Position numbers and translations under genes: made by a program
Assembly (NCBI GenBank): GCA_023484515.1
Contig: JAMDAY010000007.1
Span: 50,179-114,178 of the forward strand
Direction: 5' to 3'
DNA length: 64,000 nt
From: Patescibacteria group bacterium
GTDB lineage: Bacteria > Patescibacteriota > Doudnabacteria > UBA920
Notes under the pieces: model-generated
What the model was told of the DNA's origin: nothing
Seen by the model: the letters and a program-made list of their open reading frames with translations, nothing else
Databases searched by the model: none
In this document: positions 1 to 64,000 of the stretch, piece by piece
Layout of the letters: each line of letters opens with the position of its first letter
Numbering within the stretch: position 1 is the stretch's first letter

Positions 1-940
1 GTTACGGCAATCTCGACGTCTTTCAAATAATGGCTTTCCGCTCCGCGGTTAAATACTTCAAGCGCGCCCTTGTTAAAAGTTTCTATCCCGATTGCAACTT
101 CTTTTAATGTCTTGAGTTGCTTGAGATCTTTTATACTGCACTTTGCGACCGCTTCCGGCCGGCTCATCCCCCGCCAGATTTTACCGGAGTGGAACAAAAA
201 CTGATCGAGACGATAACTTCTTGCCGAGTCGAGCAGAGAAAGATTATCTACTGCCCAAAATCCCTCGTAGCCTTCCAACTGCTTTACGCGAGTTATTTCG
301 TCGATGACACTCGGGTAATCTCGGGCCTTTAACCCTTGAAACATCCGCGATTCGCAATAACCGCAGTAGTAAGGACAGCCGAGCGCTGCCGTATATATCG
401 GATACCAGCCTGCGGAAGCTGAAGCATATCGGCGGTGGGTCTGGCGGTCAATTTGGTCCAGAGCCGGCGTAGGGTAATCTTCGTTAAGAAATCTGTAATC
501 CGGCCGGATATTGCCCTGGGTTTTTGACAAAACAGCATCAACAACGTCAAAACCATGGGCAAATCCTTGGACCACTGCGTCGGCATGCACGCCCCAGCAG
601 GAAAAGTAATCAATACTCAATTGGGCGCACACATTTCCTCCAAGCACGGTGTAGGGGAGGGAAGACCACTGGCTTGCCAGCACCCGCAGCAACTCGCGAA
701 CCACCGGGATATTACGGCGGGTATGGCAGCTAATAGCCAAAATATCGGGCTTGGATGCAGGCAGGAATCGCTGCCAATCCTCTTGAAATACCAGGTCAAG
801 AGTGCTCACTACTTGCTTATGCTGCTGCAGCCGCGCCGCAAAGGTCAAAGCACCTACCGGCAGCATTGCTTTATGCGGCAACACCGCCTTATTGCCTTCC
901 CCCAAGACGTAAGGGGGAATTATCAACAGGATGTTCATAA
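1..940 (-). CDS. B12-binding domain radical SAM protein, partial (C-terminus beyond window start)
   Basis: Hand translation of the minus strand from ATG at 938-940 gives MNILLIIPPY... with a CxxxCxxC motif (CPYYCGYC) after a cobalamin-binding-like N-terminal domain. AAGGAGG RBS 8 nt upstream. No in-window stop, so it is absent from the ORF track. Confidence 0.55.
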
Positions 941-1034
941 CACTTCCCCTCCTTGGGGAAGAAAAGAACTATTTTTGTTTTAACAATCGATTTTGCCACT
1001 AAATAAAGCATATGTCAATATATTTCGTCGTTTA

Positions 1035-1063
1035 TTGACGAGCCGTGTTATATTTGATAATAT
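1035..1063 (+). promoter_or_regulatory. sigma70-like promoter TTGACG-17-TAATAT upstream of the TrmB paralog
   Basis: Hexamers and 17-nt spacer read directly; lies in the divergent region between the radical SAM gene and the TrmB gene. Confidence 0.4.
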
Positions 1064-1112
1064 TTGATTGATATTTTATTGTTTTTCTGACGACGAATTT
1101 TTAGTCATAATT

Positions 1113-1856
1113 ATGAAGCTGGGTCAATTGCTACGAAAATTAGGTTTTTCCAATAACGAGGCCAATGTTTATTTGGCCGCTTTGGAACTGGGACTTTCCA
1201 GCGCCCAAGACATCGCGGAAAAAGCCGGAATCAAAAGAACTACCGGTTATTCCGTATTATCTTATTTGACCAATCGGGGAGTGGTAGCCAAAACCAAGAT
1301 CAAAGGCAAAAACAGATTTCTGGCCGAACCTCCCGAAAGACTTTTAACGCTAATCAATGAGCTGGAAAAAGGCATCAAGCAAGCCTTACCTGAATTGACC
1401 GCCATTTACAACAAAAAGGAAACCAAACCGAAAATTACCTTTTACGAAGGCCCGCATGCCGTGCAAAAAGTTTATGACGACACGCTGGCGGAAAAACCCC
1501 AAGAAATTTTGGAGTGGAATACCAACGCCTATTTTGAAGGCAAAACTAACGTTGACCCGGATTATATTAAAAAACGCGTGGCCTTAAACATCAGCGCACG
1601 CCGGATTGCCGGCAAAGGCAGCATGTGGGACACTAAACATAGGTATTTGGATGAAAAAGAATTATCACAAACCGCAATAATACCCAAAGAACAATTTAAC
1701 CCGCAAATCGAAGTAAATATTTACAACAATAAGATCGCCTTCCTAAATTATGCCGAAAGTATGTCGGTTATAATAGAGTCCAAGGCCATTGCCGAGGCTA
1801 TGAGGCAGGTTTACGAGCTTTCGTGGAAGGGCGCCAAGGCGGTGGAAATAAAGTAG
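1113..1856 (+). CDS. TrmB-family (sugar-specific type) HTH transcriptional regulator, paralog 1
   Basis: N-terminal LGxSxxEAxVYLAALELG winged-helix motif typical of TrmB. Start chosen at MKLGQLL (1113) rather than the ORF-track start 1068. Confidence 0.7.
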   Translation: MKLGQLLRKLGFSNNEANVYLAALELGLSSAQDIAEKAGIKRTTGYSVLSYLTNRGVVAKTKIKGKNRFLAEPPERLLTLINELEKGIKQALPELTAIYNKKETKPKITFYEGPHAVQKVYDDTLAEKPQEILEWNTNAYFEGKTNVDPDYIKKRVALNISARRIAGKGSMWDTKHRYLDEKELSQTAIIPKEQFNPQIEVNIYNNKIAFLNYAESMSVIIESKAIAEAMRQVYELSWKGAKAVEIK

Positions 1857-1974
1857 GACGCCGTAAATAATATTTCCCTTGCCTCCTACCCCTATATTTG
1901 CGCAAATAAAAAAGAGAGAACTGGGTTATCCATAAATAACTGCCGATTTACTAAAGTAAATCGGCAGTTATTTA

Positions 1975-2565
1975 TTACCACATCCTGTCCCAGAATTTTT
2001 TTAATTTGCCGGAAACGACAAAATGTTCAAAGAGTATGAATAGGATTAACAAGCCCAGCAGGCCGAATTCCAAGTAGTGCAAGTAATGCTGGAATAAATA
2101 AAAAACCGGCAGGCTAATGGTGTATCCTACGCCAAATAAGATTAACACCCACCAGACCAGCACCGGCACGGAAATTTTTAAAAACTTTTTCAGCGGCACG
2201 CCCATGGCAGCCACCCTGACCAGGGAACTGCGATGGATGCCGTATATAAACTTAGTGACAAACAAGGCCAGTTTGGGCCTTTTTTCAAAATGCCGGTCAA
2301 ACTGGCTGCCGGCTTTGGTCAGCCATGACCAGACCAGCGAATTATTATTCCTCAACTTTAACCCGGCCCAAAATAAAATTAGCTGTTCGCCAAACCCTCC
2401 GACAGTGCAGGCCAGTATCGCGTAAAAAGGGTTTAAAACTCCGCCGCTGGAAAGGAAACCGGCAACCAGCAGGGTAATATTCCCGTCCAAAACCATGGCA
2501 ACCGCCACTCCCGCATACAGCCACTGCCCCCAGGAATTAATATAATTGGCAATAAAAGAATCCAT
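1975..2565 (-). CDS. DedA/SNARE-associated family membrane protein
   Basis: 196 aa multi-TM protein with DedA-like composition (GxxxGxxxG-type helices, PLKKFL segment). Confidence 0.6.
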   Translation of the reverse strand: MDSFIANYINSWGQWLYAGVAVAMVLDGNITLLVAGFLSSGGVLNPFYAILACTVGGFGEQLILFWAGLKLRNNNSLVWSWLTKAGSQFDRHFEKRPKLALFVTKFIYGIHRSSLVRVAAMGVPLKKFLKISVPVLVWWVLILFGVGYTISLPVFYLFQHYLHYLEFGLLGLLILFILFEHFVVSGKLKKFWDRMW

Positions 2566-2586
2566 CTTTTATATTCTAACACGGAT

Positions 2587-4110
2587 TTAGAATCCATGGA
2601 GGATTTCTATTTTTGCACCCAATTTTTTCAAACGATTGGCCAAATCTTCATAACCGCGGTTAATGGAATAGACGTTACGCAAAATTGACGTGCCTTTGGC
2701 GGCCAGCATGGCAATTAAAATAATGGCGGCCGGCCGCAAGGCCGGCGGGCAGATAATTTCCGCGCCGCGCAACTCAGTGGGGCCTTCAATATACACGCGG
2801 TGGGGATCGGCTAAAATTATATTAGTGCGCAGCTTGTTAAGCTCCATGTAATAAATAGCGCGGTTTTCATAAACCCAGTCATGAACAAGCGTGGTTCCGC
2901 TTGCCTGGGTGGCAATAGGCACAAAAAACGGCAAATTGTCTATGTTTAAGCCGGGAAACGGCCGGGCGTAAATTTTTTCCTCCAAGGCCATAAGCTTGCC
3001 CGGAAACGTCTTAATGTCCGCCAAATTAGTAAAGCCATTCCTGCTTTTATAACGTTTTAAAATCTTAAACTTAAAGCCCATTTTTTCCAGTTTCAGCAGC
3101 TCCAATTCCAAAAAATCCAGAGGACAGCGCTGTATGGTAATGGAAGAATTGGTAGTCGCGGCCAAAGACAAGAACATCATGGACTCTATGGGGTCTTCGC
3201 TTAAATAATAAGTTACCGGCTGGCATAAATCGGCCTTGCCGTGGACAGTCAAAGTGGTAGTGCCAATTCCTTCTATCTTCACTCCTAAAACCTGCAGAAA
3301 ATAGCACAAATCCTGCACCATATAATTGGACGAAGCAAACTTAATGACTGTTTTGCCGGGAATTTTACTGGCTGCCATAATTGCATTTTCCGTAACAGTA
3401 TCCCCGGATTCGTATAAAATAATTTCCGCGGGTTTTAAACGCGCTGCCACCACCTGATAACTGCCATGTTCGGTTTTTATGCTAATCCCAAGTTTTTCAA
3501 GGGCAAACAAGTGCGGCCGCACTGTCCTGGCGCCCAATTTGCAGCCGCCGGCCAAAGGCAATTTAAAATTTTTAGACAGATGGACCAGGGGTCCGAGCAG
3601 CATTAGCACGCTCCTGGTTTTAGCGGCGGCTTCCGCATCAATGTTCCCCAAATCTAAAGCTTGCGGAGGAACAACTTCCACGTCGTTGCCGCTCCATTTC
3701 ACTCCCGCCCCAATGCTGGACAAGACTTCCATAATGCGGAAAACTTCCTCAATTTTAGGCACATTCTTCAGCGTGGTTTTGCCCTTATTCAGCAAGCTCG
3801 CACACAGCAGGGCTACCGCTGCGTTTTTGGAAGTGTTGGTGGCTATAGTTCCAGACAGCTTATGGCCGCCCTCTATTTTAAAATTGACCGACTTGTCGGC
3901 CAAAGTAATTATTTCCTGGTTTAACGCCGCGCTGACCTTGGCCAAAGTTTCCGTAGTCAGGTTCTGCTGGCCTTTTTCCATCCTGGCTACCGCGCTTTGG
4001 GAAGTCTTTAAGGCCTTGGCAAATTCTTCCTGGGTCAAACCTTTTAATTCCCTTAATTCCGCAATAAATTTTCCTATTTTTAACTGCTCCCGGTTAATTA
4101 GTGTCTTCAT
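2587..4110 (-). CDS. murA: UDP-N-acetylglucosamine 1-carboxyvinyltransferase (MurA) with an N-terminal XRE-type HTH domain
   Basis: Residues 1-70 are a classic XRE HTH (LTQEEFAKALKTSQSAVARMEKGQ). The rest is an EPSP-synthase-fold MurA (KLSGTIATNTSKNAAVALLCASLL ...). Confidence 0.8.
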   Translation of the reverse strand: MKTLINREQLKIGKFIAELRELKGLTQEEFAKALKTSQSAVARMEKGQQNLTTETLAKVSAALNQEIITLADKSVNFKIEGGHKLSGTIATNTSKNAAVALLCASLLNKGKTTLKNVPKIEEVFRIMEVLSSIGAGVKWSGNDVEVVPPQALDLGNIDAEAAAKTRSVLMLLGPLVHLSKNFKLPLAGGCKLGARTVRPHLFALEKLGISIKTEHGSYQVVAARLKPAEIILYESGDTVTENAIMAASKIPGKTVIKFASSNYMVQDLCYFLQVLGVKIEGIGTTTLTVHGKADLCQPVTYYLSEDPIESMMFLSLAATTNSSITIQRCPLDFLELELLKLEKMGFKFKILKRYKSRNGFTNLADIKTFPGKLMALEEKIYARPFPGLNIDNLPFFVPIATQASGTTLVHDWVYENRAIYYMELNKLRTNIILADPHRVYIEGPTELRGAEIICPPALRPAAIILIAMLAAKGTSILRNVYSINRGYEDLANRLKKLGAKIEILHGF

Positions 4111-4202
4111 AAAAATATCATATATGATATATTTATTTCCATAATATCCTTCTATGCCCTTTTTGTCAATTGCTGATAATAATATTATATCATTTATGAA
4201 AT

Positions 4203-4228
4203 AAACCCCGCAGGAAGATGCGGGGTTT
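4203..4228. terminator. rho-independent terminator hairpin AAACCCCGCA-GGAAGA-TGCGGGGTTT
   Basis: Perfect 10-bp stem with flanking T/A runs between murA and the small minus-strand ORF. Confidence 0.6.
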
Positions 4229-4245
4229 AAACAAAGCCTGAAAGG

Positions 4246-4455
4246 CTAAATGTGGAATATTTTTCCGAACAGGTTTTCCAAATAATGGGATTTGTTATTG
4301 GAATAGAACACGGCAAGAACGGCTGCCAAATATACTAAGTTTAAAATTACCACCCTAAGCAGGTCATGCCTGATAATCCGGTATTCGCCCTCGTGGGTTA
4401 AAGACGCCGAAACCGGACCGCCCTGGATATTCGTTTTTTTATGCTTTTTGCTCAT
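4246..4455 (-). CDS. small hypothetical membrane protein (69 aa)
   Basis: ORF-track ORF with one hydrophobic helix and a terminator immediately downstream; weak RBS. Confidence 0.3.
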   Translation of the reverse strand: MSKKHKKTNIQGGPVSASLTHEGEYRIIRHDLLRVVILNLVYLAAVLAVFYSNNKSHYLENLFGKIFHI

Positions 4456-4570
4456 AATAAAAACCTTAAATTTTTATTCTTATGCTATCTTGGTTAAGTA
4501 TAATATTACTCAAATTTCCAGTCAAATTTTTCAGCGAAACAACCATTAAAAATTTTCAGGTTTTTATAAT

Positions 4571-4600
4571 TTGAAATTATCCTGCCAATAATGCTACAAT
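4571..4600 (+). promoter_or_regulatory. sigma70-like promoter TTGAAA-18-TACAAT; the mRNA would be nearly leaderless
   Basis: The -10 ends 9 nt before the ATG at 4610. Confidence 0.4.
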
Positions 4601-4609
4601 ATTTGGGAT

Positions 4610-5095
4610 ATGACATATTCCCAGCTAATTTTACCGGCCCTGATAATAGGACTACTGGCCCTCCTGGCTTCCCTGTATGCCTCCTGGCAAATAATGTCCT
4701 TTAACCGCCTCAGGCGCGACTTATTTACAGGCAGTAACGGGCTGGACCTGGAAAAAACCCTGCGCATTTTGGCACAGGAGCTTAACGGCCTGCGGGAAGA
4801 GCAGGTGTTTTTAGAACAAAGCCTGGAACAATTAAAAAGCGATTCCCGTTTTACCTTGCAGAAAATCGGCTTGGTAAGATTTAATCCTTTTGCCGACGGG
4901 GGAGGCAATTTCAGTTTTTCCCTGGCCTTGCTGGACGGCAATAACAGCGGAGTAGTGCTAACTTCCATGCACGGCAGGCAACAAAACCGCATTTACACGA
5001 AAAAAATTCAGGCGGGAAAGAGCGAAATGGCCTTAACCGAGGAGGAACAACAGGCCATTAGCCTGGCAAACGCAAAACAAAAGCCCGTTTCGTAA
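4610..5095 (+). CDS. DUF4446-family protein
   Basis: N-terminal TM helix plus FNPFADGGGNFSFSLALLD segment characteristic of DUF4446. Confidence 0.55.
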   Translation: MTYSQLILPALIIGLLALLASLYASWQIMSFNRLRRDLFTGSNGLDLEKTLRILAQELNGLREEQVFLEQSLEQLKSDSRFTLQKIGLVRFNPFADGGGNFSFSLALLDGNNSGVVLTSMHGRQQNRIYTKKIQAGKSEMALTEEEQQAISLANAKQKPVS

Positions 5096-5119
5096 TTAAC
5101 CTAAGAAAGGAAAACGACA

Positions 5120-5536
5120 ATGGAAAAGGATTTAGACGAAAACTTAAGCGCCCAAGCGGAAACCGTAGTCGGCCCTTCCGTTAAAATCCAGGGGGATTTG
5201 AATTCCGAAGGGAATATCAGGATAGAAGGCCAAGTAGCCGGAAAAGTTACGACCAGCCAAAGCGTATTCGTAAACCAGGGGGCGCATATAGCCGCGGATA
5301 TTTTGGCGGGCAATGCCATAGTGGGAGGGGAAGTACAGGGCAATTTAAAAATTTCCGGACATTTGATTCTGCAGTCCACCGCTAAAATTAGCGGAGACAT
5401 TTCCTGCGCCATTTTGCGCGTGGAAGACGGTGCCCAGTTCACCGGCAAATGTGCCATGAACAGCAACGGCAATTCCGCCCACGGCAAAAAAGAAGCCTAT
5501 AACAGGGAAAAAGAACCTGCTTTAGAAACGGAATAG
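5120..5536 (+). CDS. bactofilin (polymer-forming cytoskeletal protein)
   Basis: Repetitive beta-helical bactofilin/DUF583 pattern (IxGxVxGxV repeats) with Pro/Glu-rich tails; AAAGGA RBS. Confidence 0.7.
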   Translation: MEKDLDENLSAQAETVVGPSVKIQGDLNSEGNIRIEGQVAGKVTTSQSVFVNQGAHIAADILAGNAIVGGEVQGNLKISGHLILQSTAKISGDISCAILRVEDGAQFTGKCAMNSNGNSAHGKKEAYNREKEPALETE

Positions 5537-5598
5537 CTTTTACGGATTTAATTACTGCTGCCAAAAACCCTGGAGAACGGCATTAACCCGTAAAGCTG

Positions 5599-6441
5599 AT
5601 GTATTATTATATTGTTGACCAAAACCACCTCCCATTGGAAAAATTTGAACGCCTGCAAACCCAGCTGCAAGGGTTGCTGGCGGAATTTAAAATTGCCGGG
5701 GAGGTCGCCCGCGTCACCCCGCTGCGGAACATTACGGACCTGGTTAACACGGCCAGCCAACGGGGAGCTAAAACCCTGGTAGCTTGCGGCAGCGATGACA
5801 CCTTTAACCAGATGCTGGCTGCGCTAAAAGGGCGCGACTTTACGGCCGGCTTTATCCCGTTTGACGAAAATTCCATTTTGGCAAAAATCCTGGGCACGGA
5901 AAACCTGTTTACGGGCGTAAAAACCATTGCGGCCAGAAGGATAGAAAAAATTGACCTGGCCAAAATTTCCGGCAATTACTTTATCAGCTTTCTGGAATTC
6001 GGGGTCATGAGCCAGAACATAAAAGATGCGACCCTGTGGCAAAGCTTAAAACTGCTGTCCAGCGAATCCAAGTCGTTTACCATTAGGATTGACGACTCCT
6101 ATAACGTTACCATAAACGGCCAGGGTGGGCTGGTGGCCAACATCCGTTCCAGTTCCGCGCACAACGAGCGCATTGCCAATCCCACCGACGGTAATTTGGA
6201 CCTGCTCATTCTGGAAAAACTTTCCAAAATGCAGATTCTGGCGCATCGCAAAGCCATTGGCGAAGGCTGCCTGGAAAAAGTCCCGAACACTACGGTAATC
6301 AAGTGCAAAAAAATTGAATTTTTGGAGCCACGGGGCTTTAGCCTGACCATGCTCGGCCGCGTGGTGGCCAAGTTCCCGGCCACCGTTGAAATTATACCGC
6401 AAAGGCTGCGCATGATCGTGGGCAAAAGCCGCACATTTTGA
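5599..6441 (+). CDS. diacylglycerol/lipid kinase catalytic domain (YegS/DAGK_cat-like) protein
   Basis: LVACGSDDTFNQML resembles the GGDGT motif of the DAGK_cat family. Confidence 0.5.
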   Translation: MYYYIVDQNHLPLEKFERLQTQLQGLLAEFKIAGEVARVTPLRNITDLVNTASQRGAKTLVACGSDDTFNQMLAALKGRDFTAGFIPFDENSILAKILGTENLFTGVKTIAARRIEKIDLAKISGNYFISFLEFGVMSQNIKDATLWQSLKLLSSESKSFTIRIDDSYNVTINGQGGLVANIRSSSAHNERIANPTDGNLDLLILEKLSKMQILAHRKAIGEGCLEKVPNTTVIKCKKIEFLEPRGFSLTMLGRVVAKFPATVEIIPQRLRMIVGKSRTF

Positions 6442-6499
6442 TTTTGCCCCCAACAAAAGTTAGTATTATAGTTTTTAACGGCCGAAAATAATTATGATA

Positions 6500-7018
6500 C
6501 TATTTTAAATTAAACTTTTTCCTTAAATCCGTATCATTATCCATTTCTTCTACCTTAATTATCCTGATAAAATCAATCAACTTTGTCTCCTGTAAATATT
6601 TTATTGCCTCTCTGTTTAAGGGATAGGGGTTAATGTAAACACTTGCTTGTAGTTTATTGTAGCCATTTTTCTTTAACAGCCATCTAAGTAAGTTGCGCTT
6701 TGCCTTACTTTCCTCAGGGATATCAAACACAACTATCCTCCACTTTCCATCCCAAACGGATGGCTTTTTCATTACTGCCTTTTTCAGCAAAATTTCCAGT
6801 TGCCCTTTTTTTGTGCACTTAATGAATTTTGTATTGTTCTTTTTGACAATTTCTATTAACCCCTGCCTTTCCATTTGCCATACAGAGCTGCAAAATTGCC
6901 GTCGTTTCATTTCCTTAAGCCTCTTGGCAAAATGATACATAGATTCATAAGGACGGGGATATAATTGCGGCTGGCCAGTTAAGGCCTCAAGTAATAAATC
7001 TACAAAACTTGCAAGCAT
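6500..7018 (-). CDS. PaaX-like winged-helix regulator (wHTH plus PaaX_C-like WRIVVFDIPE...LQASVY segment)
   Basis: Architecture and the W..W.VV.FD.PE...R..L.......G...LQ.SVY pattern recalled from PaaX-family proteins. Confidence 0.4.
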   Translation of the reverse strand: MLASFVDLLLEALTGQPQLYPRPYESMYHFAKRLKEMKRRQFCSSVWQMERQGLIEIVKKNNTKFIKCTKKGQLEILLKKAVMKKPSVWDGKWRIVVFDIPEESKAKRNLLRWLLKKNGYNKLQASVYINPYPLNREAIKYLQETKLIDFIRIIKVEEMDNDTDLRKKFNLK

Positions 7019-7139
7019 AAATTAGTATATTAACGTTTTTATTTCATATTTAAAGTATTTAGCCTTTAATAATTATATCATACAATTATCCGGCCGTATA
7101 TTTTTATGATATTCTATTTTTGCTAAACAATTTACAAAA

Positions 7140-7192
7140 CAAAACCGGCAGTGTTCGCGCATAACCATCCACGCGGATTTTCTGCCGGTTTT
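7140..7192. terminator. bidirectional terminator AAAACCGGCAG...CTGCCGGTTTTT
   Basis: 11-bp stem with flanking T/A runs; closes the three-gene minus-strand cassette. Confidence 0.6.
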
Positions 7193-7196
7193 TGAT

Positions 7197-7684
7197 TCAT
7201 TCGCAATTTTTGACGGCGCTGCCCGCAGGTAGATGCAAAACAATCCCGAAAATGTCCCTGCCGGGCAGCCCAACAAGGCTTGGATGGGCAAAGCTTGTCT
7301 GGTAATAAAGCAACCAGCCCAGCCGGCCCTTAGGGACGTTAAAGATAATGTCAGCATCTTCGCCGGCAATCTCACTGAACAACCTTTGCTGCCGGGCGCC
7401 ATTGGCATCAACAAAAGTTACTTGCACCTTTCCTTCCCGATAGCAGGCACCCGCCACGTTATCGTAAAGCCTTGCTCCGGGGTTGTTGCGCCATACGGCA
7501 AATTCCATGTCTTCGGCAGAAGGAGGACTGCTCGCTTTGTAAAACACATCTCCCAAATTAACTCCTTGGGGATGCGCCTTAACGTAAGCGTCCCAGCGTC
7601 TTTTGTATTCAGTGGGCGGCAACAGCAGGGCCAACAACACCAGAGCCGCCAAAAAGCCGCCACCAACCGCCAAAATAAGTTTCA
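7197..7684 (-). CDS. hypothetical signal-anchored/secreted protein (cassette gene 3)
   Basis: Start moved to MKLILAVGG (7684), which has a GGAGGAG RBS 5 nt upstream; N-terminal hydrophobic segment; no recognisable domain. Confidence 0.5.
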
Positions 7685-7739
7685 TATCTCCTCCAAAGCT
7701 TGCATTTTCCAAATGTCCACTGGTTTTTGCGTCACCAAT

Positions 7740-8075
7740 CTACTCGCGAACGATTCGGTATTTCTCCGTTTCTTCTGCTGCTTTTAGGCTCCGCAGATTC
7801 TCTTTAGCTGCAGCTAGCGCCATCTTGACCAGATCCTCGGTCAGACGCTGCTTTAAGGCCTGCATCTCGGAATTGAAAAAATCTTTTCCGTTGTAATCGA
7901 AGCACCCGCTTCTATCTCCACTCTGCCTGTAAAACACTCCCGAGCTGGCTGCTCCCAAAACCACCCCAACGCCGCCCCATCTAACCTCAACCTCGATGCA
8001 ACGATTAAAATCTAACCATCCGAGGTTGGGATAGTTTGGCGCGTTGCAAACCCACTCCACTTTTACTTCCCACAT
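7740..8075 (-). CDS. hypothetical protein (cassette gene 2)
   Basis: GGAGG RBS 6 nt upstream of ATG; no recognisable domain. Confidence 0.5.
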   Translation of the reverse strand: MWEVKVEWVCNAPNYPNLGWLDFNRCIEVEVRWGGVGVVLGAASSGVFYRQSGDRSGCFDYNGKDFFNSEMQALKQRLTEDLVKMALAAAKENLRSLKAAEETEKYRIVRE

Positions 8076-8084
8076 ATTAGCCTC

Positions 8085-8504
8085 CTATGTTTCGATTGCT
8101 GGAGAGAATGGTATGCTTTCGCAGCCCCCCAGCACATCCTTTTCTCCATACCCGATGGACAAGCTCTCTTCACTGCGCGGATTGTAGGTATGGCTATGCC
8201 AATCACTGTGTGCAACCAACCACCTTTCCCCGTCAGGCGCAACCACAAACGTGAACCTGGCGCTGCCGGAGTAATCGCTGCTTCTCTGGCGATGATGAAC
8301 TACAAACCCCCGGTAGCCATCTGCAAAAAAAGTAAAAGGAGGAGTACCTCTTATCCACCCTTCTCCTAGACGGGTATCGCCAAGATTCCAGCGATCGACC
8401 TGCGCTAGAATCAGCCGAGCCCTTTCTTCCATCTCCGGCCAATCAACTCTCTTAGTATGGTCATTTTCAAAAACCAGGACTGTTTTAAATCCAACTGCTT
8501 TCAT
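8085..8504 (-). CDS. hypothetical protein (cassette gene 1)
   Basis: GGAGG RBS 6 nt upstream of ATG; 9-nt gap to the next gene; no recognisable domain. Confidence 0.5.
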   Translation of the reverse strand: MKAVGFKTVLVFENDHTKRVDWPEMEERARLILAQVDRWNLGDTRLGEGWIRGTPPFTFFADGYRGFVVHHRQRSSDYSGSARFTFVVAPDGERWLVAHSDWHSHTYNPRSEESLSIGYGEKDVLGGCESIPFSPAIET

Positions 8505-8618
8505 CGTTCCTCCAAAAGTGTTGAAATTTGTTACTTTTTTGGTAACAACATAATATAATCCCTTGATTAATTAAAGTAAACAATGCTACAATAAAAGTGT
8601 CATAAATAACAACACTTT

Positions 8619-9383
8619 ATGGTAATACCGGAATTATTGCAAAATTTGGGGCTTTCTGGCGAGGAAACAAGAATATATTTGGCTGCTTTGGAAATGGGGA
8701 AAAGCCTGCCTAAGCATTTGGCGGAAAAAGCCGGAGTAAAACGGCCCACGCTTTACAAGCTAATGCCGGGACTGCTGGAAAAAGGCCTGCTTTCGGAAAC
8801 CGTCATGGGCAAGCGGAGATATTTCGTGGGGGAAGACCCCGAAGTTTTGCTAAACAAGAAGCAGTCGGAAATAGACCAAATGGAAGCGCTGCTGCCCCGG
8901 CTCCGCATGTTACTGGCCACCGCCTCCCACAAACCGAAAATAATCTTTTACGAAGGGCTGGAAGGCATAAAAAAATTATATTTTGACAACTTGCGGGAAA
9001 AGCAGCCAATTTTGGAATTCGTCTCTTTGGAAAAGATTAGTCCCAAAATAGAATTCCATTCGTCTAACTATTACATCCCTCAAAGGATTAAAAGAAAAAT
9101 TCCCATAAAAATAATTATTAGCGGCGCGGCCAAATCCCATTCTATAAAGTTAAAAACCGACCCTTATGCCTTAAGGGAAATTAAACAAATTAGCGAAAAA
9201 CATTTTCCTCTGCCCTTAGACTGCTATATTTACGGCAACAACGTGTCTTTTGCCCTTTACCGCAGGGACAGCGAGCCGGTCGGAGTGATTATCAGGTCAA
9301 AAGAAATTGCCACGGCCATGAGATCGCTGTTTAATTTTGTCTGGCAAGCTGTTCCGACCGACAATTTGTCGCGCCACCACTAA
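8619..9383 (+). CDS. TrmB-family HTH transcriptional regulator, paralog 2
   Basis: Same N-terminal LGLSxxExxIYLAALEMG motif and overall length as the other two paralogs. Confidence 0.7.
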   Translation: MVIPELLQNLGLSGEETRIYLAALEMGKSLPKHLAEKAGVKRPTLYKLMPGLLEKGLLSETVMGKRRYFVGEDPEVLLNKKQSEIDQMEALLPRLRMLLATASHKPKIIFYEGLEGIKKLYFDNLREKQPILEFVSLEKISPKIEFHSSNYYIPQRIKRKIPIKIIISGAAKSHSIKLKTDPYALREIKQISEKHFPLPLDCYIYGNNVSFALYRRDSEPVGVIIRSKEIATAMRSLFNFVWQAVPTDNLSRHH

Positions 9384-9403
9384 AATATTTTTTAAAATTT
9401 CCC

Positions 9404-9432
9404 TTGATTTATCTTTGCATTTTTGATATACT
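9404..9432 (+). promoter_or_regulatory. sigma70-like promoter TTGATT-17-TATACT for infB
   Basis: Read directly; followed by a 5' UTR containing a 13-bp imperfect hairpin (9466-9517). Confidence 0.4.
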
Positions 9433-9515
9433 TTGACAGTTAAGTAAAAATATTCCCAAATTAACCATTACTATAACTTCAGATGCTTAATGGTCTTCCG
9501 TTATAGTTATGGTGA

Positions 9516-11468
9516 TTGTTATCGTGTTATCTTATGAACCTCTCTTCATTATCCAGCCAACTGAATATGTCCGTGCAGGAACTTCGCTCCAAGGCGCGCG
9601 AGAGAGGTTTTTTTATTTCGCCCAAGGCGAACAAGATAGACAACTTTTTAGCCAAGAAGATTATGGACGCGCTGGGCCAGCAGGACAGCGCACGGCTAAA
9701 ACCTGCCGCTGCAGCCGCAGAGCCGCAAAAAGTTAAGCTGCCGACTTTCATTAAAGTCAGGGATTTTGCAGATTTGTTAAAACTGCCGGTGACGGCTGTC
9801 ATTAAAGAATTGATCAAAAACGGGATAATGGCCACCATTAACGAAGAGGTGGACTTTGAAACCGCGACCATTGTGGCCCAGGACTTAGGTTTTATTGTGG
9901 AAGAAGAAGCGCAAAAAGACACGCAGGAATTCGGCCTGGGATTTTTGCAAGACGTGTTAAAATCGGAAAAAGAAGAGGACTTAAGGCTGCGCCCTCCCAT
10001 TGTGGCCATTATGGGGCACGTTGACCACGGCAAAACCACGCTTTTGGACACCATCCGCAAGACCAAGGTGGCCGAAGGGGAAAGCGGCGGCATTACCCAA
10101 CATATTGGCGCTTATCGCGTCAAAAAGAACGACAAATGGATTACGTTTTTGGACACGCCGGGCCACGAGGCCTTTAGTGAAATGCGCGCCCGCGGGGCGA
10201 ACGTGACGGACTTGATTGTGCTGGTAGTGGCGGCGGATGACGGCGTGCGGCCGCAGACTTTGGAAGTCATTAACCGCGCCAAGTTCACCAACACCCCCAT
10301 GATTGTGGCTATTAACAAAATAGACAAGCCCGAAGCCAACGTAATGAAAGCCAAGCAGGAACTGGCCGGCCAGGGAGTTTTAACCGAAGAATGGGGCGGC
10401 AAGACCGTGGCCGTGGAAATTAGCGCCAAACAGGGAATAGGCATAGACAACCTGTTGGAAATGATTTTGCTGACCGCGGAAGTGGAAAATTTTCGCGCCA
10501 ATCCCAGCGGCCGGACCGTAGGGACCATTATTGAATCTAAAGTCATGCAGGGCAAGGGGCCGACTGCCACAGTTATCGTGCAAAACGGCCACTTGCGGGT
10601 AGGGGACATTATTGTGGCCGGCGCGGCCTTTGGCCGCGTCCGCAGCCTGGAAGACGAAAAAGGACGCAGGCTGAAAGAGGCCGGGCCGTCCACTCCGGCG
10701 CAAATTTCCGGTTTCAGCGAAGTTCCCCAAGTGGGCGACATTTTGCAGACAGTAGCGGCGCTGGACGAGGCTAAAAAAATCGCTTCCGTCGCGCAAAAAA
10801 AGAACCAAAGCCACCGCCTCATTTCCAAGCAGGCTATTATGGGAGACGCGGAAAGCAAAACCCTGAATTTGATAATCAAGGCTGACGTTGCCGGCTCCCT
10901 GGAAGCCATTAAGCAATCTATTGCCAAACTTAAAAATGACGAGGTCAAAATTAACATTTTAAGCGACGGCGTGGGGGAAGTCAATGAGTCCGACGTACTT
11001 TCCGCGGACAATTCCAAGGGCATTATTATCAGTTTTAGGAGCAAAATTAATCCCAAAGCCTTGGGCCTAGCCAAACAAAAAGGCGTTGTTATTGATTCTT
11101 ACGACGTTATTTACGAATTAATAGAAGACGTGACCAGCGCCGTCATTAAAATGTTCACGCCGGAATTGGAAAAAATTGTGAACGGCCAGGCGCGGGTGTT
11201 GGCCATTTTCCGCACGGAAAAAGGGCAGATGATAGTGGGCGGCCGCTCCGAAGAAGGGATTGTAAAAAAGAACAGCCAAATTGCCATTTACCGCGACGGC
11301 ACGGAACTTGGCCGTGGCGAAATTTTAGAGCTGCAACAAAGCAAGGTGGCGGCCAAGTCCGTCAACAAAAACGAGGAATTCGGCATCAAGCTGAAAACCG
11401 CCGTAAAAATTAAGGAAGGCGACATTTTGGAGAGTTTTGAGGAGAAGATAAAGAAAAAAACATTATAA
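9516..11468 (+). CDS. infB: translation initiation factor IF-2
   Basis: GTP-binding motifs [25 protein letters not shown], then IF-2 domains. True start may be 9534 or 9567. Confidence 0.9.
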
Positions 11469-11566
11469 ACTCTACAAGATACGATTAGCGGGTGAAGACG
11501 GCCTTCCAGGACAAACAGACTTTAGATTATTAGACGTTGATTGCTTTCAGCCTGGGTTTAGAGGCA

Positions 11567-11664
11567 GTGATGACGCACATCTGGGACAATCTTCCTTAAG
11601 TTTGGTTGATAATGATTATTATCCGGCAATCTAAAAACCGCTTATCCCAGATGTGCGTCATCAC
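11567..11664. repeat. perfect 20-bp inverted repeat (GTGATGACGCACATCTGGGA / TCCCAGATGTGCGTCATCAC) with a 58-nt loop
   Basis: Read directly in the infB-rbfA spacer. Confidence 0.7.
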
Positions 11665-11784
11665 CCAATGTTAATCACCAGCCTTACTTTAGCAGGATAA
11701 CTCCGGAAGGCCGTTTTCATTGCCAAGGACCAAACATCTCCCCGATCCTTATATCCCCGCCAGAGCGTACAACCCATACCGCTC

Positions 11785-11813
11785 TTGAAACAAACTTAAA
11801 AATAAGCTATACT
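11785..11813 (+). promoter_or_regulatory. sigma70-like promoter TTGAAA-17-TATACT for rbfA
   Basis: Consensus-like hexamers with a 17-nt spacer, 35 nt upstream of the rbfA ATG. Confidence 0.5.
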
Positions 11814-11848
11814 GTTAAGCTCTAAATCTTTAAGGGCAGAATTTTTAT

Positions 11849-12223
11849 ATGGACAAACCGCAAAAGAACCCAAACCGCATAGCTAAGGTTAATTCCCTAA
11901 TCGAGCATGAACTAGGGCCTATTCTGCATGAATTTTTTGAAGGGGAAAACGGCCTGGTCACCGTCAGCAAAGTGGAAACCAGCCGCGACATGCGCTGGGC
12001 CAAGGTTTGGGTATCCGTTTTCGGCGGCGACGACAATAAAATTTTTAACCGCATCAATACCCATATTTATGAAATTCAGGGCGAATTAAACAAGTCCTTT
12101 GCCACCAAAATTATTCCGCGTTTGCAATTTTTTTTGGACACCAGCCCCCGCTATGCGCAGCATATTGACGAAATGATTAAAAAGATGCATGCGGAAGAAC
12201 AGCTATCCGGAACTGCGGAATGA
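11849..12223 (+). CDS. rbfA: ribosome-binding factor A
   Basis: Typical RbfA sequence (KVNSLIEHELGPIL...VTVSKVETSRDMRWAKVWVS), directly downstream of infB. Confidence 0.85.
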   Translation: MDKPQKNPNRIAKVNSLIEHELGPILHEFFEGENGLVTVSKVETSRDMRWAKVWVSVFGGDDNKIFNRINTHIYEIQGELNKSFATKIIPRLQFFLDTSPRYAQHIDEMIKKMHAEEQLSGTAE

Positions 12224-12316
12224 AATCCGAATCTGCAAAAAGCTACGAAGCCCTTTTCCGCGGTTTCCGTAATTCCGGATACATTTTCGGATGGCGTTAT
12301 TTTACAAACACAACCC

Positions 12317-13267
12317 ATGCAGCAAAATTTTCAAAAAGCCAAAGAACTGATTGACCGCTCCTACAATATACTTTTAACCATGCACGAACGCATGGACGGC
12401 GACGACGGCGGAGCGCTTTTGGCAATAACCCATCATTTAAAGTCCACTGGTAAACAGGCCGTTTGCGCCATAAAAAAAGGGGTACCGCCGTCCTTAAGTT
12501 TTTTGCCCGGAAGCAAGCATGTCCGGGAAGACATTGGCGAGGAGGAATTTGACTTGCTGGTTGCATTCGGCTGCTCGGACAAAAACCGGATCGGTAACGA
12601 AAAAATAACCGGCCTAGACATTGCCGCCATTAACATTGACCACCATCCTGACAATACTAATTTTGGAGATGTCAACCTGGTGGATGCCGGTAAGTCTTCG
12701 GTGGCTGAATTGGTTTACGATTTTTTTAAATTTTGCAAATGGCAAATAAACAAAGACGTCGCCACCTGCCTGCTGACCGGCATTATTACGGACACGGGCT
12801 CGTTCATGCACAGCAACACCAAGACCTCCACCCTGCAAGCTGCGGCCGACCTGATGCGCCAAGGCGCCCTGGCCAATAAAATTATCAAACATACTTACCA
12901 CAGCAAGAGCCCAAATATTTTAAAAGCCTGGGGCAAAGCCATGGAAAATTCTTACTACGACGCCAAACACAAGGTTATTTTTTCCATAATGACCGAAGAT
13001 GACCTAAAAGAAACGGGCAAACTGCCGCAAGCGGCTTTTGACGGCTTTGCCGTAACGCTTAACAGCGTGCCGGAAGCTAAATTTGCCATGTTTTTAAGAC
13101 AGGAAGGAAATATTGTAAAAGGCAGCTTAAGGAGCGAGTCATACAAAAACGTGGACGTTTCCAAAATTGCCAAGCTTTTCGGCGGCGGCGGCCACAAACA
13201 AGCCGCGGGCTTTTCCATACCCGGCAGATTAACCCGCGACAAAAACGGCAAATGGAAAATTGAATAA
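12317..13267 (+). CDS. nrnA: DHH-family phosphoesterase (NrnA-like oligoribonuclease/pAp phosphatase)
   Basis: DHH motifs (NIDHHPDN, ITDTGSF) and DHHA1-like C-terminus GGGGHKQAAG. Confidence 0.8.
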   Translation: MQQNFQKAKELIDRSYNILLTMHERMDGDDGGALLAITHHLKSTGKQAVCAIKKGVPPSLSFLPGSKHVREDIGEEEFDLLVAFGCSDKNRIGNEKITGLDIAAINIDHHPDNTNFGDVNLVDAGKSSVAELVYDFFKFCKWQINKDVATCLLTGIITDTGSFMHSNTKTSTLQAAADLMRQGALANKIIKHTYHSKSPNILKAWGKAMENSYYDAKHKVIFSIMTEDDLKETGKLPQAAFDGFAVTLNSVPEAKFAMFLRQEGNIVKGSLRSESYKNVDVSKIAKLFGGGGHKQAAGFSIPGRLTRDKNGKWKIE

Positions 13268-13282
13268 ATTAAGTTTAACAAA

Positions 13283-13310
13283 ACCAAAAACAGCCTTTAT
13301 AGGCTGTTTT
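13283..13310 (+). terminator. terminator AAACAGCCTTTATAGGCTGTTTT
   Basis: Hairpin plus T-run immediately after the nrnA stop. Confidence 0.6.
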
Positions 13311-13349
13311 CGGTTAAGTAAGAAAAAAAATGCTGTTTCGTCTTAAATT

Positions 13350-14069
13350 TTGGATTTAATGAATAAACCCCTTATGGACAGCGCAATCCAACAAACCGGG
13401 TCTTCCGTGGCAGGTTCTCTCCAGGATTTATACAACAAAGTTGCCGCTTTCCTGCCCCAATTGGTGGCGGCTATTATTATTCTGATAATCGGCTGGATTA
13501 TTGCCGTTTTGCTGGGCAACGGCGTAACCCGCGTTTTACATTTTATTAAAGTGGACAGTTTGGCCGACCGTTTCGGGCTGCACCAACTAGGGGAAAGAAT
13601 CGGGAGGAAAGTCACTGTGTCCGGGTTATTCGGCTGGCTGGTAAAATGGTTTTTTTTAATTGCCACGTTCGTGGCCGCGGCAGAAGCGCTGGGGCTTAAC
13701 CAGGTCAGCCAATTCCTGTATAACGAAGTTTTCCCGTATTTCGGGAACGTGGTCGTAGCTGCCATTATTTTGGTGATCGGCTATTTAGTCGCCCATTTTT
13801 TATACGAAGTTATCCGCGATTCGCTCAAAGCCAGCGGTTTTGCCGCGGCCACTACCGTAGCCGCGGCAGGCCGGTGGGCAATTTTGATCTTTTCGTTCAT
13901 TGCAGCGCTGGCACAGTTAAAAATTGCTCCGGACTTTATGAAACTGCTGTTTACCGCCATTGTCTTTATGCTTGCCCTGGCCGGAGGACTGGCGTTCGGC
14001 CTGGGCGGGCGGGACCAGGCCCGCGACATGCTGGAACAAATCCGCAACAAGTCGCGCCCGGCAAAATAA
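13350..14069 (+). CDS. membrane protein with conserved TM-helix repeats (mechanosensitive-channel-associated type)
   Basis: Two similar hydrophobic repeat units (…VAAIIILIIGWIIAVLLG… / …VVAAIILVIGYLVAHFL…). Confidence 0.45.
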   Translation: MDLMNKPLMDSAIQQTGSSVAGSLQDLYNKVAAFLPQLVAAIIILIIGWIIAVLLGNGVTRVLHFIKVDSLADRFGLHQLGERIGRKVTVSGLFGWLVKWFFLIATFVAAAEALGLNQVSQFLYNEVFPYFGNVVVAAIILVIGYLVAHFLYEVIRDSLKASGFAAATTVAAAGRWAILIFSFIAALAQLKIAPDFMKLLFTAIVFMLALAGGLAFGLGGRDQARDMLEQIRNKSRPAK

Positions 14070-14077
14070 TTAATACT

Positions 14078-14120
14078 AACACAAAGGGCATCTTTACGTT
14101 ATGTAAAGACGCCCTTTGTT
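14078..14120. terminator. bidirectional terminator between convergent genes
   Basis: Imperfect 15-bp palindrome AAAGGGCATCTTTACGT/ATGTAAAGACGCCCTTT. Confidence 0.5.
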
Positions 14121-14138
14121 AATTGTTAATCGTTATAG

Positions 14139-14774
14139 TTACTGTCGTTCTTTCCGGCCCTCCCTTAATTTCTTCATTCCTTCCGCCGCAAAAACCAGGC
14201 TGGCAATAAACCCGCCTATTTTTTTGTTATATGATTCGTCTATTAACAGTCCTTCCGCGTTAAAAGCTTTCTGCACCGGCCCGAACATTACGGTTTCGCG
14301 GATGGCAAACATGGAAAAATTCGCCATTAAGGGCCGTAATTGTTCCATGGCTCTGGCTCCCCCGGTTATCCCGGATGAGACACCGGCAAATCCTACCGCT
14401 TTATACTCGAATTCCTTATATAACCAATCCAGCGCGTTCTTGAGCACTGCCGGATACCCGTGGTTATATTCCGGCGTAACGATTACGAACGCATCCGCAG
14501 CCTCGGCAATTGTGCTCCACTTTTGGACATTGGCGTCAGGATACTTTTTATTTAAGGACGCCGGCGGAGGGTCGCAAAACATAAACGGCAAAGTCAGTTC
14601 CTTAAAATCCACCAATACGGATTCATGCCCGCTATCCAATAGTATTTTATTAATTAGCCGCGCCGGAAAAATACTTTTCCGGCTGTCGCGCACGCTCCCT
14701 AAAATGACAGGAATGTTCAATTTCATAAATATAAATTTATAATAGTAGACGATCAATTTTGCAAAATCAAACAC
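14139..14774 (-). CDS. NAD(P)H-dependent FMN reductase family oxidoreductase
   Basis: MKLNIPVILGSVRDSRKS...VIVTPEYNHGYPAVLKNALDW pattern of the FMN_red family. Confidence 0.7.
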   Translation of the reverse strand: MFDFAKLIVYYYKFIFMKLNIPVILGSVRDSRKSIFPARLINKILLDSGHESVLVDFKELTLPFMFCDPPPASLNKKYPDANVQKWSTIAEAADAFVIVTPEYNHGYPAVLKNALDWLYKEFEYKAVGFAGVSSGITGGARAMEQLRPLMANFSMFAIRETVMFGPVQKAFNAEGLLIDESYNKKIGGFIASLVFAAEGMKKLREGRKERQ

Positions 14775-15420
14775 CTGTTTGAACCGGAAAAATTTGTCTG
14801 AAAGACTTTAAGCGGGATTTTCCCATGCGCGGCAAACTCATTAATTCAATATCCGAAGCCTGCGCCAGGTTATCTATTGTCTTAAAAACTGTTAAGAGAT
14901 CGCTGGCTGTTTGCCTGCCAATTCCCGAAATTTGCGTGAGGATATTTATTTGCCGCTGCCAAGGAGTAATTATTTTCCGCTGCTGGCGGCATTGTTGCAG
15001 GTTTGCTGCCGCATTGGCGGAATATTTTTTCGCCAGCAAGCGCAATATGCTGGAAGAATCTTCTTCGTTGCAAGTCCTGACTAAAGAAACTTTTTTAGTA
15101 ACCGTGATCCAAAGGATTACCCCGCGGATAACATCGGACGACACGCGCCCTTGATGGTATAAGCCCCCGCCTTCCAGTAACAGCAAAGGATGCTTGCAGC
15201 TTCTTGCCAGCCAGGCCACTTGCCGAAACAAGCGGCCGTCGGCAATGGAAGTAATAAAGTCGCTAATGGTTTTGCGTTCAACAAAACAATCGGAACCAAT
15301 AACGTAGTCCGTAGCCAGGCTGCCAAACTGGACGGAAAACCCCAAATGGGACAAAAATTTCGGCACCAAGCACCTCTGCTCGCGGAAATCCGCCAAAATT
15401 GAATTTTTGTTTATATGCAT
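14767..15420 (-). CDS. ERCC4-type (XPF/Mus81/Hef-like) nuclease domain protein with C-terminal HhH
   Basis: ERKTISDFITSIADGRLFRQ matches the ERK...D...GR ERCC4 signature. Start set at MHINKNS (15420), which has a GGAGGG RBS. Confidence 0.6.
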   Translation of the reverse strand: MHINKNSILADFREQRCLVPKFLSHLGFSVQFGSLATDYVIGSDCFVERKTISDFITSIADGRLFRQVAWLARSCKHPLLLLEGGGLYHQGRVSSDVIRGVILWITVTKKVSLVRTCNEEDSSSILRLLAKKYSANAAANLQQCRQQRKIITPWQRQINILTQISGIGRQTASDLLTVFKTIDNLAQASDIELMSLPRMGKSRLKSFRQIFPVQTGV

Positions 15421-15438
15421 AAACCCTCCGGATTTAAC

Positions 15439-15600
15439 GGGTCTGTTGCCGAATGCCATTTTGGCTGCAATTTTAGAATTTCGGCATCTTGGCCAAAAAA
15501 TTTTTTCCCCTTAGCCTACGGCTAAACATCAAAAATTATTTTAGCCAATCTGCTCGGAATTCTGAAATTTCGCCTTAAAAGCGCATTCGGCAGCAGACCC
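15439..15600. mobile_element. 162-bp MITE-like element, copy 1 (terminal inverted repeats GGGTCTGTTGCCGAATGC / GCATTCGGCAGCAGACCC)
   Basis: Near-identical second copy at 61969-62130; internal TTAGCC-TAC-GGCTAA hairpin; TTAAC/TTAAT-like flanks. Confidence 0.7.
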
Positions 15601-15602
15601 TT

Positions 15603-15642
15603 AACGGCCGCCATTCCAATTAAAGGAATGGCGGCCGTTTTG
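15603..15642. terminator. perfect 15-bp hairpin AACGGCCGCCATTCC...GGAATGGCGGCCGTT followed by TTTTG
   Basis: Read directly, adjacent to MITE copy 1. Confidence 0.5.
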
Positions 15643-15653
15643 TTAAAGCCCGC

Positions 15654-15875
15654 TTATTTGGTATTGGCGCCCGCTTCCGCAAGCGCTTCGCCGAAAGCCT
15701 GCAACTGGTCCGAAAACACGGTAATGCTGCCGCGGTGGCGCTGGCCGTCTTTGTTCATCCAGCTTTCGGAAATTTGCATGTACTTGCTTTGTTTGCCGCC
15801 CTGGGCCTGCTTGACGTCAAAAAAATACGTATTGCCGCCGGCTTTGAGGGACTTGGAAAAAATTGCTTCGTTCAT
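15654..15875 (-). CDS. PUR-like (DUF3276-type) putative nucleic-acid-binding protein
   Basis: KAGGNTYFFDVKQAQGGKQSKYMQISE resembles the bacterial Pur-alpha-like repeat. Start at MNEAIFS, because the ORF-track start codon is TTG. Confidence 0.35.
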   Translation of the reverse strand: MNEAIFSKSLKAGGNTYFFDVKQAQGGKQSKYMQISESWMNKDGQRHRGSITVFSDQLQAFGEALAEAGANTK

Positions 15876-16118
15876 AAATTTATATAGCAATTAGCTGGCA
15901 GTATTTGGCATTTAGCAGTCTGGATAAATACTATTTGCCAAATACGTAACACTAAAAGCTATTTTTGCGTTAAGGCTGCCTCGACCTTTGTTAAAGCGAA
16001 CAAGAGTGATGGAGGGGAAAGAATAAACAGCCTATCCTTTCCCATTATGAACGATCGTTCACCTATTGTCAATAACCTTAAAATCAGGGGTTTTCTGATA
16101 TCTCAATTGATTTATCCA

Positions 16119-16146
16119 CAAAAAAAAACGGCCTGCATGGCCGGTT
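16119..16146 (-). terminator. minus-strand terminator CGGCCATGCAGGCCG + T9, ending the LAGLIDADG/tRNA-Leu transcript
   Basis: Read directly on the minus strand. Confidence 0.6.
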
Positions 16147-16277
16147 CCATTACCATCCTATACCGCTTGCCCTGTTTATAGTCGTACCACACACCTGAGC
16201 GAGCCAGATAGCCTTGCACCAGTCACGATGCTCCGGTTCATGGCGGCGCCATATACCCGAGCGAAGCGGGTGGTATA

Positions 16278-16362
16278 TGGTGCCCTCGGTGGGATTCGAA
16301 CCCACAAGCCTTGCGGCACATGCACCTCAAGCATGCACGTATTCCAGTTCCGTCACGAGGGC
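16278..16362 (-). tRNA. tRNA-Leu (anticodon GAG), class II with long variable arm, CCA encoded
   Basis: Manual fold: acceptor GCCCTCG/CGAGGGC, 3-bp D-stem with GG, anticodon stem CATGC/GCATG with loop TTGAGGT, variable arm GCC-GCAA-GGC, T-arm GTGGG-TTCGAAT-CCCAC. Confidence 0.85.
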
Positions 16363-16368
16363 CAAAGA

Positions 16369-17022
16369 TTAGGGATTTTCTCTATTTATTGCTAATGCAG
16401 TATACACTTTTCTGTATTTTCTTTCAAGCATCGGGTTTTTTTCATTTGCATACATCTTGGCAATAATCTTCTGCGCTTCAGATTTAGCATATTTAAGCTG
16501 ATATACCTTCGCTCCAAAACTTGTATTGAAATGCCCTTTTACTTTAAGAATAAAAAATAACCTTTTTTGTACCCACTGGAGATGCTTTAAACTAGCTGAA
16601 ATAAATTCTAAATAAAACATAAAACTGGAAGCCCAACGTTTGTCCCAATAAGAATAAAAAGTTCCATCACCGTCAAAACTGCCTCTAAGAAAATCAAAAA
16701 AATATTTATTCGGAATTTTTAGTCCCGCTATTGTTTTAGATTTTGCTGGAGTTAGCCCTATTGATAATAAAAAACTATAAAATTTAATATCGCCAAACTG
16801 TACCCAGTAAGCAGCCTTGTTTTGATCGTAACCACTATGCTTTATGGATATCTTATTTTTTATACCCAAACAATTTTTAAAAATTTTTACCAATTCCAGA
16901 TCTTTTGACACAAAGGCCATGTGCCTACCATCATTGTAAAGACACCCGTCAGTGGCGATCAAGCCTACCACATAAGCCAAATTTGAGGACCATTGAGTTT
17001 TTATTTTATTTGCAGGTCTCAT
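16369..17022 (-). CDS. LAGLIDADG homing endonuclease, double-motif single-chain type
   Basis: Two LAGLIDADG motifs (LAYVVGLIATDG and FDFLRGSFDGDG). ATG at 17022; the ORF-track start 17085 is TTG. Stop lies 6 nt before the tRNA-Leu 5' end. Confidence 0.85.
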   Translation of the reverse strand: MRPANKIKTQWSSNLAYVVGLIATDGCLYNDGRHMAFVSKDLELVKIFKNCLGIKNKISIKHSGYDQNKAAYWVQFGDIKFYSFLLSIGLTPAKSKTIAGLKIPNKYFFDFLRGSFDGDGTFYSYWDKRWASSFMFYLEFISASLKHLQWVQKRLFFILKVKGHFNTSFGAKVYQLKYAKSEAQKIIAKMYANEKNPMLERKYRKVYTALAINRENP

Positions 17023-17050
17023 TTGTCTCAATGTATAAGCGTATACCAAT

Positions 17051-17085
17051 ATTATAGCAAAACTGCGGAAAAAATCCAGAGACAA
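17051..17085 (-). promoter_or_regulatory. extended -10 (TGcTATAAT) promoter candidate for the LAGLIDADG-tRNA unit
   Basis: Read directly on the minus strand; the -35 is weak. Confidence 0.3.
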
Positions 17086-17090
17086 AATGC

Positions 17091-17117
17091 AGGGACAGGT
17101 CTAGACCTGTCCCTACG
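17091..17117 (-). terminator. REP-like perfect palindrome AGGGACAGGTC-TAGA-CCTGTCCCT acting as the pyrB terminator
   Basis: Sibling palindrome at 47612-47641. Confidence 0.55.
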
Positions 17118-17131
17118 GTAATGGCACAATA

Positions 17132-18058
17132 TTACTTTCCCAGCAAGTAATGCAGCAGGGCCATGCGCATAAACAAGCCATTGCGTGCCTGGCGGAAATA
17201 AGCGGCGCGCACGTCCGCGTCCACTTCCGGCGCTATTTCGTTCACGCGGGGCAGGGGATGAAGAATAATGGAATCTTTCTTGAGTTTTTCCAAAACCGCG
17301 GAATTTATTACATAACAATCCTTTAACCGCTCATATTCTTCATGCGAAGCAAACCTTTCCTTTTGCACCCGCGTCATATAAACCACGTCTATCTTGTCCA
17401 AAATGCCTTCAAAATTTTCCAACTCTTCAAATTCCACGTTTTTTTCTTTTAAGATATCCTTAAACTTTTCCGGCATTCTTAACTTGTCCGGGGAAACGAA
17501 GTAAAATTTGTTTTTTTGGTATAGGGACAGCAGGGGCAACAGGGAATGCACGGTGCGGCCGTACAGCAAGTCGCCTATCATGGCAATGTTTAAATTGTCC
17601 AGGCGGCCCAGCTCTTTTTTAACGGTGAACATATCCAGCAGCGCCTGGGTCGGATGTTCGCCCTTGCCGTCGCCGGCGTTTACTATCGGCACCGGCGAAA
17701 CCGCGGCCGCCCGCTTGGCCGCGCCTTCTTCCGGATGCCGCATTACTATGCCGTCGGCATAGCCGCTAATTATGCGGATAGTATCTTCCAAAGTTTCGCC
17801 CTTTACCGCGGACGAAGAAATAGCGGCATTCTCCGTGCCAATAACGCTGCCGCCAAGCTTTAAAACAGAAGTTTCAAAAGACAGGCGGGTGCGGGTGGAC
17901 GGCTCAAAAAACATGCAGGCTATAACCTTTCCCGCCAGGGAAGTCGGCACTTTGCCGCCGTGATTACTTTTTTCCATCTCTGCGGCCAAAGCAAACAGCT
18001 CCTGCTGGAGCCCCAAGTCTAAAAATTGGTCTGCGCTTAAAATGTGTTTGAGTTTCAT
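17132..18058 (-). CDS. pyrB: aspartate carbamoyltransferase catalytic subunit
   Basis: STRTR motif and HPxQ; typical ATCase length (308 aa). Confidence 0.9.
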   Translation of the reverse strand: MKLKHILSADQFLDLGLQQELFALAAEMEKSNHGGKVPTSLAGKVIACMFFEPSTRTRLSFETSVLKLGGSVIGTENAAISSSAVKGETLEDTIRIISGYADGIVMRHPEEGAAKRAAAVSPVPIVNAGDGKGEHPTQALLDMFTVKKELGRLDNLNIAMIGDLLYGRTVHSLLPLLSLYQKNKFYFVSPDKLRMPEKFKDILKEKNVEFEELENFEGILDKIDVVYMTRVQKERFASHEEYERLKDCYVINSAVLEKLKKDSIILHPLPRVNEIAPEVDADVRAAYFRQARNGLFMRMALLHYLLGK

Positions 18059-18168
18059 AATATTTTAATCCGGATATGCGAATAACGTAATCCGAATTTA
18101 CGGATGGCTACGGATATAAATCCGCGGCCGTCTGCCGATCCGGATGCTATTTGCATATCCGGATCGGG

Positions 18169-21100
18169 TTACTTGTTATTTATAAATTCCCTCCTGTATT
18201 CCTGCCAGGAGACTATTCCTAAATTATCCGGCTGGTTTCTTCCCAGGGCTTTAACGAACGCGCGGGCCAAATGTAGGTCAATAAACAGCGGAATCTGGTT
18301 ATCTACGGCGGCGCGCCTTATGCGGAAACCGTCATTTAAATGCCGCTTGAGCTTGTCCTGTTCCTGCCTGCCTTCATTCTGGCTCAAATTTACCACAAAA
18401 GCAATATCCTTTCCCTCAATCGCGTTTAAGACGTTAGGCTGCTGCTCGGAAACCTTCCGCACAACAGTGCAGGCCACATTCTGTTCCCGCAGATACGAAG
18501 CAGTGGTATCGGTCGCGAGAATCTCATACCCCAAGAACACTAAAGTTTGTGCGGCTTCCAAAAATTTTATCTTGTTCAGTTCACCGCCCAAAGAAAGCAG
18601 CACGCGTTTTTTGGTAAAGTCAAAACTATTGGCGGACATTATGGACTTAAGCAAAGCCTCGTCGTAAGTGCGGCCAAAACAGGCTACCTCGCCGGTAGAG
18701 GACATTTCCACCTGCAAAACCGGATCCGCTCCTGAGAGGCGGGCAAAGGAAAACTGGGGCGATTTGACTACGACCGCGGGCGGATATTCATAATTGAATT
18801 TTTTTGCCTTGCCAAAAAAACTGTCCACGGCAATGGCCGGAAAATTGGTAAACAAGGCCTTGGACAGCAAGGGAAAGGTGCGGCTGGCGCGCACATTCAC
18901 TTCTATAACAAACGGCTGGTTGTCCTTGAATAAAAATTGGATGTTGAACGGCCCGGTAATTTTCAGCTCCTTGCTGATTTTTTTCGCAATCTGGCGAAGC
19001 TGGTATTCGGTGGAAGCGTATACGCGCTGCGTCGGATAAACAATGGTCGCGTCTCCGGAATGCACGCCCGCGTTTTCCACATGCTCGGCAATGGCATAAA
19101 CCATTAACTCTCCGTTTTGGGCGACTGCGTCAAATTCCAGCTCTTTGGCGTTTTCAATAAATTTGGATACTGTTACCGGATGCCGCTGGTTTAAGTCCGC
19201 GGCTTTGCCAATGAAATCCTTTAACTGCTGGGGATTGCGGCAAACGCTCATGGCGCTGCCCGATAAAACATAAGAAGGCCGCACCAGGACCGGGTAACCA
19301 ACTTCTTCGGCAAACTGTTCCGCCTTTTCCAGGCTGGCAAAGCTCTGCCAGCGGGGCTGCAAAATGCCCAGTTTGTCCAGGAGCGCGGAAAACTTATTGC
19401 GGTCTTCGGCACGGTCAATGTTTTCCGCGCTGGTCCCTAAAATGGGAGCTTTATAAGCCGCCAGCGCATTGGCCAGGTTGTTGGGCCGCTGCCCTCCTAC
19501 CGACACCGCCACTCCGCCCGATTGCTCAAAATCTAAAATGTCTGCCACGGTTTCAAAATTCAAATCTTCAAAATACAGCCGGTCGGACATGTCGTAGTCA
19601 GTGGACACGGTTTCGGGGTTGCAGTTGATAATTATGGTTTTTTTGTCATATTTTTTTAAAGCCAAAGCCGTATTCACACATGACCAGTCAAACTCCACCG
19701 AAGATCCGATATGATAAGGCCCGCTGCCCAAGACCATGACGGATTTTTTGCCCAAAGGCTGGACATCGTGATGGTTGCCATGATAAGTCAGATACAAATA
19801 ATTGGTCTGGGCCGGCACTTCTCCCGCCAAGGTGTCAATTTGGAACACGCTCGGCAATACGCCGGCTTTTTGGCGCAGGGCGCGAATTTCCAATTCGGTT
19901 TTTCCCGTCAAAAATGCAATTCTTTTGTCCGAAAGTCCGGCTTGCTTATAGCGGCACAGGCTTTGAGGATCCAGCATTTGTGACGCCTTCAGATTTTCTT
20001 CCGTGTCCACAATATTTTTTATCCGGTACAAAAACCACAAATCAATTCCCGTTGCCTGATAGATATCCTTTACTTTTGCGCCATTTTTTAAACTTTCAGC
20101 CAGGGCAAACAAACGTTTGGGCGTCGGTATTTTTAAAAATTTTTCGGAAAATTCTTTTTTTGATAAATTTTTAATGTTAAACCCGTTTTCCGTAACGCCT
20201 TGGACGCGGCCGCTTAACATGCGGCTGGCTTTTTGTAAAGCTTCTTCAAAACTTCTGCCTATGGCCATAACTTCGCCCACGGACTTCATGGCGCTGCCGA
20301 TTTTTTCTTCCGCTCCGGAAAACTTTTCCAAATCCCAGCGCGGCATTTTAACCACCACGTAATCAAGCGCCGGCTCAAAAAAACTTTGCGTAACTTTGGT
20401 CACTTGGTTTTGCACTTTGTTTAAAGTCTTACCCAAAGCCAGCTTTGCCGCAACATAAGCCAAAGGATAGCCGGTGGCCTTGGAAGCCAAAGCCGAGGAG
20501 CGCGACAAACGCGCGTTGACCTCGATTACATAATAATCTAAACCTTGCTTGCCTGTATGTCCATGCATCCGTGTTGATCCGTCATCTTTGATCTGTGTAG
20601 ATCCGTTTGGGTTTAACGCAAATTGGACATTGCATTCGCCAACAATTCCCAAGGATTTGACGATATTTACAGACACCTCGCGCAAACCATGGTATTCGTC
20701 GCTGGTCAAGGTCTGGCTGGGCGCCACCACAATGGAATCGCCGGTGTGGATGCCCAAAGGATCCATGTTTTCCATGTTGCAGACCGTGACGCAGTTGCCT
20801 TCTTTGTCGCGCACAACTTCGTATTCAATTTCCTTAAAATGATGCAAATATTTTTCCACCAGCACCTGCGGCGACACGGCCAAGGCGCCGCTGACTATCT
20901 CATTTAATTGCTTAAGATTATAAGCCACCCCGCTCTTTTGCCCGCCCAAAGCGTAAGCCGCGCGCACCATAACCGGAAAGCCAATTTGCTTGGCTATGGC
21001 TTGCGCCTGTACCAGAGTAGCAGCCGCTCCGCTCGGCGGAACTGCCACATTAATCTTCCGGAGATGGTCCGCAAAATTTTTCCGATCCTCCGTCAAAACA

Positions 21101-21459
21101 ACAGCTTCTATGGGCGTGCCCAAAACTTTAACCTTATGCTTCTTTAAAATGCCTTTACGGTGCAATTCCAACCCGCAATTTAGCGCGGTTTGCCCGCCAA
21201 AAGACAACAATATCCCGTCCGGCTTTTCCTTGGCAATAACCTTTTCCACAAAATAGGGCGTCACCGGCAAAAAATAAATTTCGTCAGCCAAAAGGGGAGA
21301 AGTTTGGATAGTGGCAATGTTGGGATTGACCAAAACCGTCTTTATCCCTTCTTCCTTTAACGCCTTCATGGCCTGGCTGCCCGAATAATCAAACTCCCCG
21401 GCCTCGCCAATTTTTAATGCCCCGCTTCCTAAGACTAATACTTTCTTAAGTGTTTTCAT
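18169..21459 (-). CDS. carB: carbamoyl-phosphate synthase large subunit
   Basis: 1096 aa with duplicated ATP-grasp halves and MGS-like C-terminus; N-terminus VLVLGSGALKIGEAGEFDYSGSQA. Confidence 0.95.
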   Translation of the reverse strand: MKTLKKVLVLGSGALKIGEAGEFDYSGSQAMKALKEEGIKTVLVNPNIATIQTSPLLADEIYFLPVTPYFVEKVIAKEKPDGILLSFGGQTALNCGLELHRKGILKKHKVKVLGTPIEAVVLTEDRKNFADHLRKINVAVPPSGAAATLVQAQAIAKQIGFPVMVRAAYALGGQKSGVAYNLKQLNEIVSGALAVSPQVLVEKYLHHFKEIEYEVVRDKEGNCVTVCNMENMDPLGIHTGDSIVVAPSQTLTSDEYHGLREVSVNIVKSLGIVGECNVQFALNPNGSTQIKDDGSTRMHGHTGKQGLDYYVIEVNARLSRSSALASKATGYPLAYVAAKLALGKTLNKVQNQVTKVTQSFFEPALDYVVVKMPRWDLEKFSGAEEKIGSAMKSVGEVMAIGRSFEEALQKASRMLSGRVQGVTENGFNIKNLSKKEFSEKFLKIPTPKRLFALAESLKNGAKVKDIYQATGIDLWFLYRIKNIVDTEENLKASQMLDPQSLCRYKQAGLSDKRIAFLTGKTELEIRALRQKAGVLPSVFQIDTLAGEVPAQTNYLYLTYHGNHHDVQPLGKKSVMVLGSGPYHIGSSVEFDWSCVNTALALKKYDKKTIIINCNPETVSTDYDMSDRLYFEDLNFETVADILDFEQSGGVAVSVGGQRPNNLANALAAYKAPILGTSAENIDRAEDRNKFSALLDKLGILQPRWQSFASLEKAEQFAEEVGYPVLVRPSYVLSGSAMSVCRNPQQLKDFIGKAADLNQRHPVTVSKFIENAKELEFDAVAQNGELMVYAIAEHVENAGVHSGDATIVYPTQRVYASTEYQLRQIAKKISKELKITGPFNIQFLFKDNQPFVIEVNVRASRTFPLLSKALFTNFPAIAVDSFFGKAKKFNYEYPPAVVVKSPQFSFARLSGADPVLQVEMSSTGEVACFGRTYDEALLKSIMSANSFDFTKKRVLLSLGGELNKIKFLEAAQTLVFLGYEILATDTTASYLREQNVACTVVRKVSEQQPNVLNAIEGKDIAFVVNLSQNEGRQEQDKLKRHLNDGFRIRRAAVDNQIPLFIDLHLARAFVKALGRNQPDNLGIVSWQEYRREFINNK

Positions 21460-21526
21460 AATAATGCTCTTTACAAAACTTTTTTTGCTTGCTATTCTAT
21501 GATATCCAATTGAAAGGAGTGGACAT

Positions 21527-21751
21527 ATGGGTCAGGTGATGAATACAGGCTCTCGTCTCTTTGGAAAGGTTAAGGTGGAGATTGAGGGTATAGGATCGCA
21601 AGTCCTGGACAACGTCCAGGGTTCAACGGTCGTGGGCTGTATCAATGTAGTCGGAGCGGCTTTGAGTGGGGGACCGTTTCAGGTTACTCCGGAGGAATGG
21701 GACGTTGGTTATCGCGCTTCCGACAATTTCATCCTGGTGCGGCGCAAGTGA
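21527..21751 (+). CDS. small hypothetical protein (74 aa), apparently inserted between carB and carA
   Basis: Strong AAAGGAGTGG RBS, own terminator; composition differs from neighbours. Confidence 0.5.
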   Translation: MGQVMNTGSRLFGKVKVEIEGIGSQVLDNVQGSTVVGCINVVGAALSGGPFQVTPEEWDVGYRASDNFILVRRK

Positions 21752-21767
21752 CCCGGCTTTCATTCGT

Positions 21768-21810
21768 GAGGCAGCTTGCCGGTAATACCGGAGGCTGCCC
21801 TCTTTTTTTA
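21768..21810 (+). terminator. terminator GAGGCAGC...GGCTGCCCTC + T8
   Basis: Read directly after the small gene. Confidence 0.6.
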
Positions 21811-21818
21811 TGTGTATT

Positions 21819-21902
21819 TGTAGTTAGCTGATTTATCACGGTCGTTCGCGAACGACGTGATTTATCAGCTGTTATTAACAGCCCATAAATGGGCTAACTA
21901 CA
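21819..21902. mobile_element. 'TGTAGTTAGC...GCTAACTACA' palindromic element, copy A, carrying a nested 19-nt palindromic insert flanked by a TGATTTATCA duplication
   Basis: Aligned by eye to the copies at 60129-60184 and 24204-24261. Confidence 0.65.
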
Positions 21903-21935
21903 TCTTAAATCTTAAATCCTAAATCTTAAATCTTT
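21903..21935. repeat. heptamer tandem repeat (CTTAAAT)x5 abutting the carA stop codon
   Basis: Read directly; a related TTTAGGATTTAAGATTT motif occurs at the pyrE 3' end (25484-25505). Confidence 0.6.
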
Positions 21936-23101
21936 TTAAGGAACTCATCAAACAGCCACCCGGTATCCAACGGCCCCGGATGCGCTTCGGGATGGAATTG
22001 AACGGACATAAACGGCAGTTTGTTATGGATAATGCCTTCGTTGGTCTTGTCGTTGGCGTTGTAAAACCACTGTTTAAAGCCTTTGGGAATTTTTTTAATG
22101 GCGAAACCGTGGTTCTGGGTGGTTAAATAGCATTTGTTCGTGCCCTGCAAAACACACGGCTGGTTCTGGCCGCGATGCCCATACTTTAGCTTATAAGTAT
22201 CACCATCGGCTGCTAAAGCTAGAATTTGATTGCCTAAACAAATACCAAATGTCGGGATCTTTTTGGCCAGTAGATATTTTACGTTTTCTATGGTGGTGGT
22301 TGCCTGCTTGGGGTCGCCCGGGCCGTTGGAAATTAAGGCAGCGTCAAATTTCAGTTTTTTCAAATTGTAATCCCAAGGCACTACCACGACTTTTACGTTG
22401 CGCTTGACCAATTCGCGCACAATGTTTTGCTTAAGGCCGCAGTCAATAACCACAACCGTCTTTTTGCCCGAACCCGCGCGGTAAACTTTTTTCGTGGAAA
22501 CTTTGGCGGCTAAATTTTCAAGGTTGGGGTCTTTGAATTCTGTCATTGCCAGGCCGCCTTGCCCGCCGAAGCCTTGGCGGAGGAGGGGGTTTTGTCCGGC
22601 CGACCGAAGATACGCCGAAGCCTTGGCGAAGGTGGACGAAGCAATCTTCTCCTGTGATAGATTGCTTCGCTCGGATGCACTCGCTCGCAATGACACATTA
22701 TTAAATTCCATTTTCCCCAACATGACTCCATGGGTCCGCAGCTTTTGCGTAATTTCCCTGGTATCCTTAATCTCCAAAGCAGGAATGTTTTGCTTTTTCA
22801 GCCAGTCTGACAATGTCTGTTTGCTTGAATGATGCGAAGGCGTATCTATATAGCTTGATACCACTAACCCCGAAACTTGAATTTTACCAGATTCCCAATA
22901 TTTTTTCTCCGGCACGCCATAATTGCCCTGCAGGGGATAGGTTAAAACCAAAATCTGCCCGGCATAAGAGGGATCGGTCAAGCTTTCCGGATACCCGACC
23001 ATGCCCGTGGCAAATACCACTTCGCCCGCCATGGGCTTTTCTTTGCCAAAACTTTTACCAACGTATTCGCTGCCGTCTTTTAAAATAAGGTTGCCGATCA
23101 T
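21926..23101 (-). CDS. carA: carbamoyl-phosphate synthase small subunit; the linker carries an in-frame palindromic-element insertion
   Basis: CarA N-domain plus class-I GATase (GICLGNQ, HPE) with about 45 extra low-complexity residues in the linker, encoded by the 22541-22695 element. Confidence 0.9.
   Translation of the reverse strand: MIGNLILKDGSEYVGKSFGKEKPMAGEVVFATGMVGYPESLTDPSYAGQILVLTYPLQGNYGVPEKKYWESGKIQVSGLVVSSYIDTPSHHSSKQTLSDWLKKQNIPALEIKDTREITQKLRTHGVMLGKMEFNNVSLRASASERSNLSQEKIASSTFAKASAYLRSAGQNPLLRQGFGGQGGLAMTEFKDPNLENLAAKVSTKKVYRAGSGKKTVVVIDCGLKQNIVRELVKRNVKVVVVPWDYNLKKLKFDAALISNGPGDPKQATTTIENVKYLLAKKIPTFGICLGNQILALAADGDTYKLKYGHRGQNQPCVLQGTNKCYLTTQNHGFAIKKIPKGFKQWFYNANDKTNEGIIHNKLPFMSVQFHPEAHPGPLDTGWLFDEFLKKI
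22541..22695. mobile_element. 'TGTCATTGC...GCAATGACA' palindromic element inserted in-frame in carA
   Basis: Terminal inverted repeats, internal CGAAGCAATC...GATTGCTTCG hairpin and GCCGAAGCCTTGGCG direct repeats; homologous copy in rsmI. Confidence 0.7.
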
Positions 23102-23365
23102 AATATTATCTTTGCCTATTGATATCCGCCTTCGCTTTCACCTTCGCGCAAGGCTACGGAGGACTTTCAGAAAGCTCCGGCGTATTATCCTCTATATTTT
23201 CCTGCCTTCGGCAGATTTAATTAATATGGATAAAAAAATAACCACCTTTCGGGTGATTAAATTTTAAACAATAGATTTAAATTGGAATCCGGAAACAGTG
23301 CTTCCATATCGCGCTTCGGAATATTTGTGCTGGTTCGTTGATTGCTTTTCATTCGCGGATTTGTG

Positions 23366-24655
23366 CTAATTCGTATTGTTATATACTCTGCCTCTTACAA
23401 TAGCACACTTTACTTTTCCTGGGAAGACCCTGCCGGTAAAGGGCGACCAGCCGCATTTGGTTTTTAAATTCTCCTTTTTTACAAGCCATTTTTGCGATAA
23501 ATCCAAAATTGTCAGCGACCCCGCAAAGCCCTCCTTTATTTCCCCACACCGTTCCGTGCGAAAGCTGTTTACAAAACGGCCCGGATTAAAACTGCAAATC
23601 CTGGCAATGTCTTGCGGCTCAAAATTACATTCCTTAAGCAGCCACGCGGCAAAAGCCCCGTAAGTATCCAAGTGAGGGACTCCTGACATGCCTTTTAATT
23701 TTTCTTCTGCGGTATGCGGGGCATGGTCAGTTGCCAAAAAATCTATGTCGCCTTTTCTTAAGGCCTCAATCATGGCCAAACGGTCTTCCGGTGCCCTAAG
23801 TGGCGGGTTCATTTGCAGCCACTTGCGGTTTTCTTCTGTCAGCATCGTGTCGTCAAAATACAAATGGTGAGGCGCAACTTCGCAAGCCACGTCTAAGCCT
23901 GCTTTTTTGGCACTGATAATTTTAGCCAGGCCTTCCTTAACGGAATAATGGCATAGTTTCCCGTGCAAGCGGTATTTTTCAATAAGATACAAAGCAAAAT
24001 CCGTGGCCTTAAGTTCGGCCTCGGCCGGGCGGCGCTGTTCGTGAGTCGGCTGGTTTTTGTTGGCTTCCAAAATTTCCGGATCTTCGCAATGGAAACTTAC
24101 ATATTGGCCTTCATATCGTTTAATCGCTTCTTCCAATTCCTGCTGCGAATGGAAAAACAAATCGCCGATTGACGGGCCCATAAAGGCTTTGTAAGGCGGT
24201 TGTGTTGTAATGTGCCCATTTATGGGCTGCATTGATGGCCGATAAATCGGCGCACTACAACTAAATGGCTTCGTCTTCGGTCCAATCCCCCCATACAGCG
24301 TTACGTCCACCAACGCTTTTTCGGCAAGCGCCAATTTTTCCCCGTAAGATTTTTCGTCCACCGGCGCCACGGGGTTATTGGGCATATCGCAAATATGCGT
24401 TACCCCGCCGTTTATGGCCGCCTCGGACGCGCTTAAAAAGTCTTCTTTGTAATTTTGCAAGCCCGAGACATCTTCCCGCGCATGCACGTGCAAATCTACA
24501 AACCCGGGAAATACCAGACAATCTTCGCCGCATACAATATCGGCGCTGCCCGTAGCCTCGCCAACACTTTTGATCAATCCCGTCTCCTGATTAATCTCCA
24601 CGCGCCCGTAAATTTCGCTGTCGTGGTTTATTATTTTGCCTTCAATTGATAACAT
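23366..24655 (-). CDS. pyrC: dihydroorotase
   Basis: DLHVHAR metal-binding motif and FHCED, DHAPH motifs (HxH, FHCE); 429 aa. Confidence 0.9.
   Translation of the reverse strand: MLSIEGKIINHDSEIYGRVEINQETGLIKSVGEATGSADIVCGEDCLVFPGFVDLHVHAREDVSGLQNYKEDFLSASEAAINGGVTHICDMPNNPVAPVDEKSYGEKLALAEKALVDVTLYGGIGPKTKPFSCSAPIYRPSMQPINGHITTQPPYKAFMGPSIGDLFFHSQQELEEAIKRYEGQYVSFHCEDPEILEANKNQPTHEQRRPAEAELKATDFALYLIEKYRLHGKLCHYSVKEGLAKIISAKKAGLDVACEVAPHHLYFDDTMLTEENRKWLQMNPPLRAPEDRLAMIEALRKGDIDFLATDHAPHTAEEKLKGMSGVPHLDTYGAFAAWLLKECNFEPQDIARICSFNPGRFVNSFRTERCGEIKEGFAGSLTILDLSQKWLVKKENLKTKCGWSPFTGRVFPGKVKCAIVRGRVYNNTN
24204..24261. mobile_element. divergent 'GTTGTAGTG...CACTACAAC' palindromic element lying in-frame inside pyrC
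   Basis: Same order of TIR / GATTTATC hairpin / GCCCATAAATGGGC hairpin as the 60129-60184 copy; encodes FSCSAPIYRPSMQPINGHI. Confidence 0.5.
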
Positions 24656-24675
24656 GTTTGGAATTCATGATTCAA

Positions 24676-25470
24676 TTACCTGTATTTGTTTATCTCATCC
24701 CTGAGCTTTTTCGCCTCCTCCGCCGGGTTTTCCGCAAAAATAATGCCTCGTGCGGAATGAATAAACAGCCCGCGTTTTTGGTCGTTTAATCCCGCTTCCA
24801 CCACAGCCTTTACGTCCCCGCCCTGTGCGCCCACTCCCGGAACCAAAAATGCAGTCCTTCCCATTATTTCCCGCAATTTTTCCATTTCTTCCGGATACGT
24901 TGCCCCGGCAACCAACATACAATTATGATTATAATTCCATTCGTCCCGCACTTTTTCGGCAACAATCTGCCACACCGGCTTGCCGTCGGCAACCAAATCT
25001 TGCAACTCGCCGGCGCCGGGATTGGAAGTCCGGCACAGCACAATACAACCCTTGTCCGCGCGGTCCAAAAACGGCTTTAGCGCCTCCTTGCCCAAGTATG
25101 GATGCAGGGTTGTAGCGTCAAAATTAAAATAATCAAACAATTCCTCCACGTAACCGTTGTTGGTATTGCCAATGTCCGCGCGCTTGGCATCGCAAATAAT
25201 AAACATGTCCGGATGCCGCTGCTTTAAGTATTCCACGGATAATTTTAAGTCATTCAACCCTTGTCCGCCCCGCGCTTCGTAAAAAGCGATGTTGAATTTA
25301 AAACTGGCGGCAAATTCCGCCGTCTGGTCAATAATCCACTTATTAAATTCAAACTGCAGGTTCTCCATTTGCTTAAACTTATCCGGCAGCTTGTTAAAAT
25401 CGCTGTCCAGCCCCACGCATACCAGAGAATTAACCTTATCCGCCCGCTGATTGTATTTGTCTATGACCAT
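24676..25470 (-). CDS. pyrF: orotidine 5'-phosphate decarboxylase (long type 2)
   Basis: DAKRADIGNT motif. Confidence 0.85.
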   Translation of the reverse strand: MVIDKYNQRADKVNSLVCVGLDSDFNKLPDKFKQMENLQFEFNKWIIDQTAEFAASFKFNIAFYEARGGQGLNDLKLSVEYLKQRHPDMFIICDAKRADIGNTNNGYVEELFDYFNFDATTLHPYLGKEALKPFLDRADKGCIVLCRTSNPGAGELQDLVADGKPVWQIVAEKVRDEWNYNHNCMLVAGATYPEEMEKLREIMGRTAFLVPGVGAQGGDVKAVVEAGLNDQKRGLFIHSARGIIFAENPAEEAKKLRDEINKYR

Positions 25471-25491
25471 AAAAAAATTTAGATATAAAAT

Positions 25492-26124
25492 TTAGGATTT
25501 AAGATTTTTTGCTTCTAAATATTTTTTACCATGGCCAACTGCCGTATTAATGGGAATTCCCGAATCGCACAGCGGGCAACGGCCTTCTTCATACATAGGC
25601 ACCTCTAAAATATCCAGAGGGAAAAAAGGGGTGTTGAAATATTGGCTGTTTACTTCCCTGGTATTTTTATTTACCATCACGCACACGCCCGCAACTTGGC
25701 CGCCAATAGACCTTACAGCATCCGTGGTTTTTTTTGCGCTGCCCCCGGTCTGGGTTAAATCTTCCACCACCAAAATTTTTTTCCCGGCAACATACTTGTC
25801 GTATCCTCTGGTAAACTGCATCCCGCCTTCCGGAGTTTTTTCCGCATACACGCCAAAAATTTCCGTGCCTTTAATTTGGGAAAGATGAAACGCCACCCAT
25901 TGCGATAAAATAACCCCTCCCAAAACCGGACCCACTATTGTATCTATATCCAGATCTTTCACCGCTTCTGCCATAAGGCGGCAAACCTCGGAAGTCTCCT
26001 TGGTATGGGGGTATAAGGCATCTTTATTAATATACGTATCAAAATGCTTGCCTGAAGTTCCGACAAAATGGCTGCCTGCAATAACTGCACCGACTTGTTT
26101 TAAAATATCCAATACTTGACTCAT
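25492..26124 (-). CDS. pyrE: orotate phosphoribosyltransferase-like type I PRTase
   Basis: PRPP-binding motif ILVVEDLTQTGGS; pathway context. Confidence 0.75.
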   Translation of the reverse strand: MSQVLDILKQVGAVIAGSHFVGTSGKHFDTYINKDALYPHTKETSEVCRLMAEAVKDLDIDTIVGPVLGGVILSQWVAFHLSQIKGTEIFGVYAEKTPEGGMQFTRGYDKYVAGKKILVVEDLTQTGGSAKKTTDAVRSIGGQVAGVCVMVNKNTREVNSQYFNTPFFPLDILEVPMYEEGRCPLCDSGIPINTAVGHGKKYLEAKNLKS

Positions 26125-26129
26125 AAAAT

Positions 26130-27218
26130 TTATTTAATTGCCTTTTTAATCTCCTGCGCCAAAAAAGGGTTCCACATGGCGCCGGTGGCGGACATAACCG
26201 CGTCCGCGCCGCTTTCAACGTATTGATGATAATCGTCCACACTCATAACCCCGCCCACACCGATTATGGCAAATTTCATGCCCAATTCTTCGCGCAAAAA
26301 TTTTAATCTTTCTACCATATCCAGACCCGCCCATTTGACCGGCGCGCCGCAAATACCGGATTTAAGCCGCCAGGGCCCGCCAGGCAACGCCTGCTTGCCG
26401 TTTTCATCCAAAACGGCGGAAGGTATGGTGTTTATTGCGGATATGCCGTCAACAATACGTCCCAATTCTTTTACTAATGACCGCAGTTCATCGTCACTTT
26501 GGAAATACGAAACTTTAATAACGAGCGGAGTGTTACCGATTTCGTTCTTTATCGCATCCGCAATGCGCTGCGACTGGGCAATGTCGTAACACAACAACCT
26601 TTTTACTAAATTGCCTTCGTTTGGGCAGCTAAAGTTCGCCTCAATTCCGTGGACCTTGGTTCCGTTCATCAGGCGGGCGGCCAGCACCCAATCTTTCAGA
26701 AAATCATTTTCCGTAAAATTCGCGCCCCAGCGCGTGCCTTCTATCATGCCGCTGACAAATTTTCCCGGATGTCCGTTGGCCCATTTTATAACATCCGCAA
26801 TGTCCTGCTGCCAGACATCAACAGAAAACGAAGGATTGCCGAACGAATTGGTTATAGCCAGCGGTTCGGTAAAACCTTTTTTTACCACCAGGCCTTTTTG
26901 GGCTTGTTCCAAAGTTAAGTCGCCCCGGACCTTAACCGGTAAAATATTTGGCCATTCGTTTACCTTTTTTGCCCGCGTCCGCACGGTCTTGTAAACGCAA
27001 ATATCAAATCCTTTTTCAAATGCCGCTTTAACAAAATTACTGTTAATCAGCGGTCCTGCCGGAATGCCAAAAGGCGCAAACACCTTTCTGCCTAAAAATT
27101 CATACTGCGGTTCGCCTTCGTCTTTAAAAATTTGATGGTCTGCAAACGCGCCAAAAGGGCCTTGCTCGTAATTTTCTTCGTAAGTTTTTAGCGGGTCGTA
27201 AAATGGTTGTAATAACAT
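26130..27218 (-). CDS. pyrD: dihydroorotate dehydrogenase family protein
   Basis: DHO_dh-like TIM-barrel motifs (IEANFSCPN, IIGVGGV); pathway context. Confidence 0.75.
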   Translation of the reverse strand: MLLQPFYDPLKTYEENYEQGPFGAFADHQIFKDEGEPQYEFLGRKVFAPFGIPAGPLINSNFVKAAFEKGFDICVYKTVRTRAKKVNEWPNILPVKVRGDLTLEQAQKGLVVKKGFTEPLAITNSFGNPSFSVDVWQQDIADVIKWANGHPGKFVSGMIEGTRWGANFTENDFLKDWVLAARLMNGTKVHGIEANFSCPNEGNLVKRLLCYDIAQSQRIADAIKNEIGNTPLVIKVSYFQSDDELRSLVKELGRIVDGISAINTIPSAVLDENGKQALPGGPWRLKSGICGAPVKWAGLDMVERLKFLREELGMKFAIIGVGGVMSVDDYHQYVESGADAVMSATGAMWNPFLAQEIKKAIK

Positions 27219-27283
27219 GGTATTATAATGCGAAACAGTATGCGAATGATGTAAAAAAGGTTATTTGCAATTTTCACATTATA

Positions 27284-28141
27284 TTATATTGATAACTGGT
27301 CTTTTATGCTGACGGCAGAAACGGGAGAAGGGATGGAATCGGAAACAAACACCTTTTCAGCCAAAGCCTGCAGGCGTTCCAAAGAATCGTGGAGAAATAA
27401 GCCGTGGGATGCCGCGCAGCAAATTTTTTTAGCGCCACACTCCTTCATTCGTTCCAAAGCCTTGATCATAGTAGAGCCGGTGCTGATCATATCGTCCAGA
27501 ATAAGGACATTTTTTCCTTCCACGTCCAGCTCGCCTTCCAATTTTTCTATATTCCGGTAAGAAATGGTGTTATCTTTGTAATCCTGTCGCACTTTTTTCA
27601 TGGATTGCCCCCCATGCTGCTTAACCAAATAATTCGCGCCCTGGTCAGGGCCGATAATTTCAAATCCTTCGCCGCCAAACACCTGCTTGGCATGTGCCAC
27701 CAAGGCCTTGCTTAAGGAATGGTTTTGGATTTTCAGGCCGCAATATTCGCTTTCACCTTCTTCGTTCAAAAAATGGCAGTCAAAAGTCACGAATTTTTCG
27801 CAACCCATCATCCTTAACATCCGGCAAACCACGTCAGCGCTGGCCACTTCTCCTTCCAAAAGTTTTTTGTGCTGCCGCGCATAAGGCAAGTAAGGAGAAA
27901 CAACCGTGACTTTGGCGCCAACTTCGTTCAGCGCATCCAAAACCAAGAACAGTTCCATAAATGAGTGGTTCTGGTGCGGATACAGCCGGTGGAAAAGCGT
28001 TATCTCTTTGCCTTTAAAACTATTAAGATGCGGAATGTGCACGTGGCTGTCGCCGTCCGGAAAAGTGCCAATTTCTATATTTGGGGTTAAGATGTCGCTA
28101 AAATTCGGGGAAACAAGCCTTAAGGGCGCGGATTGGTCCAT
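27284..28141 (-). CDS. prs: ribose-phosphate pyrophosphokinase (PRPP synthetase)
   Basis: PRPP-binding loop VLILDDMISTGSTM; start moved to MDQSAPL (28141). Confidence 0.85.
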   Translation of the reverse strand: MDQSAPLRLVSPNFSDILTPNIEIGTFPDGDSHVHIPHLNSFKGKEITLFHRLYPHQNHSFMELFLVLDALNEVGAKVTVVSPYLPYARQHKKLLEGEVASADVVCRMLRMMGCEKFVTFDCHFLNEEGESEYCGLKIQNHSLSKALVAHAKQVFGGEGFEIIGPDQGANYLVKQHGGQSMKKVRQDYKDNTISYRNIEKLEGELDVEGKNVLILDDMISTGSTMIKALERMKECGAKKICCAASHGLFLHDSLERLQALAEKVFVSDSIPSPVSAVSIKDQLSI

Positions 28142-28317
28142 ATAAATTTTAATTTTATTAATGTCAACGACCTTATGATAACAAATTTTATATAGTATTC
28201 GCAAATATACAAATTTAATGCTAATATACAAATCGCCGCCTGGCCAATTATTTCAGTAAATATGGCCGAATGGCTATTTATATATTTGTTACAATTTATA
28301 TTTTTGCGAATACTCCC

Positions 28318-28617
28318 ATGAAAAAATTCCAGCGTAAAATTGAAAATTTTATTTGTGAAAATTGCGGCTTTAGCGTTAAAGGCACGGGCTACACCAACCA
28401 TTGCCCCAAATGCCTGTTTTCCAAGCATGTTGACATTAACCCCGGCGACCGCGCCAACACTTGCGGCGGCTTAATGGAACCAGTTGGTTTGGAATTGGAT
28501 CACGGCGAATATATTATAGTATACGAATGCGAAAAATGCGGGGAAATAAAAAAAAACAAAGCGGATAAAAATGACGCTTTTGACGAACTGCTTAAGCTCG
28601 CTAAATCTCTTGCATAA
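28318..28617 (+). CDS. RNHCP-domain zinc-ribbon protein
   Basis: CENCGFSVKGTGYTNHCPKCLFSKH matches the RNHCP (xNHCPxC) signature; start at MKKFQRK. Confidence 0.55.
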   Translation: MKKFQRKIENFICENCGFSVKGTGYTNHCPKCLFSKHVDINPGDRANTCGGLMEPVGLELDHGEYIIVYECEKCGEIKKNKADKNDAFDELLKLAKSLA

Positions 28618-28673
28618 TCCTATCTTTTTGTTATAATATCAAGGCTGACTATTTAATTTACAAAAGGCGGTAA

Positions 28674-28750
28674 GGGCGGTTAGCTCAGCTGGTTAGAGCG
28701 CCTCGTTTACACCGAGGAGGTCAAAGGTTCGAATCCTTTATCGCCCACCA
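28674..28750 (+). tRNA. tRNA-Val (anticodon TAC)
   Basis: Manual fold: acceptor GGGCGGT/ATCGCCC, anticodon loop TTTACAC, T-loop TTCGAAT, CCA encoded. Confidence 0.85.
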
Positions 28751-28795
28751 GAAAAAGTTATTTTTGCTTAAGGTATTAAAAAATGATAAAATAAA

Positions 28796-28872
28796 GCCGG
28801 ACTAGCTCATCGGTTTAGAGCGCTGCCCTGAAGAGGCAGGCGTACCCAGTTCGACTCTGGGGTCCGGCACCA
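28796..28872 (+). tRNA. tRNA-Phe (anticodon GAA)
   Basis: Acceptor GCCGGAC/GTCCGGC, anticodon loop CTGAAGA, CCA encoded. Confidence 0.85.
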
Positions 28873-28873
28873 A

Positions 28874-28947
28874 GCGGCTATGGTTCAATGGTAGAACTTC
28901 TCCTTGCCATGGAGAGGATAGGGGTTCGATTCCCCTTAGCCGCTCCA
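28874..28947 (+). tRNA. tRNA-Gly (anticodon GCC), discriminator U73
   Basis: Acceptor GCGGCTA/TAGCCGC, anticodon loop TTGCCAT, CCA encoded; 1-nt spacer after tRNA-Phe. Confidence 0.85.
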
Positions 28948-29041
28948 CAAAGAACACCAGTTTTTGCTGGCGTTTTTTGTTTGACTTGATAAGTTTTATG
29001 CTTATCCGATAGGAGAATAGAATTAAAAACTATCGCCTGCA

Positions 29042-29611
29042 TCAATGCAAACCGGAAAAACTATATACAATAAACCATATAGGTATACTCACTAAAAATA
29101 AACGTTCAAAAAAACCACTATAAGAGTGCCTTAATTTTGGGATTAACCAAATAATTACAAAGCTGAAAAAGGCTATCATGACAAACCAGGTAACTGAAAT
29201 CATATAAGAATTTGCATAAGCTTGGTAGGCGTTTACCATAAAAATAAAAATCGTTGAAAATTTAATTATTGCAAGTATTAAGTGGATAATGCCAGTTTTA
29301 GTCAGTTTACCGGAGCCGGTTAAATCTGCGTGATAATAAAGTAAGGCAATGGAGCTTATAATACTGCCCGCCAAAATATATAGCTGCCAAACCATAGATA
29401 CTTTTTCAATTAAAAGGTATGAAAAAAGAGAAGTATAAGCAAATATAAACGAGAGTCCATATAAAATATAAACTTTCCGGGACTTTACATCAGCGCCGTA
29501 ATCACTGACCGTATTTTTGAGAAAATCAAAAGACGGATACTTATTATGAAGCAGCCCAAGTAATATAATGTTGGCAACGCAACAAATAATTACTAATATA
29601 AGTAAAAGCAT
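29042..29611 (-). CDS. hypothetical multi-pass membrane protein (AT-rich, island gene)
   Basis: 189 aa with five or six hydrophobic helices; flanked by similar terminator-like direct repeats (28943-28985 and 29781-29822). Confidence 0.5.
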   Translation of the reverse strand: MLLLILVIICCVANIILLGLLHNKYPSFDFLKNTVSDYGADVKSRKVYILYGLSFIFAYTSLFSYLLIEKVSMVWQLYILAGSIISSIALLYYHADLTGSGKLTKTGIIHLILAIIKFSTIFIFMVNAYQAYANSYMISVTWFVMIAFFSFVIIWLIPKLRHSYSGFFERLFLVSIPIWFIVYSFSGLH

Positions 29612-29847
29612 AAGCTTATTATACTTCGCAAACTTGATTGTGCATAGTCTAAACTTATTTGACCTAACAAGCTTTGAACCATATAGCCAAACCCCTAAAC
29701 CGCAAATTCCGGCACGTAAAACCCTTCGCCAACTTTGACAATTTCATTTCTAGTTGCCATTACCAACGAGCTCCACAAAAAACACCAACAATTTGAAGTT
29801 GGTGATTTTTGTTTGGCAATAAAATTACCCTAGCGCTTTGTGTTTAT

Positions 29848-30111
29848 TTAGGCACCAACCTCTTTAGCGATTGCCTGTTTAATCAGGGTTTGGTAAGGGA
29901 TATCCAGCCGATTGGCTTTTACTTTTAGTTCTGAAACCAGATAGCTGGGCAGACGAATGGAAATGGAGGTGGATGTGGGTTTTAGATTCGGAAAACGCGC
30001 ACGTTTAAATTTTGACCAATCCAAATATTCGGTGGAGTCATGGGTATTCCAAAACTTCGCCTCTTCGTCTTCATTTTTAAATTTAGGGATTTTTTTAAGC
30101 TTTTTTGCCAT
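29848..30111 (-). CDS. brnA: BrnA antitoxin (CopG/RHH-type, DUF4415 family)
   Basis: EAKFWNTHDSTEY...IRLPSYLVSELKVKANRLDIPYQTLIK is typical of BrnA; overlaps the brnT 3' end by 17 nt. Confidence 0.7.
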   Translation of the reverse strand: MAKKLKKIPKFKNEDEEAKFWNTHDSTEYLDWSKFKRARFPNLKPTSTSISIRLPSYLVSELKVKANRLDIPYQTLIKQAIAKEVGA

Positions 30112-30397
30112 AATTGCTCCTTTCCTTTCTATTTGCGCTGCGCGCTGAAATTATCCTGACTTTATTATTCCTGATGGTAAAAACAATGAATAAAATTTGC
30201 CCCTTATTGTTCGGCCCTACCAGTTGATATCTCTTTTCGCCAATACTATGCCTGTCGTCAAACAAGACGGCATAATCGCTTAAAAAAGGCTGTTCGGCTT
30301 CCACGGGCATTATGTTATGACGGAGCCGAACCTTGTTACTGTTATGTTCGTCCCATTCAAACTGCAAAGGCTCGGGCAAATCTATAATGTTTTGCAT
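30095..30397 (-). CDS. brnT: BrnT ribonuclease toxin (DUF497 family)
   Basis: FEWDEHNSNKVRLRH N-terminal signature of BrnT; toxin-first operon order. Confidence 0.7.
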   Translation of the reverse strand: MQNIIDLPEPLQFEWDEHNSNKVRLRHNIMPVEAEQPFLSDYAVLFDDRHSIGEKRYQLVGPNNKGQILFIVFTIRNNKVRIISARSANRKERSNYGKKA

Positions 30398-30680
30398 ATT
30401 AATATTGTATATGAAATTCGCTACATTGTCAAGTTTTGGCGAAAAAAGTGTGTCAATTTGTGTTAGTTCGTGTCAGTGGAAATAGTGTATAGCGGGGTGG
30501 GGTAAAAGGTGGTATAATTAAGGCAAACAATTAAACCACAAAAGAAACCAAATGAAATCTATAACTACCAAGCCAAGGACAGTAAATTTTCCACTGAGAC
30601 AAATAATTTGATTTCTAACATACTTGTTTGACTTTGGCCGCTTTTCCGTCTATTATAGAACTACGGTTAATTTTAAAACT

Positions 30681-30908
30681 ATGGATGAAAACAAAGTTTT
30701 ACAAAAACTTATTGAGCACGATGAACAGCTTGCGGATATTAAGGAAAGAATGGCTACTAAAGATGATATTCGCGAAATTCGACAGGTTATGGACAAAGCC
30801 ATGACTATCTTAGAGCGTCTTGACCAGGAACGGGTTTTTACCGTGGAGTGGATACGCAGGATTGAAGGAGACGTAGACAAAATTAAACGCCAATTACATA
30901 TTGCATAA
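30681..30908 (+). CDS. small coiled-coil hypothetical protein (75 aa from MDENKV)
   Basis: Charged heptad-like sequence; 36 nt upstream of the nucleotidyltransferase gene. Confidence 0.35.
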   Translation: MDENKVLQKLIEHDEQLADIKERMATKDDIREIRQVMDKAMTILERLDQERVFTVEWIRRIEGDVDKIKRQLHIA

Positions 30909-30943
30909 TACCCCCAAAGCCGGGGGTATTTTTTAAGTAAAAT

Positions 30944-31597
30944 ATGAAAACAACACCACAAACCCAAGAGCTGGCAAACTCCGTAAATTTAGCAACAACC
31001 GTTTTTAACGCTTGCCAGGTTGAATACCGAATTTTGGGCTCGGTATTAATTGTTTCCCACACCGGAAAGCTATTCCGGCGTATTGGCGATTTGGATATTT
31101 TGCTTGATGAAAGCAAGAAGGCCTGCGTTTTTGGCAAACTAAAGGAAATGGGCGTTGAACTTGTTGCAAGACGTTGGCTAAATTTCTCCTGGACAGAAAC
31201 CAGAAAAGACGGATATTTAGGCCTAACGTTCCTGTTAGTAGGTAAATTTAATAAAGAATACTTTAGCTATCGGTTTCTAAAAGTCTGCGAGCTAAGGATT
31301 AATGCTGATTATTTAACCCCCACTACTTATTGCTTCCACGGTATAAATTTTATTGGCATCCCTATTTCATCAGCCGTTGCCGGTATCCGTAAATCTTTGT
31401 TAAATCCAAAAAGAAAATTAGACCAGGAAGTTTTAGGCGAAGATTTTACCAAATCCAAGACCAGAACTTATAATTGCATTAACGTTTACGTCTTCGGCAT
31501 TAAAATTCCGTTCCTCTATGACGTGTTTTCCTGTCTCTATAACATATACGGCGGCCTTCGCGTTAAATTTGGCCGCAAATACGAAGTATGGGACTAA
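30944..31597 (+). CDS. nucleotidyltransferase-fold protein (polymerase-beta-like; ANT(2'')/Lnu-like)
   Basis: ILGSVLIVSHTGKLFRRIGDLDILLDE matches the hG[GS]x9-13Dh[DE] nucleotidyltransferase motif. Confidence 0.5.
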   Translation: MKTTPQTQELANSVNLATTVFNACQVEYRILGSVLIVSHTGKLFRRIGDLDILLDESKKACVFGKLKEMGVELVARRWLNFSWTETRKDGYLGLTFLLVGKFNKEYFSYRFLKVCELRINADYLTPTTYCFHGINFIGIPISSAVAGIRKSLLNPKRKLDQEVLGEDFTKSKTRTYNCINVYVFGIKIPFLYDVFSCLYNIYGGLRVKFGRKYEVWD

Positions 31598-31756
31598 CAC
31601 ACAAACTGTCTCTATGTGAAAATTCGGATTCAATATTGGATGGAGGTGTCACAAAATCCCTTTAAAATAAAAGGGTTTTTAATTGAGAAAATGGCTGTTA
31701 TTTAGAGGAAAATCATTTTAAAGCTCATAAATAAGCCAAAATATGGCAAAACAGCC

Positions 31757-31785
31757 TTGAAAAAACTGCAAAAAAGAGGTATAAT
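31757..31785 (+). promoter_or_regulatory. near-consensus promoter TTGAAA-17-TATAAT, directly followed by a terminator hairpin
   Basis: Read directly. Confidence 0.4.
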
Positions 31786-31795
31786 TAATTTACAA

Positions 31796-31818
31796 AGTGC
31801 TATTTGGCACTCTTTTTT
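31796..31818 (+). terminator. terminator AGTGC-TATTTG-GCACTC + T6
   Basis: Read directly. Confidence 0.5.
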
Positions 31819-32039
31819 AATTAAAAGGGGCTTTAAATAGCGGCTTTACCGGCACTGTCAGACTATTAACAATAATCCGTTATTGCTGTTAGTGCCGGCG
31901 GTTGTCAATTTTTTGTCCACTTTTTACCATTACAAAAAAGCGCGGCAAAAAACGGTCAAACAGCCGTTCCTTAATAATCGCATACTTGTCGTTCCCTTAA
32001 ATAAGGAATGATAGGGGAGAAAGGAGTTTGATTTAAAGA

Positions 32040-32735
32040 ATGAAAGCTCTTTCTCGCCTTCAGTCTGCCATTGATCAAAGCTCCTTTATAGGAATTACCG
32101 CTTTGATCGCGCTGGTGCCGGTGGCTTTCCCCCATTTAACCCTGGCCGCCGAAACAGCTCAGCCTGAAGCGCAATCGGCTTTAGTCTTTGAAATCAAAGA
32201 TCCCTCTGTTTTAAACAGCGAAAATAAAAATTCCATCACTATGGACCAGGTGGTCCAAACCGACCCCCTGGTGGCCAAAGTTAAGGCATATTTGGAAGAC
32301 CACGGTTCGCCTTTGGCCGAATACGCCGCGCAAATCGTGCAGCAGCCCCAATGGCAAAGGGCCTTGGGAGTCAGCTACGTGGAAAGCAATATGGGCATCC
32401 ACTGCTATAATAACAATTGCAGCGGGATAGGAGTTAAGCCCGGACACCCTTCTTGGAGGAAATACGCCACCAAATTGGACTGGTTTATAGACCTGAATAA
32501 TTTGCTGGAAACTCCTCTCTATAAGGAAAAATATAACACTTTCCAAAAAATGAAGGGCGTTTACGTGCAGCCGGGCAGCCAAAGCTGGGTTTACGGCGCT
32601 CAAAAAGTCTATAACGAATTAATGCAGATTACCGAGGAAGCAAACGCCGAACGCCAGCAGCTTGCGCAAAAATATACCAATCCGATTTCCATTGCCATGG
32701 TCGGAACTCCAGAACTAGCCAAATTGGACCAATAA
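32040..32735 (+). CDS. secreted glucosaminidase-domain (GH73, FlgJ-type) peptidoglycan hydrolase-like protein
   Basis: Signal peptide; YVESNMGIHCYNNNCSGIGVK resembles the ESGwG...NNLFGIK motif of the glucosaminidase family (PF01832). RBS GGGGAGAAAGGAG. Confidence 0.55.
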   Translation: MKALSRLQSAIDQSSFIGITALIALVPVAFPHLTLAAETAQPEAQSALVFEIKDPSVLNSENKNSITMDQVVQTDPLVAKVKAYLEDHGSPLAEYAAQIVQQPQWQRALGVSYVESNMGIHCYNNNCSGIGVKPGHPSWRKYATKLDWFIDLNNLLETPLYKEKYNTFQKMKGVYVQPGSQSWVYGAQKVYNELMQITEEANAERQQLAQKYTNPISIAMVGTPELAKLDQ

Positions 32736-32779
32736 TGAAATCCCCCATCCAAAACGGATGGGGGATTTAAATTTTACGA

Positions 32780-32867
32780 TGGTGCCCAGGGAGGGAATCG
32801 AACCCTCAATCCCTTGCGGGCGACAGATTTTAAGTCTGTTGCGTATACCAGTTCCGCCACCTGGGCT
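32780..32867 (-). tRNA. tRNA-Leu (anticodon TAA), class II, CCA encoded
   Basis: Acceptor GCCCAGG/CCTGGGC, anticodon loop CTTAAAA, long variable arm, T-arm GAGGG-TTCGATT-CCCTC. Confidence 0.85.
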
Positions 32868-33140
32868 CATTGACTTTTAGTCTAGATTGTTCCCGTTTTT
32901 ATGGAAGTTTAGCAAAAATACACCTTGCCGCCTTAGCAAATAAATTATAGTCTTACTTCACATAAAGCTTCCTGCTTCGCCAAGACTTCGCCGAACAAGC
33001 CTTAAGGCACTTCTTCGCGATAATAAGCAGCATCAGCAATTTAAACAATACCCGACTTCTAAGCCGCGCTTGCACTTCCTGCTTCACGTAAAGCTTCGCA
33101 GGACGAGTCATAGCTCCGACGTTAAGTCGGAGCGAAGAAG

Positions 33141-33216
33141 TGGAGGCGCAGATGGGATTTGCACCCATGAGTCGCGGTTTTGCAGACCGCTGTGTTAGCT
33201 ACTTCACCACTGCGCC
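33141..33216 (-). tRNA. tRNA-Cys (anticodon GCA), discriminator U73, CCA encoded
   Basis: Acceptor GGCGCAG/CTGCGCC, anticodon stem GCGGT/ACCGC with loop CTGCAAA, T-loop TGCAAAT (non-canonical), atypical D-loop. Confidence 0.7.
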
Positions 33217-33653
33217 ACAGCTAAAATACCCTAATAATTCTATCTAAAAACCGGACTTTAAGCAAGACCAGCAAGCTTCGAACTAAACCCCAACCTAAAA
33301 GTAAAAATATTTGACAAATAAAAATTCCGGTGTTAAATTATTTTCAACGCCCTATTTCACAGTTAATTAGTCCGGTCATGTCCTATTTAAGGAAGGGATT
33401 AGCCGGACCGAATTTTATCCAATCAATTTGTCCCACACGGCCAAATTTTTACATAAAAATATTTTTTATTCCAGCACCCGCGGCCCAGTGCTTAATTTGG
33501 CGTAAACAAATTCATTTGAATTTGTTTTTTTATTTCCCGGGCAAGCCAAAAGCGGGAAGGTTGACAGATGAAACATTTTCCTGTACTATACACAGTCAAT
33601 AATTATGCCAATCTTTCAATTATTTAATCTTTAAATTATTCAATTAACCTATT

Positions 33654-35039
33654 GTGACCACCAAAACCGCATCCAAAAAAAAGAACGGCTTCCGCAAATT
33701 CTGGCGCTTGGGCATTGAAGAATACAATACCCAAAACTTTGACATTGGCCCGGACGGGGAACTGATAGTCCGCGAAGGCAACTACCAGTACAATATTTTT
33801 GACATTGTAAAAAAATACGGGACTTCCACGGAGATTGTTTTTCCCACGGTCATTGAAAACCGCGTGCGGGACCTGATTGAAACCTTTAACGCTTACATAA
33901 AAGTACTGGGCTACCGGGGCAAGTTCCACTACCATTACGCCATGAAAGTCAACCAGAACAAGGAATTCGTGCTGCCGGCCGTGGCCGAAGGGGCAAATTT
34001 GGACGTGGCCAGCGCCAACGAATTATTCTTGGTCAAACGGATGATAGAACAGGACAAGTTTAACAACAAAATCCGCGTCATTTGCAACGGGCCCAAGACT
34101 GAAAAATATATTGGCCTGATAGAAGAGCTTAAGAGCAAGGGCCTGATTGTCGTTCCCATTATTGAAGACCATGTAGAGCTGGAGCGCTTGAAAAAATTCA
34201 AGGGCGAGGTGGGGGTGCGCGTAAATTTGGACGTAAAAGTCAACAGCCATTGGGACAAAAAATTCAACCGTTACGGGTTCACCGAGGCCGAACTGCTGCG
34301 GCTGGGCAAAATTAAGAACCTGTCCACGTTGCATTACCATATTTCCAGCCAGATTGAACGGATGGAAGGCATGCTTAAGCCGCTCAAGCGGGCGCTGGAG
34401 CTTTACGCCAAGCTGCGGGAAAAGAATCCCGGCCTGGACACCTTGGACATGGGCGGGGGAGCGGGCGTGCCTTACGAAAAACGCAAGCATTTTTATTCCG
34501 CGAAAAATTTAATCCATCACCTGGTTAAGACTGCCAAAAATACCTGCGACCGGCTGCAGGTTAGGCATCCCAACTTGATAGTGGAATGGGGCAGGTACGT
34601 GGCCGCGCCGGCGCAAATTACCATCTACAAAATACTGGCGGAAAAAACCGTGGAAAACAAAGGTAATAACAAGTGGTATGTAATTGACGGCAGCTTTATG
34701 AACGATTTGATTGACACCTGGGCCATACACCAAAAGTGGCACGTGGTGCCGGTTAATTACATGAACACGCGCAAGCTGGAAAAGGTCTGGCTGGCAGGCG
34801 CCTCCTGCGACAGCGACGACAAATATACTTCCGGCGGCGGTTACATTTTGTTGCCCAGGCTAAGCGAGACCGACGAGCTGTATGTCGCCTTTTTGGACAC
34901 CGGCGCTTACCAGGATTCCCTGGCCTCGCACCACTGCCTGCTGTCCAGCCCGGCCAAACTTATAGCCCAAAACGGGGAAATAAAAATTGCCCGCCGCCGC
35001 GAAGTCCCGGAAGAGGTGGGAAAACTTTTTGGCTGGTAA
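33654..35039 (+). CDS. speA: arginine decarboxylase-like PLP-dependent (Orn/DAP/Arg decarboxylase fold III) enzyme
   Basis: HYHYAMKVN (PLP lysine region) and C-terminal beta-sandwich; 461 aa. Confidence 0.7.
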   Translation: MTTKTASKKKNGFRKFWRLGIEEYNTQNFDIGPDGELIVREGNYQYNIFDIVKKYGTSTEIVFPTVIENRVRDLIETFNAYIKVLGYRGKFHYHYAMKVNQNKEFVLPAVAEGANLDVASANELFLVKRMIEQDKFNNKIRVICNGPKTEKYIGLIEELKSKGLIVVPIIEDHVELERLKKFKGEVGVRVNLDVKVNSHWDKKFNRYGFTEAELLRLGKIKNLSTLHYHISSQIERMEGMLKPLKRALELYAKLREKNPGLDTLDMGGGAGVPYEKRKHFYSAKNLIHHLVKTAKNTCDRLQVRHPNLIVEWGRYVAAPAQITIYKILAEKTVENKGNNKWYVIDGSFMNDLIDTWAIHQKWHVVPVNYMNTRKLEKVWLAGASCDSDDKYTSGGGYILLPRLSETDELYVAFLDTGAYQDSLASHHCLLSSPAKLIAQNGEIKIARRREVPEEVGKLFGW

Positions 35040-35743
35040 TTAACAATCTCTTAATATCATATGCGCAAAGGCTGTCTTTAACCCGGCAACGCCACCATGG
35101 GCGGGGGAGCGGGCGTGCCTTACGAAAAACGCAAGCATTTTTATTCCGCGAAAAATTTAATCCATCACCTGGTTAAGACTGCCAAAAATACCTGCGACCG
35201 GCTGCAGGTTAGGCATCCCAACTTGATAGTGGAATGGGGCAGGTACGTGGCCGCGCCGGCGCAAATTACCATCTACAAAATACTGGCGGAAAAAACCGTG
35301 GAAAACAAAGGTAATAACAAGTGGTATGTAATTGACGGCAGCTTTATGAACGATTTGATTGACACCTGGGCCATACACCAAAAGTGGCACGTGGTGCCGG
35401 TTAATTACATGAACACGCGCAAGCTGGAAAAGGTCTGGCTGGCAGGCGCCTCCTGCGACAGCGACGACAAATATACTTCCGGCGGCGGTTACATTTTGTT
35501 GCCCAGGCTAAGCGAGACCGACGAGCTGTATGTCGCCTTTTTGGACACCGGCGCTTACCAGGATTCCCTGGCCTCGCACCACTGCCTGCTGTCCAGCCCG
35601 GCCAAACTTATAGCCCAAAACGGGGAAATAAAAATTGCCCGCCGCCGCGAAGTCCCGGAAGAGGTGGGAAAACTTTTTGGCTGGTAATTAACAATCTCTT
35701 AATATCATATGCGCAAAGGCTGTCTTTAACCCGGCAACGCCAC
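34448..35743 (+). repeat. perfect tandem direct duplication, 2 x 648 bp (34448-35095 and 35096-35743), covering the speA 3' third plus the 3' UTR up to the terminator loop
   Basis: ORF-track proteins 33654..35039 (C-terminal 196 aa) and 35097..35687 are identical; the DNA is identical by eye, including the 56-nt UTR. Confidence 0.85.
35097..35687 (+). pseudogene. duplicated 3' fragment of speA (promoterless 196-aa C-terminal copy)
   Basis: Second repeat unit; starts at the internal Met of speA. Confidence 0.6.
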
Positions 35744-35762
35744 TAAAGGCAGTCTTTTTTTG
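35717..35762 (+). terminator. speA terminator GCUGUCUUUA...UAAAGGCAGUC + U7, complete only after the second repeat unit
   Basis: The duplication junction lies in the hairpin loop. Confidence 0.55.
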
Positions 35763-35806
35763 AAAATTAACCGTAATTTACTTTTAATCCAAGCGTCTGG
35801 CTAAAC

Positions 35807-36616
35807 ATGGAACAAAAAGACTTGGTTTTAGATAAAATTTTGCAAACCATTCCGGCTGCCAGCCCAATTTTAGTAATTTTGGATAAGGATGGCGTGCTAG
35901 ATCCGTTCGTGGAAAACCCGGAAAAGGCGTTTGTGCCGGAGCTGACAAGGGACGCCGTTAATCGGCTGGCCGGCGCTCCCGATACCGACGTGGCAATCGT
36001 CAGCGGCAGGTCCGTAGAGCAGTTAAAAACGCTGGCGGGAAATTTAAACGTGACTTACATAGGCCTGCACGGCAATGAAAAATACGACAACCAAACGCGC
36101 AAATACCAACGGCAACCGGACCCGGAAATAGCGGAAAAAATTATCCTGCTGGGAAAAAATTTAAAAAAAATTTTGGCGGAAAAAAAGCTGGGAAACAAAG
36201 GCGTAATTTTAGAAGTTAAAAATTGCGCGGCTGCCATCCATTGGCGCAAGGCGCCGGAATTGGAGCAAGCAGTCACGGATATATTCCTTAAGGCCCTATC
36301 GGACCAGAACTTGCTGGCAGACGGCAAATTATCCTTGCAGGCAGGCTCCATGTTTTTGGAACTGAAGCCGAATTTATACAATAAGGGCAGCGCCGCAGCC
36401 GAACTTATAAGGTCTAAAAATTACAACCATATAGTGTGCATAGGCGACGACCAAACCGACCTTTCCATGATGGAAGCGGTCAAAGAGTCCGGCAAACCGC
36501 ATACCATTGTAATCGTGGACAGCCGGATAAATTTTCCCGGAGCATTCAGGTTGGACAGTCCCGAAGAAGTTAAAACTTTGCTTTCGCTTCTTGCGGCTAA
36601 GCGCAAGACAAATTAA
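35807..36616 (+). CDS. HAD-IIB family phosphatase (trehalose-6-phosphate phosphatase-like)
   Basis: DKDGVL (DxDGT variant) and GDDQTD motifs of the Trehalose_PPase/HAD-IIB family. Confidence 0.6.
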   Translation: MEQKDLVLDKILQTIPAASPILVILDKDGVLDPFVENPEKAFVPELTRDAVNRLAGAPDTDVAIVSGRSVEQLKTLAGNLNVTYIGLHGNEKYDNQTRKYQRQPDPEIAEKIILLGKNLKKILAEKKLGNKGVILEVKNCAAAIHWRKAPELEQAVTDIFLKALSDQNLLADGKLSLQAGSMFLELKPNLYNKGSAAAELIRSKNYNHIVCIGDDQTDLSMMEAVKESGKPHTIVIVDSRINFPGAFRLDSPEEVKTLLSLLAAKRKTN

Positions 36617-36660
36617 AAAAAATCTATACACCCGGACTTGGTGCGGCATATAAATTGCGA

Positions 36661-36690
36661 GCGCGTATGACATCTGTCATACGCGCTTTT
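36661..36690. terminator. perfect 12-bp palindrome GCGCGTATGACA-TC-TGTCATACGCGC + TTTT
   Basis: Read directly; bidirectional between convergent genes. Confidence 0.6.
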
Positions 36691-37219
36691 GTGTTACAAT
36701 CATCTGACAATACTGGCAGATGCCAAGGCCGCCAAAAACCGCCATAATACCGGCACAAATTGTGCTAGTTACCGGATCGGCAACCAACCAAGTTATAGCC
36801 GCTGCCGCCAAGGCTACACCTCCTATCCGCGATGCGGGACTCGGTTTCCAGATCGGCCTCTTAATTATGTGACTAAATGGAACCAAGACGGTGACAGTCG
36901 CCTGAACCAAGGTAGCAGCCGCATACACCCACAGAGGAAAGCCGGCCTTAAACACCATTACCAGCAATACTCCTTGGACTACCATCCTGTCTCCTATGGC
37001 GTCGGCTAATCGTCTTATCATAGCTATCCTCCTATTAGAAGCAAACGGAGAGAGCCTAAATACCACGCCATCACAAATATCCAACAAGGCTATCAAGGCA
37101 ATTCCCATACCAGCCCTAAGAGGAGAATAAACTACCCAATAAGCCGTAATCGTGCCGATCAGGGGTTTTATGAATGTTAACCCCAAGCCCGCCCATCCTG
37201 CAATGATCCTAAATTGCAT
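36677..37219 (-). CDS. CDP-alcohol phosphatidyltransferase-like membrane protein
   Basis: LDICDGVVFR...IGDRM resembles the D-G-x2-A-R...G...D...D motif; multi-TM. Confidence 0.4.
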   Translation of the reverse strand: MQFRIIAGWAGLGLTFIKPLIGTITAYWVVYSPLRAGMGIALIALLDICDGVVFRLSPFASNRRIAMIRRLADAIGDRMVVQGVLLVMVFKAGFPLWVYAAATLVQATVTVLVPFSHIIKRPIWKPSPASRIGGVALAAAAITWLVADPVTSTICAGIMAVFGGLGICQYCQMIVTQKRV

Positions 37220-37378
37220 TACAACCTCCTTATCTTTATTTAAAATTATATCACAGTTTAGAGTTGGCTTTTTCCTTAAATTAGCTTATAATATAACCAA
37301 ATAAAGGCTTTTGAGACAAAAAACCTCCTTTTGGCCTTCTTTACGGGCAAAAAGGGACAAGGAAGGGAGGTGAAAAAA

Positions 37379-37603
37379 ATGAACGTATTAAATTGGATCG
37401 CTTACGTGCTGGTGGTAGTAGGCGGCTTAAACTGGGGGCTGATTGGCCTCTTTGACTTAAACCTGGTAAATAAAATTTTGGGCAGCGTTTCCTGGCTGGA
37501 AAAATTAGTCTATATTTTGGTAGGCCTTTCCGCCTTATTGATCATTTTTACTGTCCGTCCCGGTCCGGCCAAAGCCAAACCCACGCAACAGCCGGCAATG
37601 TAA
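37379..37603 (+). CDS. DUF378-family small membrane protein
   Basis: YVLVVVGGLNWGLIGLFDLNLV matches the DUF378 signature. Confidence 0.6.
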   Translation: MNVLNWIAYVLVVVGGLNWGLIGLFDLNLVNKILGSVSWLEKLVYILVGLSALLIIFTVRPGPAKAKPTQQPAM

Positions 37604-37617
37604 CGTTGTATTTGTTA

Positions 37618-37664
37618 AACAGCCGCCTTCCTTGGCTCTATGCGCCGGGCGGCTGTTTATTTTG
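37618..37664 (+). terminator. terminator AAACAGCCGCC...GGCGGCTGTTT + ATTTTGG
   Basis: Read directly after the DUF378 gene. Confidence 0.55.
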
Positions 37665-37720
37665 GCTGACAAATTTTTTATCCGGAAAAGTGAAGCCTGT
37701 AAGCCTTAAACCGGAAATTT

Positions 37721-37843
37721 TTATTCCTTTCCACCCCCTCCTTCAGTAGAGCCGAAACCGCGACCGGTTTCCTCTCCTGACTCTTCGGAATCGGTCCGGC
37801 CAAAACCGTGGCCGGTTCCTTCCTGGTTAAAAATTTTAAACAT
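37721..37843 (-). CDS. glycine-rich small protein (40 aa: MFKIFNQEGTGHGFGRTDSEESGEETGRGFGSTEGGGGKE)
   Basis: Strong GGAGGTG RBS 6 nt upstream of the ATG; below the ORF-track size cutoff; preceded by two related palindromes. Confidence 0.4.
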   Translation of the reverse strand: MFKIFNQEGTGHGFGRTDSEESGEETGRGFGSTEGGGGKE

Positions 37844-37865
37844 GTTATTCACCTCCTGACAATCG

Positions 37866-37990
37866 CCGGTAATTCTTATCCCCTGAAGGCGCCCTTCGGG
37901 GATAAGTATTCTTAAGATAGCTTGATAATGGCCATTGCCTGATAATCTAAACCCGTTTGTCCCGGAAGGGCGCCTTCAGGGAAAACAGCC
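37866..37990. promoter_or_regulatory. pair of related perfect palindromes (CTTATCCCCGAAGGCGCCCTTCGGGGATAAG and CCCTGAAGGCGCCCTTCCGGG) upstream of the glycine-rich peptide gene
   Basis: Read directly; possible operator or attenuator sites. Confidence 0.4.
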
Positions 37991-38062
37991 GCATTTTAAA
38001 TTGAATGCGCACACAAATGCCTGCAACGCCTAAATGACGGTATAATAATTTTCCACTTACAA

Positions 38063-38093
38063 GCAAAAATCCTCCCTTTTAAAAGGGAGGATT
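38063..38093 (-). terminator. rpsA terminator, perfect palindrome AATCCTCCCTTTTAAAAGGGAGGATT + T5
   Basis: Read directly on the minus strand. Confidence 0.65.
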
Positions 38094-38108
38094 TTAAATC
38101 TTGGCGTT

Positions 38109-39365
38109 TTAAGACTTGGCTTCTTCGCCTGGAACAGGAGGTTTTTCTTCCGGCTGGTTTTCGGGCGATACTTCTTCACTTTTACCAGACGCGGAATTTT
38201 TTGCAGCAAGTTCAGCTTGTGTGTCTTCTGCTTTTTTCTTGGATGTTTCGTGCAAGGCTTTTAGGGAAAGGCCCAGGCGGTGTTCGGCGGGTTCAATGGA
38301 AATAATCTTGAATTCCTTTTCCTCGCCGGCCTTAAGGACTTCTTCGGCATTTTTAATGGCGTCATGGGACAATTCCATTATATGGGCCAGACCTTGAATA
38401 TCCTTGTCCAGCTCCACAAACACGCCAAACGGCATAATTTTAGTAACCTTGCCTGTTACTTTCTGGCCAATTTGGTATTTTTTGACAGCTTCCAGCCAGG
38501 GGTCAGGCTGTAATTGCTTAATGGACAGGCTGACGCGGCCTTTGTCTATGGAAATGACTTTTGCCTGAACTTTCTGGCCTACCCTGATAATATCCTTGGG
38601 ATTTTCTATGCGCTGCCAGGCCAGTTCGCTAATGTGCACCAAGCCTTCCAAGTCGCCAAATTTCACGAAAGCCCCAAAATCCACCACGCCGGTAACCGTG
38701 CCTTCCACCACTTGGCCGATTTTTAATTCCCCAAGTTTTTGCTCCACTTCTTTTTCGTATACGGCTTTTTCGCTGACAATTAATTTTTCCTCGTTGCTGT
38801 CTGCGGTAATAATCTGCACGTCAAACAGCTGCCCCACGTAAGATTGCAGAACTTGTAAAATTTTGTTCTTGTCCCCGTCTTCCACGCGCGGATAATGTTC
38901 CAAAGACAACTGGGAAACCGGCAGGAATCCCAAAACATTGTTTATTTCCACCATAAGGCCGCCTTTGTTGGCTTCCAAAATCTTAGTGCGAACAACTTCC
39001 TTGCTTTCCAGCTTGGACCTTAAGGTCTGCCACACGCGCTCCTGGCCGGCCTGGCGCAAGGACAGTTCCGCAATGCCTTCCTTATTTTCCGGCTCCACTA
39101 CGGAGACGAAAATTTTGTCGCCGGGCTTTAAGGAATTCAAGGTGGCCTCGTCGTCGTAAAGCTCGCGGCCGCGAACCACGCCCACGCCGTAGCCTTCCAA
39201 ATCCACGTAAACTTCGTTCTTGCCGACTGAAATTAAAGTGCCTTCCACCATGTCGCCGGTTTTAAGCACCTTTATTTCCGCGCCGGCCGACAGCAAATCC
39301 GCCATGGTTTGTGCGGACTGCGCGGCAGGGGAAATAGTAGAGATTGTTTGGGTATTTTCTTCCAT
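38109..39365 (-). CDS. rpsA: 30S ribosomal protein S1 (four S1 domains)
   Basis: Repeated S1-domain pattern (G.V.G.V..I...G.FV.L); start taken at MEENTQTI. Confidence 0.85.
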
Positions 39366-39812
39366 AAAAAAATAATGAACAAAAATGACAAAATTGAACA
39401 AAAATAAAACAACGGCTAATCGTTGTTAAAGATTATCAAAACCTTATCAATTTTGTTAATTGTTAACAGCGCTCCTTACATTGGCTTATTCGGGATTAAT
39501 AATATTGATTCTTTTGAGCGCCTTGCGCCAAATAAGCATTAAGATTATAGCATTTTTACAAAAAAAAGCAAGGGCTGCTATTATTTATTTTACACGGATT
39601 TTAAAAAAAATATTCAGAATTTAGCCCTAAAAACGCTTCCAATTTGGGTAAAAAGATGCTATCATTATTGGGTAGATTTATATATTTATTCCGATCTGCA
39701 GATTGCCAAATCTTACGGATACCTACAGATGTTAATATATCAAAGCGCGATAAATAGCCATATCTGTAGGCATCCGTAGATCCGCATTAATCCGTAGATC
39801 TGCATTATATTC

Positions 39813-40439
39813 ATGCAAATACAATACTTTGGCCTGTCATCGTTTAAAATTTCCACCAAAGAAGCGGCAATTATTACCGACCCGTTCCATAAAGATTCGG
39901 GACTGACTCCGCCCAGGGGAGCGGCGGACATTTTAATTTTGGCGGAAAAAAATAAGGCGTTATACTCCGCCGCCTCCGGCATCCAAGGCGAACATTTTGA
40001 CATTATTGACCCGGGCGAATACGACGTCAAAGGAGTAACCGTTACCGGCATCCCCTTAAAGCAGGAAGACAAATATGTCACTATCTTTTTAATAGAGAGC
40101 GAAGACATCCGCATCTTGAACCTGACGCACATTAAGGACTTTAACTTAAAAGAGGAAGAGCTGGAAGAGCTGGGCGACATAGATATTTTAATTTTGCCGG
40201 TCGGGGGCAATACGGTCTTGTCCGCTTCGGCCGCCAGCAAGGCCGTCAACTCCGTGGAGCCGAAAATTGTCATCCCCTCCCACTATAAGATGCCGGGGCT
40301 AATTTCAGACCTGGACCCGCTGGACAAATTTATTAAGGAAATGGGCGGCAAAAAGGAAGAAATGGAAAAACTTACGGTGAAGAAAAAAGATTTGGCGGAA
40401 GAAGGAATAAAAATAGCGGTGTTGGAACCGTTAAGGTAA
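39813..40439 (+). CDS. MBL-fold metallo-hydrolase (UlaG-like/beta-lactamase-fold short form)
   Basis: Typical MBL-fold layout; DILILAE and HYKMPG regions. Confidence 0.55.
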   Translation: MQIQYFGLSSFKISTKEAAIITDPFHKDSGLTPPRGAADILILAEKNKALYSAASGIQGEHFDIIDPGEYDVKGVTVTGIPLKQEDKYVTIFLIESEDIRILNLTHIKDFNLKEEELEELGDIDILILPVGGNTVLSASAASKAVNSVEPKIVIPSHYKMPGLISDLDPLDKFIKEMGGKKEEMEKLTVKKKDLAEEGIKIAVLEPLR

Positions 40440-40525
40440 TTGAAAAATTAAAAATTGAAATATTTAAAGATTCTTTAAAGCCGCCAATTATTCATTTTTC
40501 AATCATTCAATTTTTCAATTATCCC

Positions 40526-40729
40526 ATGTCTTTAATAGACAAAATCAGGCAAAAGCCCCAGGAAGAAAAGCTAAGGATAATTTGGACGGCAGCCATTGCC
40601 GCTGCCGTTGCCTTAATAGCGCTCTGGGCCTTAACCGCCAAATATTTGGTCAACAAGCCCAAAGACACCACCTTGTTCCAAAAAATCGGCGAAGGCATTA
40701 AAGGCGTGCAGGAGAATTTTAAAAAATAA
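40526..40729 (+). CDS. small single-pass membrane protein (67 aa)
   Basis: One TM helix (IIWTAAIAAAVALIALWALTA). Confidence 0.35.
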   Translation: MSLIDKIRQKPQEEKLRIIWTAAIAAAVALIALWALTAKYLVNKPKDTTLFQKIGEGIKGVQENFKK

Positions 40730-40734
40730 TACCC

Positions 40735-41364
40735 ATGGGCCGTTTTCCAAAATATCTGCCAAAGGGGGAAGGCGAAGGCAATTATTACAGGCCAAATAGC
40801 AAACAAGAAAAACACCTTCCGGAAAAAAGAATAGAAGTGCTGGAAATCAGCAAAGAAGGGACGGAATATCTGCAAACTTTAAGAGAAGAGACCGAGGCAA
40901 TCCGTAAATGGCTGTTTGAAGAAGCCAGGCCCCTTGTCCAGCCCATAATTGACGCCCAAAAAAAATCCAATAGAAGAGAATACCAACTTGCTAAAAACGA
41001 TTTGTGGCAAAGTTTTAAGAATAAATTTGCCACACAACCAAATCTGGCGCTAAAGTCCTTGATCCACCAACTTCAGGGCAGGGAACTGAAAACCATCCAT
41101 TTACAACTGGCAAAAAATTATAACCCCGGATCGCCTGACCTGCCGCCTAAAAACCAGGTTACCGGACCAAGCGATGTGTTCCCAATTACCCACTTGAGGG
41201 ACGACTTGCAAAAAACGCTGCAGCAATTCTGGCTTTCTGAAAAAATGGAATCTTATGACAATAAGGAAGAAAATATCTTTCGTCTCCCGTTTTGGATAGA
41301 AAAAACCAATAGGGCCGCCATAGCAATCTTGAAAACCATTAATCAAGTTAATATTATTCCTTAA
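40735..41364 (+). CDS. hypothetical protein (209 aa)
   Basis: ORF with coding-like composition directly upstream of gyrA; no recognisable domain. Confidence 0.4.
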   Translation: MGRFPKYLPKGEGEGNYYRPNSKQEKHLPEKRIEVLEISKEGTEYLQTLREETEAIRKWLFEEARPLVQPIIDAQKKSNRREYQLAKNDLWQSFKNKFATQPNLALKSLIHQLQGRELKTIHLQLAKNYNPGSPDLPPKNQVTGPSDVFPITHLRDDLQKTLQQFWLSEKMESYDNKEENIFRLPFWIEKTNRAAIAILKTINQVNIIP

Positions 41365-41373
41365 TCCTAACTT

Positions 41374-43839
41374 ATGCCTAAAGATTCAAAACAACCTGTT
41401 CCCGCAGATGTCGGCCTGGTCAAGCCCAGGGACATCCAGCAGGAAATGCAGGAGTCTTACCTTGACTACGCCATGAGCGTCATTGTCAGCCGCGCCTTGC
41501 CCGACGTGCGCGACGGCCTTAAGCCCGTGCACCGCCGCATTTTGTATGCCATGCACGAACTGGGCCTGCGCCATAACGTCAAGTTCCGCAAGTCCGCCAC
41601 CGTGGTCGGGGACGTGCTTGGCAAATATCACCCCCACGGCGATATGGCGGTTTACGATTCCATGGTCCACATGGCGCAGGACTTTTCCATGCGCTACCAG
41701 CTTATAGACGGCCAGGGGAACTTTGGCTCCATGGACGGGGACGGCGCCGCTGCCATGCGTTACACCGAAGCCCGCATGTCGGCCGCGGCCGAAGAACTTT
41801 TGCTGGATTTGGATAAAGATACGGTAGACTGGCGCGACAACTACGATGCCACGCGCAAAGAACCCGCCGTCTTGCCCGGCAAGCTTCCCAACCTGCTGCT
41901 TAACGGCACTTTGGGTATTGCCGTAGGCATGGCCACCGACATTCCGCCGCACAATTTAAATGAAGTCTGCGACGCCGTAATTAAATTGATTGACGACCCC
42001 GAGGCCACCACCGAGGACCTGATGGAATTTATAAAAGGTCCCGACTTTCCCACCGGCGGCATAATTTACGACATTGCGGCCATTAAAAACGCCTACGCCA
42101 CCGGCAAAGGCAGCATTGTCATGCGCGCCAAAACCGAAATTGCGGAAACCAAAACCGGCGCTTTCCAAATTTTAGTGCATGAAATCCCTTATAGGGTAAA
42201 CAAGGCCACGCTGCTGGAAAAAATTGCGGAACTGGTGCGGGACAAAAAAGTGGAAGGCATCCGCGACGTGCGGGACGAGTCGGACAAGGACGGTGTAAGG
42301 ATAGTAATAGACCTGAAAAAAGAAGCGCTGCCGAATAAAATTCTAAACCAGCTTTTCTCTTACACCCAACTGCAGGAAAGTTTCCACCTGAACATGCTGG
42401 CCTTGGTGGACGGCATAGAACCGCACATCTTAAATTTAAAGACAGTCCTGGAAAAATACATAGAGCACCGGCAAAAAGTGGTGCGCCGGCGCACTGAATA
42501 CGAATTAAGGAAAGCCAAGGAACGCGCCCACATACTGGAAGGCTTAAAGAAGGCGCTGGACCACATTGACGAGGTTATCAGCACCATCAGAAAAAGCCCG
42601 ACCAAGGAAGAAGCCAAGGTTAATCTGATGAAAAAATTCAAGCTGACGGACATTCAAACCGACGCTATTTTGGAAATGCGCCTGCAAACCCTAGCCGGCC
42701 TGGAACGCAAAAAGATAGAGGACGAGCTGAAGGAAAAGAAAGCGCTTATTGCCGAACTGGAAGACATTTTAAAATCCAACAAGAAAATTTTAGGGATTAT
42801 ACGCAAGGAAGTGCTGGAAATGAAAGGCAAATTCGGCGACGAGCGCCGGACCGCAGTGGTAAAAAACGCGGTTGGCACCTTTAGCGCGGAAGACCTGATC
42901 CCGGAAGAAAACGTCATAGTCACCATTACCAAGTCCGGCTACGTTAAAAGGATTCCGCCCGACACTTACCGCAGCCAGAGCCGCGGGGGCAAAGGAGTAA
43001 TCGGCCAGACTCTGAAAGAGGAAGACGTGGTAGAAAAACTCTTCACCGCCAACACCCACGATGACATTTTGTTCTTTACCAATAAAGGGCGGGCGTTCCA
43101 GACCAAAGTTTACGAATTGCCCGAAGGCTCGCGCGTCAGCCGCGGCCAGGCCCTGGTGAACTTTTTACAGCTCGGAGCCGGGGAATTTTCCACCGGTGTC
43201 CTGACGTTAAGTAAAAAAGACCCGGCCAAATTCCTGGTAATGGCCACGCGCAACGGCCTGATCAAGAAAGTGCCGCGCGAAGAATTCGCCAAAGTCAGGC
43301 GCAGCGGCATGATAGCCGTTTCGCTCAAAGGGAACGACGAGCTCCGCTGGGTGGAATCCAGCGACGGCGATGACCAGATTATGCTTTCCACGGAAAACGG
43401 GCAGGCCATCCGTTTCAGCGAAAAAGACGTGCGGCCCATGGGCCGGTCGGCGGCGGGCGTTACCGGCATGAGGCTGAAAAAGGGAGACTTAATTATTAGC
43501 ATGGATGTCATTAAAAAATCCGCGGACGCTAAAAACCTGGCCGTTCTGGTAATTACGGAAAACGGTCTGGGCAAAAAAACCGAGCTGTCGTTTTACAAAA
43601 TCCAAAAACGCGCCGGGTCGGGGATTAAAACCCTGAAAGTGACTCCCAAAACCGGCAAGATTGTCTCCATGTATATTTTAAACGCTGAAGAAGAGCACGA
43701 CCTGGTTTTAATTTCCCGCGCCGGACAGGCTATAAGGACGCCCCTGGGCTCGGTTTCCATGCTTGGCCGCGCCACCCAAGGCGTCAGGGTCATGCGCCTG
43801 GAAGAAGGGGATAAAGTCGCCAGCGCCACGATAATTTAA
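41374..43839 (+). CDS. gyrA: DNA gyrase subunit A
   Basis: [22 protein letters not shown], active-site Tyr region [11 protein letters not shown]-terminal beta-pinwheel repeats. Confidence 0.95.
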
Positions 43840-43881
43840 CGCAAAAGCGAAATCCTAACGGGTTTCGCTTTTTACAAAATT

Positions 43882-44871
43882 ATGGACAACCTAACTCGCA
43901 GGGAATTCCTCACTGCCATGGGAAGCTTGACCGCAAAACCCTTGGAAAGCAAACATTTGCCTGCCCAAGAAACAAAAGAAAGCGGATCGGACAAGGACGT
44001 CTTAAAAAAATTACAATTTGAAACGATTTATGGAGAACCGGAACTGAGTATCTTACATTTTACCCGGGCTGACGGAAAAAAATATTGGACATCGCCCAGC
44101 CAGGGGACGGCAACCATGTCTTCGCCGTTTGAATTCTTTAACCGAATCCATATTTGCCAAGGCAAAGAAAAAATTATTGAAGGACAAATTTGGCATACCC
44201 ATACCCTAGCCGCGCTAAATAAACTAAAACGGCTGCCTGACAATCTGTTAAAAAAATTTCAGCAGGATCCCAAGTCAATAAATTTTTCCATCCCCCCTGG
44301 TCTTTCAATCCGCAACCAGGTGTTCTTAGATGGCGATATTTTTGTTTTGTTGGCTGCGACTTCGGAATTCCATAAAAATGTAAAAATTTCTGCAGGGTTG
44401 GCTGAGCCTGGGGGGCAGTGGCAGATGGAAGCCAAACTCAATCCAGGAACTTTTTCAAAAAAATACGTCCAGCTACAAGATGAAGCGGATAAGTTATTCC
44501 ATCCTTTAATATTTAAAAACCAAAACTGGCTGATTGATTTATATGGGACTAATGAACGGGCGAACAAACTAGTCCGCACCCGTACATACTTAGAATTTTG
44601 TCGCTACCTATGGCTTAATCACTGGGACGAACCCGTTTCTCAAGAAGTGAGAAAAGAAGTACCCTTGTTAGTTACCCGAGAAGACGAATTAATAAAACAG
44701 TATGCGCCCGTATTTACCCGAGCAAGCAGGCATATTGAAGAATGCATGGATAACCCTAAAAATAATGCTAATATCCATAGTTTAAGATCTGCTCTAGTTC
44801 AAGACTTTCGCGAATTGGGAATAGCAACTACGTTTACCCCCTATGAATGGGGAAGCTTGCCAACAACCTGA
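43882..44871 (+). CDS. Tat-signal (RREFL) secreted hypothetical protein
   Basis: N-terminal twin-arginine motif RREFLTAMGSL; no recognisable domain. Confidence 0.5.
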   Translation: MDNLTRREFLTAMGSLTAKPLESKHLPAQETKESGSDKDVLKKLQFETIYGEPELSILHFTRADGKKYWTSPSQGTATMSSPFEFFNRIHICQGKEKIIEGQIWHTHTLAALNKLKRLPDNLLKKFQQDPKSINFSIPPGLSIRNQVFLDGDIFVLLAATSEFHKNVKISAGLAEPGGQWQMEAKLNPGTFSKKYVQLQDEADKLFHPLIFKNQNWLIDLYGTNERANKLVRTRTYLEFCRYLWLNHWDEPVSQEVRKEVPLLVTREDELIKQYAPVFTRASRHIEECMDNPKNNANIHSLRSALVQDFRELGIATTFTPYEWGSLPTT

Positions 44872-44885
44872 TACTTATAAAACCT

Positions 44886-44960
44886 AATAACCCGTACCTA
44901 GACCGGTACGGGTTATTATTAATACAATAACGGCTCAACGCGTTGAGCCGTTATTAGCCG
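44886..44960 (+). terminator. two tandem perfect hairpins (AATAACCCGTACC-TAGA-CCGGTACGGGTTATT and AATAACGGCTCAACGCGTTGAGCCGTTATT)
   Basis: Read directly between the hypothetical gene and the tRNA-Ile. Confidence 0.55.
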
Positions 44961-44987
44961 TTATTTAAGATATCCTAAACTATGTTC

Positions 44988-45063
44988 TGGTGGGCGCGGA
45001 AGGACTCGAACCTTCGACCAATCGTGTATAAGACGATCGCTCTACCAACTGAGCTACGCGCCC
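44988..45063 (-). tRNA. tRNA-Ile (anticodon TAT, i.e. UAU), CCA encoded
   Basis: Acceptor GGGCGCG/CGCGCCC, D-loop AGTTGGTA, anticodon stem ATCGT/ACGAT with loop CTTATAC, T-arm GAAGG-TTCGAGT-CCTTC. Confidence 0.8.
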
Positions 45064-45141
45064 GTGAAGGTTATTATACCAGATTTTAATTTCTTTTCAA
45101 TATCGCAATAATGGTTTACAATATAAATACCAAAATCCCTT

Positions 45142-46842
45142 ATGGCAACAAAAATACAAACCATTGCCGGTTACTGGAAAAGAGATAAGATATTTTACTT
45201 ATCCTTATTGGCCATTGCCGCCGCAGTAACGGCGTGGTTGTTTTTAAAACACGGTTCCGCGCCGCAAGCAGCGGTAGCCGAACCGCTGACCCAGGAAGAA
45301 CTGGTTAAGCTGGTCAAGCCTTCGGTAGTCCGCATAATCCAGCACGCCACCGGACAGGCCGCCATACCGCAGTTGGACTTTGACGCAAAAAACCTGGCCG
45401 TTAACATATTGCCCGGCAAACCTTTAAATATTATTAACGTAGACGAATATGTCGCCGGCAGCGGATTCATAGTTAATCCCGACGGATACATTTTAACCAA
45501 TTCCCACGTAATTTCCCAAGAAACCATAAAGGAACTGTATCTGGAAGACGCCCTGCGTTCAGCCATAGAAGCCAAGACAAACAGCTTAAGCACCGAAGAA
45601 ATAAGAAACCTGTTTCCCAGCCAGGAAGCCCTGGCCAATTTTGCGGCGCAAAGCCTGGATCTTGTGCAAAAAAACAGCTCTTTCACTTTAAAAAGCGTTA
45701 TCACGGTCCTAAACCCTTCCGCTTCGGTTGATGATCTAATCACATTGAGCAAAACCGGTTTTATTGCCAATATAATAAGCATAAACGAAAATTTTTTTAA
45801 GGACGAAAAGGACGTCGGTCTGATAAAAATTGCCGGCCGCAACCTCCCGGCAGTCCAATTAGGCGACGCCGGCCGGGTAAATGTTGGCAATAAAATTTAT
45901 GTTTTTGGATTTCCCGCCACGGCCGAACTTAACGGACGCAGTCCCCTGGAGTCCACTTTTACCCAGGGTATTGTTAGCGCCATTAAAAATTCCCAAAATC
46001 GCGAGTTCAAGGTTTTCCAGACTGATGCCAAAATTTCCCAAGGGTCTTCCGGCGGCCCGCTATTTAACAACAAAGGCGAGGTGGTTGGCATTGTCACTTT
46101 CCAAACCAGCGCCAGCCTCCAGGGAATTGGCGACAACTTTGCTTTTGCCGTGCCTGTAAATTTGGCACAAGAAGTCCTGCAGAAAGCAAGGGTCAGCAAT
46201 GATACAAACGGATACTGGCAGCATTTTCAAACCGGACTGCAATATTTCAACAAAGGACAATGCCGGCAAGCCAAAACGGAGCTAACCCTGGCCGCCCTGG
46301 CTAATCGCGACTTTGCGGCAGGCCAATATATTAACCCTTATCTGGAACAATGCGACCAAATAATCTTTAACGGCAGTTCCATTGGCAGCAATTACCGGTT
46401 CGCCCTGTCATGGTTGCAAACCATAAGCGGATTTGCCTGGTTTGTCATAATCGGCAGGATTATTTTAATATTTGCCGGTATTTTGGTGCTGGCAAAAGGA
46501 ATAAAAAGACTGCGGAAAGACGAAAGGGAAATTGTCGAAATGGAAGCGGAGCTGCGCGAAGAGGAAAGGGAAAAATCCAAATTGTTAGGCCAATTGGAAA
46601 AAAAGGGCATCCCCCTGCCTTTGCCGGACCAGGAACTGCACGCCGACCACCGTCTGGCTTTAAACATTCCGCATCCGCACGTCGCGCAATTCGTCCAAGA
46701 AGCAAAAACCATAGGAATGAAAGACAGGCATATTTCCGAAGAACTGGCCAAAGCCGGCTGGAAAGAACAGGACATTACTAACGCCTTAAAACAAGACACG
46801 GGCGCAGCCAGCCAGGCGGAAGACCCGGCTTATGTGCTATAA
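45142..46842 (+). CDS. trypsin-like (S1C/HtrA-type) serine protease domain protein with C-terminal TM and coiled-coil region
   Basis: Catalytic triad context (TNSHV, D, GSSGGPLF); C-terminal hydrophobic helix plus EELREEEREKSK. Confidence 0.7.
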   Translation: MATKIQTIAGYWKRDKIFYLSLLAIAAAVTAWLFLKHGSAPQAAVAEPLTQEELVKLVKPSVVRIIQHATGQAAIPQLDFDAKNLAVNILPGKPLNIINVDEYVAGSGFIVNPDGYILTNSHVISQETIKELYLEDALRSAIEAKTNSLSTEEIRNLFPSQEALANFAAQSLDLVQKNSSFTLKSVITVLNPSASVDDLITLSKTGFIANIISINENFFKDEKDVGLIKIAGRNLPAVQLGDAGRVNVGNKIYVFGFPATAELNGRSPLESTFTQGIVSAIKNSQNREFKVFQTDAKISQGSSGGPLFNNKGEVVGIVTFQTSASLQGIGDNFAFAVPVNLAQEVLQKARVSNDTNGYWQHFQTGLQYFNKGQCRQAKTELTLAALANRDFAAGQYINPYLEQCDQIIFNGSSIGSNYRFALSWLQTISGFAWFVIIGRIILIFAGILVLAKGIKRLRKDEREIVEMEAELREEEREKSKLLGQLEKKGIPLPLPDQELHADHRLALNIPHPHVAQFVQEAKTIGMKDRHISEELAKAGWKEQDITNALKQDTGAASQAEDPAYVL

Positions 46843-47576
46843 TGCCATCAAACAAGCAAGAAGGGTATAAACATACCCTTTTTATTATTAAACGAAATCA
46901 AATGAAGAAAAAACGCTTATGGTTTGTGTTATTGTTTGCGGTTTTAGGGCTGGCGGCCTTGCAAGTTCCGCTCTTTGCCGTAGTGGGATCAAGCACCAAG
47001 TTTACGCTGTTTGACCTGTTCGGGCCAATCGCTTCAGGGTTTTTAGGCACTATTCCAGGAATACTGGCCGTTTTTTTAATGCAAATTTTTAACTTTTTTG
47101 CCCACGGTTTTTCCTGGTCCAATACGGCCGCAGTCATTAGGATATTCCCCATGGTTTTCGGGGCCTTGTATTTCAGCCGCAAGTCTAAATTAAATATTAT
47201 TGTTCCGCTTTTGGCAATTTTAGCCTGGAACCTCACGCCGGCCGGCCGCGCCGCCTGGTTTTACTCTTTATTCTGGATTATTCCCATAGCTTGTTATTTT
47301 TTGCAAGAAAAATATTTGCTCGCCCGCAGCTTGGGCGCCACTTTTACCGCACATGCGGCAGGAGGGGCTTTGTGGATTTATTTCCTGCCTTTGCCAAAAG
47401 CCGTATGGCTGACGCTAATACCCACAACCTCAATGGAGCGCGCCATTTTCGCCCTGGGCATTGCCGGCATGTATTTGGCGTTTAATAACGCGATCAACTT
47501 TTTGGCGCAAAAGCATTTTCCAAAACTGGGTGTTCTCGTGAACCCAAGATACGCGTGGAAATGGAAAACGGCATAA
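46842..47576 (+). CDS. hypothetical polytopic membrane protein (possibly an ECF-transporter S-component-like protein)
   Basis: Six predicted TM helices; likely start at MKKKRLW (46904). Confidence 0.4.
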   Translation: MPSNKQEGYKHTLFIIKRNQMKKKRLWFVLLFAVLGLAALQVPLFAVVGSSTKFTLFDLFGPIASGFLGTIPGILAVFLMQIFNFFAHGFSWSNTAAVIRIFPMVFGALYFSRKSKLNIIVPLLAILAWNLTPAGRAAWFYSLFWIIPIACYFLQEKYLLARSLGATFTAHAAGGALWIYFLPLPKAVWLTLIPTTSMERAIFALGIAGMYLAFNNAINFLAQKHFPKLGVLVNPRYAWKWKTA

Positions 47577-47611
47577 GTTGCAATATGATTAATGATGCCT
47601 TAAACTGTAGG

Positions 47612-47641
47612 GACAGGCCGCGGCCTGTCCCTACATTATAT
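47612..47641. repeat. REP-like perfect palindrome GTAGGGACAGGCC-GC-GGCCTGTCCCTAC (sibling of 17091-17117)
   Basis: Read directly, just upstream of the folC start. Confidence 0.6.
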
Positions 47642-47644
47642 ATG

Positions 47645-48919
47645 GATAAATTCCCATCTTATTACAAAGCCGTGAATTTTTTGGAAGGCTTGGCCAACAT
47701 GCAGGACAAGCATAATTTTACGGCGGCCGACAGCCGCGCTGTTTTTTTTCTCAAGCGGACCGAATTTCTGTTAAATTTGCTCGGCCACCCGGAAAGATCG
47801 TTTAAAAGTATTCATGTGGCGGGAACCTCGGGCAAGGGTTCGGTTTCTGCCTTAATCCACTCCGCCCTGGTCGTCTCCGGCAAGAAAGCGGGGCTGTTCA
47901 CTTCTCCGTTCGTTACTACTACCGTTGAAAAAATTCAAGCGGGCGCCAAATACATCTCCCCAAAAGAATTTACGGACCTGGTGGAAAAAATAAAGCCCGC
48001 GCTGGACGAAATGGCCGTAACTTCCCCTTACGGGCCGGCTTCTTATTTTGAAGCCCTATTCGCCATGGCAGCGCTGTATTTTAAGAAACAAAAATGCGAA
48101 TGGGCGGTGCTGGAAGTCGGCTGCGGCGGCCGGTTTGACGCGACCAATGCCATTCCGGCGCCAAAAATTTCCATAATTACCAACATCGGCCTGGACCACA
48201 CGAAAACCTTGGGCAAAACTTTAAAAAAAATCGCTTTTGAAAAAGCCGGCATTATAAAAAAAGGGTCAAATTTTTGGACTACGGAACAGCGGCCCAAGCT
48301 TCTGGTTTTTTTTAAAAATACCTGCAAGAACAAAGGCACAAAATTCCACCACATTGAACAAAACAAAAGAGATTATGCCGGACTTAACCGCGAGCTGGCC
48401 CGGCAGGCTTGCCGGCATATTGGCCTGAAAGAAAAAGATATTAAAAAAGGATTTAGCAATGCCTTTACCCCCTGCCGGTTTGAAACCATGCAAACCAAAC
48501 CCCTGATAATTTTGGACGGCGCCCACAACGAAGATAAAATTAAAAGCACGGTTTACAACCTGCAAAGGTTAAAATACAAAAAACTTTTCCTTATAATCGG
48601 CATGGCAGGGGACAAGGACCATTCTAAAATTTTAAAAATGCTGGTGCCGCTGGCTGACCGCATTTTCATCACCAGGTTTGAACTGGCCAAAAGAAAATGC
48701 GCGGACCCGGGAATGTTATACCACGAGACGCAGATGATTAAAAAAAAGGGCGCCAGGTTATTTTTGTACCTGGACCCCAACCATGCGCTAAAACAGGCTC
48801 TAAAACTGGCCGGCAAAAACGACGCCATTTTGGCTACCGGTTCCTTCTACCTGGTGGGCAAATTGCGAGAACACTGGTATCCGGAAGAATGGATTTTAAC
48901 CCGCCGCAAAAGCCGCTAG
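47645..48919 (+). CDS. folC: folylpolyglutamate synthase/dihydrofolate synthase (Mur-ligase family)
   Basis: P-loop IHVAGTSGKGSV and Mur-ligase middle and C-domains; start moved to MDKFPSYY. Confidence 0.8.
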   Translation, partial: DKFPSYYKAVNFLEGLANMQDKHNFTAADSRAVFFLKRTEFLLNLLGHPERSFKSIHVAGTSGKGSVSALIHSALVVSGKKAGLFTSPFVTTTVEKIQAGAKYISPKEFTDLVEKIKPALDEMAVTSPYGPASYFEALFAMAALYFKKQKCEWAVLEVGCGGRFDATNAIPAPKISIITNIGLDHTKTLGKTLKKIAFEKAGIIKKGSNFWTTEQRPKLLVFFKNTCKNKGTKFHHIEQNKRDYAGLNRELARQACRHIGLKEKDIKKGFSNAFTPCRFETMQTKPLIILDGAHNEDKIKSTVYNLQRLKYKKLFLIIGMAGDKDHSKILKMLVPLADRIFITRFELAKRKCADPGMLYHETQMIKKKGARLFLYLDPNHALKQALKLAGKNDAILATGSFYLVGKLREHWYPEEWILTRRKSR

Positions 48920-48945
48920 ACAAAACCCGCAAAATTTGCTATAAT
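48917..48945 (+). promoter_or_regulatory. promoter TAGACA-17-TGcTATAAT (extended -10)
   Basis: Read directly; drives the structured leader upstream of the radical SAM operon. Confidence 0.45.
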
Positions 48946-48976
48946 ACCTATAGAAAAGTGAGTTCTTCTCCGCCAG

Positions 48977-49075
48977 ATGGCGGATGATAGAAACAAAAAT
49001 CAAAAACAATTTGATAAAAAACCAATCCGTCCGCCAAGGGCGGAGGAATATTATCGCCGACATTTTTTGCGGTGA
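48977..49075 (+). other. possible 32-aa leader peptide ORF (MADDRNKNQKQFDKKPIRPPRAEEYYRRHFLR) embedded in twin hairpins
   Basis: ATG lies in the loop of hairpin CTCCGCC-AGAUG-GCGGA; weak RBS; speculative. Confidence 0.15.
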
Positions 49076-49128
49076 TTGGCCAAAAGGTTTGCTTTTGGCT
49101 TACAATAAATCTTCTTCTTACTTTTCTT

Positions 49129-49195
49129 AAAACCCCCGTTTTCGCGCCAGCAATATCCCCTGTAGGGATTTGGCCGAAAAACCGGGGGTTTTTAC
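49129..49195 (+). terminator. leader intrinsic terminator/attenuator AAAACCCCCG...CGGGGGUUUUU
   Basis: 10-bp outer stem enclosing an inner ATCCC-CTGTA-GGGAT hairpin, followed by a U-run; located between the promoter and the first gene of the operon. Confidence 0.5.
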
Positions 49196-49297
49196 TATTT
49201 ATTCCTCCCAAATTGCCGCTAAATAAAACCAAGGTGGCAATTTGGATCGGAATAAAATTTGGTGTAAAATAAAAAGGCCATAAATAATTTTAATGTT

Positions 49298-49576
49298 ATG
49301 GGACAAGAAGACATAAAATCGTTATTTGAAGATAAATACGCCGAAACTTTAGGCTTATCTTACCAGTCCTGGCAGGCTAAGGCGCCGCAGACCGAAGAGC
49401 AGGCTTATGCCCGATGTATTGAGATCGATCGCGAGCTCAACCGGACCTATGACGAGTGGTTTGAAGCCAGAGGGGATAGGAAGGACGAATTGCAGGACTA
49501 CCGCGACAAGCTTAAGGCCGAGTACGATCTGCTGGAAGAGATCTTCCATTTAGAACCTAACGACAGGGACTGGTAA
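49298..49576 (+). CDS. small highly charged protein (92 aa) translationally coupled to the radical SAM gene
   Basis: Stop TAA is 2 nt before the rSAM ATG; aromatic- and acid-rich; single Cys. Confidence 0.5.
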   Translation: MGQEDIKSLFEDKYAETLGLSYQSWQAKAPQTEEQAYARCIEIDRELNRTYDEWFEARGDRKDELQDYRDKLKAEYDLLEEIFHLEPNDRDW

Positions 49577-49578
49577 AC

Positions 49579-50712
49579 ATGAACAACAAAATTGAAAATG
49601 CTTCTCCGGATGCAAAAAGAGAATTGGAAATACCCAAACTTATACTGGCAGGCATGCCAGACTACTTTATTGCACGGGAAGGAAAAGAGGCTTGGAAAGA
49701 TGACAGTCATCCAGTTTATTTAATGATGAATTTGGATACCAAATGCAGTTGCAATTGTATAAAGTGTGCTTTACATGGCCGTAAGCGCGAGCCGGGCCCT
49801 CCTTTGACTACTCAAGAACGGACAGCTTTTCTAGACCAAAATACAGCTACGCTAGGCTTAAAAGAACTAGTAATAATCGGTTACGGCGAACCGACCGAAG
49901 ATTTTGGCAAAGTAGAACCCCTCATTCGCGAAGCTCATAGCCAAGGCATGGGAACAGTAATCTTTTCAAACCTGGGATTCCTTACTAAAGAACAAGCCGA
50001 ATTTTTTAGAGACCATGAAGTTACATTAATTGTAAGCTTAGATGCGGTTGATGAAAATACCTATAACTTCCTGATTGATCCCAATAAAAGAAAGGGTATG
50101 GACCTTAATAAAGTCTTAAAAAATCTTGAATTATTAAAAGAAACATACAGACAAAATAATAAAACTATAAACGAGCAAAAAGTGGTTAGGCTGGGAATTA
50201 ACACCACTGTCTGTAAACAAAATGTTGATCATTTAGAAGAAATAAAGCAACTGGTTGGAAGAGATATGATGTACATAGCCAACCCTCCAATGCGTGAAGG
50301 CAATTTAACGCAAAAAGATCGGTGGAACATCTTAGTTGGAAATCAATATGATTATTTGGCCAAGAGAGCGGCTGAGGTTTCCCAAACAGGGGGTCACAGC
50401 TCTTTGGCCGAAGGTTCTTGCAGTTATTTTAATCGGGGACTTTCCGTAGATTCCGATGGAGAACTTTTAACTTGTGGTTATGCGGTAAATACTGCCCACT
50501 CCATTGGAAATATTAAAGATAACTTATCGCCGCAACAGTTAAAGAACATTTACCGGAAAAACCGTGAAGTCTTTGAAAAATACAGGCAGGAGACCGGAGA
50601 CGAGCAGGCGACTTGCCCATTAAGGAGTAAAAATTTTGAGGATTATTGCCGAAGAATAGCCTCGGCACATAGCAAAAGGCAAAAAGAAAATCCATTTAAT
50701 ATTTTAGAATAA
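49579..50712 (+). CDS. radical SAM enzyme with C-terminal SPASM/twitch-like Cys-rich domain
   Basis: CxxxCxxC motif CSCNCIKC, GYGEPT glycine-rich SAM motif, C-terminal cysteines (CSYF...LTCGY...ATCPL...DYC). Confidence 0.8.
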   Translation: MNNKIENASPDAKRELEIPKLILAGMPDYFIAREGKEAWKDDSHPVYLMMNLDTKCSCNCIKCALHGRKREPGPPLTTQERTAFLDQNTATLGLKELVIIGYGEPTEDFGKVEPLIREAHSQGMGTVIFSNLGFLTKEQAEFFRDHEVTLIVSLDAVDENTYNFLIDPNKRKGMDLNKVLKNLELLKETYRQNNKTINEQKVVRLGINTTVCKQNVDHLEEIKQLVGRDMMYIANPPMREGNLTQKDRWNILVGNQYDYLAKRAAEVSQTGGHSSLAEGSCSYFNRGLSVDSDGELLTCGYAVNTAHSIGNIKDNLSPQQLKNIYRKNREVFEKYRQETGDEQATCPLRSKNFEDYCRRIASAHSKRQKENPFNILE

Positions 50713-50715
50713 TTT

Positions 50716-51492
50716 ATGCTTTACGTTGTCGCCACGCCCATTGGGAACTTAAAAGATATAACTTTGCGGGCCATTGAGACTTTAAAGGCCTGCGATTTTG
50801 TAATTGCGGAAAATCCGGGGTATAGCAGGAGGCTGTTGCAACACATCGCAAACACCAGTGTCATTGCGAGGCCGAATGCATCTGAGGCCGAAGCAATCTA
50901 TCCATCTGACAGTAAGATTGCTTCGCCGTCCGGCCAAAGCCCCGAACGGCTCGCAATGACATCTAAGAAAGAGATTGTCCAATTTGCGGAATTTAACGAA
51001 CAGCAGGTGGTCAAAGAATTGGCTAGACGATTAATAAAAGAAAACGGATGCCTTATCACCGACGCCGGCACGCCTGGCATTTCCGACCCCGGATTCAGGC
51101 TGGTGAGGGAATGTATAAAAAACAACATCGAGATTGTGCCAATCCCCGGCGCCAGCGCCGCAATTACCGCCTTGTCAGCAAGCGGTTTGCCCACGGACAG
51201 GTTTTTATTCCTGGGCTTTTTGCAAAAGACCGCGGCCAAAACCTTGAAAGCCTTAAAAGACGCCGAACAAGCTGAAGCCACGGCCATATTTTACGAATCC
51301 CCGGAAAGAATTTTCAAGACCATGAGTTACATTGCCAACGCCTTCCCGTCTTCCCAAGTCGTTATCGCGCGCGAACTAACCAAACTCCACGAAGAATTCA
51401 TCCGCGGCAGCGCGGGGGAAGTGCTGGAAAAGCTGAAAGAAAGAACCTCAATAAAAGGAGAATTTACAGTCCTTGTATCATTTAAAAATTAA
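50716..51492 (+). CDS. rsmI: 16S rRNA (cytidine1402-2'-O)-methyltransferase RsmI carrying an in-frame palindromic-element insertion
   Basis: MLYVVATPIGNLKDITLRAIETL N-terminus and DAGTPGISDPGFRLV motif; about 37 extra residues between LLQH and NEQQ encoded by the 50859-50961 element. Confidence 0.8.
   Translation: MLYVVATPIGNLKDITLRAIETLKACDFVIAENPGYSRRLLQHIANTSVIARPNASEAEAIYPSDSKIASPSGQSPERLAMTSKKEIVQFAEFNEQQVVKELARRLIKENGCLITDAGTPGISDPGFRLVRECIKNNIEIVPIPGASAAITALSASGLPTDRFLFLGFLQKTAAKTLKALKDAEQAEATAIFYESPERIFKTMSYIANAFPSSQVVIARELTKLHEEFIRGSAGEVLEKLKERTSIKGEFTVLVSFKN
50859..50961. mobile_element. 'TGTCATTGC...GCAATGACA' palindromic element inserted in-frame in rsmI
   Basis: Shares TIRs, the CGAAGCAATC/GATTGCTTCG inner hairpin and GTCCGGCC with the carA copy; same orientation relative to the host reading frame. 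Confidence 0.7.
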
Positions 51493-51515
51493 CAAATTCA
51501 CAAATTTACAAATTT

Positions 51516-51884
51516 ATGAAACCGGAGGATTTGCAAAAAAGGACCAAAAAATTTGCAATTAGGGTAATTAAATTCGCTCAATTTCTTGAAACGAAAGGAA
51601 TTGTTGGGGTAGTAATCGCAAAACAATTATTACGCGCAGCTACCTCGGTTGCGGCGAATTATCGAGCAGTTTGCCGAGCCAAATCTGGAAAAGATTTTGT
51701 TAATAAATTAGGGATAGTTGTTGAAGAGGCTGACGAAACGCAATTTTGGCTGGAATTAGCGGTAGAGTCAGGATTGGTGGAAACGAGTATGATTCAAGAC
51801 CTGCTTAAAGAAGCTACGGAGGTTACAGCCATCATGCAGGCATCAAAGTCGTCGGCTATTCGCAATCACGTAGGGAAAAAATAA
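51516..51884 (+). CDS. four-helix-bundle protein (TIGR02436 / 23S rRNA-IVS protein family)
   Basis: KDFVNKLGIVVEEADETQFWLEL signature. Confidence 0.6.
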   Translation: MKPEDLQKRTKKFAIRVIKFAQFLETKGIVGVVIAKQLLRAATSVAANYRAVCRAKSGKDFVNKLGIVVEEADETQFWLELAVESGLVETSMIQDLLKEATEVTAIMQASKSSAIRNHVGKK

Positions 51885-51923
51885 TTTGTTAATTTGTGAA
51901 TTATTAAATTTTATTTAATTTCT

Positions 51924-52637
51924 ATGTCTGGACATTCCAAATGGGCGCAAATTAAAAGAACTAAGGGCGTTTTGGACCAAAAGCGTGGGCTGCTGTTTTC
52001 CAAACTATCCAAAAAGATATCAATTGCAGTCAAAGAAGGGGGCAGCACTGACCCCGCGGCTAATTATAAATTAAAGGCCGCGATGGATTACGCCAAAGAC
52101 CAGGGCATGCCCAATGACAACATTGAACGCGCCATAAAAAATACGGCCAATGCCGGGGAAATTAAGGAAGTGGTTTACGAAGGCTACGGTCCTTTTGGCA
52201 CCGCGTTTTTGGTGGAAGCTGCCACGGACAGCCCTAACCGCACTACCAATAACATCAAGCATATTTTTTCCAAGCACAACGGCAACATGGGAGCGCAAGG
52301 CTCGGTTGCCTGGCAGTTCGTGACTAAGGGCCAAATTTTGGTGGAAAGGGAGCGGGAAGATTTGTCCGACCTTGAACTAGCCGCTATTGATGCCGGAGCC
52401 GAGGACGTGCGCGAATCCAAAGAAGGACTGGAAGTTTATACCTTGCCTTTGGATCTGCAAAAGGTCAAGGACATGCTAATAAAAGCCGGCGCCAAAGTGG
52501 CGCGAGCGGATATTATCAAGGAATCTTCGCAGGGCACGGACTTAACCGAAGATCAAAAACCGAAAGTGGACGCATTGTTTGCGGAACTGGAAAACGACGA
52601 GGATGTGATTGCAGTGCATACGTCGGCTAATTTATAG
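51924..52637 (+). CDS. yebC: YebC/PmpR-family DNA-binding transcriptional regulator
   Basis: MSGHSKWAQIKRTKG N-terminus is diagnostic. Confidence 0.9.
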   Translation: MSGHSKWAQIKRTKGVLDQKRGLLFSKLSKKISIAVKEGGSTDPAANYKLKAAMDYAKDQGMPNDNIERAIKNTANAGEIKEVVYEGYGPFGTAFLVEAATDSPNRTTNNIKHIFSKHNGNMGAQGSVAWQFVTKGQILVEREREDLSDLELAAIDAGAEDVRESKEGLEVYTLPLDLQKVKDMLIKAGAKVARADIIKESSQGTDLTEDQKPKVDALFAELENDEDVIAVHTSANL

Positions 52638-52752
52638 TTAAAAATGTAAATATCAAAATTAAAAATGACAATGTAAAATATTAAAGTTGGTTTTCATTTT
52701 CATTTTTAACTTTACATCGTCATTTTACATTTTGATCTTTTCACTTTACCTT

Positions 52753-53253
52753 ATGTTAATCCTTGGCATAGACCCCGGAACCGCCACCACCGGCTACGGG
52801 ATAATTGAATCGACAAAAAATAAAAGCGAACATAGGCTCGCGGATTTCGGCGTAATTTCTACCGACAAAAAACTAAAAGACGCCGAGCGCTTGGAAATTC
52901 TGGCTAATGATTTAGACCAGATTATTAAAAAATACAGACCGGACGTTATTGGGATTGAAAAATTATTTTTGACCACCAACCAAAAAACCGTCATGACCGT
53001 GTCCCAGGCCCGCGGAGTGGCATTATTGACCGCGCAGCAGCATAAAATCCCCATTTTGGAATTTACCCCCCTGCAAGTGAAAAATTTCATTTGCGGCTAC
53101 GGCAAGGCCGAAAAAAAACAGGTGCAATACATTGTGCAAAAAACTTTCAAACTCAAAACCGCGCCCAAACCCGACGACGCCGCCGACGCCCTGGCCATTG
53201 CTTTATGCGCGGCGCATCATTTTAACAGAATTTTTAAACAAAATAAGATTTAA
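52753..53253 (+). CDS. ruvC: crossover junction endodeoxyribonuclease RuvC
   Basis: MLILGIDPGTATTGYGII N-terminus; catalytic acidic residues; start moved from the ORF-track 52687. Confidence 0.85.
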   Translation: MLILGIDPGTATTGYGIIESTKNKSEHRLADFGVISTDKKLKDAERLEILANDLDQIIKKYRPDVIGIEKLFLTTNQKTVMTVSQARGVALLTAQQHKIPILEFTPLQVKNFICGYGKAEKKQVQYIVQKTFKLKTAPKPDDAADALAIALCAAHHFNRIFKQNKI

Positions 53254-53316
53254 TCTTAAAATCATCTCTAATCTAACAGCCTGCAAGCCAGCCATAAAAC
53301 CACGGGATTTCCACTA

Positions 53317-53358
53317 TTGCCAAAACGCCATTTTTTTTAAAAAATGGCGTTTTGGCAA
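53317..53358. terminator. perfect 20-bp palindrome TTGCCAAAACGCCATTTTTT/AAAAAATGGCGTTTTGGCAA
   Basis: Read directly after ruvC. Confidence 0.6.
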
Positions 53359-53455
53359 CTGGACAAGAACAATATTCGTGATATACTAGGGCTAACCTTA
53401 AAACGCTCCCAAAAAACGGCTTAATTAAAAGCCTTGGGCAGCAAAGGAGAATAAT

Positions 53456-53557
53456 ATGGCAGACGAAGACACCCAAGTCCAAAGTGACGACGAAATGGTA
53501 GTGGACGATTTGGACGAAAATGACGGGGAAGAAGAAACCGAATCACCGGAACAATAA
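53456..53557 (+). CDS. highly acidic 33-aa peptide (MADEDTQVQSDDEMVVDDLDENDGEEETESPEQ)
   Basis: AAAGGAGAATAAT-ATG RBS, candidate promoter TGGACA-16-TATACT upstream, perfect terminator downstream. Confidence 0.4.
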   Translation: MADEDTQVQSDDEMVVDDLDENDGEEETESPEQ

Positions 53558-53562
53558 ATAAA

Positions 53563-53601
53563 AATACCCCAATTTGCTTTAAGCAAATTGGGGTATTTTT
53601 T
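53563..53601 (+). terminator. terminator AATACCCCAATTTGC-TTTA-AGCAAATTGGGGTATT + T6
   Basis: Read directly. Confidence 0.65.
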
Positions 53602-54781
53602 ACTTAACTTTTATAAACCTTCTTTTCCCGACCTGGATTAGATACTCGCTGCTGCCGTCAAGCGTCAAAACTTTTTCTTCCGAAGTTTCCCGGTTTATTT
53701 TAACCCCGTTTTGGGAAATAAGCCTTCGCGCCTCGGTCCTGCTGGCAGCAAGGCCCAATTGGACAACCAATTCCGAGAGAACATACCGGCCGGGCCTAAT
53801 TTGCTTAAGCGGAATATTTTGCGGCAGTTCGCCCTTGCTGAACTGGGAAATAAAGGCTTGCCTGGCTGCCTCTGCTTTCTTTCCGCCATGGTACAATTCC
53901 GTAATCCTAAAAGCTAAAGCCAATTTTTGGTCCCTGGGGTTGGGGTATTTTAAAATATCCTCAATTTCCTTAAGCGGCAACCTGGTGGCCAACACGAAAT
54001 ATTTTTTTATCAATTCATCGTTAATGGACATTACCTTGCCGAACATGTCATTAGGATCGTCCAAGATGTTAATGACATTCCCCCAGGAGGATGACATTTT
54101 CCGTCCGTCCGTGCCTTCCATTAAAGTCATGGTTAAAATGTCCTGCGGCTCCTGCCTGTAGTGCGGCTGAATAGTCCGCCCCGCCAGCAAGTTAAAACGC
54201 TGGTCGGTTCCGCCCAATTCCACGTCCGCTTTTACGGCCACGGAATCGTACCCTTGCATTAACGGATACAGCAGCTCCCGCAGGGACACGCGCTTGCCAA
54301 CTTTGAGCCTGCGCGCGATATTTTCCCGCGCCGACATCTCGTGCAGGCCGAACAGGTCGGCCATTTCCCCAATTTCCCTAAACCCCAATTTTTTCAGCCA
54401 AGAAGAATTGTAGTGCATTTCCGCTTTTTGGGGGTCAATAATTTTGGCGGCCTGCTTAAAATATGTTTTAATGTTTTGTCCAACCTGGGCTTCGGTCATC
54501 ATGGGCCGTTCCGCATCTTTGTCCGAGGTGTCCCCGATAATACCCGTAAAGTCGCCGACAATAAACACCACCCGGTGCCCCAATTCCTGGAAAGCGCGCA
54601 GTTTCCACAAAACTGCGGCGCGGCCAATATGGATATTCGGACTGGTCGGATCTATCCCCAGTTTTATCCTTAACTTCTTTTTCCCCCGCAACCTTGCTTC
54701 CAAATGTTTTTTGTCTATTACTTCCTCCACGCCGCGCCCGAGCAGATCGGCAATGGCCAGCTCCTTGTTAACATTGTCCAT
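53600..54781 (-). CDS. tyrS: tyrosine--tRNA ligase
   Basis: HIGH-type motif (DPTSPNIHIGR), KMSSS, C-terminal S4 domain; short 5' UTR without a T-box. Confidence 0.9.
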   Translation of the reverse strand: MDNVNKELAIADLLGRGVEEVIDKKHLEARLRGKKKLRIKLGIDPTSPNIHIGRAAVLWKLRAFQELGHRVVFIVGDFTGIIGDTSDKDAERPMMTEAQVGQNIKTYFKQAAKIIDPQKAEMHYNSSWLKKLGFREIGEMADLFGLHEMSARENIARRLKVGKRVSLRELLYPLMQGYDSVAVKADVELGGTDQRFNLLAGRTIQPHYRQEPQDILTMTLMEGTDGRKMSSSWGNVINILDDPNDMFGKVMSINDELIKKYFVLATRLPLKEIEDILKYPNPRDQKLALAFRITELYHGGKKAEAARQAFISQFSKGELPQNIPLKQIRPGRYVLSELVVQLGLAASRTEARRLISQNGVKINRETSEEKVLTLDGSSEYLIQVGKRRFIKVK

Positions 54782-54888
54782 AATTTAAAAAGTTACCTTT
54801 TAAATCATTGTTCGTATCATATTATACCATTTCTTAGGGCTTTTGCGCCATCTTACCAAAATTCCGGAAAAAAGCTATAATAGATAAT

Positions 54889-57750
54889 ATGCGCGTATAC
54901 AGCTACCAAACCAAAGAGGCTCCGGCCGGCAAGAGCCGCGGGCCGAAAAAATTCAAAAACCGCTGGAAAAAAATTAACTGGAAAAAAGTCTTTACCTGGC
55001 TGTTCCGTCTGGCCGCTGCCGGGGTTTTTCTTGGCGCCCTGCTGTTCTTATACTACGCCAAAGACCTGCCCGACCCCAACAAACTACTGCAACGCGACGT
55101 GCCGGAGTCCACTAAAATTTTTGCCCGCGACAACAGCCTGCTCTACGAAGTCCACGGCGAAGTCAAGCGCACCCAGGTGAACTTGGACCAAATTTCCCCT
55201 TCCCTCAAAGACGCCACCATTGCCATAGAAGACAAAAATTTTTACAAACATAGCGGCATCTCTTTTACCGGCATTGTCCGAGCCGCTTTGGTGGACATTG
55301 TAACCGGCAGGAAGTCGCAGGGCGCAAGCACTATTACCCAGCAATTCGTCAAAAACGCCATCTTGACCAACCAAAAATCGTGGGACCGCAAAATCCGCGA
55401 GGCTATTTTAGCCATTGCCATAGACGCGCGGTTTTCCAAGGACAATATTTTAAAACTTTATTTGAACGAGATTCCTTACGGACGCAACGCTTATGGCATT
55501 GAGGCAGCGTCCCAATCTTATTTCGGCAAATCGGCCAAGGACCTGGATTTGGCCGAAAGCGCTTATTTGGCCGCCTTGCCCCAAGCCCCCACTTATTATA
55601 ATCCCTTGGGGCCCAACCGCGCCGCTTTGGATGCCAGGAAAAATCTAGTACTGGCGCAAATGAAAGAACAGGGTTATATTGACGAAACCCAGGAAAAACA
55701 GGCAAAAGAAGAACAGGTTGCTTTCCAGCCGATTAAGAGCACCATGCTGGCCCCGCATTTTGTGTTAATGGTCCAGGATTACCTGGCCAACAAGTACGGA
55801 GAAAAAACCTTGGAAGAAGGCGGCTTGAAAGTTTATACCACTTTAGACCCCAAGCTGCAGCAAATTGCCGAACAGGTAGTTAAGGACGATGTAAATAAAG
55901 AAAGTAAAAAATATAACGTCAATAACGCCGCCCTGGTTGCCATTGATCCCAAAACCGGACAAATTTTGGCCATGGTCGGCAGCAAGGACTACTTTGGGGA
56001 TTCCGAACCGGCAGGCTGCATTCCGGGAAAAACTTGCACATTTGAACCGATGTTCAATGCCGCGCTTTCCGAACGCCAGCCCGGAAGCAGTTTTAAGCCC
56101 TATGTTTACGCTACGGCTTTTGACTCCGACTTTAAATACAGCCCCGCCAGCATGCTCATTGACGTAACCACGGATTTCGGCACTTTCGGCGGCAAAGACT
56201 ATATTCCCCATAATTTCAATGGCTCTAGTTACGGGGCGGTCTCCATGCGCCAGGCCCTGGCTGGCAGCTTAAACGTGCCTGCGGTCAAAACTTTATCCTT
56301 GGTAGGCGTGGAAAACGCCGTCCAAACCGCGCACAATTTAGGAATTACCAGCCCCTTGCAAAATTGCGGCCTATCCTTGGTGCTAGGAGGCTGCGAAGTA
56401 AATTTGCTTGATCACGTGGCAGCTTATTCCACCATTGCCAACGGCGGCGTAAAAAACGAAAAAACTCCCATTTTAAAAGTAGAAGACAAGGACGGCAATA
56501 TTTTGGAACAATACCAAAACAACCCCAAACAAGTTTTAGACCCCCAGGCTGATTATGAATTAATAAATGTGATGTCTGACAACGACGCCCGAAGCTTTGT
56601 CTTCGGTTCCCATTCGCCTCTAATTTTGCCCGACCGAACCGTAGCCGCCAAAACCGGCACCACGCAGGACTTTAAAGACGGTTGGACAGTGGGTTTTACC
56701 CCTTCTTTAGCTGCCGGCGTATGGACCGGAAACAACAACGGCGATTTATTAAAGGCCGGAGCCGATGGCGTAGTGGTGGCAGCGCCAATCTGGCACGATT
56801 TTATGCAGCAAGCTTTAGCCGGCACTCCGGCTGAAACTTTCCCGGTTCCGGACGGTATTGAGCAAGTTACGGTTGACGCGGTTTCCGGACTTTTGCCTAC
56901 TGACCAAACTCCTTCCACAAAAACTGAAGTGTTTGCCAGCTATTCCGCGCCTGCGCAATATGACAATGTCCACGTTAAGGTGGCAATGGATTCCCAAACC
57001 GGCCTGCCTGCTACATCCTTAACCCCTCCCGGACAAATTACTTACCAAACCTATACGGTCTTCCACAGTGAAAGAAGGAATAATCCCAATTGGGAAAATC
57101 CGGTTATAGCATGGGCGCAAGCGCATGGCTATGCTTATCCTCCCAGTGAACTTGCTGATAATTCTAACGGGCAAGGCAACCCCAATCCCAACGGCCAAGG
57201 GCCGGAGCTGACCATTTTGGAACCTTCCGAAGGTTCTATTGTGTCACAATTGCCCTTACGCGTTTCGGTTTCAGCAGTCTCCGCCAATTTTATGTCCCGG
57301 GTGGATTTATACATGGACGGACAGTTTGTTCAAAGCATAAGCAGTGAGCCTTATGTCTTTAACCTGGACACTCCTTACCGGGACGGACAGCATACTATTG
57401 CCGTAAAAGGCGTTGACAGCGCCGGTACGGTTTCGGATACGAGCGTTAACGTAACCTATTCCTTAGCCACTCCCATCAGCATGGTCGAGCCTTCCGCCCA
57501 GACTCTGGCGTCTTTCCCTCTTACCCTAACCGCGGAAAGCGCCAATTCCTACGGCCAAATCAATTTTTATTATCAAAACAGCTCGGGCCTTTCAAAAGAA
57601 ATCGGTCCGGCTGACGAAATTAGCAGGTTAAACGGCAAATTCCAATACACTTTGGGATGGAACGGGCCGCTGCCTCGGGGAGATTACAAAATTTACGCAC
57701 AAACGGATACGGGAAAAATTACGCCAAAAATTAAGATATCAGTGCCATAA
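54889..57750 (+). CDS. penicillin-binding protein 1A-type bifunctional transglycosylase/transpeptidase with C-terminal extension
   Basis: GT51 motifs (EDKNFYKHSGI, RFSKDNILKLYLNEIPYG) and transpeptidase SxxK/KTGT; 953 aa. Confidence 0.9.
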   Translation: MRVYSYQTKEAPAGKSRGPKKFKNRWKKINWKKVFTWLFRLAAAGVFLGALLFLYYAKDLPDPNKLLQRDVPESTKIFARDNSLLYEVHGEVKRTQVNLDQISPSLKDATIAIEDKNFYKHSGISFTGIVRAALVDIVTGRKSQGASTITQQFVKNAILTNQKSWDRKIREAILAIAIDARFSKDNILKLYLNEIPYGRNAYGIEAASQSYFGKSAKDLDLAESAYLAALPQAPTYYNPLGPNRAALDARKNLVLAQMKEQGYIDETQEKQAKEEQVAFQPIKSTMLAPHFVLMVQDYLANKYGEKTLEEGGLKVYTTLDPKLQQIAEQVVKDDVNKESKKYNVNNAALVAIDPKTGQILAMVGSKDYFGDSEPAGCIPGKTCTFEPMFNAALSERQPGSSFKPYVYATAFDSDFKYSPASMLIDVTTDFGTFGGKDYIPHNFNGSSYGAVSMRQALAGSLNVPAVKTLSLVGVENAVQTAHNLGITSPLQNCGLSLVLGGCEVNLLDHVAAYSTIANGGVKNEKTPILKVEDKDGNILEQYQNNPKQVLDPQADYELINVMSDNDARSFVFGSHSPLILPDRTVAAKTGTTQDFKDGWTVGFTPSLAAGVWTGNNNGDLLKAGADGVVVAAPIWHDFMQQALAGTPAETFPVPDGIEQVTVDAVSGLLPTDQTPSTKTEVFASYSAPAQYDNVHVKVAMDSQTGLPATSLTPPGQITYQTYTVFHSERRNNPNWENPVIAWAQAHGYAYPPSELADNSNGQGNPNPNGQGPELTILEPSEGSIVSQLPLRVSVSAVSANFMSRVDLYMDGQFVQSISSEPYVFNLDTPYRDGQHTIAVKGVDSAGTVSDTSVNVTYSLATPISMVEPSAQTLASFPLTLTAESANSYGQINFYYQNSSGLSKEIGPADEISRLNGKFQYTLGWNGPLPRGDYKIYAQTDTGKITPKIKISVP

Positions 57751-57791
57751 AATTTTGGTGTCCAATAATCTATCGGATCCAGCGCATTGGA

Positions 57792-59141
57792 TTGAATAAT
57801 CTTTCTCATCAGCCAGGCATAATCCGTCCAGCTTATTCCGCAAAAATCAAAAATTTATTTATAATTGAAATTTGCGTCCCAATGCCTTACCTTCTTGCTC
57901 TCACCTTCCTCCTGACTCCCGCTTATGCCGTAAAATTCCAACTTTTGGGCTTTCCGACCAACCTTCTTATGGCCTGGGTGGTTTTGGTTTGGCTGACTTT
58001 TGCCATTTGGTTGATTGTAAAAAAACAGGTTTTACCGTTTTGGAGCTCCATAGCCATGTTTGATAAAAAATTGTTAGCGCTGGTTGGTTTGTTCTTCTTA
58101 GCGGGATTAGTTTCGTTATTCGCTCATGGCTTTGATCGCGCAAAGCTTGGCCAGTTTATTGTCTTATTCCTGCAGCCGATTTCCTTATTTTTTATTGGCC
58201 GATATTTAATTTCACAATTCCCTAAAACCCGTAACTTGTTAATAACTACATGTTATTTGTTGCTGGGCGCAATGGGCATATATGCCGTAATCCAATATTT
58301 TACGCTGGTCGGCCTGCCGCCAGCCTGGTGGGGCAACAGCGAAGAGCCAAAACGGGCCTTGGGATTTTTTGGCCACCCGAATTTTTACGCGTTATTTTCC
58401 ACCCCTCTACTTGCGTTCCTGATTCCTGATGTAGTTGCCCGATTTATCGGGCTCCCAAGCTCCATAAATGGAGCAACTACAAAATCCAGATGGATATTTA
58501 TTACGGCTTGGATTATTGGTGCCACCGGTTTGTTTCTCTCCCTCTCCCGCGCCGGCTGGCTAGGCCTTGGCATGGCAATTCTGGCTTATTTGATTTTTGC
58601 CGCAAATGCAAAAATCCGGCGCCTGGTTACCGTTATAGTTATTGTTATGGTAACTGTTGTTACTACCGTTTCCAACCTTCGCTATCGCGTTGTTTTGCCG
58701 TTTTATGGGGAAAAATCCGCAGTTTCGCGGCTGTCGCTTTGGGAAACAGGCTGGAAAGGTATTAAAGAATCGCCGCTTACCGGTTTGGGCTTAACCGGCT
58801 TTGCGCGACAGTGGCAGATATTAAACACCGATCCCGGCCTGGCCAGCGCTTCTCACAATTTCCCCCACAATATCTTTTTGGATTTATGGGTGGAAACGGG
58901 TCTGCTCGGGCTGATCAGTTTTGTCGGATTAATTTTTATCTACATCTATCGCGGCCTGCGCAATGCCAATCGCCAGCCTGCCTCGCCTGACGCGAGTCAA
59001 GGCAGGTCGTTAAACGTTAATTGTTACGGATTATCCGTTGCCCTTTTCCTCATCGCCTTAATATTCGCCGGCCTCGTGGACAACCCCTACTTCAAAAACG
59101 ATCTTGCCATGGTTTTCTGGTTAGTGCTTTCCCTGGTATGA
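57792..59141 (+). CDS. O-antigen ligase/polymerase (Wzy_C) family membrane protein
   Basis: Polytopic protein with a large periplasmic loop and RAGWLGLGMAILAYL region typical of Wzy_C. Confidence 0.6.
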   Translation: MNNLSHQPGIIRPAYSAKIKNLFIIEICVPMPYLLALTFLLTPAYAVKFQLLGFPTNLLMAWVVLVWLTFAIWLIVKKQVLPFWSSIAMFDKKLLALVGLFFLAGLVSLFAHGFDRAKLGQFIVLFLQPISLFFIGRYLISQFPKTRNLLITTCYLLLGAMGIYAVIQYFTLVGLPPAWWGNSEEPKRALGFFGHPNFYALFSTPLLAFLIPDVVARFIGLPSSINGATTKSRWIFITAWIIGATGLFLSLSRAGWLGLGMAILAYLIFAANAKIRRLVTVIVIVMVTVVTTVSNLRYRVVLPFYGEKSAVSRLSLWETGWKGIKESPLTGLGLTGFARQWQILNTDPGLASASHNFPHNIFLDLWVETGLLGLISFVGLIFIYIYRGLRNANRQPASPDASQGRSLNVNCYGLSVALFLIALIFAGLVDNPYFKNDLAMVFWLVLSLV

Positions 59142-59174
59142 ATATAGTTCACGGCCGTGAACTATATTCATACC
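59135..59174. terminator. perfect 40-nt palindrome GGTATGAATATAGTTCACGG/CCGTGAACTATATTCATACC between convergent genes
   Basis: Read directly; overlaps the stop codon of the O-antigen ligase gene. Confidence 0.55.
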
Positions 59175-59219
59175 AACAATCTGATAAAAAATCGGGACGG
59201 AAACGCAAGAGTGTCTGCG

Positions 59220-59927
59220 TTATCCGCCCCACCTCGAAAAGTGCATAAGGATTTTGTTCTGCAGCCAAGCGGCTGCGTTTTTGTTTGACGGCCGCGGCGT
59301 CAGCCAGTATGTCCCTGTCTCAACAGTAAACATCACGATAAGCAGCCATACTTCGGGTTTTACCATAAACAGCCACCACAAGACCGTGGTGCCGTAAACG
59401 CCAAAGAGATGGATGAACGGCTGGCTTTGCCAGCCAAACTTCACCGGCCAAGTGTAGACAGACTCTTTCCCTTGCGCATCTTCCGCAGCATCGCGCCAAT
59501 CCCCAAGCCAATTGCGAACAGCGGTCGCGATCCCGACAGCCCACGGCAAGATGCTGCCAAAACCGGTAAGAGACGCCACAATCGCAAAAGATTGGATTCC
59601 GCGCAGGAATGGGGAAACTAGCCCCCATGGCCGCTGCTTCTTTCGGGTATAACAAACCGAGCAACCTACAAAAATACACCCTGCCAGGATGTCCTTCCAA
59701 CATATAAGACCAAGCAAAAGAAATAACCACGCTCCTTTATCCGAAACAGATTCACGCCCCTTGTCATGATGCCGTGACTCCAGATAGGCGAGAAAACCAA
59801 CTCAGAGAAACACCGCGCCCCAGAACCGAAGCTTGTCCGGAGAGGTTCCTGCCGCGCCCAGCATGAGCGTTAAATCGGCCAAGGAATACACCCGCAACTG
59901 ACCTAAGTAATTAACGGCCTTTTTCAT
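59220..59927 (-). pseudogene. membrane-protein gene interrupted by a single in-frame TGA (41-aa N-terminal ORF with strong RBS, TGA at 59802-59804, then a same-frame 165-aa ORF)
   Basis: Both ORFs share frame by hand count (ATGs at 59927 and 59717 have equal phase); hydrophobic helices on both sides; AAGGAGAAGGAGG RBS before the first ATG. Confidence 0.4.
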
Positions 59928-60128
59928 TCCTCCTTCTCCTTTCGCGTATCCCCGCCGGGTGTTTTTGTTTTAACGGAGAAGAATAGCAAAAAATAGATAT
60001 ATTGACAATTGAATTCCACTTATAATATAATATATTTAGCCTTAAGTAAGGCTTTTTTATTTCTTTTGATTAGATTTGTCAGAATAGGTTGACACTTGTT
60101 CGCTGACAAATCGACACGCTACAATAGT

Positions 60129-60184
60129 TGTAGTTAGCCCATTTATGGGCTGTCCTTTAACAGCTGATAAATCAGCTAACTACA
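60129..60184. mobile_element. 'TGTAGTTAGC...GCTAACTACA' palindromic element, canonical 56-bp copy B
   Basis: TIRs plus two perfect sub-hairpins (GCCCATTTATGGGC and AGCTGATAAATCAGCT). Confidence 0.7.
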
Positions 60185-60293
60185 ATTACTGCACCCTCTC
60201 TGTCACCCGAAGGGTGACATCTCCCCTAAGGGGGAGGGTTCCGCAGTTTCCGCGATCCGTGTTCATCCGTAATCTATCCGTATTAATCATCCA

Positions 60294-61079
60294 ATGGATT
60301 ATAAGGTTACTGAACAATTACAATCTCTAGGCCTACAAAAACATGAATCCCAAGTCTATTTGGCGCTTTTGGAACTGGGGCAGGGGACTGTTAGCGACAT
60401 CAGTAAGACAGCCCAACTAAACAGAACAACTGGATACGATATATTGGAAAGATTGTCTCTTTACGGGCTGGCCAGCAGAACTACGCGAGACAATAAAAAA
60501 ACGATGTACATTGCCGAGCCGCCGCACCGCCTTAGGCAGTATTTGGAAAACAAAAAACACCAGGCAGAAAGGCGCCTGGCGGACGTCCATGATTTAATCC
60601 CCGATTTGCAGAACCTTTACAAAAAAGAAAACAAACCGGTTATTAAATTCTTTGAAGGCCGGGAAGGCATTAAAAATATTTATTGGCATACGCTGGAAGC
60701 GAAAAGCATAATCTATTCCGTTCTGGATTTAAGCGTGTATTTACCGGAGTATGACCTGTTTGGCAAGGACTATATCCGCCAACGGTCAAAACTCGGCGTA
60801 AAAGAAAAAGCCCTGGTCTTAAAAAACAAAGAAGGTGAGGAGTTTTATGACACTACCTATAAAAATAATCCATTATACCAAAAATTTACCGAATACCGCT
60901 GGCTGGAAAAACAATTTCCTTTTACGCCTGCGGCTGAAGTCAACATTTATGACGATATGGTAATGGGCGTACTGGCCAAGCCAGGCGAAAACGCGGCGTT
61001 TGAAATAAAAAATCCTTCCTTTGCTAATTCTTTAAAAATTATTTTTGAACTGGCCTGGGAACAGGCAAAATCATTATGA
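60294..61079 (+). CDS. TrmB-family HTH transcriptional regulator, paralog 3
   Basis: LQSLGLQKHESQVYLALLELG N-terminal motif. Confidence 0.7.
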   Translation: MDYKVTEQLQSLGLQKHESQVYLALLELGQGTVSDISKTAQLNRTTGYDILERLSLYGLASRTTRDNKKTMYIAEPPHRLRQYLENKKHQAERRLADVHDLIPDLQNLYKKENKPVIKFFEGREGIKNIYWHTLEAKSIIYSVLDLSVYLPEYDLFGKDYIRQRSKLGVKEKALVLKNKEGEEFYDTTYKNNPLYQKFTEYRWLEKQFPFTPAAEVNIYDDMVMGVLAKPGENAAFEIKNPSFANSLKIIFELAWEQAKSL

Positions 61080-61093
61080 CAAAAGGAGGCATT

Positions 61094-61967
61094 ATGCATA
61101 TTCCGATAAAAAAACTTAAAAACGGGTTTGAGATGCCGGGGTTTGGTATGGGAACTTATAAAATGGGAGAAGAAAACCGGGATCAAGACGATATAAACAC
61201 CATTAAAGCCGCAATTGATTTAGGCATTACCCATATTGACACCGCAGAGGCCTATGCTGACGGCAGTGCCGAAGAAATAGTCGGCAAGGCCATAAAAGGC
61301 CGCGTGCGTTCAGGCCTGTTCATTGTTTCCAAGGTCCAGGAAAGCCATTTAAATTACCAAGAAACCAAAACCGCTTTGCACCGCGTTTAAAAAGATTAGA
61401 AACCGGCTATCTTGACTTATACCTATTGCATCGCTATCCAGGCAGCGACAGCAAGCTGAAAGAATGCTTAAAAGCACTGGCAGAATTAAAAGACGAAAAC
61501 CTCATAAAAAATATTGGAATCAGCAACTTTAACCTGGAACATACCAAGCAGGCCTGCGAATGGTCCAAATACCCGGTGGTTGCTACCCAAGTCCACTACA
61601 ACTTGCAATTCCGCGAACCTGAAAAAACCGATTTGCTGGATTTTTGCCAAAATAATGACATAATGTTAATCGCCTGGCGGCCTGTAAATAAAGCATATCA
61701 AGCAAAAAATAAAATCAACTTCACCAAACCGGGTATTCCCGTTTTGGATGAAATTAGCAAAGAATATAAAAAGCCCCCTCCCAGGTTGCCATCAACTGGC
61801 TTATTTCGCAACCGAATGTGGTGACTTTAGTTAAAACCTCTAATCTTAATCATTTACGGGAAAATCTGGGAGCTATTGGCTGGCAAATGAGCGCTGGCGA
61901 TATAGAAAAAATACGAAAGGGATTTCCAAACCAGCAGCCTGTTTCAGATACCGTGCCTTTAGCTTAA
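61094..61967 (+). pseudogene. aldo-keto reductase gene with two -1 frameshifts, both in homopolymers (near 61383-61388 in a T/A run; near 61787-61792 in a C5 run)
   Basis: Three frames each carry consecutive AKR segments, including TALHRV|LKRLETGYLDLYLLH and EYKKP|PAQVAINWLISQPNVV...; AAGGAGG RBS. Confidence 0.7.
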
Positions 61968-61968
61968 T

Positions 61969-62130
61969 GGGTCTGTTGCCGAATGCTATTTTGGCTGCAA
62001 TTTTAGAATTTCGGCATCTTGGCCAAAAAATTTTTTCTTCTTAGCCTGCGGCTAAACATCAAAAATTATTTTGACCAAGCTGCTCGGAATTCTGAAATTT
62101 CGCCTTAAAAGCGCATTCGGCAGCAGACCC
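61969..62130. mobile_element. 162-bp MITE-like element, copy 2
   Basis: About 95% identical by eye to 15439-15600; starts 1 nt after the AKR stop codon within the GCTTAATGGG context. Confidence 0.7.
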
Positions 62131-62156
62131 TTAACGCACTATTTACTTTTATTATC

Positions 62157-62192
62157 AAAACTCGCCCCGAGCAATGCACGGGGCGAGTTTTT
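62157..62192. terminator. terminator AAACTCGCCCCG-AGCAATGCA-CGGGGCGAGTTTTT
   Basis: Read directly downstream of jag. Confidence 0.6.
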
Positions 62193-62202
62193 AAAGTAGG
62201 GA

Positions 62203-62685
62203 TTATCTTTTTTGCCGAATTACCACTTTGCGGCGGGGATCTTCGCCAATAGAGGAGCTTTCCATGTCAGGGAAGTTTTCCTGCAGGTAAGCGTGGATAA
62301 AGCGGCGTTCGTAGTTGGGCATGGGTTCCAGGGCCACCGGCCGGCCCGTGCGCTTGCATTGTTCGGCCGCGCCCTTGGCCGTTTCCTTTAAATACCACTC
62401 GCGCTTGCGTTTGTAATCGTCCACATCCAAGCTGAACCAAAAAGGTTCCGGTCCCGCCGGCTGGCGGGTTAAGCGCCTGGCAACCAAGGCTTGGACTAAA
62501 ATTTGCAAAGCATGCAAGGTTGCGCCCTGGCGGCCTATCAGCAAATAGGAATCCGGGGAACTTATGTTAAAAATCAACCCCTTGGTAATGCTTTCCTCAA
62601 ACTCCACGCTGCCTTTTATGCCGCATTTACCCAAAAGTTCCTCAATTGCCTGCTTGGTTTGGTCAATCTTGCTGTAGTCAGTCAT
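62203..62685 (-). CDS. jag: Jag/KhpB-type RNA-binding protein (KH + R3H)
   Basis: R3H-like RRFIHAYL motif and KH region; conserved position after yidC. Confidence 0.8.
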   Translation of the reverse strand: MTDYSKIDQTKQAIEELLGKCGIKGSVEFEESITKGLIFNISSPDSYLLIGRQGATLHALQILVQALVARRLTRQPAGPEPFWFSLDVDDYKRKREWYLKETAKGAAEQCKRTGRPVALEPMPNYERRFIHAYLQENFPDMESSSIGEDPRRKVVIRQKR

Positions 62686-62748
62686 ATTCTTAGTGATTAG
62701 TTGTTAGTTATTAGTGATTAGTCAAAACCAACCACCAATCACCAAAAA

Positions 62749-63447
62749 CTAAGCAGTCTTAGGCTGTTTGCGCATAATATAATACTGCTGGGCTACGGCA
62801 AACAAAGTGGTGACTATCCAGTATAAAGGCAGGCCGGCAGGCAGTTTTATGGCGACAATTACGCTGATTAGCGGCAAGACATAAGTCGTTTGGAAGCTCA
62901 TGGCCTTAGTGGTTGCATCTTGCCCCGCCACCTTGGGCATCATCATTTTAGATTGCCAAAATTGGGCCAACCCGGCAATTATTCCAAAGACCAAGCTCGG
63001 CTTAGACAAATCCACTAATCCTAAAAATTTGGGATTAATGGTGCCGGGATTCTGCACAAAAGAGTATAATCCCACTAAATGGCTGTTTAAAGCCCTGGCA
63101 AACACCTGGTAAAGAGCGATTAAAATGGGGAGTTGGATAACCAGCGGCAAACAGGAAGACAAGGGGTTTATCTTGTGTTCCTTATACAGCTCCATCATAG
63201 CCTTAGCCTGCCCCTCCTTGTCGTCCTTGTATTTTTCCCGGACTTCGTTCAGTTTGGGCTGAAGCGCGTTCATGGCCTGCTGGCTCTTTAAGGATTTGTG
63301 GAAGCTGGGAGCCAAAATCAGGCGGATTACAATGGTCAGCAATATAATGACCAAACCAATATCGTGCCCGGGCAAAATATTGTAAAAAAATACCAATAAA
63401 TTCAACAGCGGGCGGTATATAATGTCTTGATAAAGCGTAGAAAGCAT
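62749..63447 (-). CDS. yidC: membrane protein insertase YidC (short form)
   Basis: 60 kDa inner-membrane-protein family region (QLPILIALYQVF...); synteny. Confidence 0.9.
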   Translation of the reverse strand: MLSTLYQDIIYRPLLNLLVFFYNILPGHDIGLVIILLTIVIRLILAPSFHKSLKSQQAMNALQPKLNEVREKYKDDKEGQAKAMMELYKEHKINPLSSCLPLVIQLPILIALYQVFARALNSHLVGLYSFVQNPGTINPKFLGLVDLSKPSLVFGIIAGLAQFWQSKMMMPKVAGQDATTKAMSFQTTYVLPLISVIVAIKLPAGLPLYWIVTTLFAVAQQYYIMRKQPKTA

Positions 63448-63453
63448 AATATT

Positions 63454-63726
63454 TTATTCGTTGGGGAGCAGGTCAACTTTCGCCTCGCTCCAAGGATTGC
63501 ATTTTAGAATTCTTTTTGAACCTAAGAACAGCCCTCTTATTAAGCCAAATTTAACAACCGCCTGCCTGGAATATTCGCTGCAGGAAGGATAGTGCCGGCA
63601 GTAGCCGTAAGGATAACGCGCCTTAAGCCAGCTATGGTCAGGAGACAACAGCAGTTGATACGCTTTGATCAGCAATACTGCCATGGCCGCTGGAAAGCTT
63701 ATTAATTTTTTTATAAAATTTGCCAT
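63454..63726 (-). CDS. yidD: membrane protein insertion efficiency factor YidD
   Basis: YQLLLSP...CRHYPSCSEY signature. Confidence 0.85.
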   Translation of the reverse strand: MANFIKKLISFPAAMAVLLIKAYQLLLSPDHSWLKARYPYGYCRHYPSCSEYSRQAVVKFGLIRGLFLGSKRILKCNPWSEAKVDLLPNE

Positions 63727-63729
63727 AAA

Positions 63730-64000
63730 TCAAGTTTTTAGCAATCGGGCGGAAACGGCTAATTCCTTAAATTTTTCCAAATATTCCTTAGCGGGCAGTT
63801 TTTCCGCGGCCGGCTTAACCACCACGGCATAATCCCCTTCGGTGAGGAATAATAAGCGCATTCTGATAAATTCCCTAAGCAGCCGTTTTAACCTATTCCT
63901 CCTAACCGCCCTTTTGGAAACTTTGGTGGAAACTACTACAGTAAAACGGCTGCCCGAACCGGGCTTCCTTAAAAATTTAATGGTGAAATAAGGATTAAAA
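63730..64000 (-). CDS. rnpA: ribonuclease P protein component, partial (N-terminus beyond window end)
   Basis: Hand translation gives ...VSKRAVRRNRLKRLLREF..., the RnpA RNR motif; stop at 63730-63732. Confidence 0.75.
   Translation of the reverse strand, partial: FNPYFTIKFLRKPGSGSRFTVVVSTKVSKRAVRRNRLKRLLREFIRMRLLFLTEGDYAVVVKPAAEKLPAKEYLEKFKELAVSARLLKT

Follow-up and report, generated by a model that had tools for sequence, protein, structure and literature searches.

Paired hairpin elements within carA and rsmI

The window, i.e., the whole stretch of 64,000 nucleotides of Patescibacteria DNA that was analyzed, contains two genes, carA (an essential gene) and rsmI, each of which carries a palindromic insert within its open reading frame. 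The carA ORF was taken from the ORF list and matches CPS small subunits in PDB, and the encoded CarA is identical to P0001, a protein of a Patescibacteria MAG at NCBI. The features of the two loci, in coordinates of the window, are the following:

21926-23101, minus strand: carA ORF, 391 aa
22541-22695, minus strand: whole element in carA, read as a TGTC-tagged REP head-to-head dimer; encodes residues ~136-187 (VSLRA...LAMT)
22658-22695, minus strand: carA unit 1, intact, TGTC-ATTGC-GAG-CGAGTGCATCCGAG-CGAA-GCAAT-CTA, located by a structural pattern search
22648-22657, minus strand: spacer between the carA units, forming the loop of the inner hairpin
22541-22648, plus strand: carA unit 2, inverted and interrupted, TGTCATTGC... 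(22541-22558) and ...GGTGGACGAAGCAATCTT (22631-22648)
22559-22630, no strand assigned: nested module of ~72 nt within carA unit 2, with two direct CGCCGAAGCCTTGGCG repeats; encodes ..FAKASAYLRSAGQNPLLRQGFGGQ..
50716-51492, plus strand: rsmI ORF, 258 aa, the second host gene
50859-50961, plus strand: whole element in rsmI, read as a TGTC-tagged REP head-to-head dimer; encodes VIARPNASEAEAIYPSDSKIASPSGQSPERLAMT
50859-50900, plus strand: rsmI unit 1, TGTC-ATTGC-GAG-GCCGAATGCATCTGAGGC-CGAA-GCAAT-CTA
50901-50913, plus strand: spacer between the rsmI units
50914-50961, minus strand: rsmI unit 2, inverted, with its own apical hairpin, TGTC-ATTGC-GAG-CCGTTCGGGGCTTTGGCCGGACGG-CGAA-GCAAT-CTT

Both elements are pairs of inverted hairpin units of ~35-45 nt, and each unit begins with an unpaired 5' TGTC tag, followed by a basal stem opening with AT (ATTGC/GCAAT), then by an internal loop of GA/GAA, a hairpin of variable sequence at the apex, and finally a CTN tail. 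TGTC lies at both outer ends of the carA and rsmI elements, the ATTGC/GCAAT stem is present in all four units of the window, and the 3-nt tail reads CTA or CTT. The sequence GCAATGACA or its complement marks all four element termini and was found nowhere else in the window; these four occurrences compare with an expectation of 0.42 from shuffles, and none of 100 shuffles reached four. Similarly, the pattern GTC-S5-GA-N(3-45)-GAA-rc(S5) was matched three times in the window versus 0.04 times in shuffles. In carA, the terminal inverted repeat is 12 nt long and 92% complementary, the inner hairpin CGAAGCAATCT/AGATTGCTTCG is perfect over 11 bp, and the two direct CGCCGAAGCCTTGGCG.. repeats (22564-22586 and 22613-22635) span 23 nt at 91% identity. 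When folded as single-stranded DNA, both the carA element (z = -3.4) and the rsmI element (z = -6.2) folded better than shuffles. These data bear out a preliminary description of this DNA, which had reported a palindromic element in frame in carA with an inner hairpin and two direct repeats, together with a homologous in-frame element in rsmI, and had named folding as a check. Among known RNA families in Rfam 15, only tRNAs reached the gathering score in the window, and the interval 22400-22850 gave chance-level matches at E up to 10; a Pfam scan of 20 window ORFs revealed no transposase, no Y1_Tnp, and no RAYT.

The frame used through the carA element contains no stop codon, and the same is true of the rsmI element. 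The carA insert amounts to 50 extra residues (391 versus 341 aa in the closest relative), rather than the ~45 first estimated, and lies in the linker joining the CarA N-domain and the glutaminase domain; the RsmI insert, of ~36 aa, lies in a surface loop. AlphaFold assigned a pLDDT below 50 to CarA residues 137-183, with surrounding domains mostly of high confidence, and to RsmI residues 51-80, with surrounding domains mostly of moderate confidence. Both segments are absent in the homologues with solved structures. The tryptic peptides predicted from the insert-encoded sequence are SNLSQEK, IASSTFAK, SAGQNPLLR, and QGFGGQGGLAMTEFK.

The lengths of the elements (155 nt in carA and 103 nt in rsmI) are not divisible by three, which blurs the original insertion events, and in both genes the frame is preserved only jointly with small changes in the flanks. 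No target-site duplication was found at either copy, including in comparison with empty sites, and no clean insertion boundary was seen. The best alignment of the carA and rsmI copies has both in one orientation with respect to the host gene (score 88.5 versus 61), as had been claimed; however, this is weak evidence because the elements are near-palindromic and near-homodimers, and for the elements of two other carA loci (L135 and L136) the opposite orientation relative to the window elements scored slightly higher (74.5 versus 64). The shared peptides KIAS..LAMT, also claimed earlier, hold for the 3' halves of the two copies, which are read in a common frame, but not for the 5' halves, which are read in different frames (VSLRA.. 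in carA versus VIARP.. in rsmI).

The nested module of carA is part of another repeat. At 0 mismatches its motif occurs in the window only in the carA element, and the nested GCCAAGGCTTCGGCGGGCAAG module has a 2-mismatch relative in an intergenic position of the window and one chance-like match in viral contigs; the peptide LRQGFVGQAG in the CarA insert of P0012 resembles the nested-module peptide. Also present in the window are GTAG-tagged REP dimers; pyrC and a wzy-like gene each carry one of these in frame, and carB bears another repeat.

Insertion sites in relatives and copies elsewhere

The carA site is empty in the syntenic loci L133 and L134 (closest CarA, P0002), and the rsmI site is empty in the syntenic locus L219. 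Comparison with L133/L134 shows that the residues beside the CarA insert are the ancestral ones, and in a CarA tree with the insert masked P0001 clusters with the empty-site sequences. Together with the low-confidence loops in the AlphaFold models, the alignments agree with the earlier proposal of lineage-specific insertions at loop positions. Among the 120 best homologues of CarA and RsmI, which are from bacteria of the candidate phyla radiation (CPR) wherever the source is named, every difference in loop length lies at one same site. Extra residues are present at the CarA loop in 45 of 120 and at the RsmI loop in 69 of 120, shares that are inflated because the query used for ranking contained the insert, and at both loops they represent several repeat families. 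In a metagenome scan, the two carA halves are in one frame at 90 of 90 loci among the matches listed, although these loci are mostly non-CPR and few of them are informative for frame conservation.

Head-to-head dimers were found in both window copies and at L135, L136, L218, L220, and L222. At L222, a syntenic CPR locus, the same rsmI loop holds a classical CGTC-type dimer (ATTCCCGC-GAAA-GCGGGAAT-CCA plus ATCCCCGA-CCTGA-TCGGGGAT-CCA), and a sister element at L131 bears the tag CGTC. The rsmI copies in L218 and L220 are decayed, with broken arms, and the rsmI inserts of the window, L218, and L220 are 68-82% identical, with flanks that are 71-78% identical. A split gyrA gene in L220 was considered as a candidate out-of-frame insertion and rejected, as the sequence suggests assembly-error frameshifts. 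The element arms of L135 and L136 are identical at 63 of 64 positions in carA genes that are 72% identical, which is unexpected under plain neutral drift, and the basal stem of L135 is compensated (ATCGC/GCGAT).

The preliminary description had also proposed a multi-copy family, and exact matches to the unit were indeed found in more than 120 IMG/VR contigs as well as on plasmids of Calothrix, Methylocystis, Methylosinus, and Halomonas. At the IMG/VR loci, ATTGC/GCAAT was present in 190 of 229 pattern matches, and the tails of 197 units included CTC (104), CCC (36), and CCA (18). Folding was examined for 86 long apical segments, all different from one another, and gave hairpins that span from right after GA to right before GAA; these segments comprise dozens of distinct complementary stems, with a mean z of -1.7 and z below -1.5 in 40 of the 86. 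No exact inverted partner was found within 260 nt of 141 of 168 IMG/VR pattern matches, so these are apparent single units of ~35 nt with no second terminus. With 29 single units in sense and 41 in antisense to the flanking ORFs, no bias in orientation was evident, and co-orientation of single phage-contig units with genes was therefore dropped as support for an RNA role. Clustering of the ORFs at 120 IMG/VR loci yielded only phage structural proteins, and no common transposase or IS-like gene.

Origin and persistence of the inserts

Our preferred reading, to which we assign a probability of about 0.8, is that the carA and rsmI elements are non-autonomous REP dimers of the CGTC/TGTC superfamily that are tolerated in frame and drift, with no benefit to the host needed. 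Such repeats would spread within and between genomes, and by analogy with GTAG REPs the mobilizing enzyme may be of the single-stranded DNA HUH/Y1 type, acting in trans. Copies in coding DNA would survive only where extra residues are tolerated and the reading frame is open, and the CarA linker between N-domain and glutaminase domain and the RsmI surface loop are the likely permissive places. Given the open frame, the insert would be translated as a disordered loop (~50 aa in CarA and 36 aa in RsmI); it would drift about as fast as the host gene and would be open to further repeat hits, e.g., the nested module of carA. In a compact, deletion-biased genome, intragenic copies can be removed only by deletions that keep the frame, and for this reason they are probably lost less easily than intergenic ones.

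It is possible, but we think it unlikely, that a few permissive loops of essential CPR proteins are long-lived refuges repeatedly colonized by several REP superfamilies, and that some of the hairpins are constrained at the nucleotide level and have a role of their own. The loops named in this connection are the CarA interdomain linker and those of RsmI, PyrC, CarB, and Wzy, and the near-identical arms in the divergent carA genes of L135 and L136 would then point to a hairpin role, e.g., in translation pausing at a domain boundary or as a site of recombination or gene conversion. If so, reduced genomes would regularly gain new protein segments from REP-encoded peptides.

It is improbable that the hairpins are kept as nucleic-acid signals with the peptide as a by-product, whether as mRNA hairpins for ribosome pausing or mRNA decay, or as DNA sites for gyrase or another structure-specific protein. 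The L135/L136 arms, the many compensatory variants in apical stems, and the good folding of both window copies are consistent with such signals, and an RNA role of many REPs has been argued in PMC3733652. However, the rsmI copies decay as fast as their flanks, presence among close relatives is sporadic, the same loops are filled by unrelated repeat families, some of them non-palindromic, the single viral units are unbiased in orientation, and no Rfam family was matched.

The 12-nt terminal inverted repeats, with the termini TGTCATTGCGAG / CTCGCAATGACA, the small size, the lack of an own ORF, and the many copies elsewhere are features of a classical MITE, i.e., a deletion derivative of an IS that a DDE transposase, acting on the terminal inverted repeats, mobilizes by cut-and-paste. 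We regard this origin as very unlikely, since neither copy is flanked by a target-site duplication, the large majority of viral matches without an exact inverted partner is unexpected for an element that depends on terminal inverted repeats, the apparent repeats are the tag-plus-stem of two REP units, and no IS-like gene is common to the loci that bear copies. Of the palindromic mobile element that was first proposed, the repeat family stands, but each copy reads as a head-to-head dimer of REP units and not as a classical MITE.

An intervening sequence absent from the protein is highly improbable, whether it be a small intron, an element of intein type, or a segment skipped by translational bypass: a strong hairpin in a coding region does resemble bypass or processing signals, but no insert examined closes the frame and the two carA halves share one frame throughout, group I and II introns are longer than 103-155 nt, intein motifs are absent from the peptide and the DNA matches no Rfam family, and the residues flanking the insert are ancestral, with no take-off/landing pair. 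It is likewise scarcely credible that an ancestral or independently evolved low-complexity linker became palindromic by chance and is not mobile DNA, for although linker length varies in many non-CPR CarA proteins, two unrelated genes of the window have these DNA termini and inner stems in common, termini and stems recur in hundreds of unrelated places, and the sites are empty in the closest relatives.

With the inserts read as tolerated REP dimers, behavior like that of the Rickettsia palindromic elements (RPE), long treated as a peculiarity of Rickettsia, would extend to CPR bacteria and to the same tagged-REP superfamily. The extra 30-50 residues in CarA, RsmI, PyrC, CarB, and Wzy-like proteins of CPR bacteria would be repeat-derived, and masking of such segments is advisable when sequences are aligned, phylogenies built, or structures predicted; by the same token, ..KIAS..LAMT, VIPAKAGI, and GRG..PPRGG in metagenomic proteins would mark translated repeats and not domains. 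One loop that holds different repeat families in many lineages could be used to measure rates of REP insertion and loss, and recurrent loop insertions could serve to map permissive sites of essential enzymes.

Comparison with known repeat systems

Word searches of the literature with DNA and peptide motifs of the elements returned primer coincidences only, and searches combining CPR and palindromic element returned nothing relevant. Similar to the MITEs that fuse to ORFs (ERIC/RU, Correia, and QMITE1 of Coxiella; PMC10969869, PMC5896051, PMC2759123), the elements are small and non-autonomous with inverted termini, and those MITEs also occasionally extend or interrupt ORFs in frame; dissimilar from them, the elements have no target-site duplication and no known parent IS, and their basic unit is a single hairpin of ~35 nt that is also found alone. 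The GTAG REPs and REPINs, which are mobilized by RAYT tyrosine transposases, share a hairpin that is short and imperfect and bears an unpaired tag of four nucleotides, a likely mobile unit in the form of an inverted doublet, and a proposed movement through single-stranded DNA; however, the tag of the elements is TGTC, and there was no RAYT among the window ORFs scanned.

The resemblance to RPE (Ogata et al. 2000 and later work, as summarised in PMC10969869 and PMC3733652) is closer. As described in those summaries, RPE are palindromes of ~100-150 bp inserted in frame, where the fold can accommodate them, into housekeeping genes that are unrelated to one another, and the comparison with Rickettsia made in the preliminary description is upheld in that the carA and rsmI elements are in frame in unrelated housekeeping genes and spare the fold. 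RPE-6 and RPE-4 of R. conorii are equated with CGTC-1 and CGTC-4 in PMC3733652, so that by this description these two RPE families are themselves CGTC-type REPs and provide the link to the window elements; the classic family of in-frame copies, RPE-1, is unrelated, and its palindrome is longer. Unlike RPE, the host here has no known link to Rickettsiales, and several repeat families recur at one loop across many lineages.

The nearest system is the CGTC-tagged REPs, families CGTC-1 to CGTC-4, of Di Nocera, De Gregorio and Rocco 2013 (PMC3733652). That paper describes a stem of 8-9 bp, a loop of 4-5 nt, and a 3-nt tail with the consensus CCA, a tag that is often altered to TGTC (TGTC or CCTC being allowed), a predominance of head-to-head dimers with the tags outside, and REPs that have no known transposase. 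By that description, both groups share an unpaired terminal tag, a complementary AT at the start of the stem, and units within genes that are read in frame. The window-type units also end in three unpaired nucleotides, mostly of another sequence than CCA; head-to-head dimers make up both window copies, next to the apparent single units at IMG/VR loci; and no transposase was found among 20 window ORFs or in common at 120 IMG/VR loci. The peptides listed for CGTC-1 in Additional file 3 of PMC3733652 (VIPAKAGI, SFPRKRES, WIPAFAGMT, DSRFRGND, and CHSRESGNP) parallel, frame by frame, those of window-type units (VIA(S/R).., SLRA.., ..SLAMT, ..FARND, and CHCE..). In contrast to the REPs so described, the window-type unit is 29-45 nt or more in length, with a 5-bp stem, a GA/GAA loop, and a variable apical hairpin, its tail is mostly CTC and not CCA, and it is hosted by a Patescibacteria MAG and by uncultured viral contigs, neither of them within the 2013 coverage. 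This departure in stem and loop geometry suggests a distinct family or variant, set apart from CGTC-1 to CGTC-4 by the text descriptions of those families. Altogether, judged by their sequence, the carA and rsmI elements appear to fit the CGTC/TGTC-tagged REP superfamily, with most of its defining features matched, and the finding is real and of an already published kind, i.e., an RPE-like, in-frame, tolerated REP insertion.

Repeat dimers in the window

The elements at 22541-22695 (- strand), in carA, and 50859-50961 (+ strand), in rsmI, each consist of two inverted hairpin units whose tags lie outermost, and the preliminary description of both sequences was borne out on reading the window. 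The host frames are as follows.

21926-23101, - strand: carA host ORF, 391 aa; no stop within the element
50716-51492, + strand: rsmI host ORF, 258 aa; no stop within the element

The carA frame is thus unbroken by the element, as had been claimed, and the same holds for rsmI; the earlier figure of roughly 45 extra CarA residues was right as to an insertion, which however adds 50 residues. Neither element has a length that is a multiple of three, a point differing from the earlier account. The 64 kb contain four copies of the nonamer GCAATGACA (either strand), one at each end of each element and none elsewhere (expected count in shuffles, 0.42; 0/100 shuffles reach four). The carA element has a 12-nt terminal inverted repeat, a perfect 11-bp inner hairpin (CGAAGCAATCT/AGATTGCTTCG) and two copies, spaced 49 nt, of a 23-nt direct repeat around CGCCGAAGCCTTGGCG, and its second unit is interrupted by a ~72-nt module from another repeat. 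Single-strand folding, proposed earlier as a check on the hairpins, gave better results than dinucleotide shuffles for both the carA (z = -3.4) and rsmI (z = -6.2) elements. All conserved blocks of the two copies can be aligned, with the best score in the same orientation relative to the host genes, as claimed. The 5' halves of the copies are read in different frames, another point on which the earlier account differs.

The window also contains GTAG-tagged REP dimers (GTAGTT-stem-TTTAT-stem, with compensatory stem changes) and other repeats.

24206-24259, - strand: GTAG REP head-to-head dimer TGTAGTGCGCCGATTTATCGGC...GCCCATAAATGGGCACATTACA, in frame in pyrC ORF 23366-24655 (dihydroorotase)
58430-58481, + strand: GTAG REP dimer TGTAGTTGCCCGATTTATCGGGCT..AGCTCCATAAATGGAGCAACTACA, in frame in wzy-like ORF 57792-59141, read as VVARFIGLPSSINGATT
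21819-21902: intergenic GTAG REP dimer with nested hairpin, carA-carB spacer
60113-60200: intergenic GTAG dimer, GTAGTTAGC..TTTAT.. family
47601-47640 and 17093-17116: further GTAG-tagged palindromes, copies of GTAGGGACAGG(C/T)C..GACCTGTCCCTAC
20542-20604, - strand: CarB insert of 16-20 residues, ..GSTQIKDDGSTRMHGHTGKQG.., in carB ORF 18169-21459; three ACGGAT(C/G) repeats
15439-15600 and 61962-62137: another palindromic element, two copies, GGGTCTGTTGCCGAATGC.ATTTT ... AAAAGCGCATTCGGCAGCAGACCC, arms 114 nt apart

The pyrC dimer adds IYRPSMQPINGHITTQPP to dihydroorotase and is missing in the syntenic loci L133/L134; the repeat-derived CarB insert is likewise absent from L133/L134 CarB (1074 vs 1096 aa) and from human CPS1. 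At the loop of the wzy-like insert, a relative (syntenic rsmI locus L219) has a different, 38-residue repeat-like insert. The carA-carB spacer (21460-21925) measures 466 bp vs ~100 bp in L133 and has an apparent small + strand ORF. Both copies of the GGGTCTGTTGCCGAATGC element are apparently intergenic, one adjoining an ERCC4-family nuclease gene (14767-15459), and intergenic repeats near tRNA genes at 32960-33120 (CTTCCTGCTTCGCCAAGACTTCGCCGAACAAG..) are related to the module nested in carA. An Orn/DAP/Arg decarboxylase gene at 33654-35687 is followed by a second ORF repeating its C-terminal domain only, and the DNA repeats 34832-34999 / 35480-35647 suggest a partial tandem duplication.

The repeat unit and its spread

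The pattern TGTCATTGCGAG-N(0-30)-CGAAGCAATC gave at least 168 matches in more than 120 IMG/VR contigs. No exact inverted partner lies within 260 nt of 141 of the 168 matches listed, which argues that the basic unit is probably a single hairpin of ~30-45 nt, (T)GTC - ATTGC - GA - (apical hairpin) - GAA - GCAAT - C(T/C)(C/A). The apical part is highly variable (121 different sequences among 197 units in the matches listed) and folds into a hairpin that directly abuts GA on one side and GAA on the other, dozens of different complementary stems being represented; the basal stem shows a compensated change, ATCGC/GCGAT, in carA locus L135. No Rfam family matched the TGTC-tagged repeat. The consensus dimer matches plasmids of Calothrix, Methylocystis, Methylosinus trichosporium OB3b (32 nt identical) and Halomonas, and the repeat family therefore crosses phyla. 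About one-third of the units in the IMG/VR loci listed fall within long ORFs, and long phage ORFs in L073, L037, L105 and L107, including terminase-like and portal-like ones, contain family-encoded peptides (..DCFASLAMT.., VIASPSPS.., ..SRNDR.., NVIASEARQS); in-frame copies thus occur in viral genes too.

Insertion sites in relatives and homologues

The element DNA is a REP dimer inserted in frame into loops of the proteins of a Patescibacteria (CPR) MAG. The closest CarA relative (P0002, 341 aa), in the syntenic pyr operon of L133/L134, has an empty site (..ATGGAGTTCGGCAAGCCGACTGATTTCGTCGACCCAAAC..), and the rsmI site is empty in L219; ortholog alignment, which had been proposed as a check, thus confirmed lineage-specific loop insertions. 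Insertion into carA postdates the divergence from the L133 lineage. The rsmI insertion is shared, with decayed arms, by syntenic L218 and L220, and decays at the rate of the gene: insert identity among the three lineages is 68-82% and flank identity 71-78%, and this similar divergence indicates that the rsmI copy is old and vertically inherited. Separately, a 23S_rRNA_IVP family gene (PF05635, E = 3e-16) at 51516-51884 (+ strand), between rsmI and yebC, is absent at that place in syntenic L218, L219, L220 and L222. In L220, gyrA appears as two ORFs (3249-5717), and its sequence points to assembly-error frameshifts rather than to an insertion.

When the proteins are set against solved structures, human CPS1 has nothing equivalent to CarA residues ~135-186, and RsmI residues ~46-90 lie opposite 8 residues of E. 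coli RsmI. In AlphaFold models, CarA residues 137-183 and RsmI residues 51-80 lack secondary structure and their pLDDT stays under 50; outside the inserts, confidence was mostly high for CarA (mean pLDDT 84, most 10-residue blocks above 90) and only moderate for RsmI (mean pLDDT 73, pTM 0.53). Both subunits have much better scores with human mitochondrial CPS1 than with their E. coli counterparts (CarA, 21926-23101, 305 vs 204 bits; CarB, 1058 vs 809 bits; carB + carA, 18169-23101).

Of the best 120 CarA homologues, 66 show the basal segment of 9-11 residues, whereas in 45 precisely this linker runs to at least 18 residues; the best 120 for RsmI comprise 48 basal sequences and 69 with an extension at the one loop, these shares being biased towards insert-bearing homologues because the ranking queries contain the insert. 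The inserts represent several repeat families.

Insert types at the carA/rsmI loops of homologues
Window family: ..SLR..KQS..KIASS..LLAMT
CGTC family, stem ATCCT: carA locus L131
VIPAKAGI-type
PSPQGRG..PPRGG-type
TRN/TDI-type direct repeats

In a CarA tree with the insert masked, insert types are interleaved with empty sites, and P0001, the database protein identical to the window CarA, falls among empty-site sequences. The gene halves are in one frame in 90/90 fetched carA loci. Selection would remove all intragenic copies other than those that fall in permissive loops and leave the frame open, and the homologue survey supports a putative filter of this kind.

Retention of the hairpin for a nucleic-acid function inside the gene would fit the arms of carA loci L135/L136, 63/64 identical in genes 72% identical; the decay of the rsmI copies, sporadic presence among relatives and absence of orientation bias make it unlikely. 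Less probable still is a classical MITE, since target-site duplication is lacking and many units seem to be single. Removal of the segment from mRNA or protein is highly improbable, being contradicted by universal frame conservation and having no supporting motif, and so, to the same degree, is an ancestral linker, given DNA common to two unrelated genes and the empty sites.

Possible mechanism and relation to known REPs

The units may spread in trans by some activity. For GTAG REPs, that activity is a RAYT tyrosine transposase, which works on single-stranded hairpins. The 20 window ORFs scanned yielded no transposase domain. For CGTC-tagged REPs, Di Nocera et al. (PMC3733652) report that a dedicated transposase is absent, none being known, and describe a 3-nt tail, a predominance of head-to-head dimers with tags outside, and intragenic copies in several species. 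The window elements likewise have a 3-nt tail, are dimers with tags outermost and lie inside genes, though most of the IMG/VR matches listed appear to be single units; the family's peptides VIA(S/R).., SLRA.., ..SLAMT, ..ARND and CHCE.. are frame-by-frame counterparts of those in the published table (VIPAKAGI, SFPRKRES, WIPAFAGMT, DSRFRGND, CHSRESGNP). The same rsmI loop in L222, a syntenic CPR contig, contains a textbook CGTC-type heterodimer, ATTCCCGC-GAAA-GCGGGAAT-CCA + ATCCCCGA-CCTGA-TCGGGGAT-CCA. Because its 5-bp stem, GA/GAA internal loop and free apical stem differ from the 8-9-bp stem and 4-5-nt loop described for published CGTC REPs (PMC3733652), the window family is filed as a putative further family of the superfamily, set apart from the published ones by their text descriptions.

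The initial reading of an in-frame palindromic element resembling Rickettsia palindromic elements (RPEs) is supported. In that account (PMC3733652), RPE-6 and RPE-4 correspond to the R. conorii repeats CGTC-1 and CGTC-4. The element belongs to an already known kind, that of tagged REPs inserted in frame in the manner of RPEs; what is added is that the host is a CPR bacterium and that different repeat families have used the same loops repeatedly.

Follow-up and report, generated by a model that had tools for sequence, protein, structure and literature searches.

The dihydroorotase gene (pyrC) of this patescibacterial genome raises the question of whether a segment of its coding sequence is a palindromic repeat of the kind that also lies between genes and, if so, whether it is translated, how it arrived and why it is tolerated. 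An initial annotation of the window, by which we mean the whole 64,000-nucleotide stretch of DNA analysed here, had claimed that the segment repeats the modules of an element near 60129 in the same order (terminal arms, two hairpins and a spacer between them), and that it lies in frame within pyrC. The features that bear on this question are collected in Table 1.

Table 1. Coordinates of pyrC, of the element within it and its parts, and of the other copies in the window
Feature	Position	Strand	Evidence or remark
pyrC (dihydroorotase), 429 aa, intact, element host	23366..24655	-	profiles, fold, synteny
pyrC copy, TGTAG-family palindromic element (putative REP doublet)	24204..24261	+	sequence, nhmmer, shuffles, fold
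Left arm with degenerate tag, GTTGTAATGT	24204..24213	+	GTAA instead of canonical GTAG
Hairpin 1, GCCCATTTATGGGC	24214..24227	+	exact match; coding strand gives P-I-N-G
Variable spacer, TGCATTGATG	24228..24237	+	copies differ in spacer length and sequence
Hairpin 2, GCCGATAAATCGGC	24238..24251	+	coding strand gives P-I-Y-R
Right arm, GCACTACAAC	24252..24261	+	canonical GTAG tag on reverse complement
Reference copy, intergenic, GTTGTAGTTAGCCCATTTATGGGC...GCTGATAAATCAGCTAACTACAAT	60127..60186	+	nhmmer E = 1.4e-14; fold z = -7.2
Degenerate half-unit beside reference copy (weak)	60087..60125	+	nhmmer E = 0.005, model positions 32-58
Intergenic copy, carA stop / carB start	21815..21904	-	E = 8.8e-11, plus second fragment
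Fourth copy, GTAGTTGC subfamily	58428..58483	-	nhmmer E = 5.5e-12

Both claims were borne out. The gene is an intact open reading frame that reads through the segment, and a profile HMM trained on 89 unique copies, all from other genomes, matched 24205-24260 at E = 2.9e-14 (nhmmer, 64-kb window searched), together with three further copies. Local alignment of the pyrC copy against the 60127, 58428 and 21815 copies gave scores of 52, 41 and 36, far above chance, as the shuffle control lay at 12-13 +/- 2 and none of 2000 dinucleotide shuffles scored as high as the observed alignment. The pyrC copy shares its + strand orientation with the 60127 copy, and its fold is more stable than those of shuffles (z = -3.7 and -4.2). 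Judged by these sequence comparisons, 24204-24261 qualifies as a true, diverged copy of the repeat family. ATTTAT-core hairpins whose stem has 3 bp or more occur seven times in the window, all within these four elements; six of them carry GTAG, and the seventh, which belongs to one unit of the pyrC copy, has GTAA. The window holds four copies and one remnant, and other MAGs likewise have several loci per genome. The copy between carA and carB is interrupted by a nested piece of 29 nt (fold z = -7.6). Two of the four copies are intragenic, the second one being the 58428 copy, which lies in frame within an open reading frame at 57792..59141 (+) for a Wzy_C O-antigen-ligase-like (Wzy-like) membrane protein and encodes DVVARFIGLPSSINGATTK.

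The host protein has the marks of a dihydroorotase. It is identical (100%) to a protein of a Patescibacteria MAG, matches PF01979, scores 270 bits against TIGR00857 (cut-off 279) and is encoded in an operon of the order pyrD-pyrE-pyrF-pyrC-carA-carB-pyrB. Residues H56, H58, K156, H189, H236 and D310, which we take to be the metal ligands, are invariant across 120 PyrC homologues. Its AlphaFold (AF2) model, with a mean pLDDT of 94.5, matches the fold of dihydroorotase 7uof (TM 0.84). Read on the minus strand, the element corresponds to S132-T151 and its peptide includes PFSCSAPIYRPSMQPINGHITTQPPYK, the stretch across the insert being SCSAPIYRPSMQPINGHITT. Because the frame is kept and the frame in use holds no stop codon, the element is translated into about 19 extra residues. 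These are modelled as a coil between strands 122-124 and 155-158, the sole low-confidence segment of the protein (pLDDT 62 over residues 131-140, then 46 over residues 141-150); all remaining ten-residue blocks have a pLDDT of at least 87, apart from the short block at the C-terminus (86). The model thus predicts a floppy surface loop of 18-19 residues in an otherwise normal enzyme.

The loop is best read as an insertion and not as an ancestral feature, because it has 31 residues here and 13 in 111 of the 120 homologues, the closest syntenic relatives included, because the site is empty in the two syntenic pyr operons L123 and L124 (PyrC of 410 aa vs 429 aa here), and because a neighbour-joining tree places the window PyrC among such empty-site relatives. 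The loop had been described as about 12 residues longer than in Bacillus; it is indeed longer, but by 18-19 residues when the closest orthologues are the yardstick. The suggestion that pyrC may be the third pyrimidine gene to carry an in-frame palindromic element agrees with the same two operons, relative to which carA and carB are also longer, by about 50 aa and 16 aa, respectively. The carA and carB inserts belong to other repeat families, not to the TGTAG family.

One may ask whether the extra residues are instead a selected feature of PyrC, such as a protein interaction loop, to which the likeness with intergenic repeats would be secondary. A similar peptide does occupy the same site in seven PyrC proteins, yet these come from only a few Patescibacteria, and among the homologues no unrelated bacterium was seen to conserve it. 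Moreover, the DNA underneath is this element, placed in one orientation or the other, so that the peptide reads PIYR..PING or PIYG..PINR, and it recurs between genes and within unrelated genes. In other lineages (P0004, P0010, L130), the same loop has also received unrelated inserts, four in all, most homologues do without any, and the model shows the segment as a disordered coil. We consider such a selected loop very improbable.

In-frame copies are by no means restricted to pyrC. Among the sampled copies, 14 of 32 from Patescibacteria (44%) lie in frame within genes vs 0 of 69 from other phyla (P = 9e-9). The patescibacterial hosts are housekeeping genes and encode DnaE, ArgS, AtpG, GuaA, PurL and PyrC, whose functions are unrelated. 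The copies in the Wzy-like, DnaE, ArgS, AtpG, GuaA and PurL genes sit in frame within long open reading frames; absence from orthologues was seen for the PyrC insert. Two reading frames are in use, differing by host gene, which argues against a function of the peptide. All intragenic copies keep the frame of their host, and frames with TAG or TAA are avoided. That they would always be TGTAG..CTACA units of 3n length was considered and rejected: the length from GTAG to CTAC is mixed modulo 3, which implies that the flanks were adjusted. Decay is seen in some of the intragenic copies (P0089 site 2, L083 site 1).

These regularities also bear on whether the element reaches the protein at all. Its predicted stable hairpin in the mRNA would suit removal by RNA excision or ribosomal bypass, but excision would make frame preservation needless, and the frame-keeping of every intragenic copy with its avoidance of TAG and TAA therefore speaks against it. 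Gene splitting by copies, which would be a sign of RNA excision, was rejected as well: four tightly flanked patescibacterial copies proved to lie between separate genes, and among them no copy was found that splits a gene out of frame. Excision or bypass is thus hardly credible.

As to the kind of repeat, the family is built of TGTAG, a short arm, a CCCATTTATGGG hairpin, a spacer, a CGATAAATCG hairpin, a short arm and CTACA. Each unit has a GTAG tag followed, after 2-4 bases, by a stem of 5-6 bp and a loop of 4 nt, and every element comprises two inverted units, one with a CCCATTTATGGG core and the other with a CGATTTATCG core. The doublets are 42-68 nt long (roughly 55 bases for the repeat in pyrC), the consensus ends are TGTAG followed by 3-4 variable bases, and alignment of same-genome copies sets the unit boundaries at tTGTAG...CTACa. 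The collection comprises over 118 loci of over 12 phyla; the full GTAG...CTAC pattern gave 95 unique external doublets, 105 heterodimers were counted, and near-identical copies were found inside single genomes. Since the search pattern fixed both hairpin cores, their invariance is partly an effect of the search; the TGTAG/CTACA ends recur beyond the cores, and the outer arms covary across loci (TTG/CAA, CGT/ACG, TCG/CGA, TGA/TCA). Folding is better than that of shuffles in all copies tested (z = -3.7 to -7.6). Copies frequently adjoin stop codons or themselves provide a TAG stop (L130).

By anatomy, the element can be classed as a GTAG-tagged REP doublet that is REPIN-like. GTAG REP dimers, heterodimers and intragenic REPs are on record (Di Nocera et al. 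2013, PMC3733652), as are REPINs (Bertels and Rainey 2011, PMC3116915), REP elements (Nunvar et al. 2010, PMC2817692) and the biochemistry of TnpA-REP (PMC8266576). With GTAG REPs it shares a unit of tag plus short perfect stem-loop, with REP dimers and BIMEs the inverted units with tags outside ('HH' dimer) and differing stems (heterodimer), with REPs and REPINs in general a dispersed and probably multicopy occurrence and a doublet that folds into a long hairpin or Y shape, and with REPIN-RAYT systems the two inverted REPs and a spacer, foldable to one hairpin. On the other hand, most REP families are lineage-specific, whereas the same two cores span more than 12 phyla here; the attribute 'extragenic' holds in the other phyla but is contradicted in Patescibacteria; and the TGTAG units flank no RAYT at the loci examined (no REPtron). 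The core sequences did not turn up in the supplementary files of PMC3733652 or the searchable literature, and Rfam searches with the whole window (gathering threshold) and the reference copy (E-value) returned only tRNAs and sub-threshold look-alikes of miRNA hairpins.

In behaviour, the element resembles Rickettsia palindromic elements (RPEs) and the intragenic REPs of Opitutus. RPEs were reportedly described by Ogata et al. in 2000. As a behaviour class they offer a close analogy: a palindromic repeat lies in frame in numerous housekeeping genes of a bacterium that has a small genome and depends on a host, and the repeat is translated and tolerated in surface loops. They differ in host phylum, RPE-4 and RPE-6 fall in a CGTC-tagged superfamily, and RPE-1 is longer (~100-150 bp). 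RPE-1, RPE-4 and RPE-6 are treated in PMC3733652, as are occasional intragenic in-frame REP copies in Opitutus terrae and others. Intragenic MITEs (enterobacterial RU/ERIC, PMC2759123; PMC10969869) are likewise short, non-autonomous, bounded by inverted repeats and sometimes peptide-adding, but they derive from DDE-type insertion sequences with target-site duplications, of which none was detected here, where the ends are GTAG-tagged as in REPs. The palindrome-associated elements derived from IS200/IS605, in which Y1 HUH transposases process single-stranded DNA hairpins (PMC6006769, PMC8266576), likewise carry a subterminal hairpin at either end and do not duplicate their target, and this likeness offers a plausible single-strand mechanism; they differ in that the TGTAG element has no associated tnpA/tnpB and no conserved target tetranucleotide on its 5' side.

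On the whole, we think it probable that the insert is a small non-autonomous GTAG-REP doublet, in frame in a permissive PyrC loop, translated, selfish or neutral, and brought in by insertion or with a recombined patch. The pyrC copy would then be selfish or neutral DNA whose survival reflects selection against all insertions but those that keep the frame and fall in permissive loops, and Patescibacteria with their compact genomes would often tolerate such insertions. In the weakest step of this scheme, the elements may spread as single-stranded hairpins that a HUH/Y1 (RAYT-type) transposase acting in trans cuts and joins.

No enzyme that mobilises the family could be linked to it, either in the window or at the loci examined. 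Searches by tblastn and motif scans found no Y1/HUH-like open reading frame in the window. In about 1 Mb around 154 copies there were two RAYT-like genes, neither adjoining a copy, and three more patescibacterial ones were examined in addition. All five RAYT-like genes (L001, L031, L128, L129, L130) have other palindromes of their own on either side instead of TGTAG units. Clustering of open reading frames revealed no conserved neighbouring gene near copies, only paralogue-rich families (an apparent six-locus cluster proved to be a merged open reading frame plus glycosyltransferases), and no gene was common to the intervals between paired copies. Apart from T at -1 and A at +1, neither a target-site duplication nor a target motif was detected. 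Phage-borne spread was rejected, with a single match among 2.9 million viral contigs.

Arrival in the lineage of the window could have been such an insertion or a short patch recombined from a relative's pyrC. In the latter case, homologous recombination would have carried the element and a few dozen flanking bases from the pyrC of a distant Patescibacterium, as a gene-conversion patch. The window PyrC belongs to the empty-site clade, yet the flanks of its insert (PF...QPPYK) match the element-bearing clade of P0089 and P0119, which also share its spacer peptide RPS, and this resemblance of the flanks to a distant clade is more easily reconciled with recombination than with local transposition. 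When nucleotide identity is followed along the gene in a sliding window, the lead of the element-bearing clade is greatest around the insert, with 0.67-0.70 across residues 119-161 vs 0.53-0.58 to its own clade, whereas outside the insert region its own clade is usually higher, by about 0.1-0.3. In addition, the outer arms of the pyrC copy are of the Doudnabacteria pyrC type, unlike those of the intergenic copies in the same genome. Critically speaking, the signal, resting on a short tract of about 15 shared codons, is only suggestive; other small segments likewise favour the distant clade, and convergent remodelling of the loop base may have produced the same pattern. We regard a recombined patch as a serious possibility, though not as the expected course of events.

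The picture of a selfish or neutral doublet is less comfortable with one observation, namely the agreement of hairpin bases, at 8 of 8 synonymous positions, between pyrC copies from genomes with PyrC proteins of 62% identity. Going by these codons, a purely neutral passenger would not predict such identity. The element might therefore be kept as a structured DNA or RNA module, bound by a conserved host protein and affecting expression of the pyr operon, in the manner of REP/BIME elements that bind gyrase, IHF or Pol I or stabilise mRNA. Recurrence of both cores across many phyla while the arms covary would fit, as would the doublet being heterodimeric throughout the sample. In several genomes, copies are also found at the pyrC-carA and carA-carB junctions, which would agree with a role in this operon. 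Against this, core invariance owes something to the search pattern, the host genes have no function in common, decayed copies exist, the closest relatives lack the element and no Rfam family matches it. We deem a regulatory module of this kind unlikely. More doubtful still is that the TGTAG doublet represents a cross-phylum structured module whose two hairpins are read by one conserved protein, be it a mobilisation enzyme or a host factor. Were it true, selection on structure would persist within coding sequence, and patescibacterial genes such as pyrC, dnaE and argS would carry a second, overlapping code.

Returning to the doublet as probable selfish or neutral DNA, the finding brings Patescibacteria (CPR), another small-genome, host-dependent lineage, into the range of 'selfish DNA inside protein-coding genes', for which Rickettsia and a few REP-rich bacteria had been the main examples. 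In-frame copies are frequent there, making up nearly half of those sampled, and they reside in core genes. For CPR, such inserts mean inflated and distorted protein alignments, HMM scores and phylogenies, as PyrC itself illustrates by falling just below its NCBIfam cut-off. At the same time, the family is a natural marker of permissive loops in essential enzymes and, being REP-like, without a known transposase and unusually conserved across phyla, a clean target for studying how such repeats move.

Proposed initially as a diverged TGTAG-family copy lying in frame inside pyrC, the segment proves to be real and the proposed reading right. Against the window copies starting at 60127, 58428 and 21815, its local alignment scores are 52, 41 and 36, where dinucleotide shuffles score about 12 ± 2 and 0 of 2000 reach the observed value. 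It is also recovered (see the table) by a profile HMM trained on 89 unique element copies, all from genomes other than the window's. The sequence quoted in the initial annotation is the reverse complement of the + strand. By sequence, the host ORF is a dihydroorotase (top NCBIfam model TIGR00857, 270 bits; Pfam Amidohydro_1), with the M. jannaschii enzyme 7uof as closest solved structure, and its product is 100% identical to one Patescibacteria MAG protein. All ATTTAT-core hairpins with stems of at least 3 bp in the window (7/7) fall within the TGTAG elements, and ssDNA folding of each window copy far exceeds its own shuffles (z = -3.7 to -7.6), the predicted fold being either a single long hairpin or an outer stem bearing two small ones.

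Features of the window and of loci from other genomes (L numbers)
Feature	Location	Description	Profile HMM E
Element copy in pyrC	24204-24261	+ strand GTTGTAATGT-GCCCATTTATGGGC-TGCATTGATG-GCCGATAAATCGGC-GCACTACAAC	2.9e-14
pyrC host ORF	23366..24655	minus; 429 aa; contains 24204-24261	
Element copy	60127-60186	intergenic	1.4e-14
Element copy	21815-21904	intergenic; broken at 21838-21866	8.8e-11
Element copy	58428-58483	in frame in Wzy_C protein (O-antigen-ligase-like membrane protein, ORF 57792..59141)	5.5e-12
Weak half-unit	60087-60125	found by profile HMM	
DnaE	L026, L108	in-frame copy, shared site	
ArgS	L032, L033, L101	in-frame copy, site shared by all three	
AtpG	L018	in-frame copy	
GuaA	L038	in-frame copy	
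PurL	L094	in-frame copy	
Malic enzyme	L044	in-frame copy	
Sugar kinase	L042	in-frame copy	
Glycosyltransferase	L050	in-frame copy	
RimK-like ligase	L022	in-frame copy	
Wzy-like protein	L045	two in-frame copies	
PyrC	L083	two in-frame copies	
pyrC of an L001 relative	L130 19298-20611	site 1: perfect 36-nt palindrome (GTACTATATAAATCACGG/CCGTGATTTATATAGTAC), not a TGTAG element	
carA insert	22544-22696	minus; in frame, ~50 aa	
carA-like end pair	50859-50961	ends 50859-50874, 50946-50961	
carB insert	about 20523-20606	minus; 16 aa	
ACGGATnAACACGGAT match	60254-60270	intergenic, beside the 60127 element	
LAGLIDADG-type ORF	16369-17085; L124 15403-16056	after pyrB	
tRNA-Leu gene	16278-16362	adjoins the window LAGLIDADG-type ORF	
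Direct repeat	34448-34747 / 35096-35395	exact, 300 nt, 648 nt apart	
Repeat	15434-15606 / 61964-62136	173 nt, 95% identity, 46.5 kb apart	
AT-rich TAAATCT-type tracts	21902-21936; 25471-25507	after carA; between pyrE and pyrF; mutually inverted	
RAYT-like (Y1_Tnp) locus palindromes	L001 3739-3765, 3838-3862, 4571-4597	lineage-specific	
RAYT-like loci	L128, L129, L130, around 10001-10700	bracketed by own palindromes	

Scanning species-representative genomes with a pattern of the two hairpin cores only gave more than 118 stretches among the matches listed, often several loci per genome. Among these, the hosts include Doudnabacteria, Saccharibacteria and other Patescibacteria, together with Deltaproteobacteria, Planctomycetes, Brocadiales, Chlamydiae, Elusimicrobia, Nitrospirae, Actinomycetota and Firestonebacteria. 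Nearly all share one layout: (T)GTAG, 3-4 variable bases, CCCATTTATGGG and a 4-30-nt spacer, then (C/T)GATAAATC(G/A), 3-4 variable bases and CTAC(A), with GTAG..CTAC spanning 42-68 nt. T precedes 78% of copies and A follows 77%, beyond which the aligned copies have no conserved flank. The variable arms covary (TTG/CAA, CGT/ACG, TCG/CGA, TGA/TCA, CTG/CAG), being uniform inside one genome and different between lineages. Within one Chlamydiae MAG, similarity between aligned copies begins at tTGTAG and stops at CTACa, and target duplications are absent. A longer palindrome of ~105 nt, 91-99% identical between loci, encloses the doublet in two Deltaproteobacteria MAGs. From this layout and these boundaries, each half consists of a GTAG tag and a short stem-loop with perfect pairing. 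The halves are inverted, with tags outward and stems differing at one base pair, and in a sample drawn by heterodimer pattern, 105 of 105 doublets with a CC-type unit have a CG- or TG-type unit as its partner.

Elements may themselves be hit. In the broken window copy, a CGTC-tagged palindrome of 19 nt (cgtcgttcgcgaacgaccg) and a 10-nt tgataaatca duplication interrupt the GATAAATC hairpin, and in the pyrC copy of L003 (8330-8360) the CCCATTTATGGG loop contains another, 24-nt hairpin of a different kind. Such loops may be insertion targets.

Within PyrC, the element is read as S132-T151, inside ...GIGPKTKPFSCSAPIYRPSMQPINGHITTQPPYKAFMG..., its TGTAG..CTACA-equivalent stretch being 54 nt, or 18 codons. 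The G125-K156 stretch has 13 residues in 111 of 120 aligned homologues (P numbers) and 31 in the window protein, bearing out the insert. The closest relatives, P0002 and P0003 (76% identity), are encoded in operons with the window's gene order (L123 and L124, the latter matching as far as the LAGLIDADG ORF), and their site is empty (PL-S-xx-VPYK). A neighbor-joining tree without the insert columns groups the window protein with the empty-site P0002, P0003, P0005 and P0006. The common 13-residue loop, the empty syntenic sites and this placement show the insert to be derived in the window's lineage.

The protein appears to accommodate it. An AlphaFold2 model (mean pLDDT 94.5, pTM 0.93; TM 0.84 on 7uof) is weak only at the insert, with block means of 62 (131-140) and 46 (141-150) and residues 143-149 below 50. 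Given this low pLDDT and its modelling as coil between strands 122-124 and 155-158, the insert is predicted to be a disordered surface loop. It ends two residues (Q152, P153) ahead of the invariant P154-Y155-K156, and H56, H58, K156, H189, H236 and D310, which we take to be the metal ligands, are invariant in the alignment.

The same loop has been entered elsewhere. All six members of a separate clade (P0102, P0015, P0110, P0040, P0089, P0119) have an element at this position. Of the three compared as DNA, L001 has the window's orientation (CCGATTTATCGG...CCCATAAATGGG), and L003 and L083 have the core reversed between unchanged outer arms, giving PIYR..PING versus PIYG..PINR; either in-place inversion between the inverted arms or repeated insertion would fit. 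Unrelated inserts occupy this loop in P0004, P0010 and L130. At a second PyrC site, after HHLYFD, L083 has an element, and the copy in P0089 is decayed. In L130, a TGTAG copy between pyrC and carA provides, through its GTAG tag, the TAG that stops pyrC.

How did the window's copy arrive? Its flanks and spacer (PF-S-CS.PIYRPS..PING..T-QPPYK) are nearly those of P0089, a member of the distant clade. In 15-codon windows over residues 119-161, nucleotide identity is 0.67-0.70 to the element-bearing clade versus 0.53-0.58 to its own, the excess peaking around the insert; over most of the gene its own clade leads by 0.1-0.3. This suggests arrival on a short recombination patch, though so short a tract does not allow a firm test, and the copy may instead have transposed into a preferred site. 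Compared with L001 (PyrC 62% identical, third codon positions 47%), third positions are identical at 8/8 inside the two hairpins (P about 0.002) and 13/17 over the whole element (P about 0.013). This identity could stem from a recent transfer, from conversion by other copies or from structural selection. That the element functions as a structure strikes us as improbable, a reading kept alive by this third-position identity and the cross-phylum constancy of the cores.

External copies lie in frame within long ORFs in 14 of 32 Patescibacteria cases and in none of the 69 belonging to other phyla (Fisher P = 9e-9), the hosts being named by sequence. Two frames are used, ..PIY(G/R)..PIN(R/G)H.T.. 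and ..VV.PFMG..ADKSA.Y.., the third being blocked by TAG within the tag; this frame usage argues against a peptide function. Four Patescibacteria copies wedged between same-strand ORFs each part two distinct genes, not gene halves (PurL/PurQ, Nudix/SerRS, two glycosyltransferases, PilN/PilO-like), and these tightly flanked copies give no sign of removal at the RNA level.

Other inserts neighbor the element. That of carA (SLRASASERSNLSQEKIASS...GLAMTEF), missing from L123/L124, is at the DNA level a distinct palindromic element bounded by TGTCATTGCGAG...GCAATGACA; L001, L125 and L004 have related inserts at the same site. A second peptide signature (..RSA..DEAI..EKIASS...LLAMT..) occurs in frame in L018 AtpG, L001 PyrC site 2 and window carA, which suggests from sequence that the TGTCATTGCGAG family is also widespread within genes. 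The carB insert, seen against L123, L124 and L125, shares ACGGATnAACACGGAT with intergenic DNA (3 matches vs 0.03 expected). L003 and L004 have a 23S_rRNA_IVP-family gene between pyrC and carA. The window's AT-rich TAAATCT-type tracts occupy two pyr operon spacers, and 'atattaagatatt' tracts resembling them flank the pyrC-carA spacer of L003.

The TGTAG element is a new family, REP/REPIN-like with RPE-like behavior; Rfam has no family for it, and its cores were not found in the searchable literature. Its anatomy matches the GTAG-tagged REP superfamily, including 'head-to-head' heterodimers; published listings of in-frame intragenic REPs name Opitutus terrae and Rickettsia conorii among other hosts (PMC3733652). 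As a doublet it also fits the concept of REPINs (PMC3116915). A perfect palindrome with GTAG is one of two substrate classes of TnpA-REP (PMC8266576). The RAYT link that defines REPIN-RAYT systems was not found at the loci covered. The 64-kb window holds no Y1/HUH-like ORF, and ~1 Mb around 154 copies holds only two. TGTAG units bracket 0 of 5 RAYT-like genes (those two and three Patescibacteria genes fetched deliberately), all five being bracketed by other palindromes, e.g., GATGGGAGTCTTCCAGAAGACTCCCATC. Such Patescibacteria genes look, by sequence, like REPtrons of another repeat family; their protein has 2557 homologues in the protein collection. No other gene recurs next to the copies, and viral contigs essentially lack the element. 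Since none of these RAYT-like genes is tied to TGTAG units, it is by analogy that we infer mobilization by a trans-acting HUH transposase. Its frequent presence in essential Patescibacteria genes, and the lack of a transposase linked to it at the loci covered, make the family notable.

Follow-up and report, generated by a model that had tools for sequence, protein, structure and literature searches.

The genomes of bacteria of the Candidate Phyla Radiation (CPR) are tiny and contain very little non-coding DNA; to our knowledge, almost no structured RNAs specific to CPR lineages have been described. The RNA analyzed here comes close to orphan structured ncRNA genes that possess a promoter and a Rho-independent terminator, such as 6S RNA and raiA-motif RNA, with which it would share a strong promoter, a compact covarying multi-helix fold, a constitutive intrinsic terminator, a lack of coding capacity, and occurrence as a single copy per locus. 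6S RNA, however, is a rod with a central bubble, whereas in our RNA five helices meet at a junction that includes an A-rich linker; unlike the 6S/raiA-type RNAs, it is found in one Doudnabacteria-type clade, always beside the same gene (small92, encoding a 92-aa protein), and matches no Rfam 15 family at E ≤ 10. Transcription-terminating riboswitches also have a conserved covarying junction with invariant unpaired bases, located 5' of a conserved gene, and a terminator hairpin directly 3' of the closing helix, but the present RNA has no Rfam match and no antiterminator pairing, and a long, unconserved spacer of variable length leads to the ORF. The layout of the locus may also resemble that of HK022 put and Bacillus EAR elements. 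The radical SAM enzyme encoded downstream shares its CX3CX2C, GxGEP, and C-terminal CX12GX4C motifs with the twitch enzymes BtrN and SkfB and the SPASM enzymes CteB, SuiB, anSME, and PqqE, and it has similar fold scores to MoaA/viperin-type enzymes, which act on nucleotides; the auxiliary cluster of MoaA is also a three-Cys cluster.

The window is a 64,000-nt stretch of DNA from a Patescibacteria group bacterium (contig JAMDAY010000007.1), and every feature listed in an initial annotation of it was located in place. These features are real, yet they are not components of one system. We think it probable (roughly 60%) that the locus consists of three separable things: a non-coding RNA gene, a small92-rsmI-yebC-ruvC block, and a radical SAM gene in a hypervariable slot. 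All features given coordinates here lie on the + strand.

Judged by sequence comparison, positions 48917 to 49193 are a real conserved RNA unit, confined to one Doudnabacteria-type clade of ultra-small bacteria. Nucleotide conservation upstream of small92 extends over 48917-49200 in 15 species loci, and 19 distinct sequences were available after extension. The RNA was present in every sampled locus of the clade, which makes it likely to do something important; it is always upstream of small92 and in the same orientation (19/19). In an RsmI tree, the loci with the RNA group as a single clade; in a sister clade, a tRNA-Ile(UAU) gene occupies the slot of the RNA, behind a similar CTATAATACCTA promoter.

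Alignments and RNAalifold delimit a core of about 176 nt (48952-49127) with five helices. The closing helix P1 (48952-48962 pairing with 49117-49127) encloses P2 (48963-48992), an A-rich linker (48993-49026), the P3 hairpin CCGUCCGCC-AAG-GGCGGAGG (49027-49046), hairpins P4 (49053-49076) and P5 (49078-49100), and an invariant joiner containing CUUCUU (49101-49116). The initial annotation had described a single 8-bp hairpin ahead of the terminator; a hairpin is indeed there, but there are two, P4 and P5, of which only one had been mentioned. Compensatory changes were found at 15 of the 32 base pairs scored (in P1, P2, P4, and P5), and paired cells amounted to 95.5%. Double-sided changes affected 15 pairs, compared with 7.2 ± 1.5 in shuffles and 3 to 6 in slid controls; RNAalifold alignments of homologues gave 14 to 18 pairs with compensatory changes, and all five covariation measures exceeded 500 of 500 shuffles as well as every slid control. 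A leader without covariation had been named at the outset as grounds for doubt, and what was found is strong covariation across 19 distinct sequences. In L032, both strands of P1 are 1 bp shorter, a coordinated change read directly from the sequences. For 18 sequences, minimum free energy folds of the single sequence reproduced the architecture wholly or for the most part, and the window scored 121 bits against covariance model R1. G-U pairs are frequent, and the + strand is therefore taken as the RNA strand; because the differences in core length are not multiples of three and no start codon is conserved, we regard the element as non-coding.

The Rfam 15 scan of the leader (E ≤ 10), which the initial annotation had proposed, gave chance matches only, the best being PK-repBA on the opposite strand, with 23 bits versus a cut-off of 45. 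For this RNA, a scan of the whole window at the gathering threshold gave nothing beyond chance matches either; in eight homologous loci, the RNA was unmatched by Rfam except for a 33-bit chance match to His_leader. Run both with filters and without them, the covariance model detected no divergent copies in small92 loci that lack the RNA, and no match was obtained in viral contigs. A metagenome scan with the unspecific pattern TAGAAAAGTNANTTCTTC gave at least two true matches among the matches listed, L098 and L109; L109 has the same sequence as L012. A literature search on RNA motifs of CPR bacteria and Doudnabacteria found no relevant description; the RNA is previously uncatalogued.

Upstream of the core lies the promoter that the initial annotation had proposed, a sigma-70-type site at 48917-48945 with a TAGACA box (48917-48922) that overlaps the folC stop codon, 17 nt of spacing, and a TGcTATAAT box (48937-48945). 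With 11 of 12 consensus matches and a TG extension, it is the top promoter-like site in a scan of 47500-52000, and its boxes and spacing are kept across the homologous loci in the alignment, apart from two −35 variants (TTGCAA). The leader (48952-49297) is about 346 nt long, and the folding energy of 48951-49193 is −102.7 kcal/mol (z = −9.1 versus shuffles), which bears out the description of a highly structured leader of about 350 nt. The suspected intrinsic terminator is likewise genuine: in a composite structure at 49129-49193, an outer stem (AAAACCCCCG/CGGGGGUUUU) encloses a branched interior, and a U-tract comes next, the whole ending in GGGGGUUUUU. Every aligned homologue has it, two of its stem pairs show compensatory changes, and it follows within 1 to 2 nt of the 3' strand of P1. 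Transcription would start near 48952 from what looks to be a strong promoter, and the transcript would fold as a five-helix junction, with closing helix P1 and then hairpins P2 to P5, before stopping at the apparently constitutive terminator. The predicted product would be a stable RNA of about 240 nt (184 to 243 nt in relatives), its ends and stability both being read from the sequence.

Between the terminator and small92 lies an unconserved spacer (49194-49297 in the window), whose length differs among loci (roughly 50 to over 260 nt) and which is unalignable even with L159, the closest relative (small92 84% and RsmI 78% identical to those of the window). The 10-bp hairpin that had been placed after the terminator does exist (49208-49245), but it occurs in the window only and is not conserved among homologues. 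Inspection by eye revealed, in most homologues, a TAAAAT-like box about 20 nt past the terminator; the window has a weak version of this box, which the promoter scan did not call.

The RNA is most likely a stand-alone small RNA, a mode of action that we infer because its own promoter and terminator are conserved, P1 and the terminator coexist, and the spacer is unconserved. In this putative small-RNA gene, both the promoter motif and the terminator motif are conserved, and the sizes of its indels, with no start codon shared among homologues, support a non-coding character. Possible, though clearly less probable, is that the RNA is a cis-acting 5' leader of small92-rsmI-yebC-ruvC, working as a riboswitch or as an attenuator under the control of a protein or an RNA, in which binding to the junction alters the efficiency of the terminator. 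That it keeps its place and direction ahead of small92 in 19 of 19 sequences would fit such a role, as would a multi-helix junction with invariant unpaired nucleotides, typical of aptamers, the terminator directly abutting P1, and the failure of our scan of 47500-52000 to identify a convincing promoter belonging to small92 itself. Against such a leader, no mutually exclusive antiterminator was found: P1 and the terminator each form with a probability of 0.98 to 1.0 in 19/19 sequences (1.00 throughout for the terminator stem), the folding energies of core and terminator are additive, and base pairs joining the two number at most one, with none in 18 of 19 sequences. These values speak against alternative folding as a route to the ligand-dependent attenuation that the initial annotation had suggested. 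The variable spacer and the absence of a riboswitch match in Rfam also argue against a cis leader, as do related lineages that lack the RNA and would nonetheless express small92, a tRNA gene standing in its place in some.

Attenuation dependent on translation fares no better. A 32-aa ORF is present at 48977-49075, as had been claimed, but its AUG at 48977 sits in a hairpin in the P2 loop, CUCCGCC-AGAU-GGCGGAUG (48968-48986), which is an insertion specific to the window. The hairpin is missing in 13 of 17 other aligned homologues and also in L159; of the P2 extensions seen elsewhere, those of L017 and L018 are unrelated to that of the window, and those of L032 and L098 are short. The leader peptide was rejected for this reason. 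The two near-duplicate hairpins pointed out earlier are both present (48968-48986 and 49027-49046), but they were rejected as a functional pair, the first being window-specific and the second being P3, the sequence of which is free to vary.

It is also conceivable, at odds similar to those of a cis leader, that the five-helix RNA represents a new regulatory RNA class, be it a riboswitch, a leader that binds a factor, or a small RNA directed at the polymerase or the ribosome. It would have arisen a single time, in a Doudnabacteria clade, at the site used by the tRNA-Ile(UAU) gene in sister lineages, and would control or cooperate with the translation-related small92-rsmI-yebC. As its helices are defined, its joiners invariant, and a covariance model exists for it, the RNA offers a testable entry point. 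Decidedly less likely is that it works together with small92, either as an RNA-protein pair or by modifying RNA polymerase so that transcription runs through the RNA's own terminator into the operon (processive antitermination of the putL/EAR type). The two remain neighbors at loci where the gene upstream and the junction between small92 and rsmI vary, and a strong promoter, a structured RNA, and a terminator in front of a multi-gene block may resemble the put/EAR anatomy. The RNA has no likeness in sequence or structure to EAR or any other Rfam family, however, and small92 is equally conserved in lineages without the RNA and encodes a strongly acidic protein (pI 4.4), which would be unusual for an RNA binder. 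Pairing between CUUCUU and the start region of small92 (AAGAAG) was considered and rejected, as this complementarity does not separate RNA-bearing from RNA-less loci: the motif is equally present in RNA-less loci and missing in many RNA-bearing ones.

The small92 gene (49298-49576), which has no Shine-Dalgarno sequence before its ORF, is the first gene of a conserved operon-like block, small92-rsmI-yebC-ruvC, in which rsmI (50716-51492) encodes the 16S rRNA C1402 2'-O-methyltransferase (TIGR00096, 223.7 bits versus a cut-off of 167.9). The small92 product was correctly described as a 92-aa aromatic- and acid-rich protein ending 2 nt before the radical SAM gene, and it contains 25 D/E and 12 aromatic residues. 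Homologues fall into 82 clusters with 58 to 84% identity, uniform over the full length, and 21 invariant columns are spread throughout, with no invariant Cys and no repeated motif. The AF2 model (pLDDT 88) has five helices and is all-alpha. No family was found in Pfam, NCBIfam, PADLOC, or PHROGs and no fold match in the PDB, and only 14 representatives occur among 1.8 billion proteins. On the strength of the predicted fold, small92 is a folded, acidic, helical orphan protein.

The 377-aa radical SAM enzyme (49579-50712) is encoded in the slot between small92 and rsmI and carries the CSCNCIKC and GYGEPT motifs noted initially; C56-x3-C60-x2-C63, inside the former, and G101-x-G103-E104-P105 are invariant in 19 homologues. 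Pfam Radical_SAM (PF04055) scores 38 bits versus a cut-off of 29.5, and SPASM (PF13186) scores 20.6 bits, under its cut-off of 21.5. Only three C-terminal Cys are invariant in the family (C281, C299, and C346), and the CX2CX5CX3C block of a full SPASM domain, whose seven-Cys motif binds two auxiliary clusters, is absent. The C281-x12-G294-x4-C299 motif with C346 has the twitch pattern, a CX9-15GX4C beta-hairpin motif plus a further Cys. The three invariant Cys and the SPASM score under cut-off lead us to call the domain twitch-like, so that this half of the earlier "SPASM/twitch-like" assignment stands and full SPASM does not; the enzyme belongs to the radical SAM proteins and has one predicted twitch-type auxiliary-cluster domain. 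The initial annotation had asked whether it belongs to a characterized non-RiPP family, and no NCBIfam equivalog scored above or near cut-off: the best was TIGR04317 (54.7 bits versus 380), and the models for MoaA (35 versus 325), PqqE (TIGR02109, 27.4 versus 381), and anSME (21.9 versus 349) also fell far short. The pVip models gave 32 to 35 bits, far under their cut-offs; a defense or phage origin was rejected, given this weak core similarity (about 35 bits) and the absence of a PHROGs match. The family is rare (21 clusters). Foldseek matches in the PDB had E values of 1e-11 to 1e-8, TM-scores of about 0.45 to 0.58, and 12 to 22% identity. Compared with described twitch/SPASM enzymes, this one has just three invariant auxiliary Cys, lacks the CX2CX5CX3C block and an RRE/PqqD domain, and has no conserved peptide partner; some of its homologues adjoin NTP-transferase or NUDIX genes, a likeness to MoaA/viperin-type enzymes, but its C-terminal domain is unlike that of viperin and there is no Moco pathway context.

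The initial annotation had paired this enzyme with small92 as in a RiPP system, with small92 serving as precursor, recognition element, or chaperone, and had proposed profile searches and a comparison of genome neighborhoods, the latter also as what could overturn the pairing. In 27 of 27 species genomes, small92 is followed by rsmI-yebC-ruvC without a radical SAM gene; small92-rsmI synteny is shown in 25 species loci and in L159, where the order is folC-RNA-small92-rsmI-yebC-ruvC-tyrS, with a 74-nt gap between small92 and rsmI. In other lineages, what lies in the slot is a gene for an alpha/beta-hydrolase, a PIN or rhodanese protein, or a TrmB regulator. Conversely, seven of eight distinct contexts of the enzyme family, mutually unrelated, are without small92, the neighbors being NTP-transferase, NUDIX, TaqI restriction-modification, TenA, or TauE genes. 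The enzyme and the small gene thus do not co-occur as a rule. Neither protein has a PqqD/RRE domain (Pfam and NCBIfam, E ≤ 1); the RRE fold includes a beta-sheet, and small92 is all-helical. Its uniform conservation end to end also differs from a precursor-like layout, with a conserved leader and a variable or repeat-bearing core. The RiPP maturases CteB, SkfB, and SuiB are among the top PDB folds for the enzyme, but the non-peptide enzymes viperin, MoaA, BlsE, and DesII fit about equally well. Against all of this, the shared strand, the 2-nt gap between stop and ATG, and the weak similarity in the SPASM region leave a RiPP-like pair very improbable. Comparative synteny lent the pairing no support, a negative outcome that matters too: when a radical SAM gene lies close to a small ORF in a compacted genome, this is no evidence for a RiPP system, and here the proximity would reflect genome compaction. 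The radical SAM gene would instead encode an accessory enzyme in the hypervariable small92-rsmI slot, with a substrate that is probably not small92. The order small92-radical SAM-rsmI, which would also suit a RiPP pair, is repeated in a second and fairly distant lineage, L032 (radical SAM 64%, RsmI 64%, and small92 59% identical to the window), an arrangement that could reflect long co-inheritance of the enzyme with small92 rather than casual insertion.

The 378-nt intergenic region between folC (ORF 47555-48919, + strand) and the gene for small92, a 92-aa acidic orphan protein (49298-49576, +), contains a promoter, TAGACA-17-TGcTATAAT at 48917-48945 (11/12 matches plus the TG), that is the top sigma-70-like site within 4.5 kb. 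The stretch behind it, 48951-49193, folds at -102.7 kcal/mol, compared with -58.9 ± 4.8 kcal/mol for shuffles (z = -9.1). The initial annotation had proposed this promoter and a highly structured leader; the two CCGCC/GGCGG hairpins were found as it described them, together with two further hairpins, and its composite terminator was confirmed at 49129-49193. Alignments of homologous loci show that the promoter boxes are conserved, as is the transcript start (UAGAAAAGU), and that the RNA has a five-helix core (48952-49127 in the window). In the closing helix, P1, AGAAAAGUnAG pairs with CUnnnACUUUUCU; P2 is a UUCUUC-loop-GAAGAA hairpin with a tip of variable length, followed by an A-rich linker with invariant AAAC-AAAA, a hairpin without sequence constraint (P3), two more hairpins (P4 and P5), and an invariant CUUCUU joiner leading into the P1 3' strand. 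Only 1-2 nt beyond that strand lies the terminator, AAAAACCCC...GGGGUUUUU.

A scan for small92, taking one genome per species, provided 27 loci, and in 15 of these an nhmmer search with the window leader as query found the DNA of 48917-49200 conserved directly 5' of small92. Three additional loci (L032, L098, and L159, the last being the closest relative of the window) brought the set to 19 distinct RNA sequences. RNAalifold recovered the layout of P1 to P5 and the terminator, with compensatory changes at 14-18 pairs, and standard pairs filled 95.5% of cells in the model-fitted alignment, compared with only 40-56% when the 3' partners were slid by 1-3 columns as a control. Both sides had changed at 15 pairs, versus 7.2 ± 1.5 in shuffles (0/500 as high) and 3-6 in the slid controls. 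When single sequences were folded independently by minimum energy, each of 18 recovered the architecture largely or completely, and the sequences of L032 show P1 shortened by one pair on both strands in a coordinated manner. Since G-U pairs are abundant, the + strand is the functional RNA strand; the cores measure 149 to 189 nt, with numerous sizes in between, and there is no conserved start codon, which rules out a coding explanation. The covariance model built for the RNA (R1) found exactly one copy per locus and no further copy anywhere else in the 64-kb window. The structured element is thus borne out by conservation and covariation, and the Rfam check gave no matching family (Rfam 15; window and eight homologues); no earlier description was found in the literature searched. 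What is new here, and well supported by these comparisons, is a clade-specific structured RNA with its own predicted promoter and terminator, outside Rfam families.

We consider it probable, at about 0.6, that this is an independently terminated, stable stand-alone small RNA. P1 and the terminator each form at a probability of 0.98-1.0 in 19/19 sequences, minimum-energy structures contain at most one pair between the core and terminator modules (none in 18/19), and the folding energy of the whole RNA equals the sum of its core and terminator parts across the 19 sequences. This coexistence and additivity indicate that an antiterminator of the riboswitch or attenuator kind is absent; terminator-type riboswitches and attenuators are defined by such an element, whereas this RNA is without one, and the attenuation suggested earlier is not supported, as no competing antiterminator occurs in any of the 19 sequences. 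The spacer from terminator to small92 varies from about 50 to more than 260 nt among homologues and is unalignable even with L159, in which the RNA core is well conserved; an unconserved spacer of variable length would favor a small RNA. The RNA-bearing loci also all fall within one clade of the RsmI tree, which may likewise be counted toward a small RNA.

The RNA could alternatively be a cis-acting leader of the downstream genes, which we regard as unlikely, although two points weigh against a stand-alone small RNA: it always lies 5' of small92 in the same orientation, and a separate small92 promoter has not been established. By eye, most homologues have a TAAAAT-like box about 20 nt past the terminator, but in the window it is weak and was not called by the promoter scan. 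Complementarity of the invariant CUUCUU to the small92 start region was tested, with a negative result. A Shine-Dalgarno-like sequence is lacking ahead of the small92 start in the window (49268-49297) and, in the equivalent region of 28 loci, in most relatives. That the RNA cooperates with small92 or RNA polymerase seems improbable.

The small-RNA reading would also be supported by what occupies this position in other lineages. A sister clade has a tRNA-Ile(UAU) gene in the slot directly 5' of small92, with a similar CTATAATACCTA promoter, and the RNA-less locus L162 has other small hairpin-terminated and tRNA-like sequences there, so the position behaves as a "stable-RNA slot." In L162 (3180-3460), there is a TTGACA-17-AATAAT promoter with a short, T-tract-bearing hairpin behind it and, as a second element, a tRNA-like sequence ending GGTTCGATTCCGCC...GCCACCA, which ARAGORN did not call and which reached only 22 bits with the Rfam tRNA-Sec model. 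Most sampled loci show the tRNA-Ile(UAU) gene in synteny with small92-rsmI-yebC-ruvC: loci of the RNA-less clade carry it directly upstream of the block on the same strand (L022, L023, L026, L027, and L031, about 3870-3975, +), and those of the RNA-bearing clade carry it at a distance of 70 nt to 4 kb upstream, usually on the opposite strand (window 44988-45063, -; L018 has it on the + strand).

Some traits are peculiar to the window. The first of the "near-duplicate" hairpins (48968-48986) is an insertion within the P2 loop; L159 lacks it, as do 13 of the 17 other aligned homologues. The AUG of the suggested 32-aa leader peptide is present, but because it lies inside this insertion the peptide is not conserved; similarly, the 10-bp hairpin at 49208-49245 exists but is unique to the window.

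Downstream, the small92 gene is followed on the + strand by a radical SAM gene (377-aa ORF, 49579-50712), rsmI (50716-51492), a 23S-rRNA-IVS-protein gene (51516-51884; PF05635, 59.9 bits), yebC, and ruvC, with tyrS beyond on the - strand. The genome is of Doudnabacteria type, and database entries for the exact window proteins are labeled "MAG: Patescibacteria group bacterium." The small92 and radical SAM ORFs are 2 nt apart, as annotated, but the RiPP-like pairing proposed for them found no support in the neighborhood check, in which the enzyme gene was present in 0/27 species loci of small92 and absent from L159. The latter (84% identity in small92, 78% in RsmI, and 57% in FolC) reads folC-RNA-small92-rsmI-yebC-ruvC-tyrS, with a small92-rsmI gap of 74 nt. 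The order small92-radical SAM-rsmI recurs only in L032 (64% identity in the radical SAM enzyme, 64% in RsmI, and 59% in small92); because L159 is the nearer of the two to the window, the gene would either be ancestral and lost many times or have entered this junction on two occasions. In other lineages this junction is occupied by the gene for an alpha/beta-hydrolase, for a PIN toxin, or for a rhodanese, or else by several genes including one for a TrmB regulator. Enzyme and small92 are separable by synteny, and the composite one-system reading of leader, small92, and enzyme does not hold; the enzyme is dispensable for small92, and small92 for the enzyme family. The junction is an insertion hotspot (L005 4368-5488, L006 4599-5000, L007 4344-4631, L024 2250-4453, and L029 4264-4551), and a cupin gene accompanies the TrmB regulator.

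On synteny, small92 is a conserved orphan linked to rsmI: its neighborhood, small92-rsmI-yebC-ruvC and then tyrS on the opposite strand, is conserved. It has 82 homologue clusters at 58-84% identity, nearly always of 92 aa, with 21 invariant positions along the whole length, none of them a Cys. When 1.8 billion representatives were searched exhaustively with a profile, just 14 proteins came back at E ≤ 0.001 (10 at E ≤ 1e-10), so the family is narrow. The AlphaFold model is confident and all-helical (pLDDT 88), with no significant match in the PDB, and no family was matched in Pfam, NCBIfam, PADLOC, or PHROGs. By this profile, small92 is a predicted folded, housekeeping-type orphan. Its conservation, helical model, and family searches fit neither a RiPP precursor nor a PqqD/RRE element.

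The radical SAM motifs CSCNCIKC and GYGEPT were confirmed in the 377-aa ORF, and C56-x3-C60-x2-C63 and G101-x-G103-E104-P105 are invariant in the family, as are C281-x12-G294-x4-C299 and C346 in the C-terminal domain. The enzyme shares the motif that begins the twitch/SPASM fold but has only three Cys there and lacks the seven-Cys SPASM motif, implying a single predicted auxiliary cluster whose fourth ligand site would be open or filled by something other than Cys. The SPASM/twitch-like cluster previously noted is therefore of three-Cys twitch type and not a full SPASM domain (Pfam SPASM just below threshold). None of the NCBIfam models came near its cut-off (best, 54.7 versus 380). Fold matches of the AlphaFold model (pLDDT 83) were about equal for CteB, viperin, SkfB, MoaA, SuiB, EpeE, anSME, BlsE, and DesII (TM-scores, ~0.45-0.58), and because enzymes this diverse match equally well, the fold does not narrow the substrate class. 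The family is rare (21 clusters), and its neighbors include NTP-transferase, NUDIX hydrolases, TaqI restriction-modification, a TenA-like gene, and TauE; in one further context, a ruvC-yebC pair lies on the opposite strand. From these features, the enzyme is a predicted member of an uncharacterized twitch-domain family in a variable slot. In L004, an unrelated "bacterium" MAG, a 46%-identical homologue preceded by two NUDIX genes adjoins ruvC-yebC convergently (2653-5082), an adjacency that may reflect chance or be left over from an older gene order.

The 23S-rRNA-IVS-protein gene, inserted between rsmI and yebC in the window, is missing in L159; L010, L017, and L025 have similar-sized ORFs in that position. 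The folC ORF is listed from a GTG at 47555, and a perfect 13-bp palindrome, TGTAGGGACAGGCCGCGGCCTGTCCCTACA, lies at 47606-47635; because the L159 FolC alignment begins only at residue 29, the palindrome is probably upstream of the true folC start.
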